Part shown: positions 1-64,000 of the stretch, piece by piece
Position numbering within the stretch: the stretch's first letter is position 1
How the letters are laid out: each line of letters starts with the position of its first letter
Program-made: the position numbers and the translations under genes
Origin: Patescibacteria group bacterium
Lineage (GTDB): Bacteria; Patescibacteriota; Patescibacteriia; GWA2-46-9
Assembly: GCA_041675205.1 (NCBI GenBank)
Contig: JBAYUF010000002.1
Coordinates: forward strand, 1,731-65,730
Reading direction: 5' to 3'
DNA: 64,000 bases
Notes under the pieces: model-generated
What the model saw: the letters and a program-made list of their open reading frames with translations, nothing else
Database searches by the model: none
Told to the model about the DNA's origin: nothing

Positions 1-237
1 ACGGGCTTCAGCCTCAGCAATAAATTCATCCGAGACAACCACCTTTACATCAAAGACATGAGTTAACGCTGTTTCTAAATCAAATTCCACCTTAATGTTC
101 TGATTTTTTTCGCCAAAATCTTTTCGATACGCAGCGGCGAGTGCTGCTTCAATAGTGCCAACAATTGATTCGACGGTTAGTCCTTTCTCTTCGGCGATTT
201 GTTGAACAGCGGCCTTAATTGGCGACTCACCCGACAT
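1..237 (-). CDS. nusA: transcription termination/antitermination factor NusA, N-terminal part (gene continues past the window start)
   Basis: Minus-strand translation from ATG at 235-237 gives MSGESPIKAAVQQIAEEKGLTVESIVGTIEAALAAAYRKDFGEKNQNIKVEFDLETALTHVFDVKVVVSDEF... This matches the conserved NusA N-terminal domain pattern (EKGI..E.I.EAIEAAL.SAYK..F ... V.VD...G.I.VF). Not in the ORF track because it is truncated by the window edge. Confidence 0.65.
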   Translation of the reverse strand, partial: MSGESPIKAAVQQIAEEKGLTVESIVGTIEAALAAAYRKDFGEKNQNIKVEFDLETALTHVFDVKVVVSDEFIAEAEAR

Positions 238-326
238 GTTTGTAATAGTTAGTTGATGCCTGAAGCATCAGTAGGAATAAAAAAACTCATTCTTCCTAGA
301 ATGAGCACTTAGTAATAATAGCCTAG

Positions 327-704
327 TTAGGGCAAAAAAGCAAGATTTGAGCCGCCGATGGCTTCATAGTGGCGCAGTATTGGCTTCTTGTCGTCAAACC
401 CAAAAACAATCGCAATCGCGTCAATACGGCAATTCGTTACAGCGTTTTGCCGAGCGTATTGGGCAAGTGCGATAGCCAAACGACGCACCTTGGCTTTTGT
501 AATAGCTTCTTCGGGTGAGCCAAAGGCATCACCTCGTCGGGTTTTCACTTCAACAAAGGCAACCGTGCCCCCTCGTGCTGCAATTATGTCTACTTCCAGT
601 TGTTTGAATCGCGCGTTTTGAGCCAATACTTTCCAACCACTATGCTCTAGGTATTGCACCGCATACTGCTCACCAAGTCGGCCGAGCTCGCTGCGGACAT
701 TCAT
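327..704 (-). CDS. YraN-family (UPF0102) predicted endonuclease
   Basis: 125 aa. LGEQYAVQYLEHSGWKVLAQNARFKQLEVDIIAARGGTVAFVEVKTRR is the typical YraN/UPF0102 Holliday-junction-resolvase-like motif (G...A..YL...G..IL..N.R...GEIDII....G.L.FVEVK.R). Confidence 0.8.
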   Translation of the reverse strand: MNVRSELGRLGEQYAVQYLEHSGWKVLAQNARFKQLEVDIIAARGGTVAFVEVKTRRGDAFGSPEEAITKAKVRRLAIALAQYARQNAVTNCRIDAIAIVFGFDDKKPILRHYEAIGGSNLAFLP

Positions 705-712
705 ACATTCAG

Positions 713-1114
713 CTATGGAAGATACTGCCGACGACGACGATCTTCAGCTTGCGCTGCAGCCTGTTTTGGCACCACGCGGATTGCTCGGTACAGTAGTCGC
801 ATCGACCAAACAGCAGCGACACACGCGAGAAGGAGCATCCAGTAACGAGCCGAAAACCACGGCACTTGTTCGTATCGCAAGAAAAGAAACAGAAATGCCA
901 AGCCACTTACTGTGTAGCCAAGGATAACCCACCGTCGGGACCATGCACGCCACGCTGGTAAAAGCGTTGTCCGATGAATAAGGACTGAGCCGGCAACGGC
1001 CGCGCAGAGCACAACGCCGGCGAGTACTGCCCAGGCAATAAGACCGTTTCTACTCAACACCCCAGGGAAATTTGTCGTGAGATATGAAACAGAGAAAAAA
1101 TTAGCTATGTTCAT
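713..1114 (-). CDS. hypothetical small membrane protein
   Basis: 133-aa ORF with three or more hydrophobic helices. No recognisable family. Confidence 0.35.
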   Translation of the reverse strand: MNIANFFSVSYLTTNFPGVLSRNGLIAWAVLAGVVLCAAVAGSVLIHRTTLLPAWRAWSRRWVILGYTVSGLAFLFLFLRYEQVPWFSARYWMLLLACVAAVWSMRLLYRAIRVVPKQAAAQAEDRRRRQYLP

Positions 1115-1162
1115 AGTGTTGCCGAGTATACCAGGTAGCGGTCACACCGTGAAGACCCTCGA

Positions 1163-1765
1163 TTAGGTGAGAAATTTTTTACAAAATGACTGCCGATGAA
1201 TCTTTGTCAGCCCATGCATTCGAATAGCTTTTTCATGCGCGGCAGTGCCATACCCAACGTGCGACTCAAAGCCATACTGCGGATGTGTGGCGGCCAGCGT
1301 AAACATTAGTTTGTCACGATATACTTTCGCCAGTATCGACGCAGCTGCAATCGAACGTATCACGATGTCCCCATGTAGTACCCCTTCAACAGGGCAGCGA
1401 TAATCTGTAATTGAAAAATAATCTGCCAGAACATAGTCAGGGCGTGGACGCAGGGCATCAAGTGCCAACCTGAAGGCCAGCTCGTTTGCGCTAGCAACGC
1501 CAAGCCGATCAACAGCTGCTGGAGGTACCTGTCCATAACCGATACTCTCTGCAACAGCTAAAATTCTTTTTGCGAATTGTTCACGCTGCAATCGAGTGAG
1601 TGCTTTTGAATCTTTAAGATTTGGCAAACGCGCCCCCACTCGAAGCACTACGGCTGCTGCTACGAGTGGACCAGCCAACGCTCCCCGCCCTACCTCGTCG
1701 ACACCAGCAACAAGCGGGTACCCTTGCCCGCGCCGACGCGACTCGAGTGGTCGAAACGTAAAAAT
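1163..1765 (-). CDS. rnhB: ribonuclease HII
   Basis: The track ORF 1163..1678 starts at TTG, but the in-frame upstream extension encodes IFTFRPLESRRRGQGYPLVAGVDEVGRGALAGPLVAAAVVL, which carries the catalytic GxDEVGRG motif of RNase HII. Downstream are DSKALT...REQ and the rest of the family pattern. The only in-frame candidate start before the upstream TAG (1766-1768) is ATT at 1763-1765, so the start is non-canonical or unresolved. Confidence 0.75.
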   Translation of the reverse strand: MFTFRPLESRRRGQGYPLVAGVDEVGRGALAGPLVAAAVVLRVGARLPNLKDSKALTRLQREQFAKRILAVAESIGYGQVPPAAVDRLGVASANELAFRLALDALRPRPDYVLADYFSITDYRCPVEGVLHGDIVIRSIAAASILAKVYRDKLMFTLAATHPQYGFESHVGYGTAAHEKAIRMHGLTKIHRQSFCKKFLT

Positions 1766-1769
1766 CTAT

Positions 1770-2096
1770 TTAGCTAGCAAGAGCGTTCAATTTTTGTCGG
1801 AGAACTTCCTCTGGTTGCACGCCAACAAGCTGTTCCACCACCTTACCGCCCTTAAAAAAAAGTAGCGTGGGGATACTGAGAATACCAAAGCCACCAGCCG
1901 TCGCTTGGTTTTCGTCTACGTTCATTTTGGCAATCTTTATCGGTTTCCCCGCAAATTCCACTGCCAATTTTTCTACAATTGGGCCAAGCACTCTGCATGG
2001 TCCACACCAGGGCGCCCAAAAATCAACTAACACCGGCACGTCCGATTTCAAAACCTCAGCGTCAAAATTTTGATCTGTCACGATAACTTCAGCCAT
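1770..2096 (-). CDS. trxA: thioredoxin
   Basis: 108 aa with the WCGPC active site in FWAPWCGPCRVLGPIVEKLA, and typical thioredoxin length. Confidence 0.9.
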   Translation of the reverse strand: MAEVIVTDQNFDAEVLKSDVPVLVDFWAPWCGPCRVLGPIVEKLAVEFAGKPIKIAKMNVDENQATAGGFGILSIPTLLFFKGGKVVEQLVGVQPEEVLRQKLNALAS

Positions 2097-2123
2097 ATAG
2101 TTTGCGTAAAATAATTAACTACA

Positions 2124-2456
2124 TTAATAGAGTCGACCACCAACAGGCACGGCTTCGTCTGGCGTAATGAGCACACATTGTCCTTGTTCGTCTGGTACGC
2201 CGAGCGTTAACGATTCTGAAATAAACGGGCCAATCTGCCTAGGAGGAAAGTTTACCACACCAAGCACCAGCTTACCGAGTAGCTGCTCTTTTGTGTAGTG
2301 CGTTACAAGCTGAGCGCTGGACCGTTTAGTCCCAATCTCAGAACCAAAGTCAATTGTTAGTTTATACGCCGGTTTTCTCGCCTCAGGAAAATCTTCTACT
2401 GCTGTAATGCGGCCGACTCGAACATCGAGCTCAGTAAATGCTTCGAAACTAGTCAT
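2124..2456 (-). CDS. tRNA-binding (EMAP/Myf-type OB-fold) domain protein, CsaA/YgjH-like
   Basis: FEAFTELDVRVGRITAVEDFPEARKPAYKLTIDFGSEIGTKRSSAQLV...GKLVLGVVNFPPRQIG matches the tRNA-binding domain found in CsaA/Trbp111/MetG C-termini. The start was chosen at internal MTSFEAF (2456). The track ORF extends to 2492 and overlaps the Nudix gene. Confidence 0.7.
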   Translation of the reverse strand: MTSFEAFTELDVRVGRITAVEDFPEARKPAYKLTIDFGSEIGTKRSSAQLVTHYTKEQLLGKLVLGVVNFPPRQIGPFISESLTLGVPDEQGQCVLITPDEAVPVGGRLY

Positions 2457-2904
2457 ATTCACCTCGTGCAATTTTTTTAAACTCCTCTTCATATCGCTTC
2501 ACAATAGTCGCAAACCCCGTATGCAGTGGGCTGGGTAACGCATCGAGGGTGAACCAACCCAACTCATCAATTTTATCTGGCTCATTAATGCGAACCTCGC
2601 TCGGATCCACCAAAATAAAAAACGGAATTGCCACCCAGTGTGTTGGTTGTCCGTTGTGCTCACGAAAAATATCCAGTGCCGGCAACCGTCCTTGAATAAC
2701 ACCGTTGACTCCGAGCTCTTCGTAAATTTCACGCAACACATTGTCTTCCATTGAAACACCAAAATCTAATTTTCCCCCACCACCGTCCCATCGACCTTGT
2801 TCATCACGACACGCTGCACCACGACGATGTAAAAGAAAATTTCCTTTACCATCGTGACAGCAAAAGGAAGTTGTTACGCCAACGTAATCTTTACCAACGA
2901 CCAT
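2449..2904 (-). CDS. NUDIX hydrolase
   Basis: Nudix box GGGGKLDFGVSMEDNVLREIYEELGV (G-x5-[E/V]-x7-REIYEELGV). Confidence 0.75.
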   Translation of the reverse strand: MVVGKDYVGVTTSFCCHDGKGNFLLHRRGAACRDEQGRWDGGGGKLDFGVSMEDNVLREIYEELGVNGVIQGRLPALDIFREHNGQPTHWVAIPFFILVDPSEVRINEPDKIDELGWFTLDALPSPLHTGFATIVKRYEEEFKKIARGEYD

Positions 2905-2911
2905 ATATCAA

Positions 2912-3238
2912 CTATCGCCACTGCGTAGCCATCACAAGGGCAATGCCGCAAATAAATACAGCCAGCCAGCCCAATGTTGCACCAAGAACGATGATTGCAG
3001 TCCTGCGACTACCGCTGAAATAAAGTGCCGCCGGTAATCCAAGCACCAGAAGCGCACTGACTGTGGCAGAAAGAACAAACAGCAAAAGCATGAACACCGG
3101 TATTAAGAAACTATCCACTGATCCAAATAATTGTTCCCCATTAGAGAGAAGCAATGCAACAAGACTTACGTACAGCGCAAGACTGAAGGCGTGTAAAAAA
3201 CTTCTGAAAATAATGTGAGATGTTTTCATAAAAAACAA
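2912..3238 (-). CDS. hypothetical membrane protein
   Basis: 108 aa with three predicted TM helices. No family match recognised. Confidence 0.35.
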   Translation of the reverse strand: MFFMKTSHIIFRSFLHAFSLALYVSLVALLLSNGEQLFGSVDSFLIPVFMLLLFVLSATVSALLVLGLPAALYFSGSRRTAIIVLGATLGWLAVFICGIALVMATQWR

Positions 3239-3410
3239 AAAAATCTAAAAACTGCTGACGTGCATACTGCACTTTAAAAAACTGATGTTGCTTGCCCAGC
3301 CTGCTTGCGGGATAATTACTACCTGCGCATTTCAACTCAGCGGAATATATTTTCTGTAGCTGGATTACTGACGGACTACATAATCGGCTACCTTGAAGCA
3401 AAAATTACTC

Positions 3411-3483
<73 letters not shown>

Positions 3484-3665
3484 AAGTTTCTGAATGATAG
3501 TACAAAGAGTAGATCTACGTAAGTCTTGCCGGTCACAGTCTTCAGACTCGGCAAACCGAAGCTCCATACTTACTATAGTATATACTTGTAAATATAGCAA
3601 TTATTGTTTATAATACTATTTAATATTGACAATTTAACTAATTTATATTATAAAATATATCCGCT

Positions 3666-3685
3666 TGTGTTCCACGTGGAACACA
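3666..3685. promoter_or_regulatory. 20-bp perfect palindrome TGTGTTCCACGTGGAACACA, ~38 bp upstream of the ABC exporter start (candidate operator)
   Basis: Read directly from the sequence. It sits in an AT-rich promoter region between the tRNA and 3723. The core GTTCCACGTG(A/G)AAC recurs at 7458-7472. Confidence 0.45.
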
Positions 3686-3722
3686 GTAACAATGCATGGG
3701 TACTTAACGTCTTACTTACTGT

Positions 3723-5486
3723 ATGTTATTCGAAAATAGACCCACAAATTGGCGAATACTCTCTGTATTTTTAAATGCAGCCCTGAAATACAAACGGGCC
3801 TTTTTCATTGCGTTTATTGGTGTATTGTTAGCGAGAATCACTGGTTTAACGGCCCCCATTTTCTACAAAAGATTTTTCGATACTCTAGCAACCGTTGATT
3901 TTGCTCTTGTCCCCGCCCTACAAGCCATATTGTTAACAATATTGGGAATTTATCTATTTGAAAACTTACTGAGAAGGATTGCTATATTTGCTGCCATATA
4001 CTTTCAATCCCGAACAATGTCAGATCTCTGGCAATCGGCAGAAGCGTACCTCATGGGGCATTCCTATCACTTTTTTTCGGACAACTTCTCTGGTTCTTTG
4101 GTTCGAAAAGTGACAAAGATGCCCCGTTCCTTTGAGACAATATCTGATGATTTTCTGTTCAATATTATTCCACTCGGCGTTTCCGTGACGTTTATCAGCG
4201 CTGTTCTATTTTCACGAGATTATAGACTAGGAATAGCGATGTTCCTTTGGGTAGTGATTTTTCTATCTATCAACATTGGCCTCGCAAAATGGAAACAGCA
4301 ATATGATATACGAAAAGCTGAGCTTGATTCAAAACTGACCGGTTTTCTGTCTGATATTGTTTCAAATAGTCTAAATGTACAACTTTACACAGCAAACAAG
4401 CATGAAAATGAAGGTTTCAATGCAATTTCACAAACACACGAAAGGGCCAGACGTTTCACGTGGAACATTGATGCTGGAATCGACTCAATACAAACACTGC
4501 TCACCGTCGGCATTGAAATTGCTCTCATGTTCACTGCGGTTAATCTATGGAAACAGCAAATAATTACTATCGGTGATTTCGCGCTGATTCAAGCATACTT
4601 GATTACTGTGGTACTTCAGATTTGGGATTTTGGAAGAGTATTGCGCAGACAATTCGAAGCCTTAGCCGATGCTTCTGAGGTTATCCAGATTTTAGACACA
4701 CCACACGAAATCCATGACGTGATAACTGCAAAGCCACTAAAGCCAGCCGGGGGCGAAATCGACTTTCGGAATGTAAGTTTCAGCTTTAACAAAACAAGAA
4801 CCGTTCTCAAACAGTTTTCGCTTTTAGTGAAAGCAGGTGAGCGTATTGCCCTCGTTGGTCCGTCGGGTGCAGGAAAATCTACAATCACGAAGTTGCTCTT
4901 CAGGCTTTACGATGTTGACCATGGTCGTATCTTAATTGATGGCCAAAATATTGCCGAGATAACACTCGAGAGCTTGCGCGATGCTGTGGCGCTCGTACCA
5001 CAGGACCCGATTCTATTCCACAGAACACTGCTTGAAAATATTCGATACGGAAGTCGGAATGCATCAGACGAAGATGTCATGGAAGCAGCGCGACAAGCCA
5101 ACTGCCACGACTTCATTATGGATCTACCTGAAGCGTATAGCACCTTTGTTGGTGAACGTGGGGTGCGGCTGTCTGGTGGAGAACGGCAGCGTGTTGCAAT
5201 CGCGAGAGCAATTCTTAAAAACGCACCAATTCTTGTTCTGGACGAAGCGACTTCCTCGCTTGATTCAGAGTCTGAACTGCTGATTCAAGACGCACTAAAA
5301 AAGCTGATGCACGACCGAACGACCATTGTTATCGCGCATCGACTTTCAACCATCATGGAAATGGACAGAATTATTGTCATTGAGGAAGGTGGTATTAGTG
5401 AGGCTGGAACACACACTGAACTTCTCGAACGCGACGGGACATACAAACGACTTTGGGAAATTCAGGCTGGTGGGTTTATTACCTAA
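3723..5486 (+). CDS. ABC transporter, fused permease/ATP-binding exporter (MsbA/ABCB-type)
   Basis: 587 aa. The N-terminus has six TM helices. The C-terminal NBD has Walker A GPSGAGKST, signature LSGGERQRVAIARAIL, Walker B ILVLDEATSSLD and an H-loop. Confidence 0.9.
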   Translation: MLFENRPTNWRILSVFLNAALKYKRAFFIAFIGVLLARITGLTAPIFYKRFFDTLATVDFALVPALQAILLTILGIYLFENLLRRIAIFAAIYFQSRTMSDLWQSAEAYLMGHSYHFFSDNFSGSLVRKVTKMPRSFETISDDFLFNIIPLGVSVTFISAVLFSRDYRLGIAMFLWVVIFLSINIGLAKWKQQYDIRKAELDSKLTGFLSDIVSNSLNVQLYTANKHENEGFNAISQTHERARRFTWNIDAGIDSIQTLLTVGIEIALMFTAVNLWKQQIITIGDFALIQAYLITVVLQIWDFGRVLRRQFEALADASEVIQILDTPHEIHDVITAKPLKPAGGEIDFRNVSFSFNKTRTVLKQFSLLVKAGERIALVGPSGAGKSTITKLLFRLYDVDHGRILIDGQNIAEITLESLRDAVALVPQDPILFHRTLLENIRYGSRNASDEDVMEAARQANCHDFIMDLPEAYSTFVGERGVRLSGGERQRVAIARAILKNAPILVLDEATSSLDSESELLIQDALKKLMHDRTTIVIAHRLSTIMEMDRIIVIEEGGISEAGTHTELLERDGTYKRLWEIQAGGFIT

Positions 5487-5671
5487 GGCACAGTGCGTGT
5501 TGAAAAAATCGAATATACCTCTTGCCGTATCGTGTTTCAATGTACTAGTACGCTGAAACATAAAGTGTCACTTCGTTTTGCACTCTTTGCACTCTCTCGA
5601 ACCCAAATACTTTTAGGTTGACAGTCCTCGTGACTAGTGATTGTCTGTAGTAGTTTGAACATCGAAAACAG

Positions 5672-6148
5672 ATGCCCGCAATGCGGTGCGTCAGGGAGGC
5701 GACAATGACCGAACTGTTGCTACTGGCCACAATTTTCCTGGTTTCATACCTCGTTTTTCGTGCAGTCGCGCCCCGTTGGGCAGCGTGGGTGAAAAGCCAC
5801 AAGACTCGCATGAGAAAGGAGGTCGTGACCTGGGCGATGTCCACCTACGGCTGGGATCGCACCAGAGCTCGGAACTGGGTGAACGCGAAGTTCACCTTCT
5901 ACACCGACGGCGCCGAGTGCCAAGGTGGACTGAACCTCCGCAACAAGAAGACAGTTCACCACCTACCGAGATGCCTGGTACGGATTATCGGGAACCTCGA
6001 CATTCGAGGCACCGGCGTCAAGCACCCCCCGAAGGTGGCTGTTCTCGGCCGGCTTCGAGCAGACGGCGCCCTTCGGGTCGCCGGCAATTCCTCTCACCTG
6101 TGGAGGGGGAGGCGTTGCCGGACCCATCGACGGGTTGGACGAAGATGA
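5672..6148 (+). CDS. hypothetical protein in a GC-rich islet (N-terminal TM helix; frame and extent uncertain)
   Basis: GC- and GC3-rich ORF, unlike the flanking DNA. The N-terminal hydrophobic helix is MTELLLLATIFLVSYLVF. The C-terminal ~25 aa are Arg-rich and may come from a frame error. An alternative frame (5686..6198) is low-complexity. Confidence 0.3.
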   Translation: MPAMRCVREATMTELLLLATIFLVSYLVFRAVAPRWAAWVKSHKTRMRKEVVTWAMSTYGWDRTRARNWVNAKFTFYTDGAECQGGLNLRNKKTVHHLPRCLVRIIGNLDIRGTGVKHPPKVAVLGRLRADGALRVAGNSSHLWRGRRCRTHRRVGRR

Positions 6149-6151
6149 ACA

Positions 6152-6183
6152 GAGGCCCGGTGCGTATCGTCGCGCCGGGCCTC
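6152..6183. terminator. GC-rich hairpin between convergent genes (possible bidirectional terminator)
   Basis: GAGGCCCGGTGCG...CGCGCCGGGCCTC inverted repeat, between the end of the 5672 ORF and the end of the 6204..7358 minus-strand gene. Confidence 0.4.
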
Positions 6184-6203
6184 TCTCAAAACTGCTAGGC
6201 AGG

Positions 6204-7358
6204 TTATGTTAACTGGTGGAATAATTCATACCCGGCACTAAAAACAAAAAGCACAACCAGCACACTGGCGGCGATACGGTTCATTGGCAAAAAACGAAAA
6301 CGAGAAATTCCTAATCCGCGAATCTTTTGCAACATGAGAACAATGAAGATGCCATCAATGGCAATCGAGATACCTCCCAAAAATGCGATGAGACTAACAA
6401 AATTGTTTGCGCCAAAAAGAAACGGAACAACCGGTAAGGCTACCGCGAGGAACCAAGAAGCGGTCGGTGAAATTTTAAAATCAAACTCATAGATTTCTTT
6501 GAGGTCGTACCCAAGTGAAAGATACGATTTAAAAACAGCTACGAAACCAAGCGCTGCTCCGAATTGAACGACGGACGGACCAAGCACTGCCACCAAACCA
6601 CTTAGGGCATCAGTAGTAACAGCCCCGCCTGATGCCATTAACACACCCGCAACAAAAATAGCAGTGGTGATTAATGGCAGCACCACACCGGCAACTATGA
6701 GTAACCGTAACCGTCGACAATCATCAACCGTCCCACGAAAAAATTGATACGCGTCTGCGATGACGACGTACCCGGAAAGTGAAAAAAGAAACACCGCAAA
6801 AGCAAACAGTGGATCATTGCCAATCGCAGGGAGTTGAGCAATGTCGCCCCGCACTATGCCCGCTAACCCGATGCCAACAAACGAGGTCATGAGCGGCAGC
6901 GCCAACATGAAATTGATTTCGCTAATTTGTCGGGCACGACCAAGAAGGAGCAAGGCGCCGACAACAAAAAATGTAATTGACCAATACGTTGCTGCACCAC
7001 CAAAAATTTTACTTAGAAATATGCCGCCCAGAAGCACATAGCCAAGCAGCACGCCACTGACGAAGATGACTTCGTTTACTGCGGCTATCCACCCGGGTAC
7101 AGATCCAAGATAACGCCGCACATAACCTGGCAAACGGTGCTGTTCAATTGTGCTCGCCACAACTTCACCATAACTGAGGTGTATTGCCAGCACGGCCGCT
7201 GCCGCCAGCACAGCGAGGAGAGTAGACCATCCTACACCTGAGATAGTCACCGCGTAAGGTACGGCAAAAATACCTGCACCTATAGTAAGACCCGCAATCA
7301 TACCTGCGGCTGAGAAAAATGGAGGAGCAAAAAGTGTTGTGCGCATGTGATTAATCAA
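6204..7358 (-). CDS. amino acid permease (aromatic/hydroxy amino acid transporter-like, HAAAP/APC-fold)
   Basis: 384 aa with ~11 TM helices. The N-terminal GxG(I/L)F.VP motif (GAGIFAVPYAV) is typical of TyrP/Mtr/TnaB-type permeases. Confidence 0.6.
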   Translation of the reverse strand: MINHMRTTLFAPPFFSAAGMIAGLTIGAGIFAVPYAVTISGVGWSTLLAVLAAAAVLAIHLSYGEVVASTIEQHRLPGYVRRYLGSVPGWIAAVNEVIFVSGVLLGYVLLGGIFLSKIFGGAATYWSITFFVVGALLLLGRARQISEINFMLALPLMTSFVGIGLAGIVRGDIAQLPAIGNDPLFAFAVFLFSLSGYVVIADAYQFFRGTVDDCRRLRLLIVAGVVLPLITTAIFVAGVLMASGGAVTTDALSGLVAVLGPSVVQFGAALGFVAVFKSYLSLGYDLKEIYEFDFKISPTASWFLAVALPVVPFLFGANNFVSLIAFLGGISIAIDGIFIVLMLQKIRGLGISRFRFLPMNRIAASVLVVLFVFSAGYELFHQLT

Positions 7359-7528
7359 GCTGACTGATGTATCAGCGATACACTGACTCTACCAAGAATA
7401 GCACCACCGGTGGTGCTGTCGAGAGAATTATTCTGCCTCTGTGTTCTTTGTAGTAATTGGTTCCACGTGAAACGTACGTATCGTCGTCTGAACATGCCGT
7501 TCACATACTGCTGACCTTACGTTACCGC

Positions 7529-8644
7529 TTATTCTACCGGAATAAATTTACCGCCTTTAGCTCTTACAACGTCATAATTACCAACTACGTCACCATGTTC
7601 GTCGAAATCAATATGTCCTGACGCACCTTCAAATGTTACCTCGCGAAGCACCTTGGCAATTGCGTCGCCACTTCGAGCACCCTTCAGTATGGCAAGATTT
7701 AACGCTCGCATTGCGTCATATCCCTGCGCGGCGAATGGTCCAGGTTCTGCACCGTTGTATTCGGCTTTATGACGTTCAATAAACCCACTCGTTCCAGCAC
7801 TGACCGAGGTGACAATTAACCCTTCGGCAGCAATGCCGGCGCCAATTAAAATGTCATCACTTTTCAACCCTTCAGATCCATAGAGTGGTACGGTCACCCC
7901 AAGTTCACGCAGTTGCTTTAGCGTGGCGACGGCCGTCTCTGGATTATTCACGACAATGTAAACGGCATCTGGCTCAGCACTTTTAACTGCTTCTATTTGA
8001 ACTCGCACATCAACATCGTCTCGACCAAACGTTTCCGTCGCCACTACCGCACCACCCCGCTCTGAGAATTGTTTGGTTAACACATCTTTAAAACCAAGCC
8101 CGTACTCTTCGTTGCTGTAGAGAACAGCCAACTTTCGGAATCCATTGTCGTACACCAAATTTGCGCCGAATAATCCTTGTGATGCGTCAGACGGTACCGT
8201 GCGGAAAAAAAATGTACCAGCCTCGCTCAGCCGAGGACTAGTTGACGCTGGGCTAATCATGACGACGCCATTCTGATTGGCAACTGGTGCAGCGGCTAAT
8301 GTAGCGCCTGAGCAAACTTCACCAACAATGGCACTCACACCATCAACTGAAATAAGTTTGTTCACCGCATTCACCGTGTCGCGACCTTCACACTTCGTAT
8401 CTTCAAAAACAATCTCAATGGTTCCTGGGTTCAACTCACGTGACGCCATCTCTACGCCTCGACGAATACTTTCGCCGTAACTGGCAGCGCCACCCGAGAG
8501 CGGCCCCACCCACCCAATTTTTATTGGTCCAGCGAGCACCTCGTTCTCAGAGCGTTGCTGATATAACGTGTACCCAGCAAAACCAAGAAGTGCCAGAACG
8601 AGAAAACCGGAAAGTATTTGCAGTGATTTATTCATAACGTACAA
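7529..8644 (-). CDS. ABC transporter substrate-binding protein, branched-chain amino acid (LivJ/LivK, PBP family 6)-like
   Basis: 371 aa with a signal anchor, followed by IKIGWVGPLSGGAASYGESIRRGVEMA...AIVGEVCSGATLAAAPVANQNGVVMISPASTSP...FFRTVPSD, the characteristic Leu/Ile/Val-binding-protein pattern. The start could be MNKSL, 9 nt in. Confidence 0.8.
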   Translation of the reverse strand: MYVMNKSLQILSGFLVLALLGFAGYTLYQQRSENEVLAGPIKIGWVGPLSGGAASYGESIRRGVEMASRELNPGTIEIVFEDTKCEGRDTVNAVNKLISVDGVSAIVGEVCSGATLAAAPVANQNGVVMISPASTSPRLSEAGTFFFRTVPSDASQGLFGANLVYDNGFRKLAVLYSNEEYGLGFKDVLTKQFSERGGAVVATETFGRDDVDVRVQIEAVKSAEPDAVYIVVNNPETAVATLKQLRELGVTVPLYGSEGLKSDDILIGAGIAAEGLIVTSVSAGTSGFIERHKAEYNGAEPGPFAAQGYDAMRALNLAILKGARSGDAIAKVLREVTFEGASGHIDFDEHGDVVGNYDVVRAKGGKFIPVE

Positions 8645-8799
8645 AGTGATTAAAGACTACCTTACCGTAAGGGTACCCAGCAAAAACTTCTCTGACAAGC
8701 AGTTCGCCTTCTCTTGACCGCGCCACTCGAAACAAGTAAAAAGGCTGAGCTTGATAAAGCTACGACCTTCACAACTAGCACCCGCTGAAAGCGGAAAGG

Positions 8800-10251
8800 A
8801 TGGTACCAATGATACCTCTTGGCGCGGTCATTCAAGAGCTCAAGGAATCGAGCAACCGTCGTGGGCTCAACCTCCAACTGCCCTGTGACGGGCACTACCA
8901 GCCCGGGGATTTGCGCTGGGCCTTTGGATACGACATGCGCACCTCATGGTGGGCACTTGTGGAATTCCGCTGGCTCGAAACGTTGGCAGCAACCGGGCAG
9001 ATGCCGGTTATGACTGGCACGCTGCTGACGCCGAATCTTCTCCGACGTGTCTTCGAGAAGACGCATACGGCGCGGGTAACGAGGCGTGAACGGGGAACGC
9101 CAACGAACCCCGGAACAGGGCACGACGTTCTTGCCCTCTTGGCGTGCATGCGTCAAGCGCTGCCACGGGAACTGCACCAGTACCTGCACCTCGATCTGAC
9201 ATCGTACGACACCATTTCGACCGCTTACGCGTTGCAAATGCGCGAAGCGTTCGAGGAGACGTTCTACGTCAAAGCTGGTGAAGTTGACCAACGGTGGCGA
9301 AGCCTGATTGCAGAGTACGCCGAGGTGGTCCAAATTGGACGGACTCACCTCCAGTACGCCCTACCCATCACCGTGGGTTGCTGGCTCGCTCAACTGCGTA
9401 ACCGTTTCGCGGCAAGCGTTCGTGAAGCAAGGAAACTCAGTCGCGCGATTCCTGGGAAAGCGAGTGGTGCAGTAGGCACGAGTGCGGCGCTGCGACACCA
9501 CTTTGGAACGAACGACCTCGAAGTTGGGCTACTCAATTCCTTGCGGTTGCCGCGGCCGCTGCAGTCTACCCAGATCACACCGCCAGAAGCGTTCGTCAGA
9601 TTTCTGGGTGAAATTGTACTGACCTCTGGGTCACTGGCTAATCTGGGGGAAGACGTACGGCTGCTGCAGTCGTCTGACATCGGAGAATTGACGAGCATCG
9701 GCTCAACAAGCTCGACGATGGCACATAAGACTGGTAACCCGGTGGCAGCCGAGAATATGGCCGGCATGCACGGCAGTGTTCTTGGTGCGTACACCATGGT
9801 ACTCGGAACACTCGTAAGCGACCTGCAGCGAGACCTTCGCGGATCGAGCGTGATGCGCGGCTTCGGCGGCGTACTTTGCTACACCTACCAGCAGCTACTA
9901 ACCGCCGACCGGTTGCTGAAAAGTCTGCGGGTAAACGAGGCTCGCTGCACAGAGAATCTGCAGAAAGCCGGACCGTGTGTAACGGCCGAACTGCTTTACG
10001 TATCACTGCTGCATGCGGGCTTCGCGAATGCCCATACGCTCGTGAACAAGGTAATCGTTCCGGCGGCGCGGGCAACTGGTTGCGACTTGGTAGTTGCCAC
10101 AGACACGGTCATCAAGCAGACGCGAAACAGACGGCTTCGCGCCGCTTGGACTCTCGTTCCGGAGGAAACGAGAAGGCAAATCGCTTCGCCCAGAGACTAC
10201 CTTGGTGATGCAGTAAAGTTGGCGGTTCGAACTGCCCACGATCAACTGTAA
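8800..10251 (+). CDS. adenylosuccinate lyase family protein (class I fumarate-lyase fold; PurB-like)
   Basis: 483 aa and GC-rich. The fumarate-lyase signature is GSTSSTMAHKTGNPVAAEN (GSSxMPxKxNP). An N-terminal W..EF.WLETLAA block resembles PurB. Its base composition is clearly different from the neighbouring genes. Confidence 0.65.
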   Translation: MVPMIPLGAVIQELKESSNRRGLNLQLPCDGHYQPGDLRWAFGYDMRTSWWALVEFRWLETLAATGQMPVMTGTLLTPNLLRRVFEKTHTARVTRRERGTPTNPGTGHDVLALLACMRQALPRELHQYLHLDLTSYDTISTAYALQMREAFEETFYVKAGEVDQRWRSLIAEYAEVVQIGRTHLQYALPITVGCWLAQLRNRFAASVREARKLSRAIPGKASGAVGTSAALRHHFGTNDLEVGLLNSLRLPRPLQSTQITPPEAFVRFLGEIVLTSGSLANLGEDVRLLQSSDIGELTSIGSTSSTMAHKTGNPVAAENMAGMHGSVLGAYTMVLGTLVSDLQRDLRGSSVMRGFGGVLCYTYQQLLTADRLLKSLRVNEARCTENLQKAGPCVTAELLYVSLLHAGFANAHTLVNKVIVPAARATGCDLVVATDTVIKQTRNRRLRAAWTLVPEETRRQIASPRDYLGDAVKLAVRTAHDQL

Positions 10252-10264
10252 AGAAAGGGAGGAA

Positions 10265-10298
10265 CAAAGAGGGAAACGGCCGTCCGGACGAAAGTCTG
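10265..10298 (+). terminator. stem-loop AACGGCCGTCCGGA...TCTGGACGGCCGTT after the lyase gene
   Basis: Near-perfect 14-bp inverted repeat 14 bp after the stop. The tail is not strongly U-rich. Confidence 0.4.
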
Positions 10299-10327
10299 GA
10301 CGGCCGTTCTCATTACAGAAATTAATA

Positions 10328-10597
10328 CTAGCTATCTAAGAGAACGAAAACGATATCGGTTAACGCCTTGATCTTATGATACGTTCGAGCTGGAAATTCA
10401 ATTTTTGCAGGCCCTTGAATCTTATAGATACGATCTCCTGTTGTTACTTCAGCCATTCCTTTAAGTAGATAAATTAGCTCGGCTGCATTCTCAGAGTTGT
10501 CACCCGATACTGACTCTCTGTTTCTTAAAAAAATTTTGAGACCTGCCGCTTCATAAACCTTCCCTTTTAAATCATCACGGATGAGTTTCATTTCCAT
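10328..10597 (-). CDS. cupin-domain protein
   Basis: 89 aa. GDNSENAAELIYLLKGMAEVTTGDRIYKIQGP fits a small single-domain cupin beta-barrel. Confidence 0.5.
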   Translation of the reverse strand: MEMKLIRDDLKGKVYEAAGLKIFLRNRESVSGDNSENAAELIYLLKGMAEVTTGDRIYKIQGPAKIEFPARTYHKIKALTDIVFVLLDS

Positions 10598-10613
10598 AAT
10601 TAGGAAGACTATT

Positions 10614-10919
10614 TTACTTACCTTTAACCTTTACATTGACGCCACCAACTTTCTTATATGTTCGTTGCTTATTCTTTTTAATCTTTTTTACAATTTCTTT
10701 TTCTAAATCAACGTCTAGCATTTTAGATAGAGAAAGAAGATAAATTGCAACATCGGCCAACTCTTCACCTATATCAGGCAATTTTTTATGATAGGCACGG
10801 AACGCCTCGGCGAGCTCATCAAAGGTTAAACAAAATTCCAAATTAATATCATCGATATTGAACTTCTTTGTATTTTTATTTTCCCAAATCTCTTTTAGAA
10901 TTTTTTGGAAATCGATCAT
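10614..10919 (-). CDS. MazG-like nucleotide pyrophosphohydrolase-family small protein
   Basis: 101 aa. EFCLTFDELAEAFRAYHKK...EELADVAIYLLSLSKMLDVDL matches the all-alpha NTP-PPase (MazG/HisE-like) motif. Confidence 0.55.
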   Translation of the reverse strand: MIDFQKILKEIWENKNTKKFNIDDINLEFCLTFDELAEAFRAYHKKLPDIGEELADVAIYLLSLSKMLDVDLEKEIVKKIKKNKQRTYKKVGGVNVKVKGK

Positions 10920-10944
10920 AGAGGCTTTATAGAAATTGAATGTC

Positions 10945-11361
10945 TCAACACTTCAACTCAAAGGTCGGGAATCGGTCACAACTCTCGCCTCGTTCCCTCG
11001 ACTCCGCTGCTGCGGAGCTACTGACAATTCATGACATTCTGATCACATCAGAATGGGTGTTATTGTTGTCGGCTGCGACCCCGCCTCACGAGTTTATCCC
11101 GCACACAGTGAGGGGCTCCGGCTTTCGAATCCCTCACGCGAATGAAGCAGTTCATTCGCTCCCTTCCTCGTTCACAAAGTTCACTTCAAGGGAGGGTCGG
11201 GAATCGGTCACAACTCTCGTTCGCTTCCGCTCACTCGGTCGCGACCCCGCCTCACGGTCTTCGTCGTCAGCAATACTCCTCAGACATCGTTCCGGCTTTC
11301 GAATCCCTCACGCGAATGAAGCAGTTCATTCGCTCCCTTCCTTCGTTCACAAAGTTCACTT
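10945..11361. repeat. two imperfect tandem copies (~235 and ~170 bp) of a unit that starts with a tRNA-Ser 3'-end-like segment, immediately 3' of tRNA-Ser
   Basis: Shared blocks are GGTCGGGAATCGGTCACAACTCTCG (x2), CGACCCCGCCTCAC (x2) and a ~70-bp block CCGGCTTTCGAATCCCTCACGCGAATGAAGCAGTTCATTCGCTCCCTTCCT(T)CGTTCACAAAGTTCACTTC (x2). The last of these abuts the real tRNA end, GGAAGGGGAGGGATTCGAACCCTCG. The track ORFs 10940..11398 and 11142..11462 are translations of these repeats. Confidence 0.65.
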
Positions 11362-11448
11362 CGGAAGGGGAGGGATTCGAACCCTCGAGATCTTGTAGGA
11401 TCTACCGCATTTCGAGTGCGGCCCATTCGACCACTCTGGCACCCTTCC
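11362..11448 (-). tRNA. tRNA-Ser (anticodon CGA), class II with long variable arm
   Basis: The reverse complement GGAAGGGTGCCAGAGTGGTCGAATGGGCCGCACTCGAAATGCGGTAGATCCTACAAGATCTCGAGGGTTCGAATCCCTCCCCTTCCG has a 7-bp acceptor stem, a D-loop GAGTGGTCGAA, anticodon loop CUCGAAA, an 18-nt variable stem-loop and TpsiC loop TTCGAAT. CCA is not encoded. Confidence 0.85.
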
Positions 11449-11568
11449 ATAGGCTTACTTAGTGTACAGAACTATTCGTATGACCGCGCGACCACTTTGG
11501 CACCCTTCCACAGGTTTACTTAGAAACGTGCTTCGCACGCTACCATGACCGAACGTCTTCAACAAGCT

Positions 11569-13221
11569 TTATGGTACTAACCGTAGATGAAATGCGGCAA
11601 CACCATAGTGTCGCGAATGATCTTGATAGCGGGTTGCTAACCATAATAAAGCTTCCGATGCTGTTTCAAAGCCTAAATCAAATGGATGGTGCGCTGCAAC
11701 CAGATGGTCAAAAGATGCATACGGCCGAATAGACTCGACCGCCAATCGAACGCAATGAGCACCGTTTCCTTCTTGATAACACAGCAGTATGTCGCCTTCG
11801 CGAACCCGTTCATGGCCACCAGCTAGTAAGCGCGGGTCAACCCGTCGCCGTCCACTAGAAAGTAGTGAAAACGAAAACGCATCATATTCAAATACATGTA
11901 CCCGTCGTGTTTCTAATAAGGGCAGCGCCATAAGCACCCAAAATAATATGGAGAGGTCATTTTTAAAATACGGAACATCCACCAGCCCATGAATAACTAA
12001 CGCCAACATTGCGGCAATTGCTCCAGCAACTACCGGGCTATTCCGTCGCGGCCAGGCATGAACAAAAAAGGCCGCGAGCAGCCAGACAAATGCGAGGAGA
12101 CCAGCCAGACCAAGCTCTACCCAGGCATTTAAGAAAAGATTATGTGGGTAGAGAAATATTTCTATTTTGTAGGGCGTAATATTTGGTCGCCAATCTACAT
12201 GATACGGTGCAACTGCTTGCTGATAATTTGCTAAACCGGCGCCTGTTATGGGGTGGTCTTTTATAAGCTCGACAGTCTCTTCCCATACCGCCAACCGCAT
12301 TGCGCCGGACGGCGCGCTAAATGAAAAGCTTTGCTCAACTTTTAATCTGAGTGTTGGCACAAAAGCCAAAAAGCCGACAAATAAGAATGCTGCGCCTACG
12401 ACAACTACTCGGTGTCGATTTTTTGAAACAAGCAAGATGGCGACAAAGGTACTAATGGCCACCCCCAACCACGCACCTTTCGTTTGAGACAAAACAATGG
12501 CGCTCACGCCAAAAATAACGACAATGAGCGACCACCAAAATGATTGCTGCCGACGATATGAAGTTATGAGGAGCGGGATGTAAAGCGCAATAATTGGCGC
12601 CAGCAACAGACCAACAGCATTGGGGTATGGAAAAACGCTTGTGAATTTTAAAACCGCTGCACTGGCGTATGGCTCTGGTACGTAGCCAGTGAAGTACTGC
12701 AACCATGCACCCATAGCGACAAAAATCGCGAGGCCACCGAGAGCGTGGAGCAGCCAAATTCGTTCACGTGCGCCACGAAATTCGATAACCAGGATAGTGA
12801 AGAGCAGCATGGGATCAATAAAGTACGCCTTCCAGGCGCCAAGTGCGGCATCAATATTTGGCGAAAGAATTGCGCTGACTGTAGCGGTTAACAAAAACGC
12901 AAGTAGTGGGTAAAGAACGGGATGAAAAGGATTGTCAGTACTTACGGTGCTTCCTGCTGGTAGCCGTGGCCAACCATGGTGGCGGACCATTCTCAAAAAC
13001 CAAACAGCCGCGACAACAGTGATGGTTAGTTCAAGAAGTGTTGTTGGGATACCAAAGAGCTCAATCCGGACGAGATACGTTGGGAGTAAAAAAACAATTA
13101 AAGCCAGCGCCCTTTTAGGTGCTCGGTACGTGAGCAAAGCAAAACTAAGTAAGTAAGCGCTTATTAAAATCGTAGAATCCATGATTTTATTATACCGCAA
13201 AACTAAATTCCCGGGTTGCAA
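11569..13221 (-). CDS. O-antigen ligase (Wzy_C/RfaL)-family polytopic membrane protein fused to a C-terminal ASCH-like domain
   Basis: 550 aa with ~11 TM helices. The O-antigen-ligase hallmark is SQTKGAWLGVAISTF. The C-terminal ~100 aa (...GDILLCYQEGNGAHCVRLAVESIRPYASFDHLVAAHHPFDLGFETASEALLWLATRYQDH...) resemble the ASCH/PUA-like fold. Confidence 0.65.
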   Translation of the reverse strand: MQPGNLVLRYNKIMDSTILISAYLLSFALLTYRAPKRALALIVFLLPTYLVRIELFGIPTTLLELTITVVAAVWFLRMVRHHGWPRLPAGSTVSTDNPFHPVLYPLLAFLLTATVSAILSPNIDAALGAWKAYFIDPMLLFTILVIEFRGARERIWLLHALGGLAIFVAMGAWLQYFTGYVPEPYASAAVLKFTSVFPYPNAVGLLLAPIIALYIPLLITSYRRQQSFWWSLIVVIFGVSAIVLSQTKGAWLGVAISTFVAILLVSKNRHRVVVVGAAFLFVGFLAFVPTLRLKVEQSFSFSAPSGAMRLAVWEETVELIKDHPITGAGLANYQQAVAPYHVDWRPNITPYKIEIFLYPHNLFLNAWVELGLAGLLAFVWLLAAFFVHAWPRRNSPVVAGAIAAMLALVIHGLVDVPYFKNDLSILFWVLMALPLLETRRVHVFEYDAFSFSLLSSGRRRVDPRLLAGGHERVREGDILLCYQEGNGAHCVRLAVESIRPYASFDHLVAAHHPFDLGFETASEALLWLATRYQDHSRHYGVAAFHLRLVP

Positions 13222-13248
13222 TGTGACTACCGGAAAAGTCTACTACCG

Positions 13249-14670
13249 TCACTTTTGAAACGTGGTCCGTGCATCAAAAAATAATTGACGAACCAGTGGA
13301 CTAGAAACAAATAACACAAGGGTGTAGACAAGTACGGCAAACGGAATAACTAACCATAGAACAAAACTACTGGCGTAAATTAGCCACGCAACCATGACAG
13401 CGGTAGCCAACATTGCGGGCAGTATACTAGCGAGTCGGAACCGAATACCCACTGACACGAGATACCCAAACAGCAAAACGGCAATCAGCAGCTCCACTGC
13501 CACGGTCATGCTTGCCGCACCCAATGCCCCAAAACGAGGAATTGCGATGACATACCCGAACAAGCTTACTGCGGCAGCGACCGCATACGCCCAAAGCACT
13601 TTGCGCTGCTGGCCAATTGCAACAATGAGATGCCCGAAGTAGGTACCAATAAATATTATGCCCGTCGCAATGCCAAGTAACTGTAGAACTGGTGTACCAA
13701 GCGCCACGAACTCTTGTCCAAAGTAGACGGTGAACCGTGGAGCTGTCATTACGACACCCACCGCGATGGGAAAAGCAAAATAACACACGGCTGCAAATCC
13801 GTTTTGCGTGATGCGTCGGAAACGATCTTTGTCTTCTGTGAGCCACGCTGCCGTTAGTACTGGAAGTAGCAGACCAACAAACATGGTGGGGAACGTAATG
13901 AGCACTTCTAAGACCCGATACATTGCTCCGTACACACCAACTTCTGCTTCGTCGCGCACGAAAGAAAGTATAAGGGTGTCGGCTTTTAGATAGACAAGGT
14001 TTAAAACAACGCCAAGCGCAATCGGCCATGAGCGCTGCCAAATGAGGCGCCATAATTCACTGTCATACGCGAAACGCAAACGAACGAATGGCCGTGCCAA
14101 CCAAGCCGCAACCGCTACGTTAACTATGCTTGAAACAGTAACTGCTAAGGCAATAAAAAGTATCCCGCGCCCGGTGGCTATAGCCGCAACAACGGCGAGT
14201 AGAAGCACCAATCGGGAAAGTACCTCGGCAATAGTCGCTCGCCAAATGGTAAGTGTTTGCTGAAACAGACCAGTAAACACCTGGAGCACTGCGACGCAGA
14301 CAAACGACAGTACCAATACAACCACACCTTGTTTCACAAGCAAGCTGTATGGAAATAGCCAAACAAGCAGTGGGGCAAGAGCAAGAGCGAATAAGGCGGT
14401 GACAGCACGGAATGCCAATACATTAGAAAATACTTTTTGCCGGTCGGTGGTAAATTCTGCAAATAGCTGGCTACTGACGAGTACCAATCCTAAATCAATC
14501 GCTACTGCAAAGAACTGCAGGTACGTTGTCATGATGGTATACGTCCCATAACCACCGGCACCAAGGTAGTTGGTCAGTAAAAGTACTACCCCCCAACCAA
14601 GCGCGATGCTGAGTATTTTACCGACGGACTGAATTATTGTATTTGTCGCTAGGCGCCCGGAAAGTGACAT
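13249..14670 (-). CDS. polysaccharide biosynthesis protein / Wzx-type flippase (MOP superfamily)
   Basis: 473 aa with ~14 TM helices. The N-terminal pattern (TIIQSVGKILSIALGWGVVLLLTNYLGAGGYGTYTI) is typical of Wzx/MurJ-like exporters. Confidence 0.75.
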   Translation of the reverse strand: MSLSGRLATNTIIQSVGKILSIALGWGVVLLLTNYLGAGGYGTYTIMTTYLQFFAVAIDLGLVLVSSQLFAEFTTDRQKVFSNVLAFRAVTALFALALAPLLVWLFPYSLLVKQGVVVLVLSFVCVAVLQVFTGLFQQTLTIWRATIAEVLSRLVLLLAVVAAIATGRGILFIALAVTVSSIVNVAVAAWLARPFVRLRFAYDSELWRLIWQRSWPIALGVVLNLVYLKADTLILSFVRDEAEVGVYGAMYRVLEVLITFPTMFVGLLLPVLTAAWLTEDKDRFRRITQNGFAAVCYFAFPIAVGVVMTAPRFTVYFGQEFVALGTPVLQLLGIATGIIFIGTYFGHLIVAIGQQRKVLWAYAVAAAVSLFGYVIAIPRFGALGAASMTVAVELLIAVLLFGYLVSVGIRFRLASILPAMLATAVMVAWLIYASSFVLWLVIPFAVLVYTLVLFVSSPLVRQLFFDARTTFQK

Positions 14671-14671
14671 A

Positions 14672-14700
14672 TTGACACGTTGGCAAGGCTATGCTAAAGT
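14672..14700 (+). promoter_or_regulatory. sigma70-like promoter: TTGACA - 17 bp - TAAAGT
   Basis: -35 TTGACA at 14672-14677, exact 17-bp spacer, -10 TAAAGT at 14695-14700. It faces the structured element downstream. Confidence 0.45.
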
Positions 14701-14707
14701 TTTCTGT

Positions 14708-14866
14708 TTTGAGTTCGAGGAACTGCATCCACGACAAGCGTGGGGTCTTCGGGCGGAGGCAATCTTGGTGCTTGCACTCAGATTTTCCCCACTTCGGGCC
14801 TCTTGGATGCAGTTCCCCGGTCGCAAAACAAACAAGCTCGCACTAGTGTGCGAGCTTGTTTTCTTA
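14708..14866 (+). ncRNA. candidate small structured RNA (~160 nt) bounded by the promoter above and an intrinsic terminator
   Basis: A 13-bp perfect long-range stem (GGAACUGCAUCCA 14719-14731 with UGGAUGCAGUUCC 14804-14816) encloses an inner GUGGGG/CCCCAC stem and small hairpins. The terminator hairpin 14832-14859 plus U-run follows. No conserved protein is encoded (ORF 14672..14896 rejected). Confidence 0.4.
14830..14866. terminator. rho-independent terminator hairpin ACAAGCUCGCAC-uagu-GUGCGAGCUUGU with U/A runs on both sides (bidirectional)
   Basis: 12-bp perfect stem. T-run TTTTCTTATT on the + strand and TTTGTTTTG on the - strand. It lies at the 3' end of the minus-strand gene 14864..15076. 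Confidence 0.7.
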
Positions 14867-15076
14867 TTCGTCGGCGTTCAAAATTTCATTGAGTAATTCT
14901 CTTGTCTGGTCACGTCGGTCATCCGTGGCCGCACCGTCAACCGCTACGACTAACTGCAATACGCTGCCTTCGGCCGCTTCGTCCGGGAGCTCGGCACTTG
15001 GCCAATAAATTTCTTGACCATCGCTTGTCCTGAGAATTGCATCGTCTCCTTCAAACCGATCAATAGTTGCTTCCAT
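14864..15076 (-). CDS. DUF3006-family small protein
   Basis: 70 aa. MEATIDRFEGDDAILRTSDGQEIYWPSAELPDEAAEGSVLQL matches the DUF3006 pattern (IDRFEGD.AVL....G....P...LP..A.EG.VL). Confidence 0.55.
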   Translation of the reverse strand: MEATIDRFEGDDAILRTSDGQEIYWPSAELPDEAAEGSVLQLVVAVDGAATDDRRDQTRELLNEILNADE

Positions 15077-15083
15077 ATGTATG

Positions 15084-15533
15084 TTAGGTTACAACGCGCA
15101 CGGTAACCGCGGTTGGTTCACTGCGCGTAAGAGTAATTGTTAATACACCGTCTTGCATTGTAGCGGTAGCGCTGTCTGCTTGTACTGACACCGGAAGGAC
15201 AACGGAACGTGAGAATGCCCCCCAATAACATTCCTGCACCATATACTGCTTAACTTCTTGGCTGTACTTTTCATGACGTTCACCACGAACAGTTAGAAGA
15301 TCGTTGTGCAGCGCGATAACGATATCTTCTGGTCGAACACCAGCAATGGCGCTCTGAACAACCACCTGACTATCGGTCACATAAACATCTAGCGCAAGAG
15401 CACCCTCAGATGTGGCTGATTGAAATGCTTCGTCACTTCGCGCAATCGGAGGCGTGAACACTGCTTCGGCACGATCACTCACCGGTACAGAATGCACCGG
15501 GGTTCGTTTCGATTTTTTAAAAAGCCATGCCAT
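15084..15533 (-). CDS. Hsp20/alpha-crystallin family small heat-shock protein
   Basis: It has an alpha-crystallin domain: ALDVYVTDSQVVVQSAIAGVRPEDIVIALHNDLLTVRGER...GAFSRSVVLPVSVQADSATATMQDGVLTITL. The start was chosen at internal MAWLFKK (15533). The track ORF extends to 15701. Confidence 0.8.
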   Translation of the reverse strand: MAWLFKKSKRTPVHSVPVSDRAEAVFTPPIARSDEAFQSATSEGALALDVYVTDSQVVVQSAIAGVRPEDIVIALHNDLLTVRGERHEKYSQEVKQYMVQECYWGAFSRSVVLPVSVQADSATATMQDGVLTITLTRSEPTAVTVRVVT

Positions 15534-15579
15534 AGTATGAACGCCGTTCAGTATACTGAGGTCTGCTGTCTGTAGCAAG

Positions 15580-16677
15580 TTACTTGGGATTAACTGCCTC
15601 CGCGCTTCTGAGCGACGGAACAAAATGCACCCACAGTAAGCCGGGGGCAATGGGTACGGCATTCCCATCTTTGTCGAAGTATTGCAGCGGCCCGTCAGCA
15701 TTCACCTTGCTCCACGAAATTGAATATTGCTGACCATTCCGGAGTAGTAGCGCTTTGCCACTACCCGTAACTCGCACGGTAACCGCATCGGGCACCCCAG
15801 GGCGAGGTGCTGGCAAAACGTCTGTTTCAAGTAGTAGGACCGTAGCGGCACGAATAGTTTCATGCGTGGTTCTGTCGATTGCTTCTACGCCACCAATGAA
15901 CCGTTCATAGCCCTGATTGCCTTCATTCCACTTCCACACGGTTTGGTATGTCAGGAGTGACGACGGTGAAACGCGCACCTGCGAAGCAGCCACACCACCA
16001 CCAGGCGCATTGTCGTGCGCCGCCATTGCCGTAACACCCGGCCATACTAACCAGTCGTTCGAGGCGGCCAAAAGGTCTAACTGAAAAATACTAGAAAACA
16101 AATTGTGAGGAGCGGGACTGCTTGATTGCCTTGCGTAGTACTTACCATTACGAAACTCGTCTGCATCGAGCAATCCGGTATTTTGTTTTAATCGCTGAAG
16201 CGCCAACGGACTGCCACCCGAATGCACATAGAGAGCATGAAAGCCTTGAACAATTGGCAGGACATACTCTCGAGCAGAACGTACCGGACCAATAACCACA
16301 TTCTCATCTGTTTGCCACAGTGCTAACAACCTCGTAAGCCCACCTTCAACTGGAAATTCAAACACAACGGCAGCTTTACTTAACCCTGCGGCCGGTCGAG
16401 CCGCAACACTATTATCGATCATGGCGGCAATGGGTAGTTTTGTGGCAACGGTGAGTGAAACCGGAGAACCGTTTAATAATGACGGCGTCGTTGTTACTGC
16501 TGGTGCTACTACTGGCACGACAGGTGCGGGTTGTGGTGATTGTAAAATAAAAAAGTATACGAGCAACGCATTCGTGATTACCAAAAGCCACAATGTGACG
16601 AGCCAACTATGTCGCCGCAGTAGGCCGCGCAAAATAACCCACGAGCGCAAAACCTTCGTACGAACCTGATTCAACAT
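15580..16677 (-). CDS. DUF3048 domain-containing (YerB-like) membrane-anchored protein
   Basis: 365 aa with an N-terminal TM anchor. IDNSVAARPAAGLSKAAVVFEFPVEGGLTRLLALWQ matches the DUF3048 N-terminal signature. Confidence 0.6.
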   Translation of the reverse strand: MLNQVRTKVLRSWVILRGLLRRHSWLVTLWLLVITNALLVYFFILQSPQPAPVVPVVAPAVTTTPSLLNGSPVSLTVATKLPIAAMIDNSVAARPAAGLSKAAVVFEFPVEGGLTRLLALWQTDENVVIGPVRSAREYVLPIVQGFHALYVHSGGSPLALQRLKQNTGLLDADEFRNGKYYARQSSSPAPHNLFSSIFQLDLLAASNDWLVWPGVTAMAAHDNAPGGGVAASQVRVSPSSLLTYQTVWKWNEGNQGYERFIGGVEAIDRTTHETIRAATVLLLETDVLPAPRPGVPDAVTVRVTGSGKALLLRNGQQYSISWSKVNADGPLQYFDKDGNAVPIAPGLLWVHFVPSLRSAEAVNPK

Positions 16678-16679
16678 AC

Positions 16680-18023
16680 CTACACAATGAGCGGCAGTGA
16701 CTCTAGAGGAAAGTGTTCATCGGTTATAACGCTCTCTATTCGATACGCACCGTGGGTTGGTGCTTCGATGTAGCCGCTCCACGCCATCTTGGCGAGACCA
16801 CCACTTGCCACCCAGTCAAAGAGCCACTCGCCAACATACTTTGGGTTATGCTGCGGCACACCACCTCCAACCGTTTGCAGCCAACGCGCGTTAAACTCTT
16901 CCTGAGATCCAAGCGGGGGAGCAATAATTATTGGTAATCCTGCGCCAGCATAGAAAGATTGTTCTGATGGTTTCGTCCACAAAACATCCGTCGTCGCTAG
17001 TCGCTTTGTGTAATCACGGAAGTAGTCGTGACGACTTTTTGTGTAGTAAACATGTACGCTACTGCCAAGATATTTCGTTAGGCGCAGATCGCTGACTGCT
17101 TTCTTGTAGAGGTCGCGAACACCGCGATGCGTGCCGGCTTCAAGGTTAAACGTAATCTCGTTTCTGGCAATACGAACACGGAGCGACTGCAGTGCCTCAA
17201 CGCCAATTTTTGCTTGCGCTCCGGCACCACCAACAGCGAAAGTAACAGTGAGCGACCGTGGTTGCGGTCGACTATGCCAATCGCGACCAAAGTGCTGGTG
17301 CAACGTTCGGTCGTACTGCTTTCTGAAAATACCATTTGGGTCAAGATTATTGAGTCGTCGCGAAATTTGACGCCGGAGCTGTGCTGGGTCTGGCCCGTCA
17401 ACTAATTCTTTTGGTAGGGGGAAACCAGTCAAGAAAATGTTCTCCTCGGGCACCCCATAGAGCTTCAACCGTTCTACCACTCTGCCGGTCGGGGCAAAAT
17501 ATTTAATGCGGCTTTGCTTTGGGTCAAGCGCTGCCCACGCTCTGCTAATATCGGCGTCAGTTACCACGCAATATATTTCCCCGGGGTAGCCATAATATTC
17601 AGCGGCAAACGCCGGAAGAAAAAAGGTTGTAACGAGTGGTAAATTTTTTCGTCGGAGACGATCAATCAGGTCGCGCATGAACTCATGCTTCTCCATCATT
17701 CGATACAGTTCACGAACTTGGAGGGTGGGGCGAGATAAATCACGACGTGGATAGAACGGCTGAATCTCTTGCAGCTTATCGTACGTTTCAAAAATGAACT
17801 GCCCCACAAGCGGCACGGTGCTGAGGCGTGAAATAGCCTCATAAAATTTTCTTCCTTGCTGCCAAAGCTGTAAATCCTTAGCTGGAATACCATCGTAATT
17901 ATTCGCCGTTACAATGTCGCCTGACGCAATGTGCCGTAAACCAAAAGCGGCGCGCTCGTGACCATATCCCATGTCGACCGATACAACCCACGCTTTCTGT
18001 TTTACTATACTGTTTTGTTTCAT
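16680..18023 (-). CDS. glycosyltransferase, MGDG-synthase/UgtP-like (GT28-related) family
   Basis: 447 aa. The N-terminal VVSVDMGYGHERAA resembles the G(N/Y)GH motif of the MGDG-synthase N-domain. A C-terminal GT-B Rossmann half is present. Tentative. Confidence 0.45.
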   Translation of the reverse strand: MKQNSIVKQKAWVVSVDMGYGHERAAFGLRHIASGDIVTANNYDGIPAKDLQLWQQGRKFYEAISRLSTVPLVGQFIFETYDKLQEIQPFYPRRDLSRPTLQVRELYRMMEKHEFMRDLIDRLRRKNLPLVTTFFLPAFAAEYYGYPGEIYCVVTDADISRAWAALDPKQSRIKYFAPTGRVVERLKLYGVPEENIFLTGFPLPKELVDGPDPAQLRRQISRRLNNLDPNGIFRKQYDRTLHQHFGRDWHSRPQPRSLTVTFAVGGAGAQAKIGVEALQSLRVRIARNEITFNLEAGTHRGVRDLYKKAVSDLRLTKYLGSSVHVYYTKSRHDYFRDYTKRLATTDVLWTKPSEQSFYAGAGLPIIIAPPLGSQEEFNARWLQTVGGGVPQHNPKYVGEWLFDWVASGGLAKMAWSGYIEAPTHGAYRIESVITDEHFPLESLPLIV

Positions 18024-18084
18024 AGTACTTTCTTTATATTGTGCACTGCTAAAAATTACTCACGAACTGTTTTGGTAGCTGTTA

Positions 18085-18447
18085 CTACTGATGGAGCCAA
18101 TTAACTGCTTCTTGTTCAGAGTCAAAAAAACCAACCTTGGAGCTTTTTGCAAAACGAACGGCAAATTCAACGAACACTCTTTGCGTCTCATTAAGGAACC
18201 CAAAAAAGGCTACCTTTGTAAGTTGCGGATGCTCCAGGGCGGGAACGTACGCCTTGAGGGTCGCTGGGTCAGCCGAATTACTGGCGCTCGACAAATCAAC
18301 CAGTGCTGAAAACTGTTCACCCGGATGGTCTGAAAATGTTTTTAAGACAACACCAGTCAATGTCTCCGCCTTAGCGGCGTCATCTTCTGCGTAAACAGTA
18401 ACGCGCAGCTGATTGTTTGGTTCAATGGCAAGTGTATGTGCGGGCAT
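18085..18447 (-). CDS. hypothetical protein (possible STAS/SpoIIAA-like fold)
   Basis: 120 aa with no strong motif. The C-terminus, FFDSEQEAVNWL, is reminiscent of STAS-domain proteins. Confidence 0.35.
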   Translation of the reverse strand: MPAHTLAIEPNNQLRVTVYAEDDAAKAETLTGVVLKTFSDHPGEQFSALVDLSSASNSADPATLKAYVPALEHPQLTKVAFFGFLNETQRVFVEFAVRFAKSSKVGFFDSEQEAVNWLHQ

Positions 18448-18578
18448 AGAGCAAGTGTACGTCGAGCATCACCCGTGGGCAAGAAGTGCCTTACCTTGAC
18501 CGATAGCAATCCACATCGTAGTATGTTGTGTTCGGCCAAAAAGGGTTGGACAAAAAACTCACAAGGGGTTCAAGAGTA

Positions 18579-18920
18579 ATGTTGTTTTTGTTTGACGTCC
18601 ATCTAAGCGAATACCTCCCAGTGGTGGAGGCAGTCAAGAAAGAGCTCGGCTCCGAGTTGGTAGCAACCGATTCGGCTGTCGAGGCGGAAAAACTGATCGA
18701 AGGACTCACGACTGCACCGAGTGTGGCAATCGTCACCCCTGGTGATGCACACTGCGAAGAAGGGCGCAGGGTAGCAACGCAGCTCCGGGCAAAGTTCCCG
18801 GACACGAAGATAGTCCTTTGGTCCACCCAGACCTACCGGGGACCGTGGGACGAAGAGGTCCAGCGGCATTGGGCGTTGGAGGACAACACCACACCGCTTA
18901 TTCAGGCCATCAAGGCCTGA
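18579..18920 (+). CDS. hypothetical protein with a degenerate receiver-like fold
   Basis: Start at ATG 18579, preceded by AAGGGG. The first residues MLFLFDVH, and then KIVLWST, resemble a REC domain, but the canonical acid pocket and Lys are missing. Moderately GC-rich. Confidence 0.3.
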   Translation: MLFLFDVHLSEYLPVVEAVKKELGSELVATDSAVEAEKLIEGLTTAPSVAIVTPGDAHCEEGRRVATQLRAKFPDTKIVLWSTQTYRGPWDEEVQRHWALEDNTTPLIQAIKA

Positions 18921-18942
18921 CCAAAACCTGGTTCGCGAACTA

Positions 18943-18986
18943 CGCCGGCCGTTTCTCCCCAAACTTGGGTTGAGGAACGGCCGGCG
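18943..18986 (+). terminator. stem-loop CGCCGGCCGTT...AACGGCCGGCG followed by an AT-rich tract
   Basis: 11-bp inverted repeat 23 bp after the stop at 18918-18920. The same AACGGCCG arm style occurs at 10265. Confidence 0.45.
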
Positions 18987-19149
18987 AAATCATTTTTAAT
19001 AATCACGCCTGGGTTGACAAATCTATAAAAACTTGTACGATACAGAGTTCTTTTCTCAATTTTGGGAACTGAATCACTTTGCAAATTAGAAGTTGTTGCA
19101 AGAGTGGGTAAGGTAACTTCGCTTTGAAAATTGACTTAGAGGTGAGCAG

Positions 19150-19782
19150 ATGAGCGACCAGATCAGCACAACCACCAACCCCGTCGGCAGCTGCGTGCAC
19201 TGCAGCAAGCCAGCGACGGGTGGGAACTGGGAGAAATACTTCCGTGTGCCCTCAATGATCGAGATCGAGAACTTTCTCGAGGCGCAAGGAATGCCCCGGA
19301 TCGTTCAGGAGGAGCACCTGTTCATGGTGCTCGTTTGCTCGGTCTGCCGACCCGAACTCGAAGCGGCGGGCATGGCCTTCCACCAGGTCTGCTCCGCGCG
19401 CAGGCTGATCAAAGAGGACGAGGTCAGGCGGGCGGAACAGGTGAAGCGCGAGGCCGAAGCCAAGGTGAAGCGCGAAGCCCGCGAGGCCGAAGCCAAGGTG
19501 AAGCGCGAAGCCCGCGAGGCCGAAGCCAAGGTGAAGCGCGAACGGGCTGCGGCGACTGCTGCCCTCTTCGGCCACAAGCCCGATGAGCAGCGTCAGCGTC
19601 CGCACCGCACGGAAGTGATCGGACGCATCGAGCCGACCACCAGGCCGGTTGAACTGCCCCGCCATGTCCGAGGCAATGGCCAGTTCCGGAACTCCCCGTT
19701 CGCCGACATGGGACAGCCGCCCCGCAACGAGGAGCGAACCCACCCCAAGAGCGGAAAAAGGAACCGCGGCCACCGCTCCTGA
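19150..19782 (+). CDS. hypothetical protein: N-terminal Cys4 zinc-ribbon-like region plus Ala/Glu/Lys/Arg repeat coiled-coil
   Basis: GC-rich ORF with RBS GAGGTGA. It has CVHC...(40 aa)...CSVC. The 11-aa unit VKREAREAEAK occurs about three times, encoded by 33-bp DNA repeats. Confidence 0.5.
   Translation: MSDQISTTTNPVGSCVHCSKPATGGNWEKYFRVPSMIEIENFLEAQGMPRIVQEEHLFMVLVCSVCRPELEAAGMAFHQVCSARRLIKEDEVRRAEQVKREAEAKVKREAREAEAKVKREAREAEAKVKRERAAATAALFGHKPDEQRQRPHRTEVIGRIEPTTRPVELPRHVRGNGQFRNSPFADMGQPPRNEERTHPKSGKRNRGHRS
19441..19540 (+). repeat. 33-bp tandem repeat (about 3 copies; first copy is a shortened 24-bp form) GTGAAGCGCGAAGCCCGCGAGGCCGAAGCCAAG inside the CDS
   Basis: Units start at 19441, 19465, 19498 and 19531. 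Confidence 0.8.
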
Positions 19783-19861
19783 CCACAACCGCTCACATGC
19801 CGCCTGCTCTCGACTTAAAGGAAGAGAGCAGGCGGCGGGACAAGTAAGAAGGAATGAAGCG

Positions 19862-20218
19862 ATGAAAGAAGACGACGTGAAGAAGAGTCTGCGGAGCTTC
19901 CTGGACGAGTCGTGCTCACCTGGAGCACAGCCCGTTCAGGAGGTCGTCGCATTGGTGTTTTGGCGGGAACACTACTGGTTCCCGCGACTGAGAGCAACGT
20001 TCGTGCGAAGAACGAACAAACACGGACTGTTGGTCGCCAACAGACACGTGATGGAGGCACGCAAGAACACGGCGCAGGCGAGCGCAGAGCTCGAGACCTG
20101 CGACGCCACCAGTCAGACGGTGTTCCTGGCCTCTATGGGCCATGCTCGCGAACATCGCTGCCAGTTGGCGAGCGACCTCATCGTCGCTGCGCTCAAGCGC
20201 TGCGGCTACATCAGCTGA
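19862..20218 (+). CDS. hypothetical protein
   Basis: 118 aa. Start ATG at 19862 after AAGGAA. The upstream part of track ORF 19649..20218 overlaps the previous gene out of frame, so it is trimmed. Confidence 0.4.
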   Translation: MKEDDVKKSLRSFLDESCSPGAQPVQEVVALVFWREHYWFPRLRATFVRRTNKHGLLVANRHVMEARKNTAQASAELETCDATSQTVFLASMGHAREHRCQLASDLIVAALKRCGYIS

Positions 20219-20261
20219 CGTGCCCAAGTCGCCACCCTGGCGACTACGGCCGAACAATTCC

Positions 20262-20312
20262 GAAAGGGCCCACACATCGTCAAGATGTTGTTCGGGCCCT
20301 TTCTTCGTTTTG
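20262..20312 (+). terminator. rho-independent terminator (AAAGGGCCC...GGGCCCTTT then U-run)
   Basis: 9-bp GC-rich stem with an internal ACATC/GATGT sub-stem, followed by TTCTTCGTTTTG. Confidence 0.5.
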
Positions 20313-20425
20313 AAAATTTTAAAACGACCAACTGACCAACGTTAGACAATTGACTGATGAGTATAATGCTGCTAATTTGCGGCCACGAACGAACGTTCAA
20401 AACTCGCAAGGAGCAAACCCCGACC

Positions 20426-21055
20426 ATGACGAATTGTTTTCGAATGATGGCAACAGGCATTCTACTTGAAGGCATTCCGGTTATCGGCAACGGAAAGCGC
20501 TGCGTACAGCTTGGCGACAGGGAGGACGTCCGTGTGATTCCATTTCATGCGCAACCACCCTTGGTGCGCGATGAGCTTCTTCGTGAAGCTGCACCGGATA
20601 AAACCAACCCCAAGCGTCCGCTGCTGCGTAGCAAGGGGCGGTGGGGTGGTGTGCTCATCATGGTAACGACTCGTATACTCCGCTTCCCGGAGACGACGAG
20701 CACCCACCTGCCGTGCATCATGAATGCGTGGGCGGGTATCGAACAGGCCGAATACCCTTTCGCGCAATCGGGCACACGATACTTGCTGGTCGCTATTGAG
20801 GATGGCGAGATATGTTTCGCTTGCGACACAACGAAGCGCTACGTACAGCTTTTTTGCAATAACGGCCGCATCGAAATATCAGCCGCCGACCCACAAAAAC
20901 TGGCCGGATGTCTGGTGGAACGAGCCAGACGAAGAGGCAATGCACACGCAGGTCTCACATGGACCCTGCGCACGCTCGAGAACCTGGGCTACGGGAATCT
21001 ATGGCCAGATGATCTCCGGAAACGACTCGCCGCAATGGACACCTGTCGATACTAA
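20426..21055 (+). CDS. hypothetical protein
   Basis: 209 aa starting at ATG 20426, 12 nt after AAGGAG. GC-rich. No recognisable family. Confidence 0.4.
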   Translation: MTNCFRMMATGILLEGIPVIGNGKRCVQLGDREDVRVIPFHAQPPLVRDELLREAAPDKTNPKRPLLRSKGRWGGVLIMVTTRILRFPETTSTHLPCIMNAWAGIEQAEYPFAQSGTRYLLVAIEDGEICFACDTTKRYVQLFCNNGRIEISAADPQKLAGCLVERARRRGNAHAGLTWTLRTLENLGYGNLWPDDLRKRLAAMDTCRY

Positions 21056-21119
21056 AGATAAGCGCAACTGCGCTAAGGAGGAACGAGTGGCAAAGGGAAG
21101 GAAATAGGAAAGAGGCGCG

Positions 21120-21326
21120 GTGCCAAAACCCACCAAACCTTCTTCAACGGAGGAGCTGGCAGACCAAGTAAGAACGTTCCTCGACACGGCGACCCCGAAG
21201 GAACGCGAAATCTTTGCCGTACGCTTCGGCATCGGTACGCCAGACGGGAAATCTTTCCCGAAGACCAATGCGAAAATCGCCGCAATCGTGAAACGCGCGA
21301 TGGCGGCCCTCCATAATAAGACCTAG
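21120..21326 (+). CDS. small protein with a sigma-70 region-4-like segment (REREIFAVRFGIG...)
   Basis: 68 aa with a GTG start. TPKEREIFAVRFGIGTPDGKSF resembles the L..RE..V...RFGL.DG. start of sigma region 4.2, but the protein is too short for a complete HTH. Confidence 0.3.
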   Translation: MPKPTKPSSTEELADQVRTFLDTATPKEREIFAVRFGIGTPDGKSFPKTNAKIAAIVKRAMAALHNKT

Positions 21327-21345
21327 CGGTCTTAGTCTCCGGCCA

Positions 21346-21400
21346 GAAGGCCCCCGCATTGCTTTAAACACAGCAGCGCCGGGGCCTTCGAACTTTTTGA
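21346..21400. terminator. hairpin GAAGGCCCC...GGGGCCTTC plus T-run between convergent genes
   Basis: 9-bp stem with a long loop, then AACTTTTTGAATTG. Confidence 0.4.
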
Positions 21401-21407
21401 ATTGCTT

Positions 21408-22403
21408 CTAGCTACTCGTTACTGGTGCGCCTACTGAGTAATTTACAAAAAAGGCTTCTGGTAAATCATCTACCTGTTTTGACCAGTTCGCGCCGTACAT
21501 ACTGACTGCAATGTCGGGTGACGTTACGTGCCGTAAGACTCCACCGAGCTGCACCACATAGACGTGTGGGTCTGTTGGCACCTTCACCATTCGCACTCCT
21601 GGGCGTGAGGTTACATTCCCACCAAGCGGGATGTTGGCAAGGTCTGTGTCAGTAATTTTTACAACACCTGTAAAGTCTGGGTACCAGCTGATGTAAGTTT
21701 TTTGATTTGGAAAAACATACCGCTTGTTGTCCGCACCACAGTAGTAGACGGCGCTCAGTGAACCCTTGATGAGTGTGTTCGACTCGCAAACTGTGTTGAA
21801 GTTCGCGACCAACTGCTTATCGTCATTTATGGTTGGCGCACTTTGTGTAGCTTTGGCGGGATCAAATTTTGTAACGCTATCTGCAACAACGAGGCTTGGG
21901 TAAGGATTTATAGGAGAGTGGTCTGGTAAACGTATTTCAAAATGAAGATGCGACCCAATGTTTTCGGCATTACCGCTATCACCAACCCAACCAATATGTT
22001 GCCCAGCCACCACCGGTGACCCACGCTCAATTCCCGGTGCATAGGCATACGGCGGGCCACCTAAACCGTCATCGGTGCCAGGCGTGTCGTTATTAATGTG
22101 AAGGTAATGATACGAGTATCCGTCATTTCCCCGAATGATAATAGTAAATCCGTACGACGGCTCTTCTTGGGGCAATGAGCTAACATAGCCGCCTACGGCG
22201 GAAACAACTGGTGTCATTTTTGCAGCAGTAATATCTATACCCTCGTGCACGCGCCCACCAGAGCGAGGGTCACCATAGTCATCACTAAAACTGTGCGCAC
22301 CATTCACTGGGAACGTAATGGTACGAAGTTCCTGCGTCTCAGCAAGACTGACTGCGGGAAGCAATAGTGAAAAGACTGAGATTATAGTGACAATTTTCAA
22401 CAT
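21408..22403 (-). CDS. M23-family metallopeptidase (secreted)
   Basis: 331 aa with a signal peptide. The M23 core is HEGIDITA...GWVGDSGNAENIGSHLHFEI (HxxxD and HxH). Confidence 0.85.
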   Translation of the reverse strand: MLKIVTIISVFSLLLPAVSLAETQELRTITFPVNGAHSFSDDYGDPRSGGRVHEGIDITAAKMTPVVSAVGGYVSSLPQEEPSYGFTIIIRGNDGYSYHYLHINNDTPGTDDGLGGPPYAYAPGIERGSPVVAGQHIGWVGDSGNAENIGSHLHFEIRLPDHSPINPYPSLVVADSVTKFDPAKATQSAPTINDDKQLVANFNTVCESNTLIKGSLSAVYYCGADNKRYVFPNQKTYISWYPDFTGVVKITDTDLANIPLGGNVTSRPGVRMVKVPTDPHVYVVQLGGVLRHVTSPDIAVSMYGANWSKQVDDLPEAFFVNYSVGAPVTSS

Positions 22404-22674
22404 AAGCTCTGCATTGTTATATATCTGCTGCTACAAGTAGCACTTCAGGGCTAGGCAGTAGCCTAGCATGGATTAACCACCAACAGCATCGTGGTAACCA
22501 GCGTATGAGATGCGACTGAAAGGGAAGTGATTACATGGTTAAGGTAACTTTTGATACGTCATTAACTTTAAAAACAGGTTAATCTTCTTGATCATCGTTC
22601 TTTTTAATTGGGGCTATTGACAGTTTTATTTATAAAGCTAAGGTGTGGGCACAAACCAAGGAGGTGGCACAACA

Positions 22675-22965
22675 ATGCCAACGCAAAGGTTCAACAACTA
22701 CCAACGAGGGGCCAATCGCCCCCTGAACGGTGAACGGTTCGGTGACAGTCGCCTTGAGTGGGTACTCGGTTGCAGCGGTACGCACCACGCCCGACTCACT
22801 GAACGAGTCGAAGTCGTGAACGACGAGGGGGTACCGTTCGTTCAACACAGCCGAACGCAGAAGGACATCAAGGTCACAACAAAGGGCCCCTGCGATGGTT
22901 CTTGTACCGGCCGGCAGGGAGGGGGCCACTTCTTCGCCGAAGTCGACTCAGTTGGCGACAGCTAA
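22675..22965 (+). CDS. hypothetical protein (GC-rich islet)
   Basis: 96 aa. ATG at 22675, preceded by AAGGAGG. There is an overlapping antisense ORF, so the strand choice rests on the RBS. Confidence 0.35.
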   Translation: MPTQRFNNYQRGANRPLNGERFGDSRLEWVLGCSGTHHARLTERVEVVNDEGVPFVQHSRTQKDIKVTTKGPCDGSCTGRQGGGHFFAEVDSVGDS

Positions 22966-23020
22966 CTGCTCGCACAACCCAAGACACATTTGGGTGTAGG
23001 GAGCCAACACAGAGAATCAT

Positions 23021-23058
23021 GAAGAGGGAACATGTGTCGTTCCCTCTTCATCTTTTTT
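23021..23058 (+). terminator. rho-independent terminator GAAGAGGGAAC-auguguc-GUUCCCUCUUC-UUUUUU
   Basis: 11-bp perfect stem followed by a T-run. Immediately precedes repeat A1. Confidence 0.7.
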
Positions 23059-23117
23059 AAAAAGTTTTGGAAACAAAAACACTCCCGTTGCACGGGGGAT
23101 GTGTATTGATTTTTAGC
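23050..23117 (+). repeat. island repeat A, copy 1 (approx. CTTTTTGAAAAGGTTTTGGAAACAAAAACAATCCCGTTGCACGGGATGTTTTGATTTTTAGCC)
   Basis: One of three direct copies (see 24994 and 27973). Each follows a GC-rich terminator hairpin, contains the small hairpin ATCCCG-TTGCA-CGGGAT, and ends in TTTTTAGCC. Confidence 0.8.
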
Positions 23118-23279
23118 CTTAGAGGGGCCACCAAGGGACGTGATACCCTACAACGGGTTATAAAATAAACCGACTCAAAGCCCCTAAATCCAACCCAGTT
23201 TGGGTCAGCAACATGCTTTGCCAGTGTCTAGCCTGATGGAAAGCTGTATACTTATAACAATATTAATGATTAGAATTTT

Positions 23280-23879
23280 ATGAATAATAAAGTGGTCTCA
23301 ATTGTCGTCGCCGTTTTGGTAACCCTTGGTCTTGCTTCAGGCGTCTATTTTATGGTGGGTAGTCCCTCCAAAACCGAGCTACAGGTTGACCAAGCAATTC
23401 AAATTGATACTCAAGAACAAGCCGAAACGGATTCAGCAAATGTGACTGAGCCATCAAAGTCCACCTCTCTAAAAATCCTACTAGCCTCAGGCCAACCTCA
23501 GCGCTGTCAGTTTATAGATTCCACTGATCCTTTTAAAACACAGGGCACCGTGTTTATAAATGGTGGAAAAGTAAGAGGAGACTTAATGTCCACAAGAGAT
23601 TCCAAAATAATGAAATTTCATATGATTGGCGATATGGAAACAAATTACGTTTGGGTTGAAGGGATGACAACCGGTGCTAAATCTACAGTAAAAAGTTCTT
23701 CCGCAGTTCCCGGCGATGATAAATGGCAAGGAATTGATAATGACAAAGAAGCCGACTACCGTTGCGATCCCTGGATAGTAGATAGCTCCTTATTTGTTTT
23801 ACCGACAAACATAGAATTTATTGACATGTCACGGCCGATCATAGATCAAGGACCAATCGGTTTGCCTAACAATAACTAG
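23280..23879 (+). CDS. hypothetical secreted/membrane-anchored protein
   Basis: 199 aa. N-terminal signal/TM VVSIVVAVLVTLGLASGVYFMV. No family recognised. Confidence 0.5.
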   Translation: MNNKVVSIVVAVLVTLGLASGVYFMVGSPSKTELQVDQAIQIDTQEQAETDSANVTEPSKSTSLKILLASGQPQRCQFIDSTDPFKTQGTVFINGGKVRGDLMSTRDSKIMKFHMIGDMETNYVWVEGMTTGAKSTVKSSSAVPGDDKWQGIDNDKEADYRCDPWIVDSSLFVLPTNIEFIDMSRPIIDQGPIGLPNNN

Positions 23880-23993
23880 CCGAGGAGTCTCGTCCTGAAC
23901 AGCCCCAAATACTTGCGCACGTTCGCACCTCTCGGCGCTCGACTGCGCTTTGACTGTTTCGTCCTTGCTCGTTCGAATTTTCTGCTTATTAAA

Positions 23994-24035
23994 TAAAAAA
24001 TACCTGGCGCTATGTCAGGTATTTTTTATTAGCCC
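23994..24035. terminator. hairpin AAAAATACCTGGCGCTATGTCAGGTATTTTTT, then TAGCCCTAG
   Basis: Stem TACCTG/CAGGTA with flanking A- and T-runs. The 9-mer TAGCCCTAG recurs at 29505. Confidence 0.55.
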
Positions 24036-24144
24036 TAGAAGGAAATAGTGAAGATTGGCACTCCGGAAGAGGACAGAACTATATTGACCGTCTATTAGAC
24101 CAAGAGTAAGGTGGCCGCACAACTGCAGAAGGAGGAACTGCTTT

Positions 24145-24639
24145 ATGCTCATTAGAATTGAATACTTAGGACAGTTCGTTGGTTGGCGCATTGATTGCGA
24201 CGGTTGCGGCGTCAAGGACGAACACGACCGCGGCCCGGAAGGTCAGATTCTCCTCGCACACAACGAGGAGAGGGAAGCCTACGATTCGGCCTCATGCACG
24301 GAGTGCGACAACAGCCCATGGATTCTCCGCGTCGGTGACGACGACCTCTGTGAGTCGTGTCGCAACGAGGGTCCGCTGACAGCCGATCAACGGCGCATCT
24401 ACGGCCACCTCCTCGATGCCGCCGTCGCCCACGAAGCCGACATACCAGTCAATGATCTACTCACTACCAGGTTAGCTGACACAACCCCTGCCATCGACGC
24501 TCTCCTAGCAAACGTGCTCGGAGCAACAAAATTGGAACCTCCCCAGGACGCCATGAAAATCAAGATACAACTCTTGGGGTCACCTCCTACTGTTGCGTGG
24601 GTACTCAGAAATGCCGCGCGCGGGCTTAAGGTGAGCTAG
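24145..24639 (+). CDS. hypothetical Cys-rich (zinc-ribbon-like) protein
   Basis: 164 aa and GC-rich. Strong RBS GAAGGAGG. Four Cys pairs: CDGCG...CTEC...CESC. Confidence 0.45.
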   Translation: MLIRIEYLGQFVGWRIDCDGCGVKDEHDRGPEGQILLAHNEEREAYDSASCTECDNSPWILRVGDDDLCESCRNEGPLTADQRRIYGHLLDAAVAHEADIPVNDLLTTRLADTTPAIDALLANVLGATKLEPPQDAMKIKIQLLGSPPTVAWVLRNAARGLKVS

Positions 24640-24672
24640 TGTCCTGAAAACGAAGGACCACAGGAGGAGCCA

Positions 24673-24924
24673 ATGAATAATAAGCGAGGAGATATAACCA
24701 AGCTACTAAGGAAACTGCGTGTAGCTGTCAAGGTAATCGAAGATTTTGACCTTCGTGCATTGCGGCGGGAACTGAAAGAAACACAAACAGAGATGGCTCA
24801 GATGCTCGGTGTTTCTCTGCGGACATACAGTACGTGGGAGAGGAAGGAGTCGAACACACCACTTCGAACGCTGAAATATCTCTGCACCCCAAGCAAGAAG
24901 ACGACCGCCAAACGCAAGCGATGA
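24673..24924 (+). CDS. XRE-family helix-turn-helix transcriptional regulator
   Basis: 83 aa with RBS AGGAGG. LRRELKETQTEMAQMLGVSLRTYSTWER is an HTH_XRE-type motif. Confidence 0.65.
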   Translation: MNNKRGDITKLLRKLRVAVKVIEDFDLRALRRELKETQTEMAQMLGVSLRTYSTWERKESNTPLRTLKYLCTPSKKTTAKRKR

Positions 24925-24950
24925 AAACAAGATAGGAACCGCCGAACGAA

Positions 24951-24999
24951 GAAGACCCGTGTGCATTGCAACTGCAGTGCCCGGGTCTTCGTTCTTTTT
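24951..24999 (+). terminator. terminator hairpin GAAGACCCG...CGGGTCTTC plus T-run, preceding repeat A2
   Basis: 9-bp stem with a 22-nt loop, then GTTCTTTTT. Confidence 0.55.
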
Positions 25000-25057
25000 G
25001 AAAAGGTTTTAAAAATAAAAACAATCCCGTTGCACGGGATGTTTTGATTTTTGTTAG
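24994..25057 (+). repeat. island repeat A, copy 2
   Basis: CTTTTTGAAAAGGTTTTAAAAATAAAAACAATCCCGTTGCACGGGATGTTTTGATTTTTGTTAG, near-identical to copies 1 and 3. Confidence 0.8.
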
Positions 25058-25089
25058 TAGAGTACTATCCTTTGGGTAAGGAGGATACC

Positions 25090-25248
25090 GTGAACACCAT
25101 CGAAGACTTGATTGGAATGATCTTTACCGCGGCCGCTGAAGAGGGGTGGCAACCAAATGGGGATACCTTGATGATAGTTGATCCTATCATCTATCGCCTG
25201 AAGCTCGTCGTCAAACCAGATGGCACCATGGTTTGGGAAGACGACTAG
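25090..25248 (+). CDS. hypothetical small protein
   Basis: 52 aa from GTG 25090, 6 nt after AAGGAGG. The track ORF 25051..25248 includes upstream non-coding sequence. Confidence 0.3.
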   Translation: MNTIEDLIGMIFTAAAEEGWQPNGDTLMIVDPIIYRLKLVVKPDGTMVWEDD

Positions 25249-25364
25249 ACCGCCGCCCATGCCCACCACTGAAGTCCGTCGGGCGCACAGCAAAAGATAG
25301 CTGTCGCGCTCGATGGGCTTCTTCATTTTCAAAAGTCAGCCCACCCTTTCAGGTTAGATTTTTT

Positions 25365-25410
25365 TAGCCTCACTCCCGCAGGGATCGTTCACAAAAAAAC
25401 GTGCTTATCC
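25365..25410 (+). repeat. island repeat B, copy 1: TAGCCTCACTCCCGCAGGGATCGTTCACAAAAAAACGTGCTTATCC
   Basis: Direct repeat of 27745..27790. It resembles the forward-strand image of the tRNA-Glu 3' end (TAGCCCCACGGGGAATCGAACC). Confidence 0.6.
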
Positions 25411-25492
25411 ATGTTTTTCATTGCGCAACTTGTCCTCGTGTAAGCATACAGAATCAGAGATTAATCAAATACTCAATTCTCTAATTCCACCC

Positions 25493-26860
25493 CTAAATAA
25501 GTTCAATTGCCACTTGTTTGAAAATATGAACTATGTTGCTGAAATCTTGCTCTGATTCAATCCCTGCAGCTATTCTGACGGTTCTTTTGTCCATACCATA
25601 GTTTGAAAGCCATGTTTTTTCATGCCCAAAACTTGAACCTAAACCAACGCTTTCACCGGCGAGATCTTTAACTCTTTGTATAAACTGCTCTCCGGTAATT
25701 TTTTCTGGCACTGTTACATAAAATAAGGTAACGGCTCCCTCTGGTGCCAATTCCTGCACAAGCTCATTTTGTTTGTGCGTGGGTAAGTTTGGGTGGGAAA
25801 CCTCAAGGCCTGTTATTCCACTTAACGCTTCAGCAAGTTGCAGTGCATTCCGTGCATGATTTTTCATTTTTCCGGCCATCGTTTCTGAAATACTATCTGG
25901 AATTTTTCTTTCATCAGTCGGCTGTAAATATGTTCCTAGTTCGATTCTCCTTGTCTTAATTGCCCTCGTTTTCTCGTCATTATCAGAATATGCAACCCCT
26001 AAGGTTATTTCATTTGCCCCCTCCTGGTAGTGCTTCGTTCCGCTTTCAACAATAACCTTCTCAACATTAAACTTTTTTAGAACTTGTAATGGATTTATTA
26101 ATACTGGTGACGGCAACGTATTGTCAATAATTACAGATAATTTTTCGCGACTATCTCCAGTCACTCGCTTCACCATCCGCTCAAGTTCGCGTACCACTTC
26201 TTCGCGAGCAAGCTCGGTATCCTGCTCAATGCACCTTACGGCTTTACGAAATACAAAAGGATTCTGACCGACTCGGTATTCCTCTATCGAAGCCAAAATG
26301 ATGGCCTGCGTTTCTGCTGATAGCCCAGTAAGATTTTTTCTCTTCTCACAAAACTTGGTCAATATTTTTTCTGACGTTCTATTTTCTTGATAATCCAGAT
26401 TTGTCGTTTGCACAATTTCCCCGACCCCCTCGAGATCGGTTACTTCCATACCTTTAGAATTTGCAACTGTTTCAACCACTATCAGTCGAGGTTTTTCTCT
26501 CTCAACAAGTTCCCGCAAAGCTGCAAGATCGGTGGAGTCAAAAATAACTACCCGTATCCCTAGACCTTCTAACGACTGAATGTCTTTTTTTGTGGTGTCA
26601 TAAATAGCATCAGCACAAAATACTACATCGCCAACCTTCAAACCTTCTGCCGCAATGGCTGAGTGCATCGCAGCTGCTCCAGAATTAAAAAGGGCAACAT
26701 CAGATGCCCCCTCAATCATTTTAGTTAACTCCGCCTCTCTTTCTTGAAGCTCTTTATAATTATAGCGGGCGTAACCAACCTCGTTAATTTCTTCATTAAA
26801 TTGTCCCATGGTCTCGAATTCTGCAGCAATCTTCGGTTGTTTAAACGAACTCTCCGGCAT
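25493..26860 (-). CDS. Cys/Met-metabolism PLP-dependent enzyme family protein (transsulfuration/sulfhydrylase fold) with an ~75-aa internal insertion
   Basis: 455 aa. Family blocks present: SGAAAMHSAI, IVVETVANSKG, SVIIDNT...VESGTKHYQEG (PLP-Lys motif S.TK...GH-like), GESVGLGSS...RIAAGIESEQD. The extra segment lies between the VETxxN block and the IIDNT block. Confidence 0.6.
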   Translation of the reverse strand: MPESSFKQPKIAAEFETMGQFNEEINEVGYARYNYKELQEREAELTKMIEGASDVALFNSGAAAMHSAIAAEGLKVGDVVFCADAIYDTTKKDIQSLEGLGIRVVIFDSTDLAALRELVEREKPRLIVVETVANSKGMEVTDLEGVGEIVQTTNLDYQENRTSEKILTKFCEKRKNLTGLSAETQAIILASIEEYRVGQNPFVFRKAVRCIEQDTELAREEVVRELERMVKRVTGDSREKLSVIIDNTLPSPVLINPLQVLKKFNVEKVIVESGTKHYQEGANEITLGVAYSDNDEKTRAIKTRRIELGTYLQPTDERKIPDSISETMAGKMKNHARNALQLAEALSGITGLEVSHPNLPTHKQNELVQELAPEGAVTLFYVTVPEKITGEQFIQRVKDLAGESVGLGSSFGHEKTWLSNYGMDKRTVRIAAGIESEQDFSNIVHIFKQVAIELI

Positions 26861-26861
26861 A

Positions 26862-27701
26862 CTACTTCGTCAATTTAATAACCGGCATATTCCGAGTAAA
26901 CTCATGCGATGTAAACAACCACTCGATTTTTTTAAAACCGGCGGCTTCAATTTCTTTTTGAATTTCCTCTTTTGTTACGTAACTACGAAACTTTGTACCT
27001 GCAGCCATTGAAATTAGTGGTTGGATGTCCGTATAATCTTCGTCGCTAATTTTCCCCTGCTCATGAATTTTTTTTATGACCTCACGAGCTTTAGGATAAT
27101 CTAGATACCCTTGTTTATCAGCACAATAAATATAAAGAGGAACCTCCAAATAACTGAACAGTCGATACGGTCTACTGGAAACTAACCCCCATTTACTTAC
27201 CACTTCTATCAACTCGCCATTGTTCTCGGGGAATAACACGTTACCTCGACAGAAAAAAACACCGCCAACTTTCAAAGAATCATACATTTTTTGAAACAGT
27301 AGCCGAACCTGATCTCCCCGTATGACGTTGAAAGGACGATGCCCTAATATATAGTCAAAATAATTCTGATAGTTTATCTGAAGCCAGTCTGCTTCAATAA
27401 AATGTTCTTGTTCAAATTTTTCCTCAGCATAGGAAGTCAGCGCATCGAAATTCTCTTTCGCAAAATCAACAACATAAGGATGGGTACCAAGTTTTTTGCA
27501 TAGCGACCTATATTCTATAGTGGAACCAAGTATCATTACGTTGATATCCGACGGTGGTACACCAGAAGCTAGTATTTCTTTCTTTTCTATTTCCAACTCC
27601 TCGTCGTCTGGTCGAGCTGGTATTGGATATTTGTCCCACAGCTCGGCATAGCTCCAGCTCGCCTTTGTTTCATCAATTTCTCTACTTTTTAGCATATACA
27701 C
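26862..27701 (-). CDS. hypothetical protein, possible class-I SAM-dependent methyltransferase fold
   Basis: 279 aa. It appears translationally coupled to the PLP enzyme (stop and start 1 nt apart). VMILGSTIEY...VVDFAKEN...LKVGGVFFC loosely fit MTase motifs I, post-I and III. Confidence 0.35.
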   Translation of the reverse strand: MYMLKSREIDETKASWSYAELWDKYPIPARPDDEELEIEKKEILASGVPPSDINVMILGSTIEYRSLCKKLGTHPYVVDFAKENFDALTSYAEEKFEQEHFIEADWLQINYQNYFDYILGHRPFNVIRGDQVRLLFQKMYDSLKVGGVFFCRGNVLFPENNGELIEVVSKWGLVSSRPYRLFSYLEVPLYIYCADKQGYLDYPKAREVIKKIHEQGKISDEDYTDIQPLISMAAGTKFRSYVTKEEIQKEIEAAGFKKIEWLFTSHEFTRNMPVIKLTK

Positions 27702-27744
27702 TAACTTAATACTTATGACTTAATTATACCTTAGTTCTGACAGT

Positions 27745-27790
27745 GTCCCCACTCCCACAGGAATCGTTCACACGAAAGCGTGCTCACTCC
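27745..27790 (+). repeat. island repeat B, copy 2: GTCCCCACTCCCACAGGAATCGTTCACACGAAAGCGTGCTCACTCC
   Basis: Direct repeat of 25365..25410. Together the two copies bracket the minus-strand two-gene operon. Confidence 0.6.
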
Positions 27791-27930
27791 CTTTGGTCGT
27801 TGTGCTGCTTGTATTTACGGGGCGAATCTCACCACGGTTCAATTTCTCAGAATGGGAGGAAGAAATAAAAGCCCCTAATAGGGCCATATTAATAGGTTTA
27901 CAAAGAACGGTTTAGGAGTTTACAAAAGAG

Positions 27931-27978
27931 GAGAGACCCGCACCATATCACTGGTGTTCCGGGTCTCTTCTTCTTTTT
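27931..27978 (+). terminator. terminator hairpin GAGAGACCCG...CGGGTCTCTTC plus T-run, preceding repeat A3
   Basis: 10-bp stem, then TTCTTTTT. Confidence 0.55.
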
Positions 27979-28036
27979 GAAAAGGTTTTGGAAACAAAAA
28001 CAATCCCGTTGGACGGGATGTTTTGATTTTTAGCCC
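27973..28036 (+). repeat. island repeat A, copy 3
   Basis: CTTTTTGAAAAGGTTTTGGAAACAAAAACAATCCCGTTGGACGGGATGTTTTGATTTTTAGCCC, followed directly by repeat C1. Confidence 0.8.
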
Positions 28037-28105
28037 AAGTGGGTGCGCATTGGAACTCTATTGTTTTGGAGCTGAGAGAATGGTTGAGGTTTGGGGAGGA
28101 GATGA
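28031..28105 (+). repeat. island repeat C, copy 1 (TAGCCCAAGTGGGTGCGCATTGGAACTCTATTGTTTTGGAGCTGAGAGAATGGTTGAGGTTTGGGGAGGAGATG...)
   Basis: ~90% identical to 29503..29578. The track ORF 28023..28259 is probably a translation of this repeat. Confidence 0.7.
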
Positions 28106-28270
28106 AAGCCTTAGATTTTCAAAAGGAAGTGGTGCAAATTGGTACTCCGTAGCGGGAGTGGAACTAGGTCCTGTAAGGTGGAAAACTTTCTTGGCTTTAG
28201 TAAGGGAAGTATATTTTTCAATTACTGAAATTCCGCAATTATATAACCATGCCCCTTAAAACAGAATTAG

Positions 28271-28981
28271 CTATCCTACTAATATTCCAACAATCAAACC
28301 AACCACAAGCGCTACTCCACCAATCACTAACATTTTTAGCCCTGACTTTATTAATGGTTGTTTAGTGGACTTAGTAGCCGCTGCTCCTAAACCAAATAGT
28401 CCAATCAATGTTAAAACTATAGAGACTGGTATGGCTTGCTTGATCGGTAAAAACAAATATGAAAATAGTGGCAACATTCCACCTATGATATAAGAACCAA
28501 ACATGTAAAACCCGCCTTTGAGTGAAATAGAAGGACGGGAAGGAAATACTTCCAGTTCCCTTAGAGCCATTTCTTTCAACATGAGTTCAGGGTTTTGCGA
28601 AGCCGCCTCTGACATCTCCACTGCCAATTTTTCCGGCCAGCCGTCTTTAGCATACATCTCCCTTAATTCTTCTTTTTCTTCTATTGGATAATTTGTAATT
28701 TCGCTTTTCTCCTCTGCTAATTTCCTGGCAGAAACCTCTTCTTCAGACTGGTTGGATAAATACGAACCTATGCCCATAGAAACAGATTCAACAGCAATAA
28801 TAACTAACCCTGCTAGCAGTACCGTAGAATGGTTTCCACTACCTACCGCAATACCGGTGACAGAACCTAAAGTAGACACCATACCATCTTCCATCCCAAA
28901 GACAATTTCCTTGATTACATTCTCAAGTTGTGAAGTTTGATGTTGAATTTTATATGTTTTTTGTAAATCCATAAAAGTCAA
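28271..28981 (-). CDS. VIT1/CCC1-family (DUF125) iron/manganese transporter
   Basis: 236 aa. EIVFGMEDGMVSTLGSVTGIAVG is the VIT-family signature. There is a cytoplasmic Glu-rich loop and C-terminal TM helices. Confidence 0.8.
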   Translation of the reverse strand: MTFMDLQKTYKIQHQTSQLENVIKEIVFGMEDGMVSTLGSVTGIAVGSGNHSTVLLAGLVIIAVESVSMGIGSYLSNQSEEEVSARKLAEEKSEITNYPIEEKEELREMYAKDGWPEKLAVEMSEAASQNPELMLKEMALRELEVFPSRPSISLKGGFYMFGSYIIGGMLPLFSYLFLPIKQAIPVSIVLTLIGLFGLGAAATKSTKQPLIKSGLKMLVIGGVALVVGLIVGILVG

Positions 28982-29217
28982 AAACGAAGCGGATTTTTTT
29001 TCTTAAGTACTCAATAACAAATAAAAACTTAACTATTTTAATTATGCGCTTATTTACAAATTGTTTCCACAGAATAATTTGTTATCCCGCCTTTGGCGCG
29101 ATCTGCGACCGAGGGAATTTGCAACCGGGAACCCCAGTAGAAGTCCTCAGATGCATTCGGACTCTACGGGGCGCGGTCGGACCCGAGTCCAGCTTCTTGC
29201 ATCCGATAGTATAACCA

Positions 29218-29262
29218 AAAGAAAAAACCTGGCGCACAGCCAGATTTTTTCTTTTAGCCCCA
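29218..29262. terminator. hairpin AAAAAACCTGGCGCACAGCCAGATTTTTT followed by TTTTAGCCCCA
   Basis: Stem CTGGC/GCCAG flanked by A- and T-runs. The following TAGCCCCA matches the tRNA-Glu 3'-end image 8 of 8. Confidence 0.5.
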
Positions 29263-29502
29263 TCCTTCGTCGCTAAGCTTCTCAGGACAAGCGGGGAATT
29301 CCGACGCCCTTCGTCGCCAGCAGTGCGACTCAGTGCTCTGTCCTGGGCAGCGCTTGATGCTTCGCCTGCTCACATCCATCGGCGCTCGCGGTATTCGTGA
29401 TTTCTTCCGAAATCACTCAGCGCTCGCTGCTGCCCGTTCGATTCCCACGCGGGGAAGCACATACCAAAAAAGCACCCCTCACAAGGAGAGATGCTTTTTT
29501 GG

Positions 29503-29578
29503 TAGCCCTAGTGGGTGCGCATTGGAACTCTATTGTTCTGGAGCTTAGAGAATGGTTGCGGTTTGGGGAAGATATGGA
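29503..29578 (+). repeat. island repeat C, copy 2 (TAGCCCTAGTGGGTGCGCATTGGAACTCTATTGTTCTGGAGCTTAGAGAATGGTTGCGGTTTGGGGAAGATATGG...)
   Basis: Direct repeat of 28031..28105. It is preceded by TGG, so the junction reads TGGTAGCCC, the same 9-mer that opens the forward image of the tRNA-Glu CCA end (TGGTAGCCCC at 38306-38315). Confidence 0.7.
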
Positions 29579-29641
29579 AAAGGATGCTTTGGCCAAGGAA
29601 ATGACCTTGGCGGCATAGTCCCTCATGGGAGTAGAACACCA

Positions 29642-30505
29642 CTATTCAGCAGGTGGAGCACTAGGTGATATATCTACCTCTTTATCGGACAGTGCTTTTT
29701 CGAATACACCGATAGCTTCATAAACGGCATCTAGCGTAACTATTTTTGACAGGCCTAGATGGCCTTCCACTAACTCAAGTATTTTATTCTCGGTCATAGC
29801 CGCTTCACTGTGCTTTGTTTGCCAGTAATAATGTGTGGCTATACCTATTAGGTAGGCACGATTTATTGATTTTGTCCCTTGGATAGAAACAACTTGTGGT
29901 TTGCAAAAAACTGGTCCGCCGCTATTACCCGGGAAAACTGGGGCATCAAGGTATAAGATTGAGTTTTTGGCAAGCTCGGGGTCTCGTCTCGCTATAATGC
30001 CCGATCTACAGATAGCGTAGTTTTTGTTTTCACCGCGCATTCCAAGTGGAAATCCAAGAAAAAAAATTTCATCACCAACAGATAAGCCCACCTCATCAAA
30101 TTGCTCAGGACGGAGTCCTGTTTCAGTGTCGAGGATACTGACAAAATCAATTTCATTTTCTTCAAGAGTTTCTTTGTCGAGTGGAATTACAGCAACATCT
30201 TTACCTGATTCAGGACAAAAAAAGCTCCTTAGACCTGGTGCGCGATGAGTCGGAATGGAAAATTTCTGTGCAATCGCTTCGCCGTTTTTATCAAATCTTA
30301 GGTACAATTTTTCAAACCCATCACGCTCAATATCAATTAGAACATGCGCGGCCGTTACTAAGAATAATTGACCAGAATAACGTTCGCCCTCTTTATTATA
30401 TACTCTGAATAATAAAAATCCCGTGCCGCGGCATTTCGCCTCTTGGCCCTCGATAACTTCAATTGAAACGACTGATTTCAAAAAGGCTGGTGGAAGCAAG
30501 GCCAT
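29642..30505 (-). CDS. trypsin-like (S1/chymotrypsin fold) serine protease
   Basis: 287 aa. The catalytic triad context is LVTAAHVLID (His), DVAVIPLD (Asp) and FPGNSGGPVF (Ser). No signal peptide is obvious. Confidence 0.75.
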   Translation of the reverse strand: MALLPPAFLKSVVSIEVIEGQEAKCRGTGFLLFRVYNKEGERYSGQLFLVTAAHVLIDIERDGFEKLYLRFDKNGEAIAQKFSIPTHRAPGLRSFFCPESGKDVAVIPLDKETLEENEIDFVSILDTETGLRPEQFDEVGLSVGDEIFFLGFPLGMRGENKNYAICRSGIIARRDPELAKNSILYLDAPVFPGNSGGPVFCKPQVVSIQGTKSINRAYLIGIATHYYWQTKHSEAAMTENKILELVEGHLGLSKIVTLDAVYEAIGVFEKALSDKEVDISPSAPPAE

Positions 30506-30638
30506 ATCAAATTCTATCGTTTTATTAGTGTAGGGCTAACTCAAGAGACCAAACAACATCTTTCCAACTATAAAAACCACAATCAAACCCACTCAATTAG
30601 CTTGTCTTTAGAAGTAACAAAAGGCACAGAACATTCTA

Positions 30639-31232
30639 CTAGCCAAAAGGAGGAAGTACTACTCTGTTTTCAATTTTTTTCACCCACTGATCAGCCAGCA
30701 TTTTTATCCTAAGTACCTCTTGATTCAAGACAGCTAAATCAAAGTCTTCGTTTACAAAAGTGAAGTGCATCGTTCTAGGGTCATAGTGACTAACAAAAAC
30801 TATATTATTTATTTGAAACGCTAATCGGGAACCAATATTATATGTCCCGATATTAGTATCGGGACCATATTTGCCAATCCAGCCCTTTAGCCGCTCATCA
30901 TAATGTTCCAGATGATTACGGAATTTTCGTTTATGGATTAGAGATTTTTTATCGACTCCCAACACTACTCCAATTGAGAAGACATCCTTCTGGACAAAAA
31001 AACGATGCCACCACCTTGAAAGGATATTGTTCCGTTGTTCTGTTGCTTTCAGCATTTTTGAAACCATTGCACAGTGGGACAAAAAGGAATGAATGGCAAT
31101 AAAAATTATGTCATTACTAGCCTGGTGCGGCTTTTGCAAATACGAATACATGATCCCCGCAAATTTTGCTTGTGTTGAAATCTCCCTTATAGACATCTCT
31201 ATCCAAAGATCTTTGGAAGTTTTTTTTATCAT
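30639..31232 (-). CDS. hypothetical protein (defence-cassette member)
   Basis: 197 aa, co-directional and tightly spaced with the neighbouring genes. No family recognised. Confidence 0.4.
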   Translation of the reverse strand: MIKKTSKDLWIEMSIREISTQAKFAGIMYSYLQKPHQASNDIIFIAIHSFLSHCAMVSKMLKATEQRNNILSRWWHRFFVQKDVFSIGVVLGVDKKSLIHKRKFRNHLEHYDERLKGWIGKYGPDTNIGTYNIGSRLAFQINNIVFVSHYDPRTMHFTFVNEDFDLAVLNQEVLRIKMLADQWVKKIENRVVLPPFG

Positions 31233-31241
31233 ACCAAAATA

Positions 31242-32039
31242 TCACCGTAACATTTTTTGATTTATATAGTGCAATAAAGAACGCGCACTATTTATAACAA
31301 GCATAGCTTCCGCCTCTGCGAGCAAGCTATTGTTGGGGTGAGCGAGACTGGATTGATTGCGAAACGTATTCATTGCATCAAGTATTGATGCGAAAGATTT
31401 CAAAACTCGATCCACGTCATGTGATCGTGTAACTTCAGAAGTAAAAGCTGGATGCTTTGTTCTCAATATTTTGAAAAATTCCGTAATACTCTTGTTATCC
31501 GTTTCCGCTACTCCCATTTCTTCACATAAATTTTTCATGTAGCCATGCAATGCTGTGTGGGCCCTATCCATGGCGCTGATCGGACCATTTGTGGCCAAGA
31601 GATTCTCGGCATCAAGCAGTGCACGATCAACAACAGCCGTCGTATTATGAGGTTTTGGTGTTGAAACTGGTGCAGGAACATCAACTAATTCTGGATAAAT
31701 ACAAATAAAACGAATAAAAGGCCCCCCGACCTCACTTATACAATAAGCAACATGCATGAAAGCCTCCTCATCTTGCTGGGTTGTTTTCAGGGCACCCATT
31801 TCTTCATAATCATCCAGTGGTACCGTTGCATGCAAAACATAAAAGTCATCGCCAAAATAATTAGAACCTTCACTTATCGAAAACGGTATCAAGGATAACA
31901 ATTCTGCTGCACGAGACTGTCCTCGACGAAGCAACAAGCGGGCAGCATTCGTGGCGATACGTTGCCATCGTTCCTCGGGCATAGGTTCACCGACAAGTTC
32001 AAATCCAGATGCACCACTGCCTTGGTATAAAAGTATCAT
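31242..32039 (-). CDS. hypothetical protein with a C-terminal Abi_C-like (abortive-infection C-terminal) motif
   Basis: 265 aa. The C-terminal ...FRNQSSLAHPNNSLLAEAEAMLVINSARSLLHYI resembles the conserved R-N-x3-AH(G/P) core of the Abi_C domain. Low certainty. Confidence 0.35.
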   Translation of the reverse strand: MILLYQGSGASGFELVGEPMPEERWQRIATNAARLLLRRGQSRAAELLSLIPFSISEGSNYFGDDFYVLHATVPLDDYEEMGALKTTQQDEEAFMHVAYCISEVGGPFIRFICIYPELVDVPAPVSTPKPHNTTAVVDRALLDAENLLATNGPISAMDRAHTALHGYMKNLCEEMGVAETDNKSITEFFKILRTKHPAFTSEVTRSHDVDRVLKSFASILDAMNTFRNQSSLAHPNNSLLAEAEAMLVINSARSLLHYINQKMLR

Positions 32040-32064
32040 CGCAGTTTATGTGCAAAAGAATTTT

Positions 32065-33282
32065 CTACTCACTAATAGCAGAAAGTATCCGTTGGCGCTT
32101 GATAAATCTATCCAGTAACGGGATACCGAGGCGATACTTACCATACCGAGTTCGGTAAATAAGGCCGTCAATAACGAGCTTTGCAAATATTTGACTTGCG
32201 TGGCTTGAACTAATAGGGCTCTGGAGCAGCCTTCCCCATTGCTCAACTACCTCCTTTACTGTGAATTCATCTTGGCAGTTGTCTAATGTAGACATAACAG
32301 ACAGTAATTCTCGTTCCCTGTCGGTGGCGTTATTCCAGCGCGCTGCAAAGAAGTCTATATCAAGCTTGGCTATTATTTCTTCAAGGGGAACGCTCGGATC
32401 ATTCCTTCCTTGTGTCATCTGGCTCAAAAAACTATTGAATGCTTCCCGACAAAGAAACTGAATGAAATAAGGATAACCACCCGACTCTTTCACAATTATT
32501 CCTACTGACGTATCGCCAAATGTTACGGGACAGTTTTCCCTTTGTATCGGTTTTAGAACCGCTTCTCTGCTCTCTGTGTCAGAGAGACCATGAAGCTCTG
32601 TCACCTCAAACATGCGCTCCGCGTAAGTCCTCGCATCAACCAAACGCTGCTGAAGCGTTGGAAGACCAACGAGAACAAGTAGTAAGGGATAACCTCTTTT
32701 TTGTAACGATTGAAAAACCTCTAAAAGTACTGACAACGGATACTGTCCTTCTTTCCCTTGATCACTCATTTTTTGTGCCTCATCGTAAGCGATTACTATT
32801 CCTTTTACTTGAGGGCTAGCTTTTTTTACATTATTCCAAACAAATTCGAGTGTACTTCGAAGTTTGTCTGACACCAGCCCTGGCTGACCATTGTAATATT
32901 CAAGCAATGCAGCGTAGTCTAGGGAAACTTCGTCTGTTTCCCCGCCAAAACCCATCTTGTCCTTTTGTCCCTTGAGTTGCGATGTAATAATCGAGAGGTC
33001 AGTCAATATTCTTGTAGCAATGGTGTTTTCTGAAACACTAGCCGACTCAGAAAGATCGGTACCTGCCCAAAGCCACTGATTCACAAGAGCGACGGGTTTG
33101 AAGCTATCGACGAGAACGGTCTTGCCCGTACCACGTAGGCCAGTCAGAATCATGTTTTTCATAATGACCTCCTGCTGGAGCAAGTTTATGAATGCTTGTT
33201 TTTCAGGGTCACGACCAGCCAAGTAAGGAGGCGGTTGACCAGCGCCGGGGCGGAAGGGGTTCAGAAAAGGTTCCTGTGTCAT
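32065..33282 (-). CDS. P-loop NTPase, AAA/Arch_ATPase (DUF234-type) family
   Basis: Walker A ILTGLRGTGKTVL and Walker B IVIAYDEAQ. The N-terminal FLNPFRPGAGQPPPYLAGRDPE and a C-terminal winged-helix-like tail are typical of ORC/Cdc6-like standalone ATPases. The start was chosen at MTQEPF (33282). The track ORF runs to 33342. Confidence 0.6.
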   Translation of the reverse strand: MTQEPFLNPFRPGAGQPPPYLAGRDPEKQAFINLLQQEVIMKNMILTGLRGTGKTVLVDSFKPVALVNQWLWAGTDLSESASVSENTIATRILTDLSIITSQLKGQKDKMGFGGETDEVSLDYAALLEYYNGQPGLVSDKLRSTLEFVWNNVKKASPQVKGIVIAYDEAQKMSDQGKEGQYPLSVLLEVFQSLQKRGYPLLLVLVGLPTLQQRLVDARTYAERMFEVTELHGLSDTESREAVLKPIQRENCPVTFGDTSVGIIVKESGGYPYFIQFLCREAFNSFLSQMTQGRNDPSVPLEEIIAKLDIDFFAARWNNATDRERELLSVMSTLDNCQDEFTVKEVVEQWGRLLQSPISSSHASQIFAKLVIDGLIYRTRYGKYRLGIPLLDRFIKRQRILSAISE

Positions 33283-33603
33283 AGAATGAGTAACTTTTAT
33301 AATATTACTAATTCTAGATGTTTCACTAATTCTTGTCAACAAACTAAATGTTTGTAGAACTTATACTTGGCCAATTTTATAGAAATAGGCCATAATGATT
33401 GCGACAATTGAATTGCCTAAACCACTGGGTAACCAGCGGCATGGCAAGAAATCCCACAACGATACTGAACCCCGTGTTCAGCGACTCGTTGTGGGTCATA
33501 TCCCGAAAGGGGTATGGGGCAGAAAGGCTCAGCTGGCGCGGGGCTCTGTGTTGCACCCCAAGCGCCTTGCTACCTACAAGTCGCTTATTTTTATTTTATT
33601 CAC

Positions 33604-34374
33604 ATGGACAACCAATCAACTTCGGGAAGTATCAAAAAACCCTTTTGGCAGCAGTTATGGTTTCTCGTGCCTATGGCTGTTTTGTTACTCATTATCGTTA
33701 GTGCAGCGAACTCTTTGGAAAAAACGAGTGATCAATATTCAGGACCAGTGCAAGCGATGGTTTTTGATTTACCTCCACTCATAGGCAAAACAATAGATGA
33801 AGTTGTAACTGCACTCGGAGAACCAACAGCAGAGGAGGAACCAACAGCAGAGCAAAAGAAGGTTGGGTATACAGAAGGCACAGTAAGCTACGAACACGAG
33901 GGTATCACGCTAATGGTCAACTTTGATGTGCTTACTCGAAAAGTAAATGATTTCTATGTCAGCCCGCCCGGTATAGAGCCGGTGCAAAACATTACGGCTC
34001 TCTTGCAAGCAGCTAATCTCAGAGAAGAAACAACTGATTCATATGTGGTGAGTAGTGTTTCAGCCGGAGACAAAAAAGATGCTGGCTACTCTGGTATTGT
34101 CGTCATTACGAAAGAAGATGCGGAGCGCAAAAATACTATTCAGAAACAGTTTAGCGCGTGGGATGGTTCCCACATCAAACTTACTCGAGTCATCAAAGAT
34201 TCGATGCATGATCCTGATAGCTATGAACACGTAAAAACAACATACGTGGATAAAAGTGACCACCTCATCGTCACCACAACGTTCCGAGGCACGAATGCTT
34301 TTGGTGGCAAAATCTCCAATACTGTAAGCGCTAAGGTCTCCGTCCAGGGAGACGTTATCGAAATACTTGAGTAG
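33604..34374 (+). CDS. hypothetical membrane-anchored protein
   Basis: Start at ATG 33604. N-terminal TM FWQQLWFLVPMAVLLLIIV, then a soluble domain. Unknown family. Confidence 0.45.
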   Translation: MDNQSTSGSIKKPFWQQLWFLVPMAVLLLIIVSAANSLEKTSDQYSGPVQAMVFDLPPLIGKTIDEVVTALGEPTAEEEPTAEQKKVGYTEGTVSYEHEGITLMVNFDVLTRKVNDFYVSPPGIEPVQNITALLQAANLREETTDSYVVSSVSAGDKKDAGYSGIVVITKEDAERKNTIQKQFSAWDGSHIKLTRVIKDSMHDPDSYEHVKTTYVDKSDHLIVTTTFRGTNAFGGKISNTVSAKVSVQGDVIEILE

Positions 34375-34409
34375 TAGGCGTATACTGTGGGGTATAACCT
34401 AAGAAATCT

Positions 34410-34631
34410 ATGGGCTACATACTAAAGCAGTACTTGATCACTTTCGGCTGGGCACTTACCGGCGCTATTTCTATGGCGTTTGCGCTCGGCATTCTCGCCA
34501 AAGTCTTTTCTTGGCTTACCCCGATAGATGAGTGGGAGGAACTCAAAAAAGGGAATTACGCTGTAGCTATCGTATTTGGGGCAACTATTCTTGGTGCAGC
34601 CTTTGTTATTGCACACATCGTTACAGGCTAA
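34410..34631 (+). CDS. DUF350-family small membrane protein
   Basis: 73 aa with two TM helices. LKKGNYAVAIVFGATILG is typical of DUF350. Confidence 0.5.
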   Translation: MGYILKQYLITFGWALTGAISMAFALGILAKVFSWLTPIDEWEELKKGNYAVAIVFGATILGAAFVIAHIVTG

Positions 34632-34633
34632 AA

Positions 34634-35008
34634 ATGAAGCGTAGAGCAGCTATTGCAACCGTCCTGGTCATAATGGCACCGACGCTTGCTTGGGCACACC
34701 CAGGACGCACTGATGCCAACGGGTGCCATACCAACAAGAAAACGAGCGAGTATCACTGCCACGGGGCTCCAGCAACAACATCTGCACGTACGGATGCGCC
34801 AGTTGCCGCTCGAGAAACCGCGCGAGCTACGTCGCCAAGCGTTGAACCAAGCGCTGCCGTTTGTAATTTTGACCTCTATAACTGCAGTGATTTTGCTAGT
34901 GGAGAAAAGGCGCAAGCAACCTTTTTAGTCTGCGGAGGAATAAATAAAGACATTCATCAATTAGACAAAGACAATGACGGCCTTGCTTGCGAAGAACTGA
35001 GCAACTAA
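34634..35008 (+). CDS. secreted Excalibur calcium-binding domain protein
   Basis: Signal peptide MKRRAAIATVLVIMAPTLAWA. The C-terminal DKDNDGLACE is the Excalibur DxDxDGxxCE motif. Cys-rich. Confidence 0.7.
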   Translation: MKRRAAIATVLVIMAPTLAWAHPGRTDANGCHTNKKTSEYHCHGAPATTSARTDAPVAARETARATSPSVEPSAAVCNFDLYNCSDFASGEKAQATFLVCGGINKDIHQLDKDNDGLACEELSN

Positions 35009-35066
35009 AGAACTAGGAATTACGTAATCTTTTTGTGCGAATGTCAAGTAAAAACCGGACACAACC

Positions 35067-35164
35067 GGACAGTATCTGACACTTTTACAACATTTTGACT
35101 CCATATCCGACAGTACCCGACACTATTAGGATATTCTGATTAGAAATTAGACAGTAATAGACAC
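35067..35164 (+). promoter_or_regulatory. three phased iteron-like direct repeats RGACAGTA-N2-3-GACAC (35067, 35108, 35148), ~40 bp apart, upstream of 35187
   Basis: GGACAGTATCTGACAC, CGACAGTACCCGACAC and AGACAGTAATAGACAC. There are additional CCGGACA half-sites at 35055 and 35065. Confidence 0.5.
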
Positions 35165-35186
35165 AATTACCGGGAATTGCCGAATT

Positions 35187-36368
35187 GTGACGCCCAAACT
35201 TCTAAGTCAAACAAGAACAATGGTAAAAGGTGACGCCGCTAAATCATTAGAGAATCTACCTTACTTCGAAGATTACGAAGTCTATGCTCTTTGGAAGTAT
35301 CTCAACGGAAACCTAACGGGTCGACCGGTTTTTCAATTAGTCGACTTATTGGGACCAGGAAACAGTTACCTATCACTGTACGTACTACTACACAACCTAA
35401 ACCAGTGGGGCATAACACTTGAAAATCCAACTTTTGATCGTAAGGGGCATAGATGGTTTTATAAAAAACATCGCACCAAAAAAGAGAGCGAGGCGAAAAA
35501 CTCGCTGAATAACATCTACAAAAATAAGTTCAACTTGGTTGACATAGTGGCCGCGTTTCCTGTTGCTCAGCAACAACGTATGCTCGCTTGGATAGAGTTC
35601 AAAAAAGAGCTGAGCGACAGCAACCGTCAAATCTTGAACTCATTCTTAGGGCGCTATATGGATCTGTTTGTACACGATCAACTAAAGTTGCGGGAAAAAA
35701 GCTTCTACACTTTTGAGCGGCAGATAGAGAAGCTTCTAATGCTACTTCGTGAACGATCTAAAGATTTTGGCAAAGAATTTGTTTTTGAGTACGCACCTCC
35801 AAGAGACGAAGATGGTCTTTCTATCTACTCTCCTTTTCTATTTACTCATTCCATGGTCGCGGCATCGACACTCGGCCTGGTGAAAGTGACGGAAGCCTGG
35901 GTACAAGATGAAGCACCGCCTAAAAGGCAGCGCCACAGCTATAAAATTAGACTTACTATTACTGAAGTAGGCAGTGAGAAGATAAATGAACTAGCTGAGA
36001 AGGTGGTTGGCAAAAGGACTATTATGAAAAACAGCGACGGACTATTTACATATCGAGGGGCACCGCTAAACGTAACCCTTGGTACTAATTATGCACGCGC
36101 TTTTGATATTCTTCTGTCGGACTTCCCTCAGGGAGGTTTTGTTCCTTATGACGTTCTAGAAAATCTATTGATACAAAACGGTTTTGAGCCGAGCAAGAAC
36201 AACGAACAACGCAACAAGAGAATCAATAACTTGCTTAGTGTAGACCAGGGGTTTTTCCGATATGCAAAGTTGAACAACAAAAAGCTTCCTAACAGTGCAG
36301 CGGATGGTAAGTCTATTATCCATATACGCCGAGGAAAGGGTATAGAATTTTACAACCCAGAGATCTAA
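35187..36368 (+). CDS. hypothetical protein (possible replication-initiator/DNA-binding protein served by the upstream iterons)
   Basis: 393 aa with no recognisable catalytic motif. Its position directly downstream of the iterons and upstream of the recombinase suggests a Rep-like role. This is inference. Confidence 0.3.
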   Translation: MTPKLLSQTRTMVKGDAAKSLENLPYFEDYEVYALWKYLNGNLTGRPVFQLVDLLGPGNSYLSLYVLLHNLNQWGITLENPTFDRKGHRWFYKKHRTKKESEAKNSLNNIYKNKFNLVDIVAAFPVAQQQRMLAWIEFKKELSDSNRQILNSFLGRYMDLFVHDQLKLREKSFYTFERQIEKLLMLLRERSKDFGKEFVFEYAPPRDEDGLSIYSPFLFTHSMVAASTLGLVKVTEAWVQDEAPPKRQRHSYKIRLTITEVGSEKINELAEKVVGKRTIMKNSDGLFTYRGAPLNVTLGTNYARAFDILLSDFPQGGFVPYDVLENLLIQNGFEPSKNNEQRNKRINNLLSVDQGFFRYAKLNNKKLPNSAADGKSIIHIRRGKGIEFYNPEI

Positions 36369-36396
36369 AACCATTCCACTTGGTTCCGACTGGGGA

Positions 36397-36424
36397 CAGC
36401 TCAAAACTGAGCTGTTTTTTTATT
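36397..36424 (+). terminator. rho-independent terminator CAGCUCA-aaacu-UGAGCUG-UUUUUUUAUUU
   Basis: 7-bp stem plus a long U-run, 29 bp after the stop. Confidence 0.65.
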
Positions 36425-36819
36425 TGTTTACTTGGTTTTTGAAGACAAAAAAGAAACTGAAAACTAAACCAAGTGGAAGTATTACAAGGTAGGGTAAGGA
36501 TAGGCTTGCAATAACTTTTTTCAGGAAATTTATTGCAACCAGGTGACGTCACACTTATTCAGCCGCTGGCGCGTCACCTCGCTGGCGGCTGATGTGTTTT
36601 GAGATGCTTACTCTAGAACAATGCCGAAAAATTGATCCCTCTCTTGCTGATATAACAGACGAAGAGTTGTTACGCATTAGGGAAAAACTACAAGCTGTTG
36701 CGCTGCTTGCGTTTGAGGATTTTGTAAAAGAAAACGGACTAAAATCAGGACCATAATAAGAGTTTGAAATATCCCGCTTGGGTACTCACTAATTCTTATT
36801 TTCAGGGTAATGTATAAAT

Positions 36820-38346
36820 ATGAGCATGAATACAGTAAAAACTGGGATAATTTACGTTAGAGTTTCCTCTAAAGATCAGGTTGAAAACACGAGTCTAGAA
36901 TCGCAAGAAAAAGCCTGTATAGAATACGCTGAACGAAACGCCATTACGATTATTGAGCCAGCGTTCGTCGAGAAAGGTGAGTCTGCAAAAAGCGCCAACC
37001 GAACTGAATTCCAAAAGGCTATTTCACGATGCGCTGATAAGAAACTACCAATCAAGTACTTCGTTGTTTATAAACTTGATCGTTTCGCTCGAAACCAAGA
37101 TGATCATGTCACTGTAAGAGCCATTCTCAGACGCTACGGTACTGAACTTCGTTCTGTTACGGAACCAATCGACGAAAGTTCACTGGGGCGAGCCATGGAA
37201 GGAATGATTTCTGTTTTTGCAGAGCTAGATAACAATATGCGAACCGAACGGACTAGGGGCGGGATGCTAGCTCGAATACGACAGGGTATTTGGTGTTGGC
37301 AAGCTCCGCTGGGCTACTACCGCCCATACAAGAAAGCTAACATTACGCCTGATGAAAAAATAGCACTCTACATAAGGATCTTGTTCGAAGAATACGCTAA
37401 AGGAACATACACTTACGAGAGGTTGGCAAGATTTATTAGTGATCGCGGATTACGAACAAAGGAGGGTAAGAAACCTTGGCCACAGCTCATGGTAAAAATT
37501 TTGAAAAACGAAGTTTACTGTGGAGTAATAGTCGGACTCGGAGAGAGAATCGATGGTGCATTTGAACCGATTGTTTCAAGAGAGCTTTTTGAACAATGCA
37601 GAAAAATAAGACTTGGCATTGCAAATGGCTGTCGTCGTTCACCAGAAAACCCTCTGTTCCCACTACGACGGATTGTGGTTTGTACCAAATGCAAGCAACC
37701 ACTCACCGGCAGCAGATCTCGGGGGAAACTCGGGAAATACTACCATTACTATCATCATCGTAAACAAGGTTGCGTGGCCGCAAAAAGTATCCCCAATATC
37801 GAACTAGAAAAGATTTTTCTGAATTATTTTCAAAGGATCGCACCCAATGATCGTTTTGAAAAGTTATTCAAAGCCATCATTACTGATACTTGGAAGAGTA
37901 GTTATAAAAAGCTAGACGAAAATAATTCTCGGATTCAAAAACAGATAGAAGTATTGGCTACTGATCGTCAACGTATTTTTGAGTTCCACCAGAATGGTAA
38001 ATACTCCGATGAAGAATTTCAAGAACAGAAACGGCTTATAAACCAACGCATCGAACAAAAGAGGATACTACTAGATGACAGCCGGATTGAAGAATTCGAT
38101 ATGGAGCTAGCCCTCAATTATTGTTTTGAGTATTTGAGAGCCATTCCAGAGAAATGGGGAAAAACTAGCGATGTATCTAGAAAAATGCGCTTACGGGGTT
38201 TGATGGTCAAAGGATTTATATATTTCGACGGCGAACGAATTGAAACCCTCGATATGACAGAGATTCACAGGGTAAAACAAGAGTACGGTGGTGAAAAATA
38301 CCATTTGGTAGCCCCACGGGGAATCGAACCCCGATTTCCGCCGTGA
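36820..38346 (+). CDS. large serine recombinase (phage-integrase/resolvase-type serine recombinase)
   Basis: 508 aa. The N-terminal resolvase catalytic domain is IYVRVSSKDQ...(catalytic Ser)...VYKLDRFARN. Then comes a recombinase domain, a zinc-ribbon (CTKCKQP...C) and a coiled-coil. The last 41 nt overlap the tRNA-Glu gene on the opposite strand. Confidence 0.85.
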   Translation: MSMNTVKTGIIYVRVSSKDQVENTSLESQEKACIEYAERNAITIIEPAFVEKGESAKSANRTEFQKAISRCADKKLPIKYFVVYKLDRFARNQDDHVTVRAILRRYGTELRSVTEPIDESSLGRAMEGMISVFAELDNNMRTERTRGGMLARIRQGIWCWQAPLGYYRPYKKANITPDEKIALYIRILFEEYAKGTYTYERLARFISDRGLRTKEGKKPWPQLMVKILKNEVYCGVIVGLGERIDGAFEPIVSRELFEQCRKIRLGIANGCRRSPENPLFPLRRIVVCTKCKQPLTGSRSRGKLGKYYHYYHHRKQGCVAAKSIPNIELEKIFLNYFQRIAPNDRFEKLFKAIITDTWKSSYKKLDENNSRIQKQIEVLATDRQRIFEFHQNGKYSDEEFQEQKRLINQRIEQKRILLDDSRIEEFDMELALNYCFEYLRAIPEKWGKTSDVSRKMRLRGLMVKGFIYFDGERIETLDMTEIHRVKQEYGGEKYHLVAPRGIEPRFPP

Positions 38347-38380
38347 AAGGGCAGCGTCCTAACCGTTAGACGATGAGGCC
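38306..38380 (-). tRNA. tRNA-Glu (anticodon TTC), CCA encoded
   Basis: The reverse complement is GGCCTCATCGTCTAACGGTTAGGACGCTGCCCTTTCACGGCGGAAATCGGGGTTCGATTCCCCGTGGGGCTACCA. It folds as a cloverleaf (acceptor stem with two G:U pairs), with anticodon loop CUUUCAC and TpsiC loop TTCGATT. Confidence 0.8.
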
Positions 38381-38477
38381 TCAATTACCTGAAAGATCTG
38401 TGAGAAACGCTCACTTCGCTTCCGCGGTATGTGGTGCGACGATAGTACATTCATTTCTGTTTTGAATCAAATTTTTG

Positions 38478-38520
38478 GGGGCGCAGGCGGAAACAACTGT
38501 TAAGGTTGCTCCGCCTGCGC
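38478..38520 (-). terminator. hairpin GGCGCAGGCGGA...TCCGCCTGCGCC downstream of the minus-strand secreted-protein gene
   Basis: 12-bp GC stem with an AT-rich tail on the minus strand. Confidence 0.45.
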
Positions 38521-38532
38521 CAGGAGGAGTCG

Positions 38533-39009
38533 TCAGATCGGCAAGCTGGGCGTCGCTGGCTCCGATGGGAAGACATTCCCGGTCGCGACTTTCGCGAAGG
38601 CCTGCCGCAAGACCCTGACATACTCCAAGGGGTCGTTCAGGACGAGACACGCCGCTTCGTCTGTTGCTGGCTGGGAGAAGTACATCTGCGACATCGCCCC
38701 ACCCGCTCCAGCAAGCTCAACAACGACCCCCCATCTTGGGTCTGCCTCGTCGATAGCCGTGAAGAAATTGACGTTCACGACAGTGACGATAGGCAGGGGT
38801 TGTAGACCAACCTCTGTCGCCACCCCCGCGGCAAAGTGGCACATGCAGGGGTCCACCTGCGTTCCACGGCATTCTTGAGCAATGTCGTGAAACGCCTTCG
38901 CCACGGCCGTGGCGATGCCTACCCGGGCGGCAGGTGGATCGTCGGCTCCCTTGGCTATGCCCGTCAGAAAGAAAAAAGAGACACACACCGTCCACATTTT
39001 TTTTCTCAT
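38533..39009 (-). CDS. hypothetical secreted protein (GC-rich islet)
   Basis: Start at MRKKMWTVCVSFFFLTGIAKGADDP (signal peptide), preceded by GGAGGG. GC-rich compared with the neighbouring genes. Confidence 0.45.
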   Translation of the reverse strand: MRKKMWTVCVSFFFLTGIAKGADDPPAARVGIATAVAKAFHDIAQECRGTQVDPCMCHFAAGVATEVGLQPLPIVTVVNVNFFTAIDEADPRWGVVVELAGAGGAMSQMYFSQPATDEAACLVLNDPLEYVRVLRQAFAKVATGNVFPSEPATPSLPI

Positions 39010-39111
39010 CACATCCACCCTCCATCGTGTGGTGCCACACTTATAGCTCATCAATTAAAGACCGTCAATGCTAATTGCGACGATGCACATGAACCCGTAT
39101 ACTCGGGTCAT

Positions 39112-40251
39112 ATGAACAAACGGGTTCGGATATTAGGAATTGAAACGTCATGCGACGAAAGCGGGATTGCTTTGCTGGATGCCTCGCGAGACAAGCACGG
39201 CACCATTCAGTTGTCTTTGCAGTACAACTTTCTTCACTCACAAATTGCCACCCACAGAAAGACCGGCGGGGTAGTGCCAGAGATTGCGGCGCGAGAACAT
39301 GCTATTCGTTTGCCGGGTCTTCTTACCCAACTTGAAAAAAAAATCCCACTTTCAGAATTAAAAAAATCAATTGATGCCATTGCTGTTACTAGTGGGCCGG
39401 GCCTTGTAACTTCTCTAGTTACTGGCGTGGAAGTCGCTCGTACTATTAGCTACCTGTGGCAAAAGCCGCTGGTGCCGGTGAACCATCTTGAGGGACATAT
39501 TTATGCGAACTTGTTGGCAGGTGGCAAATGGCCAATAGCAAATGGCAAGACAATAAGGGGGGAGATTTCAGATGGTAAATTGCCAATGGCAAATGGCGAA
39601 GGGGAAAAGGGAAGAACTCCGGGTGACAACGCGGCCAATTTCACTTTTCCATTGCTGGCGCTACTGGTTTCGGGTGGGCACACCGAGCTTATTTTAATGA
39701 AGCGTCATCTCTCGTATATCGTGCTTGGCTCTACCCGAGATGATGCTGCGGGTGAGGCATTTGATAAGACAGCAAAACTGCTTGGGCTCCCATACCCGGG
39801 TGGGCCGGCGCTTTCACGACTGGCGAAGCAAGGGAAGCCAATCATAAAACTACCTCGGCCGATGCTCGACAAAAAATATAATCTTGACTTTAGTTTCTCT
39901 GGTTTAAAAACGGCTGCGGCAATGCAGATTGAAAAAGGGGGAGTGCGTAAGGCTGACATGGCAGCAAGTATTGAAACGGCTATCGTTGAAACCCTTGTTG
40001 AAAAAACGTGTCGAGCGGCCGAACAGTACTTGCCAAAAACTATTGTGCTGGCTGGTGGTGTAGCCGCAAACACAAAACTACAAATGCGTTTAGCAGAAGC
40101 GCTGACCGTGCGCGCCCCAAAAGCAACCTTGCTCACCCCGGCCATAGAGTTCGCAACGGACAATGGTGCCATGATTGCAGCGGCTGGGGCGGTACGTTTT
40201 CTTTTGAACAAAAAGCGGCCGCTCGTTATTGACCCGCACTTGCCTCTGTAG
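39112..40251 (+). CDS. tsaD: tRNA N6-adenosine threonylcarbamoyltransferase TsaD (Kae1/YgjD family), with an internal repeat-containing insertion
   Basis: Start at [23 protein letters not shown] (39112). Family motifs present: [17 protein letters not shown], the GxxxD loop. An extra segment [31 protein letters not shown] is encoded by two imperfect 27-bp direct repeats at 39522-39599. Confidence 0.85.
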
Positions 40252-40253
40252 CT

Positions 40254-40694
40254 ATGACTAAGAAGAAACAGCAGAGCGTAACGCTCCCACTGGCAAATTT
40301 ACAAGCCACAAAAGCCCTTGCCGTTCGCCTCGCGAAGCTCGCCCGAGGGGGTGACGTCTTTGGACTCGTTGGAAATCTTGGCGCCGGCAAAACAACCTTT
40401 ACGCAGTTCTTTGCAGCCGCACTTGGTGTAAAGTCACGAGTGATTAGCCCAACCTATACGCTGGTCCAATTTCATGCCGGAAAAAAATTCACCCTCTGCC
40501 ACATTGATAGCTACCGGGCGCACAGTGCCGAGGAAATATGTATGGCGGGGTTGGACGACGCTTTGGCCGATAAAAACTGCATTGTCATAGTCGAGTGGGC
40601 GGACACGATAGCGCCAGCTCTGCCGCCACACACTACCTGGCTACAGTTTTCTCGCCAAGGAACAAAAAGAACGGTGACAATTACGACTCCTTAA
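40254..40694 (+). CDS. tsaE: tRNA threonylcarbamoyladenosine biosynthesis ATPase TsaE (YjeE)
   Basis: 146 aa with P-loop [10 protein letters not shown] and then ISPTYTLVQ. Adjacent to tsaD. Confidence 0.85.
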
Positions 40695-42403
40695 CCTTCT
40701 TCACTGGTTACGCGGAACACTTCTTCAAGACTCGTAATTCCCTGTAGCGCCTTCAGCACACCGTCCTCAACCATAGTGCGCATACCATTTTTCCTGGCCA
40801 TTGTAAGCACTGCTGACTCAGAAAGTTCAGCGCCTGACAAAATTGCATTTTCAATATCTGCATCAACCAGCAGTACTTCATAAATACCAATTTGTCCGCG
40901 GTACTGCAGCTGCTGACACGCTTCGCAACCCGGGCTGGTGTAGAAGGTTTGGTTCTTTGGTAACTCATCACGATCAACGTGCGGAAGGGTTGCCAGGATA
41001 GCGGCCACACGAGCGGCCAATTTTTCTTCTGGCATCGTCGGTACTTTACACGATTCACAAAGACGACGAACCAACCGCTGACCAATGATAACGTTTAGGG
41101 CGGCTGGTAAAAGAAACCGAGCCAGCCCAATATTTAAGAGGCGCGGAATAGCACCAGCGGCATTATTTGTGTGGAGCGTAGAGAGCACCAAATGCCCCGT
41201 GAGCGCCGCGTTCGCCGCCACATCCGCCGTTTCCGCATCACGAATTTCGCCGACCATAACCACATTTGGATCTTGTCGCAACATTGAACGGAGTCCAGCC
41301 GCAAACGTGTAGCCCCGCGTCTGATCAATTTGGCTTTGCGTAATACCCGGCAGCTGATATTCAATCGGATCTTCCAGAGTAATAATCTTGTTCTCTGGTT
41401 TTGCTAACCGCACCAACATGGCGTAGAGCGTTGTTGTCTTACCAGAACCGGTTGGACCGGTCGTCAGAATCATGCCATTTGGCTTTTCTAGTTCGGCTAA
41501 CAATACCTCTTTTGCGTGCCCGGTGAGGCCGAGCGTTTCAAGGGCTACCCCACGCGCATTCCAGCGAAGGAGCCGCAACACAACACTTTCTCCATACGCA
41601 CTTGGTAGTGTAGAAATACGAACATCAACCTTGTCAGCGGCCTCAGCGATAGTGAAGCGACCATCTTGTGGTTTGTCGGTAATATTTATTTTTAGTCCAG
41701 ACAACAATTTTAATCGTTTAACCAAAGCGTCATACATAGTCGCCGGAAACGAAAGGACGGGATAGAGAACACCATCAATACGAAACCGTAGTGCCAGACC
41801 GGCGTTACTGGCTTCAATATGTATGTCGCTCGCCCGTGTTTGCAGTGCCCCCGCAATGATTGCCGTGACCACATCACTCGTTGAGGCGCCTGAAATTGCT
41901 TTCTTGATTTCACCTAACGTGTCACTTTGCCGACCACCTTGGGTATACTTTTCAAGATCTCCGGTAGAAATACTAACGCCACGGGTGGTTACGTACGGTC
42001 GTGGCACCCGTCGATAGGTATCAAGGGCGAGGCGAAAACTTTCATACGAAATGAGGTAGAGGGTCGGCGTGGTATGGTGTTCTGCTGCGAGCGCCGCAAC
42101 TTTTTCACGTACCGCTGGAGACGTTGGATTAATACTACCTAGCCGAAGGTCATCTATTGAGTACCAAAAGCAAATCAATCCGAGTGAACGAGCTTCATCT
42201 TCTGAAATCAAAGAAACGCTATCGGGATTAATTGGAAATCCCTTCAAATTAAAATAGACAGCGCCAACAGTAGTGGCTTGCTCTTCTACCTCTCGCTCTT
42301 TTGCTTCAAAACGAAGTGAACGGAGCTTGTCCGCCAACTTACCCGAGGCGTCGGGCGAAGCGACTCGCACCGTGCGGTCGCTCGCATTACCGGCCGCGCC
42401 CAT
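40691..42403 (-). CDS. pilB: type II/IV secretion system ATPase, GspE/PilB family (type IV pilus assembly ATPase-like)
   Basis: 570 aa with an N-terminal GspE_N domain. Walker A ILTTGPTGSGKTTTLYA, the Asp box, Walker B ITLEDPIEY...GEIRD, and a C-terminal Cys4 cluster (CESC...CEAC). Confidence 0.85.
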   Translation of the reverse strand: MGAAGNASDRTVRVASPDASGKLADKLRSLRFEAKEREVEEQATTVGAVYFNLKGFPINPDSVSLISEDEARSLGLICFWYSIDDLRLGSINPTSPAVREKVAALAAEHHTTPTLYLISYESFRLALDTYRRVPRPYVTTRGVSISTGDLEKYTQGGRQSDTLGEIKKAISGASTSDVVTAIIAGALQTRASDIHIEASNAGLALRFRIDGVLYPVLSFPATMYDALVKRLKLLSGLKINITDKPQDGRFTIAEAADKVDVRISTLPSAYGESVVLRLLRWNARGVALETLGLTGHAKEVLLAELEKPNGMILTTGPTGSGKTTTLYAMLVRLAKPENKIITLEDPIEYQLPGITQSQIDQTRGYTFAAGLRSMLRQDPNVVMVGEIRDAETADVAANAALTGHLVLSTLHTNNAAGAIPRLLNIGLARFLLPAALNVIIGQRLVRRLCESCKVPTMPEEKLAARVAAILATLPHVDRDELPKNQTFYTSPGCEACQQLQYRGQIGIYEVLLVDADIENAILSGAELSESAVLTMARKNGMRTMVEDGVLKALQGITSLEEVFRVTSEEG

Positions 42404-42408
42404 AGCCC

Positions 42409-43443
42409 CTATGCTCGACGGAATAGGCGAAATCGCCTATCAGGCAGAAAACGGCTCAATACTCTCACTATTTTACTGACAGTTTTTGTTCGTTGGGTTA
42501 ATCGAACGTAGAGCATGGTCCATGCCGTCCATTGGAAGGTTGCCAGCCACGCCGCAAAAAAGAAGAGGAGGACAATGAGAACGACGAGCGCGATTAAGCC
42601 CACAATAGTTCCCCAGGCGCCAAACCCCAGCTGCCAAAGAACAGCGGCGGCAATAAACGTCGGCACAATGAATAGCCAAGCGATGAATAGTACGAGAGCC
42701 CCAACAAGAACACTCACAACCCCAAGGAGAGCCGCCATTTCTAACGTGACCAACCAATGGGCCTTCAATAAAACGATCGACCGCTCAAGGGCATCGACGA
42801 GGCTACACTTTTTTAACACAATAAACGAAACCATGTAGCGAACAATAAACGAGAGCGCAATGGCTGTTGGGATAAGCAAAAGAAACGCTACTGCAAAACT
42901 TGGCATTCCAAAGTATGGGTCAAGGATTGCCAAAGCAGCGAAGAGCGCCACCAATGCCAGTAACATCCACACAACAATCTTCCCAAATAGAAACGTGACG
43001 AGTAGGGGAGCAAAAGTGGTTCGGCTTGCTGCCAAGGTTGTCGCTGAAGAAGTAAGTGGTTTACTGGCGGCGACTAGTGCGGCATTCCGCACCAATGCGG
43101 CCACACTAATCATAGCCAACCAAATTAAAAAAGCCGCCACGGCTATTATCGCCGCGCCGGTCATGAAGAGGAACAGAATAGAACCTGGCTCTTGGAAAAA
43201 AATGTGTCCGAGTGAGCTGGCCGTTTGAATAGTTGCGGACGGCACGTCGGCAGTGAAACTGAGAGGAAGCGGTACTCCACCGCGATTGCTCACTTGCTCA
43301 ATGGCGCTAAAGAGAACTTGATATTCACCGACGTTACCGATTAACGCCGCAAATAATCCCCACATCCAAAGCGACTTTTCTCGCCACGATGCACGAAGGG
43401 CTGACGCGAGCACTGCCCGATACACTGGTTGCACTTTTATCAT
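42409..43443 (-). CDS. hypothetical polytopic membrane protein
   Basis: 344 aa with about 7 TM helices. No family recognised. Confidence 0.4.
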   Translation of the reverse strand: MIKVQPVYRAVLASALRASWREKSLWMWGLFAALIGNVGEYQVLFSAIEQVSNRGGVPLPLSFTADVPSATIQTASSLGHIFFQEPGSILFLFMTGAAIIAVAAFLIWLAMISVAALVRNAALVAASKPLTSSATTLAASRTTFAPLLVTFLFGKIVVWMLLALVALFAALAILDPYFGMPSFAVAFLLLIPTAIALSFIVRYMVSFIVLKKCSLVDALERSIVLLKAHWLVTLEMAALLGVVSVLVGALVLFIAWLFIVPTFIAAAVLWQLGFGAWGTIVGLIALVVLIVLLFFFAAWLATFQWTAWTMLYVRLTQRTKTVSKIVRVLSRFLPDRRFRLFRRA

Positions 43444-43521
43444 ATGTGTTTTCGCCTCCTGAGGATTACCCGACGCACATAGTATACCGAAAAAACTTCA
43501 CTACAGCAAAGTGGCGGCCAC

Positions 43522-45348
43522 TTAGGCCGCCACCGGTTCTGCCATTATTGCTTCAAATGCTTGCCGCTCTAATGTTTCTTTTTCAAGAAGTGCGGCCACA
43601 ATGCGTTCAAGAGTCGGTCGATTTTCTTTAATGAGTCGCTTAGCTGTTGCCTGTGCCCGCTTCAATAGTGCGGCTACTTCTTCATCAATCTGCTTGGCGG
43701 TGTCTTCACTATAATCTCGCTGTTCGTGTATTTCTCTACCCAAGAATATCATCTCTTCTCGATGCCCGAAGGTTCGTGGGCCAAGCACGCTCATACCATA
43801 ATCAACGATAATACTCTTCGACAGTTTCGTAGCCTGCCGCAAATCGTTCGACGCACCGGTGGTTAACTCATCAAACACTTCTTGCTCGGCGGTGTAGCCG
43901 CCCAACATAACAGCCAGGTCGTCAATAAACTCACTCTTCGTGTGGAACCGTTTGTCTTCGAGTGGCAGTTTTAATGTGTACCCTGCGGCATGACCGCGAG
44001 AAATAATGGAGATTTTATGCACCGGGTCGGCGTTTGGCAACAAGTGTGCAACGAGCGCATGACCAGCCTCGTGGTATGCAGTAATTTTCTTCTCTTTGTC
44101 TGAGATCACTTGATTACGACGTTCTGGGCCAAGGATAACTTTTTCAACGCTCTCTAAAATCGCCGTTTGTGAAATCGCTTTGTCTCCATGACGCGCAGCC
44201 AAGATAGCCGCTTCGTTTAATACGTTGGCGAGATCCGCACCAGACAGTCCCGGTGTTCGAGCAGCCACCTCTCGTAAGACAACGGTTGGTGCCATTGGTT
44301 TGTTTTTTGCATGTACGGCAAGAATTGCCTCACGATCGTTAATGTCGGGAAGGTCAATCATCACTCGTCTATCAAAACGACCGGGTCGGAGGAGGGCGGC
44401 ATCCAACACATCAGGCCGGTTTGTGGCCGCCATAACAATCACGTTGGTTGATGTTTCAAACCCGTCCATCTCAACAAGTATCTGATTTAGTGTTTGCTCT
44501 CGTTCGTCGTGCGAGCCACCCAACCCGCTACCACGCTGACGGCCAACGGCATCGATTTCATCGATAAAAATGATAGCCGGGGCAAGCTTTTTAGCACGGC
44601 GGAATAGATCGCGCACCCGCGAAGCCCCAACCCCAACAAACATTTCCACAAATTCTGAACCAGAAATGTGGATAAAAGGAACACCGGCTTCACCCGCAAC
44701 CGCTCTCGCTAAAAGCGTTTTGCCTGTACCCGGAGCGCCAACCAATAAAACGCCACGGGGAATCTTGGCGCCAACGGCCTGAAATTTTTCTGGCTGAGCC
44801 AAAAACTCCACGACTTCTTCTAATTCTTGCTTTGCCTCGTGAGCGCCAGCAATGTCGGCAAAGGTCGTTTTCTCGCGGCGCTGGTCACTTGCTTCTCGAG
44901 CGGTGCTTTGTCCAAACGTCATGGCACGATTGTTCATGCCTTGCACCTGCCGCAACATGAAGTAGAAGAGCAGTCCAATGAGCGCGATGGGTAAGAGGAT
45001 TGGAAGCACTGCCCCCAGCCAATACGAGAAACCACCCTCGGTCTTTACGGTAATGGGGAGCGCCCGAATAGCTTCCGCTGAAACGCCATAGCTCTGCAAC
45101 AGCGCTGGCAATGAATCTTGTGATTCTTTGTGCGCCATCTTCTCAGACCCGTCTTGCAACGTATAGAGAATCGTTGCTCCATCACTAACGAGTATGCTTT
45201 TTACTGAACCGGCAGAAATATCGGTGACAAATGCGCTAAGACTTACGGTCTCTGTGCTGCTGCGATAATTAGAAACAACAGCGACCATCCCCGCGAGTGC
45301 GAAGAAGATGAGGATGAAGAAGAGGAAGCTGCGAAGTAAATTTTTCAT
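43522..45348 (-). CDS. ftsH: ATP-dependent zinc metalloprotease FtsH
   Basis: 608 aa. Two N-terminal TM helices, AAA module ([35 protein letters not shown]), zinc site HEAGHAL. Confidence 0.95.
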
Positions 45349-45423
45349 ATAATAAAGTAGGTGCAGTGTAGCAAGAAAAAACCGCCCCGGCTACGGGACG
45401 GTTTTTTATGCCTAATAAATAAT

Positions 45424-46599
45424 TTAGACGGCCGATTCTTTCTTCGTATTATCATCTTCAGTTACGGGCTCTTCTTTTGCACTGGCCGCAACATCAGCGG
45501 CTGTTTTTGTAAGCGACAAGCCAAGGCGATATTCAAGCGGCTTTAATGAAACGATGGTGAACTCCATCTCGTCACCTAACTTTACTTTTTCAGCAACCTC
45601 TTCGGGAGCCATACCCAATTCTGAGACGTGTGCCAAACCATGAATTTCAGGGTCAAGCTCCACGAACAACCCAAAGCTGTTTATCTTTCTGATTTTCCCC
45701 TTTACTCGAGTCCCAATAGCGTACTTCTCTTGTACTGTTTTCCATGGGTCAGGGAGAAGCCGCTTAACCGACAAGAAAACCTTTGGGCCATTGATGTTAA
45801 TAATCTGCGCTTTTACTTTTTGGTCCATCACGACAATTTCTGAAGGATTCTCAACCCGCTGCCAGGCCAACTCTGAAATATGGATGAGACCAGTGAGCCC
45901 CGGGGCAAACTCCATGAAGGCACCGAAGTCGGCAATGGCAGTAATTGGACCTTCACAGACCTCACCAACACGATGCGCATTAATCTTCTCCACCTGTTTG
46001 TCCTCTTCAACCTTCTTTTCGGAAACAATCAGTTTCCCGTCATCTAGGCTTGCGTCAAGCACCTTAACGACAAACTTCTCACCAATAAATTCTTTCAATT
46101 TTTCTAGAATGCGGACCTTGTCACCACCAGGAACCCGTGGGTAGTGCTCGGCTGAGAGCTGTGAGACAGGCAAGAAACCTTCAACATTGTTGACGTCAAC
46201 AATGAGCCCACCCTTGTTCGCCTCTCGCACGGTTACCGTCACTAACTCGCCGGCATCACGAAGGTCTTCCAGTTTACCCCACGACCGTTGCTGTCCAGCA
46301 AATCTGAAGGAGAGTTCAACTTCACCAAGCTCGTTTTCAAGATCAAGAACGGTTGCTTCGGCCGGGTCGCCAAGCCCCAACTTTGCATAGTCTTCTGATT
46401 CATTATAAAGCTCCCGACCACGGATGACACCAGAATAGCCACCTAAATCAAGGTGAACTTCTGTTTTTGTAATACTGCTAACGATACCGGAAACGACATC
46501 GCCAACCTTTGGCAGTGACCAATATTGCCGATCTTCGAGAAGCTGCTGAATCTCTGAAGTAGCGATTTTGCTGGGGTTTTTCGTTGTTACTTTAATCAT
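45424..46599 (-). CDS. rpsA: 30S ribosomal protein S1 (four S1 domains)
   Basis: Repeated S1/OB units (GDVVSGIV...; GELVTVTV...; VGEVCEGPI...; IGTRVKGKI...). The start was chosen at MIKVTT (46599). The longer track ORF (to 46698, GTG) would overlap the divergent PBP gene start. Confidence 0.8.
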   Translation of the reverse strand: MIKVTTKNPSKIATSEIQQLLEDRQYWSLPKVGDVVSGIVSSITKTEVHLDLGGYSGVIRGRELYNESEDYAKLGLGDPAEATVLDLENELGEVELSFRFAGQQRSWGKLEDLRDAGELVTVTVREANKGGLIVDVNNVEGFLPVSQLSAEHYPRVPGGDKVRILEKLKEFIGEKFVVKVLDASLDDGKLIVSEKKVEEDKQVEKINAHRVGEVCEGPITAIADFGAFMEFAPGLTGLIHISELAWQRVENPSEIVVMDQKVKAQIININGPKVFLSVKRLLPDPWKTVQEKYAIGTRVKGKIRKINSFGLFVELDPEIHGLAHVSELGMAPEEVAEKVKLGDEMEFTIVSLKPLEYRLGLSLTKTAADVAASAKEEPVTEDDNTKKESAV

Positions 46600-46683
46600 A
46601 GGTTTACCCACTATACTGAAGGGGACAGACTTTGGCAAGGGTGATAGCTCTGCTATAGTGAAGCCACTATCTTTCTTATACAA

Positions 46684-49239
46684 ATGCCGCACCATCACTT
46701 TAAACGCATAGCCTATAAACCGTCTCCAACAGGGTCACTGCACCGGAAACGAAAACGTGGTCGCCGACTCCCTCAGTTCACTCTCCCCCGTGGCGCAAAA
46801 CATCTCATTGGCAAACTGGCGCTTATTGGGGCCACTGGCGCGGCCTTTGGTGTGCTGGCGCTTCTCGCACTAACCGCGTGGTACTCACACACCCTGCCCG
46901 ACCCTGGGAGCCTTGCGCACCAGGCTATAAACAATGGCACAAAAATTTACGACCGCACGGGTGAAACAGTGCTATATGAATTCCATGGCGACCAAAAACA
47001 GACGACGATTACCTTGGCGCAAATCCCAGAAAACGTAAGGAATGCGACGTTGGTAGCCGAAGACCGTAATTTTTACTCACACAACGGGTTTGATATCCGC
47101 GGGTTCCTTCGAGCAGTGCTTGTGAATATTTTTACCAGTCGACAACCGGGGGGATCAACCATTACGCAACAGCTGGTTAAAAACACCATCGTCGGGAACG
47201 AAAAAAGCTACACCAGAAAACTAAAGGAACTCATTTTAAGCTACCGACTCGAACAAGAATTTTCAAAGGACCAAATTCTTGAACTCTACCTCAACGCGAT
47301 TCCTTACGGCGGCAATGCCTACGGTATCCAATCTGCTTCGGAGAAATATTTTGCGAAGGACGCCAACGAACTCTCGCTAGCGGAGTCGGCAACACTGGCC
47401 GCCCTACCAAACAGACCTTCTCGACTTTCCCCTTATGGCAACAACCGAGCCGAACTCATAGCACGACAGCACTACATCTTAGACGAAATGGCCGCCCTTG
47501 GTTATATATCGGAAGAGGCAGCTGAAGTGGCCAAACAAGAGGAGCTCCACTTCTCGAAATTGGGGGAGGGTATCACGGCACCACATTTCGTTTTCTATAT
47601 TCAATCCTTGCTGGCAGAAAAATATGGAGAAGGCTATTTGGAAACGAATGGATTACGAGTGGTAACGACGCTCGACGCGAAGTTACAAAAAATTGCCGAG
47701 GAGGCAGTAAAGAATGGTGCGGATAAAAATACTGAGCGCTACGGCGGAAACAACGCAGCACTCATAGCGATTGACCCAAAGACAGGCCAAATAGTGAGCA
47801 TGGTTGGTTCCAAAGACTACTTCGAAGAAACAATTGACGGCAACGTCAACGTTACCATTCAACCACGACAACCAGGCTCGTCTTTCAAACCAATCGTATA
47901 CGCCGCTGCGTTCATGCGTGGCTACACACCAAACACTGTCCTCTACGACGTAAAAACAAAGTTCTTATCGCCGCCGCAAGCCGCCTATGAACCAACCAAT
48001 TTCGGTGGGGCAGAGCATGGCCCGGTCACTATTCGGCAGGCGCTAGCCGGCTCTTTAAATATTCCTGCCGTGCAAACACTCTATTTGACTGGTGTCGATA
48101 ATGCGCTGAACCTCGCTGATCGTCTCGGCTATACAACGCTTGGTGATCGGAGTCGCTTTGGTTTGTCGTTGGTGCTTGGGGGTGGGGAGGTAAAACTACT
48201 AGAACATGCGGCTGCTTTTCAAGCATTCGCCAATGATGGTGTCTACCACGAAACCGCGGCAATCCTTCGCGTTGAGGACTCCAATGGGAACCTTCTCGAA
48301 TCGTTCCAACCAAAAAATCGACAAGCTATGCCAACGCAAGTTGCCAGACTCGTTACCAGTATTCTCACCGACAACAGTGCCCGGGCGTATGTCTTTGGTG
48401 CCAGTAGCCCGCTCACCCTGGGAGACAGACCAGTTGGTGCAAAAACAGGAACAACAAACGACTTCCACGACGGCTGGACAATTGGGTTTACGCCGTCTCT
48501 CGTCGCTGGTGTGTGGGCAGGAAACAATAACAACACGGCAATGACCGGCTCTGCTGACGGGGTGAATGTTGCTGCGCCAATCTGGAACGCTTTTATGCGC
48601 GGTGCCCTGCAAGGTACTTCGGTTGAACAGTTCACCCCACCAGATCAAATTTCTGAGGATGGTAATCCAGCGCTCTATGGGAAAATACCAACAACGCTTT
48701 CTGTTGTTATTGATCGTGCATCAGGAAAATTAGCCACCGACCGAACACCGACTGATTATCGAGAAACACGCTCCTACCCAGCGGCGCACAGTATTCTCCA
48801 CTATGTTGATCGCGATAACCCAACCGGGCCAGCACCTGAACATCCAGAGAATGATCCTAACTACGCCCCATGGGAAGCTGCCGTCCAACAGTGGGTGGGA
48901 GCCCAAGGTAGCGACACCATAACAGTCCCGCCAACTGAGTATGATGATGTGCACACTATTGAGAACGAACCGCAGCTCATTGTCACAAGTCCGGCACCTA
49001 ACCAAACCGTGCGAGGAACAACGCTACCCGTCACACTGGTCGCTACTGCCAAACGGGGCATTGTAAGTATTTCATACTCTTTTGACGGCAGCCGAGTGGC
49101 CACAGGGGGAGGGGGGACAGGGCAAACAATAGCTATACCAGATACCTTTGCCTCTGGCTTCCACAATCTTCAAGTTGAGGTTCGAGACGATGTTGGTAAC
49201 ACAAAAACTGTTGAGCGTTCTTTTAACTACATCCCATAA
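46684..49239 (+). CDS. penicillin-binding protein 1A (bifunctional glycosyltransferase/transpeptidase)
   Basis: 851 aa. A basic cytoplasmic tail plus TM. GT51 motifs EDRNFYSHNGFDIRG and GGSTITQQLVKN. Transpeptidase motifs SSFKP, SLN and KTGT. A C-terminal beta-rich extension. Confidence 0.9.
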   Translation: MPHHHFKRIAYKPSPTGSLHRKRKRGRRLPQFTLPRGAKHLIGKLALIGATGAAFGVLALLALTAWYSHTLPDPGSLAHQAINNGTKIYDRTGETVLYEFHGDQKQTTITLAQIPENVRNATLVAEDRNFYSHNGFDIRGFLRAVLVNIFTSRQPGGSTITQQLVKNTIVGNEKSYTRKLKELILSYRLEQEFSKDQILELYLNAIPYGGNAYGIQSASEKYFAKDANELSLAESATLAALPNRPSRLSPYGNNRAELIARQHYILDEMAALGYISEEAAEVAKQEELHFSKLGEGITAPHFVFYIQSLLAEKYGEGYLETNGLRVVTTLDAKLQKIAEEAVKNGADKNTERYGGNNAALIAIDPKTGQIVSMVGSKDYFEETIDGNVNVTIQPRQPGSSFKPIVYAAAFMRGYTPNTVLYDVKTKFLSPPQAAYEPTNFGGAEHGPVTIRQALAGSLNIPAVQTLYLTGVDNALNLADRLGYTTLGDRSRFGLSLVLGGGEVKLLEHAAAFQAFANDGVYHETAAILRVEDSNGNLLESFQPKNRQAMPTQVARLVTSILTDNSARAYVFGASSPLTLGDRPVGAKTGTTNDFHDGWTIGFTPSLVAGVWAGNNNNTAMTGSADGVNVAAPIWNAFMRGALQGTSVEQFTPPDQISEDGNPALYGKIPTTLSVVIDRASGKLATDRTPTDYRETRSYPAAHSILHYVDRDNPTGPAPEHPENDPNYAPWEAAVQQWVGAQGSDTITVPPTEYDDVHTIENEPQLIVTSPAPNQTVRGTTLPVTLVATAKRGIVSISYSFDGSRVATGGGGTGQTIAIPDTFASGFHNLQVEVRDDVGNTKTVERSFNYIP

Positions 49240-49242
49240 GTA

Positions 49243-49266
49243 AACCCCCACGCTTGTGGGGGTTTA
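49243..49266. terminator. hairpin AAACCCCCAC-gcuu-GUGGGGGUUU between convergent genes
   Basis: 10-bp stem. It sits 3 bp after the PBP stop and 25 bp before the dnaN stop. Confidence 0.6.
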
Positions 49267-49291
49267 CTTATCCTCTCCTGCTGCCTCTCTA

Positions 49292-50398
49292 TTACCCCCG
49301 AATGGGCATAATAAGATACCGCCAATTATTTCCCTCTGCTGCTTCATAGGGGGTAACCAAAACCGGTCGATCAGCATTCAATAAATGTACGACTACCTTA
49401 CCATCAGCCACCGCCAAAATATCGAGAAGGTAACGCGCGTTTAGGGTGATTGACTCTCCTGTTCCAGCTGGCCCAGTAGCTGGTACTTTTGTGCGATGGA
49501 AACCAACCTCACTACTTTCAGCATGTACATCTAGTGAGCCGTCGGCATTCCCGGTTACCCCAATACTAGACGAACCACCACGAGAAAAAAGTGCAGTGGC
49601 TTTTACCGCCTTACTAAGGGCGCTAACTGCTACAACATGCTCGGTTCCACCAACTGGGAATAAAGACTCGTACTCTGGAAAATCTCCCTCTACCAAGCGG
49701 GTTGTTACTACTGTTTGATCAAACAAAAAACATGCTTGATTTTCCCCAAGCGCCATTTTTACCGATCCACTTAAACTACCCAGCATCCTGAAGATTTCCT
49801 GAGCTGCACTTGTTGGTACAATACACTGCACTCGTCCTTCTTGCGTTGCTATTTTTCCTTTCGCTTCAGCCAATCGGAATCCGTCAGTAGCCGCAAAACA
49901 CACCGTCTGCCCATCAAGTACCAGTAGAACACCTTGAAATTGTGGTCGTTGCTCATTTCTTCCAACTGAGAACTGTGTTTTTTTAAGACCCTCAACAAAA
50001 TCGCTAATTAAAAATTCAACTTCGTTTTTCGGATTCTCTAGTGAGGGGATAATAGGAAAGTCTGCTTCGGGAATTGTGTGAAGTGAACTACTTGTGTCCG
50101 CGGTGGCGATTCGCAACCCACTTTCCTCCAAAGTAACCGTCACCGTTCCTTCTGGCAATAAACTAACAAGATCAAGGAATAATTTTGCAGGTACAAGACA
50201 GCTGCCATCTTCTTCAGTTTTTCCGCGAACGGTGTGCTGGACCCCCAACTCAAGGTTTGTTGTGGTGAAAGTTATTTTTCCTGCTTCAACTGAAATATGG
50301 ATATTCTTTAGCACTGGTAACCCACCAGACCGAAGTGCAGTTGGGGCAACTGTTTGGACACCGAGTACTAGGTTTTCTTTCAAGCACGTGAACCGCAT
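49292..50398 (-). CDS. dnaN: DNA polymerase III beta sliding clamp
   Basis: 368 aa with three-domain beta-clamp architecture. N-terminal MRFTCLKENL...VQTV. Positioned immediately downstream of dnaA. Confidence 0.9.
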   Translation of the reverse strand: MRFTCLKENLVLGVQTVAPTALRSGGLPVLKNIHISVEAGKITFTTTNLELGVQHTVRGKTEEDGSCLVPAKLFLDLVSLLPEGTVTVTLEESGLRIATADTSSSLHTIPEADFPIIPSLENPKNEVEFLISDFVEGLKKTQFSVGRNEQRPQFQGVLLVLDGQTVCFAATDGFRLAEAKGKIATQEGRVQCIVPTSAAQEIFRMLGSLSGSVKMALGENQACFLFDQTVVTTRLVEGDFPEYESLFPVGGTEHVVAVSALSKAVKATALFSRGGSSSIGVTGNADGSLDVHAESSEVGFHRTKVPATGPAGTGESITLNARYLLDILAVADGKVVVHLLNADRPVLVTPYEAAEGNNWRYLIMPIRG

Positions 50399-50684
50399 AT
50401 TAATAAGTTAATATAGAAAAGAAATAATAGAAGTAGTAAGTGGTGTGGATTTGTGGGTAAGTAAGATTAAAGACAACCGTACCCAGCTTTTGCTGCTAAA
50501 TCTCTACTGGTGGTAAGTGTTAGGTTGTTGATGAAGTGCGGATGACGTTGTGTAGTAGTGATCATAAAGTTTTAGTGGTTGTGGAAAGTGTCGTGAGGAG
50601 TGGAGTGAAGGAAAGTAATTGTGTTAGTAGGTCTCTTTTTCTCCACAGTTCATCTCTCTGTGCTGCACTGTTCGTGCACATGTT
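50399..50684. promoter_or_regulatory. candidate oriC (dnaA-dnaN intergenic): AT-rich unwinding tract plus several DnaA-box-like 9-mers
   Basis: AT-rich TAATAAGTTAATATAGAAAAGAAATAATAGAAG at 50401-50433. DnaA-box-like 9-mers: TGTGGATTT (50444), TGTGGGTAA (50454), TGTGGAAAG (50580) and TTCTCCACA (50637). Consensus is TTATCCACA/TGTGGATAA. Confidence 0.5.
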
Positions 50685-52034
50685 TTACACAACATAGAGT
50701 TGCTGACGAATAGTGAGAATATCCTGTCGTATCTTTTCGTCATTTTCAACAGCAGTTTTAATTTTGTCATACGCATGCATAACGGTTGTGTGGTCACGTT
50801 GCCCAACATGTTGGCCAATGGAAGGGAAAGACGCCTTTGTTTCTTCTCTCATTAGGTACATGCTTACTTGGCGGGGAAGAACGAGTTCTCGTTTCCTACT
50901 TTTCCCAAGTACATCCTCAATTGATATCGCATAATAACGACAAACGATGTCGATGAGCTGTTTTGGAGTGAGTCGCTCGGTGCGAGTGGTTGTTTGAGCG
51001 ATATCTCGGTACAGTTTTTTCACGTCGTCAAGGGTTGCAATTCGGCCAGAGAATTCTTGTTCGGCGAGCACGCGGTTTAGCGCCCCCTCTAATTCGCGGA
51101 CATTGTGCTGCACAACAGACGCAAGGTAGCCAAGAATGTCACCGTCGATGTTTACCCGCTTCTCCTTACATTTCGACTGTAAAATGGCGGTACGAGTTTC
51201 AAGGTCGGGGTTAGCAATATCAGCAATCATTCCCCATTCGAAACGAGAGAGTAACCGTTGTTCGAGGGCGGGGATGGCTTTTGGTGGGCGGTCTGAAGTA
51301 AGCACGATTTGCTTGTTGTTTTGGTGAAGCGCGTTAAAGGTGTGGAAGAATTCTTCTTGCGTGGCTTCTTTCCCAGCAATGAATTGAATGTCATCAATGA
51401 GAAGAACATCAACGGAGCGGTACTGATCTTTAAACTCTTTTGCACGACCGGCGCGAACTGATTGAATGTAGTCGTTCGTGAAACGTTCACTGGTCACGTA
51501 GAGCACCCGAGCGCCTTTTTCAATAAGGTTAAGCCCGACACCTTGCAAAAGGTGTGTTTTTCCAAGGCCAACACCACCATAAATGAATAAGGGGTTGTAT
51601 GACTTACCTGGGTTACTCGCTACTGCCAATGCGGCGGCGTGGGCAAGTTCGTTTCCTTTCCCAACAATGAAAGATTCAATACGGTAGCGCTCATTTAAGC
51701 CAAAGCGTTGCTGCGCCTGGCTTACCGCTACTGCTTTTGGTTCGACTGCTGCAGTCGTCGTGTGTTCAAAGACACCGTCAGGACGATGGACCTCAACTTT
51801 GTACATCACTTCTCGAAGTGTTTCTTGAAGGGTGTTTTGGATAGCAACAACAATGGCGTCGTGGTATTTTTTTTCGAGCCAGGTTTTTGTGAACGTGTTG
51901 GGGACGCCAATAATCACCCGGCCATCATCAACCTCAATAACAAATGTATTTTTGAACCAGGTTGTGAAATTTGCTCGGCTGATGACCAGTTCAAGCTCAC
52001 CCAAAACCGCTTGCCAGAGATGCTCCTTTGTCAT
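50685..52034 (-). CDS. dnaA: chromosomal replication initiator protein DnaA
   Basis: 449 aa. AAA+ core (GGVGLGKTHLLQ, LLIDDIQF), sensor motifs, and the C-terminal DNA-binding domain (SMYLMREETKASFPSIGQHVGQRDHTTVMHA). Confidence 0.95.
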   Translation of the reverse strand: MTKEHLWQAVLGELELVISRANFTTWFKNTFVIEVDDGRVIIGVPNTFTKTWLEKKYHDAIVVAIQNTLQETLREVMYKVEVHRPDGVFEHTTTAAVEPKAVAVSQAQQRFGLNERYRIESFIVGKGNELAHAAALAVASNPGKSYNPLFIYGGVGLGKTHLLQGVGLNLIEKGARVLYVTSERFTNDYIQSVRAGRAKEFKDQYRSVDVLLIDDIQFIAGKEATQEEFFHTFNALHQNNKQIVLTSDRPPKAIPALEQRLLSRFEWGMIADIANPDLETRTAILQSKCKEKRVNIDGDILGYLASVVQHNVRELEGALNRVLAEQEFSGRIATLDDVKKLYRDIAQTTTRTERLTPKQLIDIVCRYYAISIEDVLGKSRKRELVLPRQVSMYLMREETKASFPSIGQHVGQRDHTTVMHAYDKIKTAVENDEKIRQDILTIRQQLYVV

Positions 52035-52296
52035 AGGAGGTGGGGTACCATGTGGTGAGTACGAAGCAGCAAAAAAATCATTGTAGTTTATTTCAAAAAA
52101 TTCGGTATTTTCAACTATAGCACAGGGGGTGGAAGCTCATAGTAGAATGGAACAGAAGGAATGTTAACAACCTGTGGATATCCTGTGGGCGGCCTGTTTC
52201 TCCATGATGACTTTGACCACGAGCTTTTGACAACGTATACTGAATGCATTACATAGACTGGGCAGCGTTACAACTTACTAATTCATTTACGGGAGT
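52035..52296. promoter_or_regulatory. dnaA upstream region with a DnaA box TGTGGATAT and an AT-rich tract (second origin/autoregulatory element candidate)
   Basis: CCTGTGGATATCCTGTGGG at ~52178-52196. AT-rich CAAAAAAATCATTGTAGTTTATTTCAAAAAATTCGGTATTTTCAAC at ~52065-52110. Confidence 0.4.
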
Positions 52297-52437
52297 ATGC
52301 CAAAGAGGACGTTCCAACCTAAAAAAGCGAAGCGAGCAAAAAAACATGGCTTTCGAGCGAGGATGAGTACCACGAGTGGACGAGCGGTACTGGCGCGGCG
52401 TCGAGCAAAGGGTCGCAAAAGATTGGCCGTTGCTTAG
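52297..52437 (+). CDS. rpmH: 50S ribosomal protein L34
   Basis: Translation [46 protein letters not shown] (46 aa) matches the L34 consensus. Not in the ORF track (too short). Confidence 0.9.
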
Positions 52438-52440
52438 TCC

Positions 52441-52785
52441 ATGTTTCCCCGGGCCGAGCGGTTACGGAAACGAAGAGACATCCAGCGGACAATAGCAAAA
52501 GGCAGGCGAGTATCCGATCAATTTTTATTGGTGCGCACAATGCCGTTACTTGCTCCTGGCCCGCGAGTTACCGTTGTTGTTGGTACCGTCGTTGATAAAC
52601 GGGCTACTGTACGGAATAAGATAAAACGGCAGTTGCGGGTTGATTTACGTCAGGCACTGGCAAAACGACCCTTGTCGTCGAGTGGTATTGCTATCATGGT
52701 TTCTGTAAAGCGTCCGATACTGCAGTGTTCGGCCATAGCACGAAAAGCTAGCTTGCAAGCGTTACTCAGCCGATCGGGTCTCTAA
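52441..52785 (+). CDS. rnpA: ribonuclease P protein component
   Basis: 114 aa, basic. RLRKRRDIQRTIAKGRRVSDQFLLVR...RNKIKRQLR is the RnpA pattern. Immediately downstream of rpmH. Confidence 0.85.
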   Translation: MFPRAERLRKRRDIQRTIAKGRRVSDQFLLVRTMPLLAPGPRVTVVVGTVVDKRATVRNKIKRQLRVDLRQALAKRPLSSSGIAIMVSVKRPILQCSAIARKASLQALLSRSGL

Positions 52786-52789
52786 GCCT

Positions 52790-53035
52790 ATGCTTAAGGT
52801 TATTTCCTTCGGAATCACTCTTTATCAGTGGACAGTTTCACCAGACCATAGCGCTGTTGGCCGCTATTTTTATCCCTATGGCTGTTGCCGCTTTACGCCA
52901 ACGTGCTCTGTCTACGCCAAGGCGGCGGTTGCCGAGTATAAGTGGCTAGGCTTGTGGTATGCGTTCCGGCGCCTTGTCCGGTGTCATCCATGGGCCAAAG
53001 GCGGCAGTGACCCTGTAGAAGCTATAAAACAGTAA
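52790..53035 (+). CDS. yidD: membrane protein insertion efficiency factor YidD
   Basis: 81 aa. ITLYQWTVSP...CRFTPTCSVYAKAAVAEYKWLGLWYAFRRLVRCHPWAKGGSDPV is the YidD signature. Confidence 0.85.
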   Translation: MLKVISFGITLYQWTVSPDHSAVGRYFYPYGCCRFTPTCSVYAKAAVAEYKWLGLWYAFRRLVRCHPWAKGGSDPVEAIKQ

Positions 53036-53043
53036 TTTTTGCC

Positions 53044-53775
53044 ATGTCATACCTCTATAACACCATCTTTTATCAGCCGGTTTTCAACGCGTTAGTTTTT
53101 TTGTATGACATTATCCCAGGCAATGACCTCGGTGTTGCCATTATTATTTTGACAATATTTATTCGCCTGGTTCTCTATCCACTTTCCGTTAAATCCATAC
53201 GTGCCCAAAAAGGATTGCAAGACTTACAGCCAAAGCTGGAAGCTTTAAAAAAACAGTACAGCAATAATCGTGAGCAGCTGGCGCGAGAGACAATGCAGCT
53301 CTACAAAGAAGAAAAGATTAATCCACTCTCGTCGTGCCTTCCTTTACTCCTGCAGCTCCCGTTTCTTATTGCACTGTTCCACGCGTTTCGAAATGTAACA
53401 AAACCCGAGAGTTTGCAGCTATTGTACTCATTTATACCATCGCCGGAGCACATAAACACCATGGGTCTTTACGGCCTTCTCGACCTATCGCAGCCGAATT
53501 ATATAATTGCAATTCTCGCTGGGTTGGCCCAATTTTGGCAAGGGAAAATGCTGGTTCATCGTCGGCCAGCCAAGCGAAGCGACGAATCCAAGGATGAAGA
53601 CTTCGCGACACTTATGAACCAGCAAATGCTGTATGTTATGCCGGCGGTAACGACCGTGATTGCGTGGACGTTTCCAGCCGGACTGGCATTGTATTGGTTC
53701 CTGAGCACGTTGTTATTGGCGTTGCAGCAGTGGGTTCTTTTTAGAAAGAAAAAAGATGGCAACCTTGCCAGCTAA
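53044..53775 (+). CDS. yidC: membrane protein insertase YidC/Oxa1 (short form)
   Basis: 243 aa. NDLGVAIIILTIFIRLVLYPLSVKS...PLSSCLPLLLQLPFLIALF... shows the YidC core TM1/TM2 pattern. Confidence 0.85.
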   Translation: MSYLYNTIFYQPVFNALVFLYDIIPGNDLGVAIIILTIFIRLVLYPLSVKSIRAQKGLQDLQPKLEALKKQYSNNREQLARETMQLYKEEKINPLSSCLPLLLQLPFLIALFHAFRNVTKPESLQLLYSFIPSPEHINTMGLYGLLDLSQPNYIIAILAGLAQFWQGKMLVHRRPAKRSDESKDEDFATLMNQQMLYVMPAVTTVIAWTFPAGLALYWFLSTLLLALQQWVLFRKKKDGNLAS

Positions 53776-54043
53776 AGCACTCCTTGGACTACCCGTTGAA
53801 ACACAAAGCGGTACTCGCCTGGGGATTATAAAAAATTTTGATATTGACGTTGCGTTGTGTACCGTTGTCCGTTTTTATGTTGCGCCGCGGCTGCCAAAGC
53901 CATTTCAGAACGAGCGTTTCATTATTACGCCAGCGCAAGTTGTTGCGATAGAGCGGCAGCGTATGGTCGTCTTTGATGCGGTTAGCCGTGAAGGACTACC
54001 GGCGTCTGCGACAGGGATAAGCGCACCAGCGGTGGGTGCTTAA
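53756..54043 (+). CDS. hypothetical protein, possible PRC-barrel fold
   Basis: 95 aa. LLGLPVETQSGTRLGIIKNFDIDVALCTVVRFYV resembles PRC-barrel (YlmC-like) proteins. Tentative. Confidence 0.35.
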   Translation: MATLPAKALLGLPVETQSGTRLGIIKNFDIDVALCTVVRFYVAPRLPKPFQNERFIITPAQVVAIERQRMVVFDAVSREGLPASATGISAPAVGA

Positions 54044-54771
54044 AAAGACCGGTCGCGGCCAACAATTACCCGTAGTGAACGAGGCATTACCTCGGCAATG
54101 GCCGGAAGCTTGATAGTGTAGTTGCCTTGGATTGTGGCGGTTTCTTCTTCGCCGGCAAAAATACGCACGTGTTTGAAAGGAACGGTGCTTGTGATGGCGG
54201 TAGTGGCTCTGAGCCAGCTACGTTTTGTTGGTGGGGTGAAGTGTGCCTCGAGGTAGCCATCCTGACAGTGTGCAGCAGTAGTAAGATTGGCCAGGGTAAC
54301 TCGGTTGGTGGTTTTCGGAATACTTACCGTGTACCGTTCGTCACACTCTAGGGTGAGTGGTTTTGCCGCAGCTACTTCTACCTCGGTCAAAAAGAAGTGG
54401 GTATCAATTTTACCAAGGTCTATAATTTCTACTTTTCGGGCGGCGAGTACTTCGACAGCTCGTTCGCCTGCCGGAACGCCGAGGTGGTGAGCGATGGTGG
54501 AAGGCTCGCCAATGGGGATGATGCCGAGCGTTGTGTCGGTTCCCGCAATAGCGTCGAGTGTTTCGCTGACAACAGTGTCAGTACCCACAGCGACAATCGT
54601 CGTGGCACCAGCACGAACCGCCTGGCGTACCATGTCTTTGGCGCTCTTTAGTGGCCCAAGGCGGCCAACGCGACCATGGAGCTCGAGATCTGTTAGTCTC
54701 GCCTCAACGTTCGCTAATGCCGCCGCAAGTTTAGGCTGCGTTAGTGCTTCGTCGTAGACGTAGAAGTGCAT
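54040..54771 (-). CDS. DAGK_cat/YegS-like lipid-kinase-fold protein with a degenerate GGDG motif
   Basis: 243 aa. IVAVGTDTVVSETLDAIAG aligns to the DAGK_cat ATP loop (GGDGT here becomes GTDT). Possibly non-catalytic. Confidence 0.5.
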   Translation of the reverse strand: MHFYVYDEALTQPKLAAALANVEARLTDLELHGRVGRLGPLKSAKDMVRQAVRAGATTIVAVGTDTVVSETLDAIAGTDTTLGIIPIGEPSTIAHHLGVPAGERAVEVLAARKVEIIDLGKIDTHFFLTEVEVAAAKPLTLECDERYTVSIPKTTNRVTLANLTTAAHCQDGYLEAHFTPPTKRSWLRATTAITSTVPFKHVRIFAGEEETATIQGNYTIKLPAIAEVMPRSLRVIVGRDRSF

Positions 54772-54795
54772 AATAGAATGGCGCGCTGCGCCACC

Positions 54796-55206
54796 TTATG
54801 ATGTTTTGACGGCCTTCGCTTTGGTCTCTCGTGCGAGTTCACTACTTTCAAGGTCATCAGTTTTTGTCGCGCCCATAGCGCACTTCCCATTGAAACTTGC
54901 TCCTTCAGCAATCACCAGAGACGTGGTGGCGATATCTCCTTCTACTCGACTGCCAGCCAAAAGTTCTATCCTACTTTTTGCAATTATATTGCCACGAACA
55001 AAACCACCAACGACGACAGAGTCGGCTCGAACGTTTGCTTCAATGGTGGCTGATTTTCCAACCTCAACTGAGTGGTTGGTGACGATGGTCCCCTTCACTT
55101 CACCATCAATTACCATGGGGCCTTCCCCTTTGAAATTTCCTTCAACTTTAACCCCCTCTGCAATAACGGTTGCGCCGGCGAAGCCGCCTTCTTTCTGGCT
55201 AAACAT
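54796..55206 (-). CDS. bactofilin (DUF583) polymer-forming cytoskeletal protein
   Basis: 136 aa. Repetitive beta-helix pattern VEGNFKGEGPMVIDGEVKGTIVTNHSVEVGKSATIEANVRADSVVVGGFVRGNI. Acidic/basic tail. Confidence 0.8.
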   Translation of the reverse strand: MFSQKEGGFAGATVIAEGVKVEGNFKGEGPMVIDGEVKGTIVTNHSVEVGKSATIEANVRADSVVVGGFVRGNIIAKSRIELLAGSRVEGDIATTSLVIAEGASFNGKCAMGATKTDDLESSELARETKAKAVKTS

Positions 55207-55358
55207 GAGCGAAAATGGTTAGTAGGTATTAAGTAAACTGTATCGTTCACAGCGGTTACTGTCAAAATATTTGCGAGCAGGTGTAAATTTAGATTCAAAA
55301 TAGCTACCCAACTAATAGACAAGCTTGAACTTCTCAATCAAGGTGATAATATTTAATT

Positions 55359-56033
55359 ATGAGAGTGCATAGTCTTCAGAAGATAGAAAAAGCAAAAAAA
55401 CTCAGAAAGAACGGGTACAGTTTAAATGAAATTTCCAAGCTGCTAACAATTCCAGTGCCAACTGTCTGGCACCATGTACATGCGATACGTTTAAGTCCTT
55501 TTTATGCACGCATCCTGAAAGCTAAACAAGGCGGGAGTGCGAATCGTCGCAAGGTTGGCCTTGCTAAAGCGGAAAGTGAATCGTTGCAATTGTTGGCCAG
55601 TCATCATCGCGAGTCATTTATTGTGCTTGCGATGCTTTATTGGGGAGAGGGCAGTAAGGGGGTTTGTGAGTTAATAAATTCGGACGGGCGATTGATAGCA
55701 TTATATTTAGAAATTTTGCGAAAAGATCTTTCTATATCTGAGTCGCGTATCAAGCCAACCATGCGGTTTTTTACTGGCATGAGTAAAGGGGAGTGCCTTA
55801 AATACTGGGTTCGGGTTACTGGCATCCCCGCTGCGCGATTTAAAATAAATTACAACGACGGAGGTACTCGTGGCAGGACACAGTATGGCATGTGTAGAAT
55901 CACAGTTACAAAAGGTGCTGCTGAAGTTAAGCTATTTCATGCATTGATAAATAACATTTCCGCGAGTATCCTGCCCAAGCAGAGACAGTTTTTAAGCCCT
56001 CGTAGCTCAACGGATAGAGCACCGCAGTCCTAA
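55359..56033 (+). CDS. hypothetical protein with an N-terminal HTH-like segment. A LAGLIDADG-like reading of LAMLYWGEG is speculative.
   Basis: 224 aa. KLRKNGYSLNEISKLLTIPVPTVWHHV is HTH-like. The last 38 nt of the ORF overlap tRNA-Arg on the same strand, so the true C-terminus is uncertain. Confidence 0.35.
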   Translation: MRVHSLQKIEKAKKLRKNGYSLNEISKLLTIPVPTVWHHVHAIRLSPFYARILKAKQGGSANRRKVGLAKAESESLQLLASHHRESFIVLAMLYWGEGSKGVCELINSDGRLIALYLEILRKDLSISESRIKPTMRFFTGMSKGECLKYWVRVTGIPAARFKINYNDGGTRGRTQYGMCRITVTKGAAEVKLFHALINNISASILPKQRQFLSPRSSTDRAPQS

Positions 56034-56067
56034 TGCAGTGATGGGGGTTCAATTCCCTCCGGGGGCA
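55996..56067 (+). tRNA. tRNA-Arg (anticodon CCT)
   Basis: GCCCTCGTAGCTCAACGGATAGAGCACCGCAGTCCTAATGCAGTGATGGGGGTTCAATTCCCTCCGGGGGCA folds as a cloverleaf. The anticodon loop GUCCUAA has U33 and A37. There is one C:A mismatch in the anticodon stem. No CCA is encoded. Confidence 0.7.
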
Positions 56068-56456
56068 GATACCGCTTCGCCGAGTCAGACTCGGCTTCGC
56101 TTCTCTAAAGGGAAACTCCCGTTTCCCTGTTAGGGTATCCCTTCCTCCTTCAAGGTCGTTCATTTTTCCCTCCGCGCGGTAGCAGGCTTTGCCCTACCGC
56201 CACCGTGCTCAGTAAAAACTCACTCTGATTTTAAAAAAAGAGCTCAATACTATATTCCCTTCCATCCCCCAAGGTTGCTCGTTTTTCCTTCTTTGTGATA
56301 AGGAGTAAAGCTCTACGGTCGCTGTGTTCAAAATTACATCACCCATTACGGCTGGTTGTCTGCCGCTATTTGCTATATGCTATTTGCTCCGACGTTTAGT
56401 CGGAGCCCCGATTCATTAGATGCTTTACATTGCGGCGTCGGGGCCATTCGCCATAC

Positions 56457-56529
56457 GGGCCCGTAGCTCATCTGGTAGAGCGCTGCATTCGCATTGCAGA
56501 GGTAAGGGGTTCGATTCCCCTCGGGTCCA
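56457..56529 (+). tRNA. tRNA-Ala (anticodon CGC)
   Basis: GGGCCCGTAGCTCATCTGGTAGAGCGCTGCATTCGCATTGCAGAGGTAAGGGGTTCGATTCCCCTCGGGTCCA has anticodon loop UUCGCAU and the G3:U70 pair. No CCA is encoded. Confidence 0.85.
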
Positions 56530-56532
56530 AAA

Positions 56533-56568
56533 GAAAACCTTTCCCTTTTCGGGAAGGGTTTTCTTTAT
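56533..56568 (+). terminator. rho-independent terminator AAACCUUUCCC-uuuuc-GGGAAGGGUUU-UCUUUAUU after tRNA-Ala
   Basis: 11-bp stem with one mismatch, followed by a T-run. Confidence 0.6.
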
Positions 56569-56720
56569 TGTAGAGAGAGGGGAATCGAATACCACAGGTA
56601 CTTCCTTCGGTCGCGGGGAACAGCTGGCGGTGAGGAGTGTCTGAAGGTATCCATTACGTCGTATGACGGCTGAATTATGAACAGCTTTCCTACTGCTTCG
56701 TCCTAGGGTAAAGTAAAAAT

Positions 56721-57818
56721 ATGGCTGCACACAAAAAACTTACCGTCCTCCTTCTTTTTGGCGGCAAATCAACGGAGCATGAAGTATCCGTTGTTTCCGC
56801 CCGGGGTATTTATAATGCTCTTGATAAGAATAAGTACGATGTCGTGTTGGCCGGAATTGACCACGATGGCCGCTGGCAGCTTCAGGGGGGTGCGGAGCGT
56901 ATGCTCCTCGAGGGCAGCGTTGAACAAGCTGGTGGTACGCAGGTTTTACCCACAGCGCTTAATGGTGGGTTAACTCTGCGTGGTGCAACTGATGGGGATA
57001 CGCATAAAATTGATGTTGTTTTCCCTATCATCCACGGCACGGGCGGTGAGGATGGGACGTTGCAAGGTCTTCTGGAGCTTATCGAAGTGCCCTACGTTGG
57101 CTGCGGTGTCTTGGGTTCAGCGGTTGGTATGGACAAGGACGTTGCGAAACGACTCGTGGCTGCGGCAGGCATTCCCGTTGCTCGAACAATAGTTGTACGA
57201 CCACACACGCACATAAGCCAAGCAGTTCGCGACTTCACGGCAACTGTTGGTTTTCCGGTTTTTGTTAAACCGGCTAGTCTTGGCTCTTCGGTGGGAGTTG
57301 TGAAAGTTGCCGATGCTGAAAATCTTCAGCAAGCGATTGAGGCTGCCTTTTTTTATGACACGAAGGTTTTAATAGAAGAGGGCATTGTGGGACGTGAGAT
57401 TGAGGTGGCAGTACTTGGAAACGATGTTCCTGAAGCCTCGGTTCCAGGAGAGGTAACTCCAACGCATGATTTCTATTCTTACGAAGCGAAGTATATTGAT
57501 GAGGCAGGAGCGGCATTGCAAATTCCGGCGGCGCTTACGAAAGCGGAGCAGCAGGAAGCGCAGCGGTTAGCGTGTAAGATTTTTCAAACATTAGAATTGT
57601 CAGGAATGGCGCGAGTGGATTTTTTCTACACTCCTAGTGGCACATGGGTCTTTAACGAGGTGAATACAGCGCCAGGGTTTACACCAATCAGTATGTACCC
57701 GAAGTTGTGGGAATGTTCTGGTCTCCCGTATCCACAACTTCTCGATCGGTTGATTGAATTAGCGCGGCAACGGTACGAAGTGCGGCGAGCGGTGCAGCGA
57801 AAGTTTAAAATCTCTTGA
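56721..57818 (+). CDS. ddl: D-alanine--D-alanine ligase
   Basis: 365 aa. N-terminus LTVLLLFGGKSTEHEVSVVSARG. ATP-grasp core GTGGEDGTLQGLLE, FVKPASLGSSVG. C-terminus EVNTAPGFT. Confidence 0.9.
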   Translation: MAAHKKLTVLLLFGGKSTEHEVSVVSARGIYNALDKNKYDVVLAGIDHDGRWQLQGGAERMLLEGSVEQAGGTQVLPTALNGGLTLRGATDGDTHKIDVVFPIIHGTGGEDGTLQGLLELIEVPYVGCGVLGSAVGMDKDVAKRLVAAAGIPVARTIVVRPHTHISQAVRDFTATVGFPVFVKPASLGSSVGVVKVADAENLQQAIEAAFFYDTKVLIEEGIVGREIEVAVLGNDVPEASVPGEVTPTHDFYSYEAKYIDEAGAALQIPAALTKAEQQEAQRLACKIFQTLELSGMARVDFFYTPSGTWVFNEVNTAPGFTPISMYPKLWECSGLPYPQLLDRLIELARQRYEVRRAVQRKFKIS

Positions 57819-57859
57819 CACGGTATTCCGCCAGAGTATTCTAGCGATAATGGTAATTC

Positions 57860-59311
57860 GTGTGGTGGGCAACGTGCCCACCGCTTTCAATAAAAAATAT
57901 GATTTTCGTAAATAACGCAAAACTGTTCTTGCAGCGTTTTAAGATGGTACTGATTGGTGCCACAGTATTTTGGGGGCATAGTGTTTTTGCCAGTTCGGGA
58001 GCGGTGCCCGAAGGTGCAAATATCGCAACTGTTTTTTTATGGATTGCCATCCTGCTACTCGCCGCGAAGTTTTCAGGATTCGTGGCAGCGTTCGGTCAAC
58101 CGGCGGTTCTCGGGGAGCTCCTCATCGGTGTTTTCCTTGGTAACCTGGCGCTTATTGGTATTAATTTTTTTGAGCCAATTGCCCAAAACGAGATAATTCA
58201 TTTTCTTGCCGAACTGGGTGTCGTTATTTTGCTGTTTCAGATTGGGCTAGAATCCAATATTGCCGAGATGCAACGGACTGGTCCGCGAGCTGTGATTGTT
58301 GCCGTTGTTGGTGTCATAGTGCCCTTCGTCCTGGGGACATACGTCGTCGGTCCTTGGCTTTTCCCGGAACTTAGTCTGAATGCTCATCTTTTCCTTGGCG
58401 CGACGTTGACCGCCACCTCCGTAGGTATAACTGGCCGGGTATTTAAAGATCTTCATTTCATCAAGGAACCTGAAGCGCAAATTGTGCTTGGCGCGGCTGT
58501 AATCGATGATGTGCTGGGTCTCATCATTTTGGCCATTGTTTCGGCAATTGTGACGCTTGGCGCCGTCAGCTTTGGCGCCGTCAGCTTCATCATTGGAAAG
58601 GCCGTCCTTTTCCTTGTTGGGGCAATTGTCGTCGGGCAGCTTGCTGCTCCGAGAATTGGCCGACTCTTCTCCCTAATAAGCACAGGAGTCGGAATGAAAT
58701 TTACTTTGGCAGTATCCTTTGGTCTCGTATTTTCCTATTTGGCGAGCGCGATTGGTCTAGCACCGATTGTTGGTGCGTTTGCTGCCGGATTAATTTTAGA
58801 TTCGGTACATTTTCAATACTTCAAAGATCCGAAGGTTATTCGAGACGTACGAAAATATATTGCTGGGTGTGATGAAACTACTAGGGTGGGCATCGAAGCA
58901 ATCATTGAGCCACACGCAAAGCGCCATTTAGATTCTATTGTCGAACCAGTAGGGTATCTCGTCGTCCCAATTTTTTTCGTGGTTACCGGTATGAACGTTA
59001 ATGTGGCTACCTTCACAAATCCGCGACTGCTCGTGCTCGCACTCGCCGTAACAGTTGTCGCGTTTATTGGTAAATTAGCAGCCGGCTTGGTTGCTGGCCC
59101 CGTCCGCAAACTCATTGTCGGTTTTGGTATGGTGCCGCGTGGTGAGGTTGGGCTTATCTTTGCCACTGTGGGGAGAAGCTTGGGCGTCGTTTCTGAAGAT
59201 GTTTACTCGGTTATTGTTATTATGGTTATAGTGACCACGATTTTTACACCTCCAATTTTAACTCGTCTCATAAAACAACACTCAACCGAACCGGTGGTGA
59301 GTGGTAAATAG
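57860..59311 (+). CDS. cation:proton antiporter, CPA2 family (Kef/NapA-like Na+/H+ or K+/H+ exchanger)
   Basis: 483 aa with about 12 TM helices. GQPAVLGELLIGVFLG is the CPA2 N-terminal motif. The start may be an internal Met (MIFVNN at 57899 or MVLIGA at 57944). Confidence 0.8.
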   Translation: MWWATCPPLSIKNMIFVNNAKLFLQRFKMVLIGATVFWGHSVFASSGAVPEGANIATVFLWIAILLLAAKFSGFVAAFGQPAVLGELLIGVFLGNLALIGINFFEPIAQNEIIHFLAELGVVILLFQIGLESNIAEMQRTGPRAVIVAVVGVIVPFVLGTYVVGPWLFPELSLNAHLFLGATLTATSVGITGRVFKDLHFIKEPEAQIVLGAAVIDDVLGLIILAIVSAIVTLGAVSFGAVSFIIGKAVLFLVGAIVVGQLAAPRIGRLFSLISTGVGMKFTLAVSFGLVFSYLASAIGLAPIVGAFAAGLILDSVHFQYFKDPKVIRDVRKYIAGCDETTRVGIEAIIEPHAKRHLDSIVEPVGYLVVPIFFVVTGMNVNVATFTNPRLLVLALAVTVVAFIGKLAAGLVAGPVRKLIVGFGMVPRGEVGLIFATVGRSLGVVSEDVYSVIVIMVIVTTIFTPPILTRLIKQHSTEPVVSGK

Positions 59312-59358
59312 GAAGGAGAAATTGCCAAGCCTGGCGGGCTGTACTAGGATTGCTTTAG

Positions 59359-59394
59359 GCACGGGATTTCCCAGCCTCACCCGTGCGGTGAGGC
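59359..59394 (+). promoter_or_regulatory. two mutually exclusive hairpins (GCACGGG/CCCGUGC and GCCUCACC/GGUGAGGC) in the antiporter-mgtE spacer
   Basis: H1 pairs 59359-59365 with 59380-59386. H2 pairs 59374-59381 with 59387-59394. The two share bases, giving an attenuator-like or terminator architecture ahead of mgtE. Confidence 0.35.
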
Positions 59395-59412
59395 GCTTGT
59401 TATTAAAACTCT

Positions 59413-60774
59413 ATGCATAAATCCCTCAATCGTGTCCAAGATGCACTGCTCAGGTTGATTCGCAATCATGCGCTCAGCTCAGCATTTAATGCAGTGAAAC
59501 AAATGCATCCGGCTGATTTGGCGCAACTGTTGCCGTATCTTCAAGCAAGTGAACAGCAGTGGTTTGCGGAGAGCCTGTTGAAGAGCCGAAAGTTAGCTCG
59601 AGTTATCAGTGAACTTGATGAATCACAAGTTCCAGAGATTTTAGAGCTCATTCCAGAGGACCATTTCATGGCGGCGCTCCAAGAGCTTGATCCGGATGAC
59701 GTCGCAGATTTAATTCATGGATTACCAGAAGAACGGCGGCAACCAGTGTTTGATAAATTAAACGGCACGCAGAAGAAAGCAGTTGGAAAATTGTTAGGCT
59801 ACGCACCAGATACGGCCGGTGGAATCATGACCACTGACCTGTTGTCGATGCAAAGCACTTTAACTGTCGGGGAAGCTATTGCACAGATTCGTGCGTTACC
59901 CAAGGACGCGGCCGAAGAGTACTACAGCATTTATGTGTGTGACGACAATGAGCAACTAGTAGGTGCAGTGACGTTTCGTCAATTGGTGCTGTCTGCTGCG
60001 GACGTAACGCTGGCTGACATCATGGAAGTGGACCCCGTTGCAGTGCGCCCACACGCTAATCAAGAGTTCGTAGCCGATTTAATCGCCCGCTATAATTTAC
60101 TCTCCGTTCCCGTTATAGATGATAACCATCGATTAGTCGGGCGAATTACTGTTGACGACGCTATTGATGTTTTGACCGATGAGGCAACGCAAGATATCTA
60201 CCACCTTGCTAACCTTGGCCAAGAAGACCACGTTTCGACGCCGATTATTATTTCTACTCGCCGTCGTGCCCCATGGTTACTCATTAATTTGGGTACCGCC
60301 GTTTTAGCTGCCGCGACGATTTCACTTTTTTCGGACACCATTGCCCAGTATGTTGTTCTAGCCGCTATGATGCCAATCGTTTCTGGTATGGGTGGTAACG
60401 CTGGTACACAATCACTGACCGTTGTGGTGCGGAGCCTCGCACTCGGTGAAGTTGATTGGAGCCTTGGAATGAAAGTAATCGGGAAAGAGTTGGGCATCGG
60501 TGTTTTGAATGGCATGCTCATTGGTGTTGTTATCGGTCTCTTAACGTTTGCGTGGTATCAGAACATTTGGCTGGCACTTGTTATGTTCTTGGCCATGCTC
60601 GGAAACTTAATTATTGCAGGACTCGTTGGCGCCTTCGTTCCCTTAGTGCTTCGTAAATTGAAGCAAGACCCGGCGCTCGGGTCGAGTATTTTTGTCACAA
60701 CCGCCACAGACGTTGGTGGGTTCTCCCTCTTCCTTGGATTAGCCACCCTGCTCATTAGCCTCATTGTTAAGTAA
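59413..60774 (+). CDS. mgtE: magnesium transporter MgtE
   Basis: 453 aa. MgtE N-domain, tandem CBS domains, and a C-terminal 5-TM channel with GMGGNAGTQSLTVVVRSLALGE. Confidence 0.9.
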   Translation: MHKSLNRVQDALLRLIRNHALSSAFNAVKQMHPADLAQLLPYLQASEQQWFAESLLKSRKLARVISELDESQVPEILELIPEDHFMAALQELDPDDVADLIHGLPEERRQPVFDKLNGTQKKAVGKLLGYAPDTAGGIMTTDLLSMQSTLTVGEAIAQIRALPKDAAEEYYSIYVCDDNEQLVGAVTFRQLVLSAADVTLADIMEVDPVAVRPHANQEFVADLIARYNLLSVPVIDDNHRLVGRITVDDAIDVLTDEATQDIYHLANLGQEDHVSTPIIISTRRRAPWLLINLGTAVLAAATISLFSDTIAQYVVLAAMMPIVSGMGGNAGTQSLTVVVRSLALGEVDWSLGMKVIGKELGIGVLNGMLIGVVIGLLTFAWYQNIWLALVMFLAMLGNLIIAGLVGAFVPLVLRKLKQDPALGSSIFVTTATDVGGFSLFLGLATLLISLIVK

Positions 60775-60780
60775 GGTCGT

Positions 60781-61524
60781 ATGTCGGCGTTAGTGGTTAC
60801 GAATTTACAAAAATCTTACAACGGCGTTCCGGCAGTAAACGACGTTTCGTTTTCAATTGCCGAAGGGGAATTTTTTGGTTTCCTTGGTCCGAATGGTGCT
60901 GGGAAAACAACCACCATTGGCTGCATCGCGGGGCTGGTTACTCCAGACTCTGGGAGCATCACTGTTTTTAGTCAGGATGTTGTTACAAATTACCGAGCGG
61001 CACGGGCGTTGGTTGGTTTGTCGCCGCAAGAGTTTAATGTTGATATTTTTCGCTATCCTTTAGAAACACTGATAAGTAACGGAGGTTACTTTGGCATTAC
61101 TGAGGGGGCTGCTAAACTACGCGCCGAAACACTACTGAAGCGGTTTGATTTGTGGGAGCAACGGATGAAGCCATTTCAAAGTTTGTCTGGTGGTATGAAA
61201 CGTCGTGTACTTTTGGCTCGGGCTTTAATGCATAAACCAAAGTTGCTCATTCTCGATGAACCGACGGCGGGAGTGGACGTAGAAATGCGGCACTGGCTCT
61301 GGCAAGAGTTAAAAGATATTCAAGCACAAGGGACAACCATTCTTTTAACAACGCACTACCTAGAAGAAGCAGAACGGCTTTGTGAGCGCGTGGCCATAAT
61401 CGATCATGGAAAGATTGTGCTTATGGAAAAAACAGCTGAGCTACTCGCAAAAGAGGGCCACAAGAAATTGGAAGAAATTTATCTTGACCTCACGCGAACC
61501 GAGGCTAAAGAGAACGGGATATGA
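60781..61524 (+). CDS. ABC transporter ATP-binding protein (ABC-2/DrrA-like)
   Basis: 247 aa. Walker A GPNGAGKTT, signature LSGGMKRRVLLARAL, Walker B LLILDEPTAGVD. Confidence 0.9.
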   Translation: MSALVVTNLQKSYNGVPAVNDVSFSIAEGEFFGFLGPNGAGKTTTIGCIAGLVTPDSGSITVFSQDVVTNYRAARALVGLSPQEFNVDIFRYPLETLISNGGYFGITEGAAKLRAETLLKRFDLWEQRMKPFQSLSGGMKRRVLLARALMHKPKLLILDEPTAGVDVEMRHWLWQELKDIQAQGTTILLTTHYLEEAERLCERVAIIDHGKIVLMEKTAELLAKEGHKKLEEIYLDLTRTEAKENGI

Positions 61525-62285
61525 ACTGGGTAGGGCTGTATACGTTATACATTCGTGAGTTGCGCAAAACATTTAAGTTAGCGGTGCAGACGGTATTCCC
61601 CCCTATTATTTCCTCACTCCTGTATATTGTTGTCTTTGGCAACATTCTCGGGTCACGAATTGAAAATATACTGCCAGGCGTAAGCTACATTGATTTTATG
61701 ATTCCGGGGTTACTTATGATGAACGTCATCTCTGCCAGTTTTACAAACACTTCTTCATCTATCTACATTGGGAAGTTGCAGAATACACTCTCTGAGCTTC
61801 TTGTTGCACCACTTTCGTACACGGAGATTGTTCTTGGATTTGTGCTCGCCGCCACTACTCGCGGGTTGGTGGTTGGGCTTGGGGTGTATGGCGTAGCCTT
61901 ATTTTTCACAACTGCATCCATTTCTCATTTCTGGGCGTTTCTATTTTTCCTTATCGCTACGTCACTGTTGTTTGCTTCGCTTGGAGGCATCGTCGGATTG
62001 TGGGGGAAATCGTTTGATCACATTAGTCTTCCTAATACATTCATACTGCTCCCACTCTCTTTCTTTGGTGGTGTCTTTCATTCGGTGCGATTACTCCCTG
62101 ACTGGATGGCAACAGTGAGCCACTTCAACCCTATTTTTTATATGGTTAATGGCATTCGTTTTAGCATGATAGGAATAAGTGACGTGAACTCCCTCATTGC
62201 CGCCGCTGTTGTTATTGCCCTAACAATTTTTTCGTTTGCCATGTGCGTTCGTATGTTCCAACGAGGCTACAATTTGAGGTCCTAA
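61521..62285 (+). CDS. ABC-2 family transporter permease
   Basis: 254 aa with six TM helices. It overlaps the ATPase gene by 4 nt (ATGA), which points to an operon. Confidence 0.8.
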   Translation: MNWVGLYTLYIRELRKTFKLAVQTVFPPIISSLLYIVVFGNILGSRIENILPGVSYIDFMIPGLLMMNVISASFTNTSSSIYIGKLQNTLSELLVAPLSYTEIVLGFVLAATTRGLVVGLGVYGVALFFTTASISHFWAFLFFLIATSLLFASLGGIVGLWGKSFDHISLPNTFILLPLSFFGGVFHSVRLLPDWMATVSHFNPIFYMVNGIRFSMIGISDVNSLIAAAVVIALTIFSFAMCVRMFQRGYNLRS

Positions 62286-62405
62286 ATTCTACACAAAGCT
62301 GCGTTGCTCATTCTGAACGGCGGTGCTAAGGTACCGCCGTTTGCGTTTTTAGCGTCTATAGAGACGCTCCATGATCATTACCAGAGGAATAAGGAGGAAA
62401 GAACC

Positions 62406-63200
62406 GTGAGAACATTTAAGCTGCCAATGCGACTCTTGGGACTCGGTTCCGGGGGCGGGAGCACGCTCAGGGCCATCAAGTTGGCGACCATGGAAGGCGG
62501 AATCCTTCATGGTCTTGTCGAGTTGGTGTGCGCCGTCGCAACCAACACCAAGGACGCCCTTGGTCTCATCGACAAGCTCACCGCTCTCGGCATGACTGAG
62601 GGGGACAATCTTCTCGTCGTGCCGTACAAGGTGAGTGAGGCGGAACACTGGGGGCGAGTTCTTCTTGAACTCTCTCGTCAGTTCGCGGTGGACCATGTTG
62701 GACTCTACGGTTGCATCCCAACCGTGCCGGAGTCGTGCGTCAGAGCACTCGTTGCCGAGGGCATCCGCGGCACGAACCAGCATCCGGCTCATCCGAAAGC
62801 ATTCGGTGGGCCGGGTATGTTTGGGAAGCGTGTCGTGGCGTCGCAGATCGCGTTCGCCCGTCTCGTGCTACCGCGTGATTTCGTGGCCATGTCAGTTTGC
62901 CAGGATCTCGATCCGTTTGTCGACGAAGGAAGAGTGCTCCACTTTGAGGAGTGCCCAATTTTGCCGGCAGATGACGTGGACTCACTGCAAGCAAGGCTTC
63001 TTCCGACCGAACACTGCGTTCAGATCGAGGCGTTGCGTCGTGCGGCGCAAGGTGAGCTGTTGCCTGTCGATTGTCCCTCGCCGGTGAGGGCAGGAGAAGA
63101 GAGGCGGCTCAACTGGGCCAAAGAAATCGGTTTCATGCTGTACCCCGAGGGACGCCCCTATAAGGAGTGCCTCGCGAGAATGATCGAGCGGCGCCGCTGA
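62406..63200 (+). CDS. formyltransferase-family protein, PurN (GAR transformylase)-like, GC-rich
   Basis: GTG start 7 nt after AAGGAGGA. LLGLGSGGGSTLRAIKLA aligns with the PurN N-terminal IVVLISGNGSNLQAIIDA. GTNQHPAHPKAFGGPG aligns with NIHPSLLP...G. DDVDSLQARLLPTEHCVQIEAL aligns with the PurN C-terminal helix. Confidence 0.55.
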   Translation: MRTFKLPMRLLGLGSGGGSTLRAIKLATMEGGILHGLVELVCAVATNTKDALGLIDKLTALGMTEGDNLLVVPYKVSEAEHWGRVLLELSRQFAVDHVGLYGCIPTVPESCVRALVAEGIRGTNQHPAHPKAFGGPGMFGKRVVASQIAFARLVLPRDFVAMSVCQDLDPFVDEGRVLHFEECPILPADDVDSLQARLLPTEHCVQIEALRRAAQGELLPVDCPSPVRAGEERRLNWAKEIGFMLYPEGRPYKECLARMIERRR

Positions 63201-63214
63201 GAAGAAGGAGTAGG

Positions 63215-63409
63215 ACCATTTTCCATGCCGGGACGAGGGTCGCCGACAGCGGCCGGGACATCCTCACGGATAGTGGGCGCGCGTTGACGGTCGTCGGGCG
63301 AGGTGCAAACCTCGATTTCCGTGCGGCGCGTGAAGCCGCTTACCGTCGGGTCAATACGATTCACTGGGATGGTGAGTACCACCGGAACGATATCGCTGCT
63401 GGGCTTTAG
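63215..63409 (+). pseudogene. remnant of phosphoribosylamine--glycine ligase (PurD) C-terminal domain only
   Basis: The translation ...IFHAGTRVADSGRDILTDSGRALTVVGRGANLDFRAAREAAYRRVNTIHWDGEYHRNDIAAGL matches only the last ~65 aa of PurD (FHAGT...GGRVL.VTA.G....A...AY..V..I.F.G..YR.DIG). There is no upstream PurD body, and the frame runs out of the end of the preceding gene. Confidence 0.5.
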
Positions 63410-63577
63410 CCCGACAGCAAAATAAAGGAGGTCAGAAGAAACTAAGGAGGGAAAACGGCGTAGCTTAACAGCAGCGCCGTTTTTCCATATTTAAACATTG
63501 CCAGGTGAATCTTCCGGTGTTAAGGTCTCTCGGCTAAAGTTTTGGATTGTCGTTTCACAACCAGTTGAGGGATAGCA

Positions 63578-64000
63578 ATGAATCACATTCAAACTGTATA
63601 CAAGATGCGCCTCGGGATCGATCCTGTTGCCGCTAGTTTGCTACGGAGACTGCAAGGTCTCAATTACTCGGTAATTTCGCTCGCCATCGAGTCGGTAATG
63701 AGGGTTGAGGGCGTCGGCGACGTCCACGCTCTTCTTCCGTTTTTTACTCACCCAATGGTTGAAGTGCCAAGCGTTGCTACGTCTTTGACGAGCACGACGG
63801 CACAAGTGAGAGAGGTGGCGTATAGGCGAGCCATGACCGACCCGGAGTTGGCGTCGCTTCGGCGCACAGCACAGGCGCTTGGTCTGCCTGAGTTTACATG
63901 GGCACGCTGGGCAACAAGATACGCCTTCGAAGGTGTATCGCACGGAGTTGCCGATGAGATCGTCAAGCGGTACTGCATGAACAGTCAGACGCAAGAGATT
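63578..64000 (+). CDS. hypothetical protein, 5' part (continues past window end), GC-rich
   Basis: ATG at 63578 after GAGGGA. The frame is open for 141 codons to the window edge. It is not in the ORF track (no stop). The competing antisense ORF 63641..63994 is less convincing. Confidence 0.3.
   Translation, partial: MNHIQTVYKMRLGIDPVAASLLRRLQGLNYSVISLAIESVMRVEGVGDVHALLPFFTHPMVEVPSVATSLTSTTAQVREVAYRRAMTDPELASLRRTAQALGLPEFTWARWATRYAFEGVSHGVADEIVKRYCMNSQTQEI

Follow-up and report, generated by a model that had tools for sequence, protein, structure and literature searches.

A multi-winged-helix protein gene, a phased repeat array and a large serine recombinase in an integrative-type island at a Patescibacteria tRNA-Glu gene

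Gene content and ends of the island

The window, that is, the whole stretch of 64,000 nucleotides of Patescibacteria DNA analysed here, contains an island with a GC content of 0.40-0.45 against approximately 0.50 in its flanks. The right end of the island is a tRNA-Glu(UUC) gene on the reverse strand (38306-38380), where the GC content jumps and beyond which the host genes tsaD and tsaE come next. On the forward strand, a large serine recombinase (LSR) gene of 508 aa (36820-38346) reaches this tRNA gene. The encoded protein possesses the Resolvase, Recombinase and Zn_ribbon_recom domains (PF00239, E 6e-31; PF07508; PF13408), carries YVRVSSKDQ at its N-terminus, retains the catalytic serine motif, and matched the integrase family phrog_95 in PHROG (E 1e-78). 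Over its last 41 nt, the gene overlaps the 3' half of tRNA-Glu in antisense, and its stop codon falls within the anticodon loop, a closer arrangement than the abutment described in an earlier reading made from the sequence alone (the sequence-only reading). We also observed that every LSR gene examined runs antisense into a tRNA 3' end. The GC contrast and the intact LSR at a tRNA gene with host tsaD and tsaE immediately beyond support the conclusion that the locus belongs, as one module, to a foreign island of integrative type, in agreement with the integrative-element module that had been proposed.

The candidate left end (29436-29515, forward strand) is marked by weak, short matches to tRNA-Glu. 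In this segment, TTTGGTAGCCCTAGTGGG (29498-29515) is a direct copy of the tRNA-Glu 3' end (38304-38321) at 15 of 18 positions, and GTTCGATTCCC (29436-29446) repeats the T-loop region in inverted orientation. A search for a tRNA-Glu remnant that could represent attL found no copy with three or fewer mismatches over 59 nt, only weak matches of 11-18 nt, and neither of the att models rebuilt from these matches restored an intact tRNA.

The cargo of the island is defence-like and includes an AbiJ-like gene and a PDC-S45 protease gene. An AAA_16 ATPase (32065-33342) was considered as an Orc1/Cdc6-like initiator, and this assignment was rejected as unsupported because the protein has no PDB sequence match and its gene lies in an operon with the AbiJ-like and protease genes. 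Searches of the island revealed neither a replicase nor a ParA, ParM or TubZ partner; no inovirus morphogenesis gene was seen in the window, and the G2P Reps of the sister loci, used as tblastn queries, recovered no replicase remnant there. The island also contains a LOOT RNA (Rfam RF03000; 33414-33530, forward strand) scoring 88.1 bits against a gathering threshold of 46.4. This RNA is present in 6 of 9 related element loci (77-94 bits), and the orphan family is a recurrent component of these elements.

The lead protein and the sites on its two sides

The lead gene of the recombinase region is an open reading frame of 393 aa from a GTG codon (35187-36368, forward strand), as had been reported from the sequence; the NCBI start is the ATG at 35220, which gives 382 aa. 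In the latter form, residues 1-267 (35220-36020, forward strand) constitute an N-module that is shared by approximately 50 metagenomic homologues, and residues ~270-382 (36027-36368, forward strand) constitute a C-module, an OmpR/PhoB-type winged-helix domain of an 'RGKG..FYNP' family that also forms the C-terminus of many proteins of 130-300 aa. The AF2 models were confident (pLDDT 90.5 and 91.6). The C-module is predicted to fold as OmpR/PhoB domains do, with an N-terminal beta-sheet, three helices and a C-terminal beta-hairpin wing. The modelled N-module consists of winged-helix subdomains and a helical bundle; its whole fold has no strong PDB match, its structural matches were generic winged helices without any enzyme fold, and a Foldseek search against viral structures returned nothing at E ≤ 0.001.

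In the homologue P0027, a Pfam Trans_reg_C domain (PF00486) lies C-terminal to the shared N-module, which is the position of the C-module here; PF00486 itself did not match the 393-aa protein, and hhalign of the C-module with the P0027 Trans_reg_C region gave a probability of 0.3. A PDB profile search with another variant of the C-domain gave a marginal match to AdeR (E 0.07), and the same search with the FYNP domain gave nothing. The homologous-protein search with the C-domain alone brought no return, and scans of viral contigs matched neither module, nor did they match a two-unit iteron pattern. Against Pfam, PHROG, NCBIfam and PADLOC, the 393-aa protein had no hit to Rep_3, RepA, primase or any other family; the PDB profile search yielded no initiator match, and no two-winged-helix initiator fold superimposable on RepE or Pi was found. 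The search for remote homology and fold suggested by the sequence-only reading revealed winged-helix modules in place of the initiator or primase folds. By its predicted structure, the protein is a multi-winged-helix DNA-binding protein of a new family, composed, in our view, of a lineage-specific N-module, probably for oligomerisation or partner contact, and a swappable DNA-binding module.

Upstream of this gene, the composite site GACAGTA-N3-GACAC occurs three times on the forward strand (35068-35082, 35109-35123 and 35150-35164), forming an array of three direct repeats (three 15-bp cores) that adjoins the gene, 23-56 bp 5' of its start codon. The start-to-start distances are exactly 41 and 41 bp, or four helical turns. 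Each unit consists of two GACA(G/C) pentamers set 10 bp apart (GTGTC-N5-CTGTC as the reverse complement), and at the upstream edge of the array the tandem AACCGGACAC/AACCGGACAG (35053-35072, forward strand), with a 10-bp period, provides extra GGACA half-sites. Counting an additional GGACAC at 35058, seven GACA(C/G) half-sites lie on the same strand (35058, 35068, 35078, 35109, 35119, 35150 and 35160), and all seven fall on one face of the helix (0/10/9.75 mod 10.25). In the 64-kb window, GACAGTANNNGACAC occurs with at most one mismatch only at the three array positions; three matches of the repeat pattern were reached in none of 100 shuffles, and no 110-bp window in 300 simulated 64-kb sequences held more than five half-sites, compared with seven in the array. 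The phased repeats are therefore real and well above chance, and both the three repeats and the additional upstream half-sites noted by the sequence-only reading stand, the spacing being even more regular than first described. The GC content around the array (0.40 at 35000-35499) is the same as in the rest of the island, and no sigma-70-like promoter was detected in 34900-36900.

Directly 3' of the stop codon lies a conserved non-coding block (36374-36478, forward strand) with the tandem half-sites CTTGG-N5-GACTG-GGGACAG, an intrinsic terminator (36392-36419), inverted CAAG repeats and a perfect 12-nt inverted repeat (36374-36385/36467-36478). The block is followed by a structured leader in front of the recombinase operon (36503-36592, forward strand; fold z-score -4.6), which forms two strong hairpins and contains the palindromes 36536-36548/36572-36584 and 36559-36571/36580-36592; the second hairpin (36559-36592) is terminator-like. 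A terminator and a palindromic leader had likewise been predicted here, correctly. Between the leader and the LSR gene is a small ORF of 54 aa (36592-36756, forward strand), the conserved part of which begins at MLTLEQCRKIDP (36604); similar small ORFs precede the recombinase in loci L005 and L006 and probably in L013 and L014.

Homologous loci and the reading of the array

Homologues of the 393-aa protein were found only on Patescibacteria-like metagenome contigs. In the sister elements, the homologous gene lies directly 5' of a separate replicase gene, which is followed by an integrase gene at a tRNA. In L011, the order is homologue, G2P Rep (Pfam G2P/Phage_CRI) and LSR at tRNA-Asn. The homologue is likewise followed by a G2P/Phage_CRI replicase according to Pfam in L002/L008 and, just below the curated cut-off, in L012; by a G2P-type Rep with 46-53% identity to the G2P Reps of L002/L008, L011 and L012 in L009; and apparently by a G2P protein in L007. 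The homologue in L001 is accompanied by an LSR at tRNA-Asn, and that in L010 by Xis and a tyrosine integrase at tRNA-Gly, without a Rep. In L016, a member of the C-domain family is followed by a replicase of the Prim-Pol/helicase kind (Prim-Pol/AAA_25) and then HTH_17. A role of the 393-aa protein as a recombination directionality factor was also considered and is unlikely, because its N-module family accompanies the tyrosine integrase of L010, which has its own Xis.

The variant of the DNA-binding domain co-varies with its own tandem repeat, of 10-bp period, just 3' of the gene. Genes with a KFYKEG-type domain are followed by two copies of ACCCTCT in L001, L007, L011 and L012 and by two copies of CCCTCCC in the Rep-less L010; the repeat is GTCTTAAG (two copies) in L002 and CGACTTGAGC (two copies) in L009. 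Genes with the FYNP-type C-module carry the CTTGG...GGACAG/terminator block in the window, L013-L017 and L019, whichever gene lies downstream. Candidate sites of 10-bp period adjoin the gene in the window and in the homologous loci, tracking the domain variant.

Domains of the OmpR/PhoB type bind as tandem dimers to direct repeats spaced by 10-11 bp, the box of PhoB being CTGTCAT-N4-CTGTCAY. The repeats of the array share this 10-bp tandem half-site geometry. We consider that there is about an even chance that the locus comprises an immunity-like regulator and its operator sites in an integrative island of a Patescibacteria chromosome. In such a scheme, the 382/393-aa protein would be the lead DNA-binding regulator of the maintenance and integration module of the island. 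Pairs of its winged-helix domains might sit head to tail on the GACA(G/C) half-sites spaced by 10 bp, and GACAGTATCTGACAC and CACTTGGTTCCGACTGGGGACAG are candidate targets for such a pair of C-modules. The three pairs on the same face, 41 bp apart, could be bound cooperatively and so set transcription of the protein's own gene, making the array a putative operator. The same protein may also occupy the CTTGG/GGACAG block bracketing the post-gene terminator and in this way govern the passage of transcription into the following operon, made up here of the small ORF and the LSR gene and in sister elements of replicase and integrase genes.

The main alternative is the one favoured by the sequence-only reading, in which the array serves as an iteron origin for a theta-type, Rep_3-like initiator, the 393-aa protein, and the excised island replicates as a plasmid. 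Three phased direct repeats immediately 5' of a multi-winged-helix protein gene would suit it, as iteron initiators are likewise made of winged helices; moreover, the island encodes no other replicase, the gene family is located in the replication module of the sister elements, and some origin-binding proteins also combine a conserved N-module with DNA-binding modules that can be swapped. However, the protein has no Rep_3, RepA or primase match in Pfam, PHROG or NCBIfam, and the sister elements have their own replicases right after the homologue, with repeats that follow the winged-helix variant and not the type of replicase. The upstream array is missing at every homologous locus and unique to the window locus, a result that the sequence-only reading had itself named as counting against its proposal. 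No DnaA box (TTATCCACA-like, at most one mismatch) was present in 34254-36315, nor was an AT-rich unwinding element with DnaA boxes found beside the array. In addition, iterons are usually contiguous units of 17-22 bp, and a 41-bp spacing with 15-bp cores is atypical. The claim of a Rep with its iteron origin consequently did not hold up against the separate sister replicases, the absence of the array from homologous loci and the lack of a DnaA box, and we regard it as unlikely; a regulator with operators is more likely than an initiator with an origin. The absence of a replicase from this copy also indicates an integrative, possibly defective, island and not an autonomous replicon.

The lack of conservation of the array in any related locus would fit a further explanation, in which another factor, of the host or the island, binds the repeats, or they are a functionless, decaying 41-bp tandem duplication, the adjacent gene being unrelated. 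The half-site CTTGG of the post-gene block, which co-varies with the C-module, differs from the GACAG/GACAC of the array, so recognition of the array may fall to another domain or protein, and the spacers are partly similar, as in a tandem duplication (21-nt copies 76-81% identical). Yet conservation is far higher in the 15-bp cores than in the spacers, an argument for selection on the former; strand and helical phase are kept in 7 of 7 half-sites, and the motif GGACAG is common to the array and the conserved post-gene block. This explanation seems slightly less probable still than an iteron origin. Least probable is a centromere-like or architectural site, in which a winged-helix coat on the phased repeats would serve circle segregation or as an excision scaffold: same-face 41-bp phasing favours DNA wrapping or cooperative filaments, and members of the C-module family have an LSR nearby in the window, L013 and L014, but the island has no ParA/ParM/TubZ partner, the N-module family also occurs with the tyrosine integrase and Xis of L010, serine-integrase directionality factors normally bind the integrase and not arrays of DNA sites, and 3.1 kb separate the array from the att-proximal end.

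Significance and comparison with known systems

To our knowledge, Patescibacteria (CPR) are nearly unexplored with respect to their mobile elements. Our analysis outlines a recurring module in which a winged-helix regulator and its matched tandem sites are combined with a tRNA-gene integrase and, optionally, a replicase. This module could help to locate such islands, here with defence-like cargo, and to define their limits. The co-variation of domain variants and 10-bp repeats offers a ready set of candidate protein-operator pairs, the recurrence of the LOOT RNA gives this orphan Rfam family what is, as far as we could find, its first genomic context, and tRNA-targeting serine integrases would broaden the known target range of a family used in genome engineering. 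More tentatively, these loci may represent an undescribed, coherent family of Patescibacteria integrative elements that combine a tRNA integrase, a multi-winged-helix lead gene with matched sites and a LOOT RNA. The integrase of this putative family would mostly be an LSR whose ORF ends antisense within the tRNA gene, and the exchangeable OmpR-like modules with their own 10-bp sites might form an immunity-like or origin-selector cassette. In the boldest version, the N-module would be a new origin-selector recruiting the replicase of the element (G2P or Prim-Pol) to sites chosen by the C-module.

Compared with PhoB and the pho box in the OmpR/PhoB family, the protein described here has no receiver domain and no Pfam Trans_reg_C match, its domain is fused to a novel N-module of 267 residues, its sites are three pairs 41 bp apart and not one contiguous box, and it belongs to a mobile element and not to a two-component system. 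In gene order, the sister elements resemble two integrative systems. In SaPI, Str/Stl stand ahead of xis-pri-rep; in pSAM2, Pra/KorSA precede repSA-xis-int beside a tRNA gene (AICE review, PMC2440964). The same order of a regulator, a replicase (rolling-circle Rep or primase-helicase) and an integrase beside a tRNA is seen in the sister elements, and the island is similarly small with its cargo at the far end. However, Pra, KorSA, Stl and Str have no sequence or fold relationship to the protein here, their elements use a tyrosine recombinase where the island has a large serine recombinase, and the present copy lacks a replicase and resides in Patescibacteria. With the iteron plasmids (RepE of F, Pi of R6K and RepA of pPS10), the locus shares direct repeats adjoining the gene of a winged-helix protein, and autoregulation through the same repeats is plausible here too.

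With regard to the recombinase, the phiRSM-type filamentous prophages (Askora 2011, ref 22 in PMC7192596) are reported to combine a G2P Rep and a serine recombinase that integrates at the 3' end of a tRNA gene, and a minority of tycheposons carry an LSR (bioRxiv 10.1101/2020.12.28.424599). The recombinase in the window differs from the phiRSM type in being large (508 aa, with Recombinase and zinc-ribbon domains) and not small and resolvase-like, in having an ORF that runs antisense into the tRNA, and in its setting of defence-like cargo without inovirus morphogenesis genes. Nevertheless, L011 likewise has both a Phage_CRI/G2P Rep and, at a tRNA gene, a serine recombinase, and the recombinase in the window is also placed at a tRNA gene, that of tRNA-Glu.

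The 393-aa protein and its gene neighbourhoods

The 393-aa protein, encoded at 35187-36368 (+), is identical to NCBI 'MAG: hypothetical protein WC052_01420 [Patescibacteria group bacterium]' from a 187-kb contig, and it had no match in Pfam, PHROGs, NCBIfam or PADLOC. When 1.8 billion cluster representatives were searched exhaustively with HMMER, 247 relatives were recovered and two independent modules became apparent: residues ~12-270 (the N-module) were present in ~50 proteins of 340-730 aa, and residues ~270-393 (the C-module) formed the C-terminal end of many proteins 130-300 aa long. AlphaFold2 models built with these relatives as the alignment were confident, with a pLDDT of 90.5 over the whole sequence and of 91.6 for a model of residues 1-267. 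In one homologue, P0027, a Pfam Trans_reg_C domain lies C-terminal to the shared N-module, and most other N-module homologues possess a third, different C-terminal domain. This swapping illustrated that the family consists of a conserved N-module and interchangeable winged-helix DNA-binding modules. The 393-aa protein is a predicted DNA-binding protein without a recognisable catalytic domain. Judged by modelled structure, its DNA-binding module belongs to the OmpR/PhoB fold class, though it does not pass the Pfam sequence test; no characterised relative of the N-module was found. Directly before the ATG of N-module homologues, we observed a conserved A-rich motif, TGTAAAGTAA.GT.AAG.A (L004 195-223, L007 880-899, L009 7980-8000, L011 1657-1679 and L001 836-865; L numbers denote metagenomic contigs carrying relatives of the window's genes), with a weaker version in the window (CTAAGTCAAACAAGAACAATG, 35202-35222). 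A -10-like element followed by a very short leader is one possible reading.

Besides the window, 8 independent contexts were recovered for the N-module (9 apart from one duplicate pair) and 5 for the C-module. The N-module gene is followed in L011 by a G2P/Phage_CRI rolling-circle Rep (378 aa) and a large serine recombinase (LSR) overlapping tRNA-Asn; in L002, L003 and L008 by a 55-aa ORF and a G2P Rep; in L012 by a G2P Rep (E 2.9e-4; 21.1 bits, just below the Pfam cut-off of 21.7); in L009 by a 379-aa protein with 49% identity to the L011 Rep and a DNA methylase; and in L007 by an ORF beginning MLDTVILNIP, Rep-like by eye. In L001 there follow a 50-aa ORF, a 134-aa protein with weak replication-initiator PHROG matches, a terminase-small-like HTH, a Sie-like protein and an LSR overlapping tRNA-Asn, and in L010 an HTH_17 Xis and a tyrosine integrase abutting tRNA-Gly; the L004 contig was too short for neighbours. 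C-module genes precede a DUF5659 protein (Pfam), a small ORF and an LSR overlapping tRNA-Gln (L013); a DUF5659-like ORF (by eye), small ORFs and an LSR overlapping tRNA-Gly (L014); a DUF5659 protein and small ORFs, where the contig ends (L019); a Prim-Pol/AAA_25 primase-helicase (L016 and L017, with HTH_17 next in L016); or small ORFs without Pfam matches up to the contig end (L015). Judged from gene order, the homologue is the first gene of a replication/integration module in which the replicase is a different, recognisable protein. The island in the window lacks such a replicase, and tblastn with the sister Reps picked up no remnant of one.

The recombinase, its tRNA and the island

The sequence-only reading was right about the palindromic leader, the recombinase of 508 aa and the tRNA. 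The adjacency of the recombinase (36820-38346) to tRNA-Glu(UUC) (38306-38380, minus) also stood, but not as mere abutting: the ORF overlaps the tRNA by 41 nt. The leader before the recombinase operon, which comprises a conserved small ORF and the recombinase, is highly structured (z = -4.6). The 3' end of the LSR ORF overlapped the 3' end of an opposed tRNA (Glu, Asn, Gln or Gly) by 10-61 nt in 8 of 8 cases examined: the window and, as LSR / tRNA, L001 (4384-5907 / 5866-5941), L005 (10001-11518 / 11490-11564), L006 (9402-10967 / 10933-11007), L011 (4521-5990 / 5976-6050), L013 (7575-9380 / 9320-9391 and 9924-11180 / 9861-9933) and L014 (8230-9747 / 9738-9809). Pairwise identity among these LSRs is as low as 28%, and the LSR stop codon lies in the anticodon loop in the window and L001. 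The overlap in all eight cases points to a possible clade of serine integrases in Patescibacteria that target tRNA genes and whose attP overlaps the int gene at its end. At the other end of the LSR elements, no tRNA remnant was found in the loci examined.

To the right of the intact tRNA-Asn in L001, a GIY-YIG ORF (5932-6186, minus) is followed by a partial tRNA-Asn 5' half (6192-6268), which has identical stretches of 23 nt and 16 nt around a 38-nt insertion and ends in the anticodon loop; another insertion into this position of the tRNA, or a footprint left there by a homing endonuclease, may explain this copy. A small helical ORF, a candidate directionality or regulatory factor, recurs directly upstream of LSRs, with the sequence MLTLEQCRKIDP... 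in the window (36592-36756) and MLSLKKLKEIDP... in L005 (9804-10031), with a looser likeness in L006 (~9210-9350) and L013 (6794-7020). A terminator-like hairpin precedes it in the window and L005.

GC content is 0.37-0.50 (mostly 0.37-0.46) over ~25.5-38.4 kb, compared with ~0.50 in both flanks, and directly right of tRNA-Glu are ORFs that by eye resemble tsaD and tsaE, two housekeeping genes. No clean tRNA-Glu remnant marking the island's left end was found in the window; the best candidates, neither individually significant, are an 18-nt direct copy of the tRNA-Glu 3' end (29498-29515, 15/18) and an inverted T-loop-like 11-mer (29436-29446). An intergenic repeat family of 50-80 nt, a terminator-like hairpin CCCGTTGCACGGG plus a T-run, occurs at 23044-23126, 24018-24042, 24971-25052, 27950-28107 and 29490-29579. 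Four copies are followed by TTTTTAGCCC.AG.GGG, resembling the antisense 3' end of tRNA-Glu (TTTGGTAGCCCCACGGGG); they could be serial att scars of stepwise island accretion at this tRNA, or an unrelated repeat element. The cargo operon (29642-33342, minus) resembles an anti-phage defence cluster. Its products are a Trypsin_2 protease (PADLOC candidate PDC-S45, E 5e-21), a 197-aa protein without assigned function, an Abi_C/AbiJ-like protein and an AAA_16/AAA_22 ATPase (phrog_6841); in the L005 element the cargo ATPase is a different one, AAA_15/AAA_21.

LOOT RNA (Rfam RF03000), an orphan sRNA motif for which no functional literature was found, occurs in the island (33414-33530, +). Six of the nine related element loci have it too, with scores of 77-94 bits: L005 8659-8779 (+), L010 7192-7312 (+), L014 5805-5928 (-), L013 5331-5448 (-), L011 1494-1615 (-) and L006 8917-9032 (-). 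Where neighbours were checked, the gene immediately on its 3' side codes for a small membrane, zinc-ribbon or Sie-like protein, and in L011, L013 and L014 it is divergent from the gene of the winged-helix regulator. LOOT seems to be a hallmark RNA for these integrative elements.

The repeat array and the block after the gene

The three phased repeats proposed from sequence were borne out: a repeat search placed GACAGTA-N3-GACAC at 35068, 35109 and 35150, spaced by exactly 41 and 41 bp, with copies extendable to 21 nt at 76-81% identity. Three matches to the 15-mer pattern (<=1 mismatch) occurred in 0 of 100 dinucleotide shuffles, and the pattern was found nowhere else in the window. Each unit comprises two GACA(G/C) pentamers 10 bp apart, and the extra CCGGACA half-sites are present as a 10-bp tandem, AACCGGACAC/AACCGGACAG (35053-35072). 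All seven same-strand pentamers (35058, 35068, 35078, 35109, 35119, 35150 and 35160) keep phase with a helical repeat of 10.25 bp; when the window was simulated 300 times with a first-order Markov model, every 110-bp stretch had five or fewer. The upstream array was absent from every homologous locus examined, which counts against the sequence-only reading.

In almost every locus, a tandem direct repeat with a period of exactly 10 bp lies shortly after the stop codon of the gene: ACCCTCT-type x2 in L001, L007, L011 and L012, CCCTCCC x2 in L010, GTCTTAAG x2 in L002 and CGACTTGAGC x2 in L009. Those of L002, L007, L009, L011 and L012 were equalled in <=8 of 500 shuffles, and the weaker ones of L001 and L010 in 47 and 19 of 500. 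Across the N-module loci the motif tracks the type of C-terminal domain: a 'KFYKEG' C-domain (43-61% identity) is common to the five loci with the CCCTC repeat, and the C-termini of L002, L009 and the window are unrelated. L010 has kept the CCCTC repeat though it is without a Rep. In the window's C-module family, a conserved non-coding block directly follows the stop codon, with 35 invariant columns among the window, L013, L014 and L015, and it is also present at L016/L017 and L019. It runs from CTTGG-N5-[G/A]CT[T/G]G-GGACAG through an intrinsic terminator to inverted CAAG repeats; GGACAG also occurs in the first units of the array upstream of the gene. The window's block has a perfect 12-nt inverted repeat (36374-36385 / 36467-36478), and the terminator noticed earlier was confirmed at 36392-36419. 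Because the block is kept with either the LSR module or Prim-Pol downstream, it travels with the winged-helix gene, much like the pairing of operator and repressor in the immunity region of a phage.

Winged-helix domains of the OmpR/PhoB type bind DNA by dimerising head to tail on direct repeats spaced by 10-11 bp; for PhoB the box is CTGTCAT-N4-CTGTCAY. Read on the opposite strand, the array units give GTGTC-N5-CTGTC. Given this geometry and likeness, the most economical model is that the C-module would occupy the paired half-sites. The gene would be autoregulated by three such dimers that lie on one face of the DNA at intervals of four helical turns and cooperate, perhaps via the N-module. 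The protein would control the downstream operon of small ORF and recombinase through an operator formed by the conserved block at the terminator. We infer all of these binding steps and give the model an even chance. A promoter search located no promoter around the array, gene and leader.

The original proposal of an iteron origin with the 393-aa protein as its Rep is now disfavoured and seems unlikely: the protein is made of winged helices, as iteron initiators are, and the island encodes no other replicase, but the protein did not pass the sequence or fold tests for Rep_3/iteron-type initiators, and the sister elements carry their own replicases. An unrelated or decaying repeat is a rather unlikely account of the array, and a centromere-like or architectural site a very unlikely one.

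Comparison with known systems

The closest functional analogues of the proposed regulator are those heading rep-xis-int modules in small integrative elements, namely Pra/KorSA of pSAM2 and Str/Stl of SaPI. Pra/KorSA has been reviewed (PMC2440964). Inoviruses have been reported in CPR (PMC6813254). Integration by serine recombinases at tRNA genes is precedented, both in a minority of tycheposons (27 of 937 elements; bioRxiv 10.1101/2020.12.28.424599) and, according to a passage of PMC7192596 (its ref 22), in phiRSM, a G2P-Rep filamentous phage whose serine recombinase integrates at a tRNA gene.
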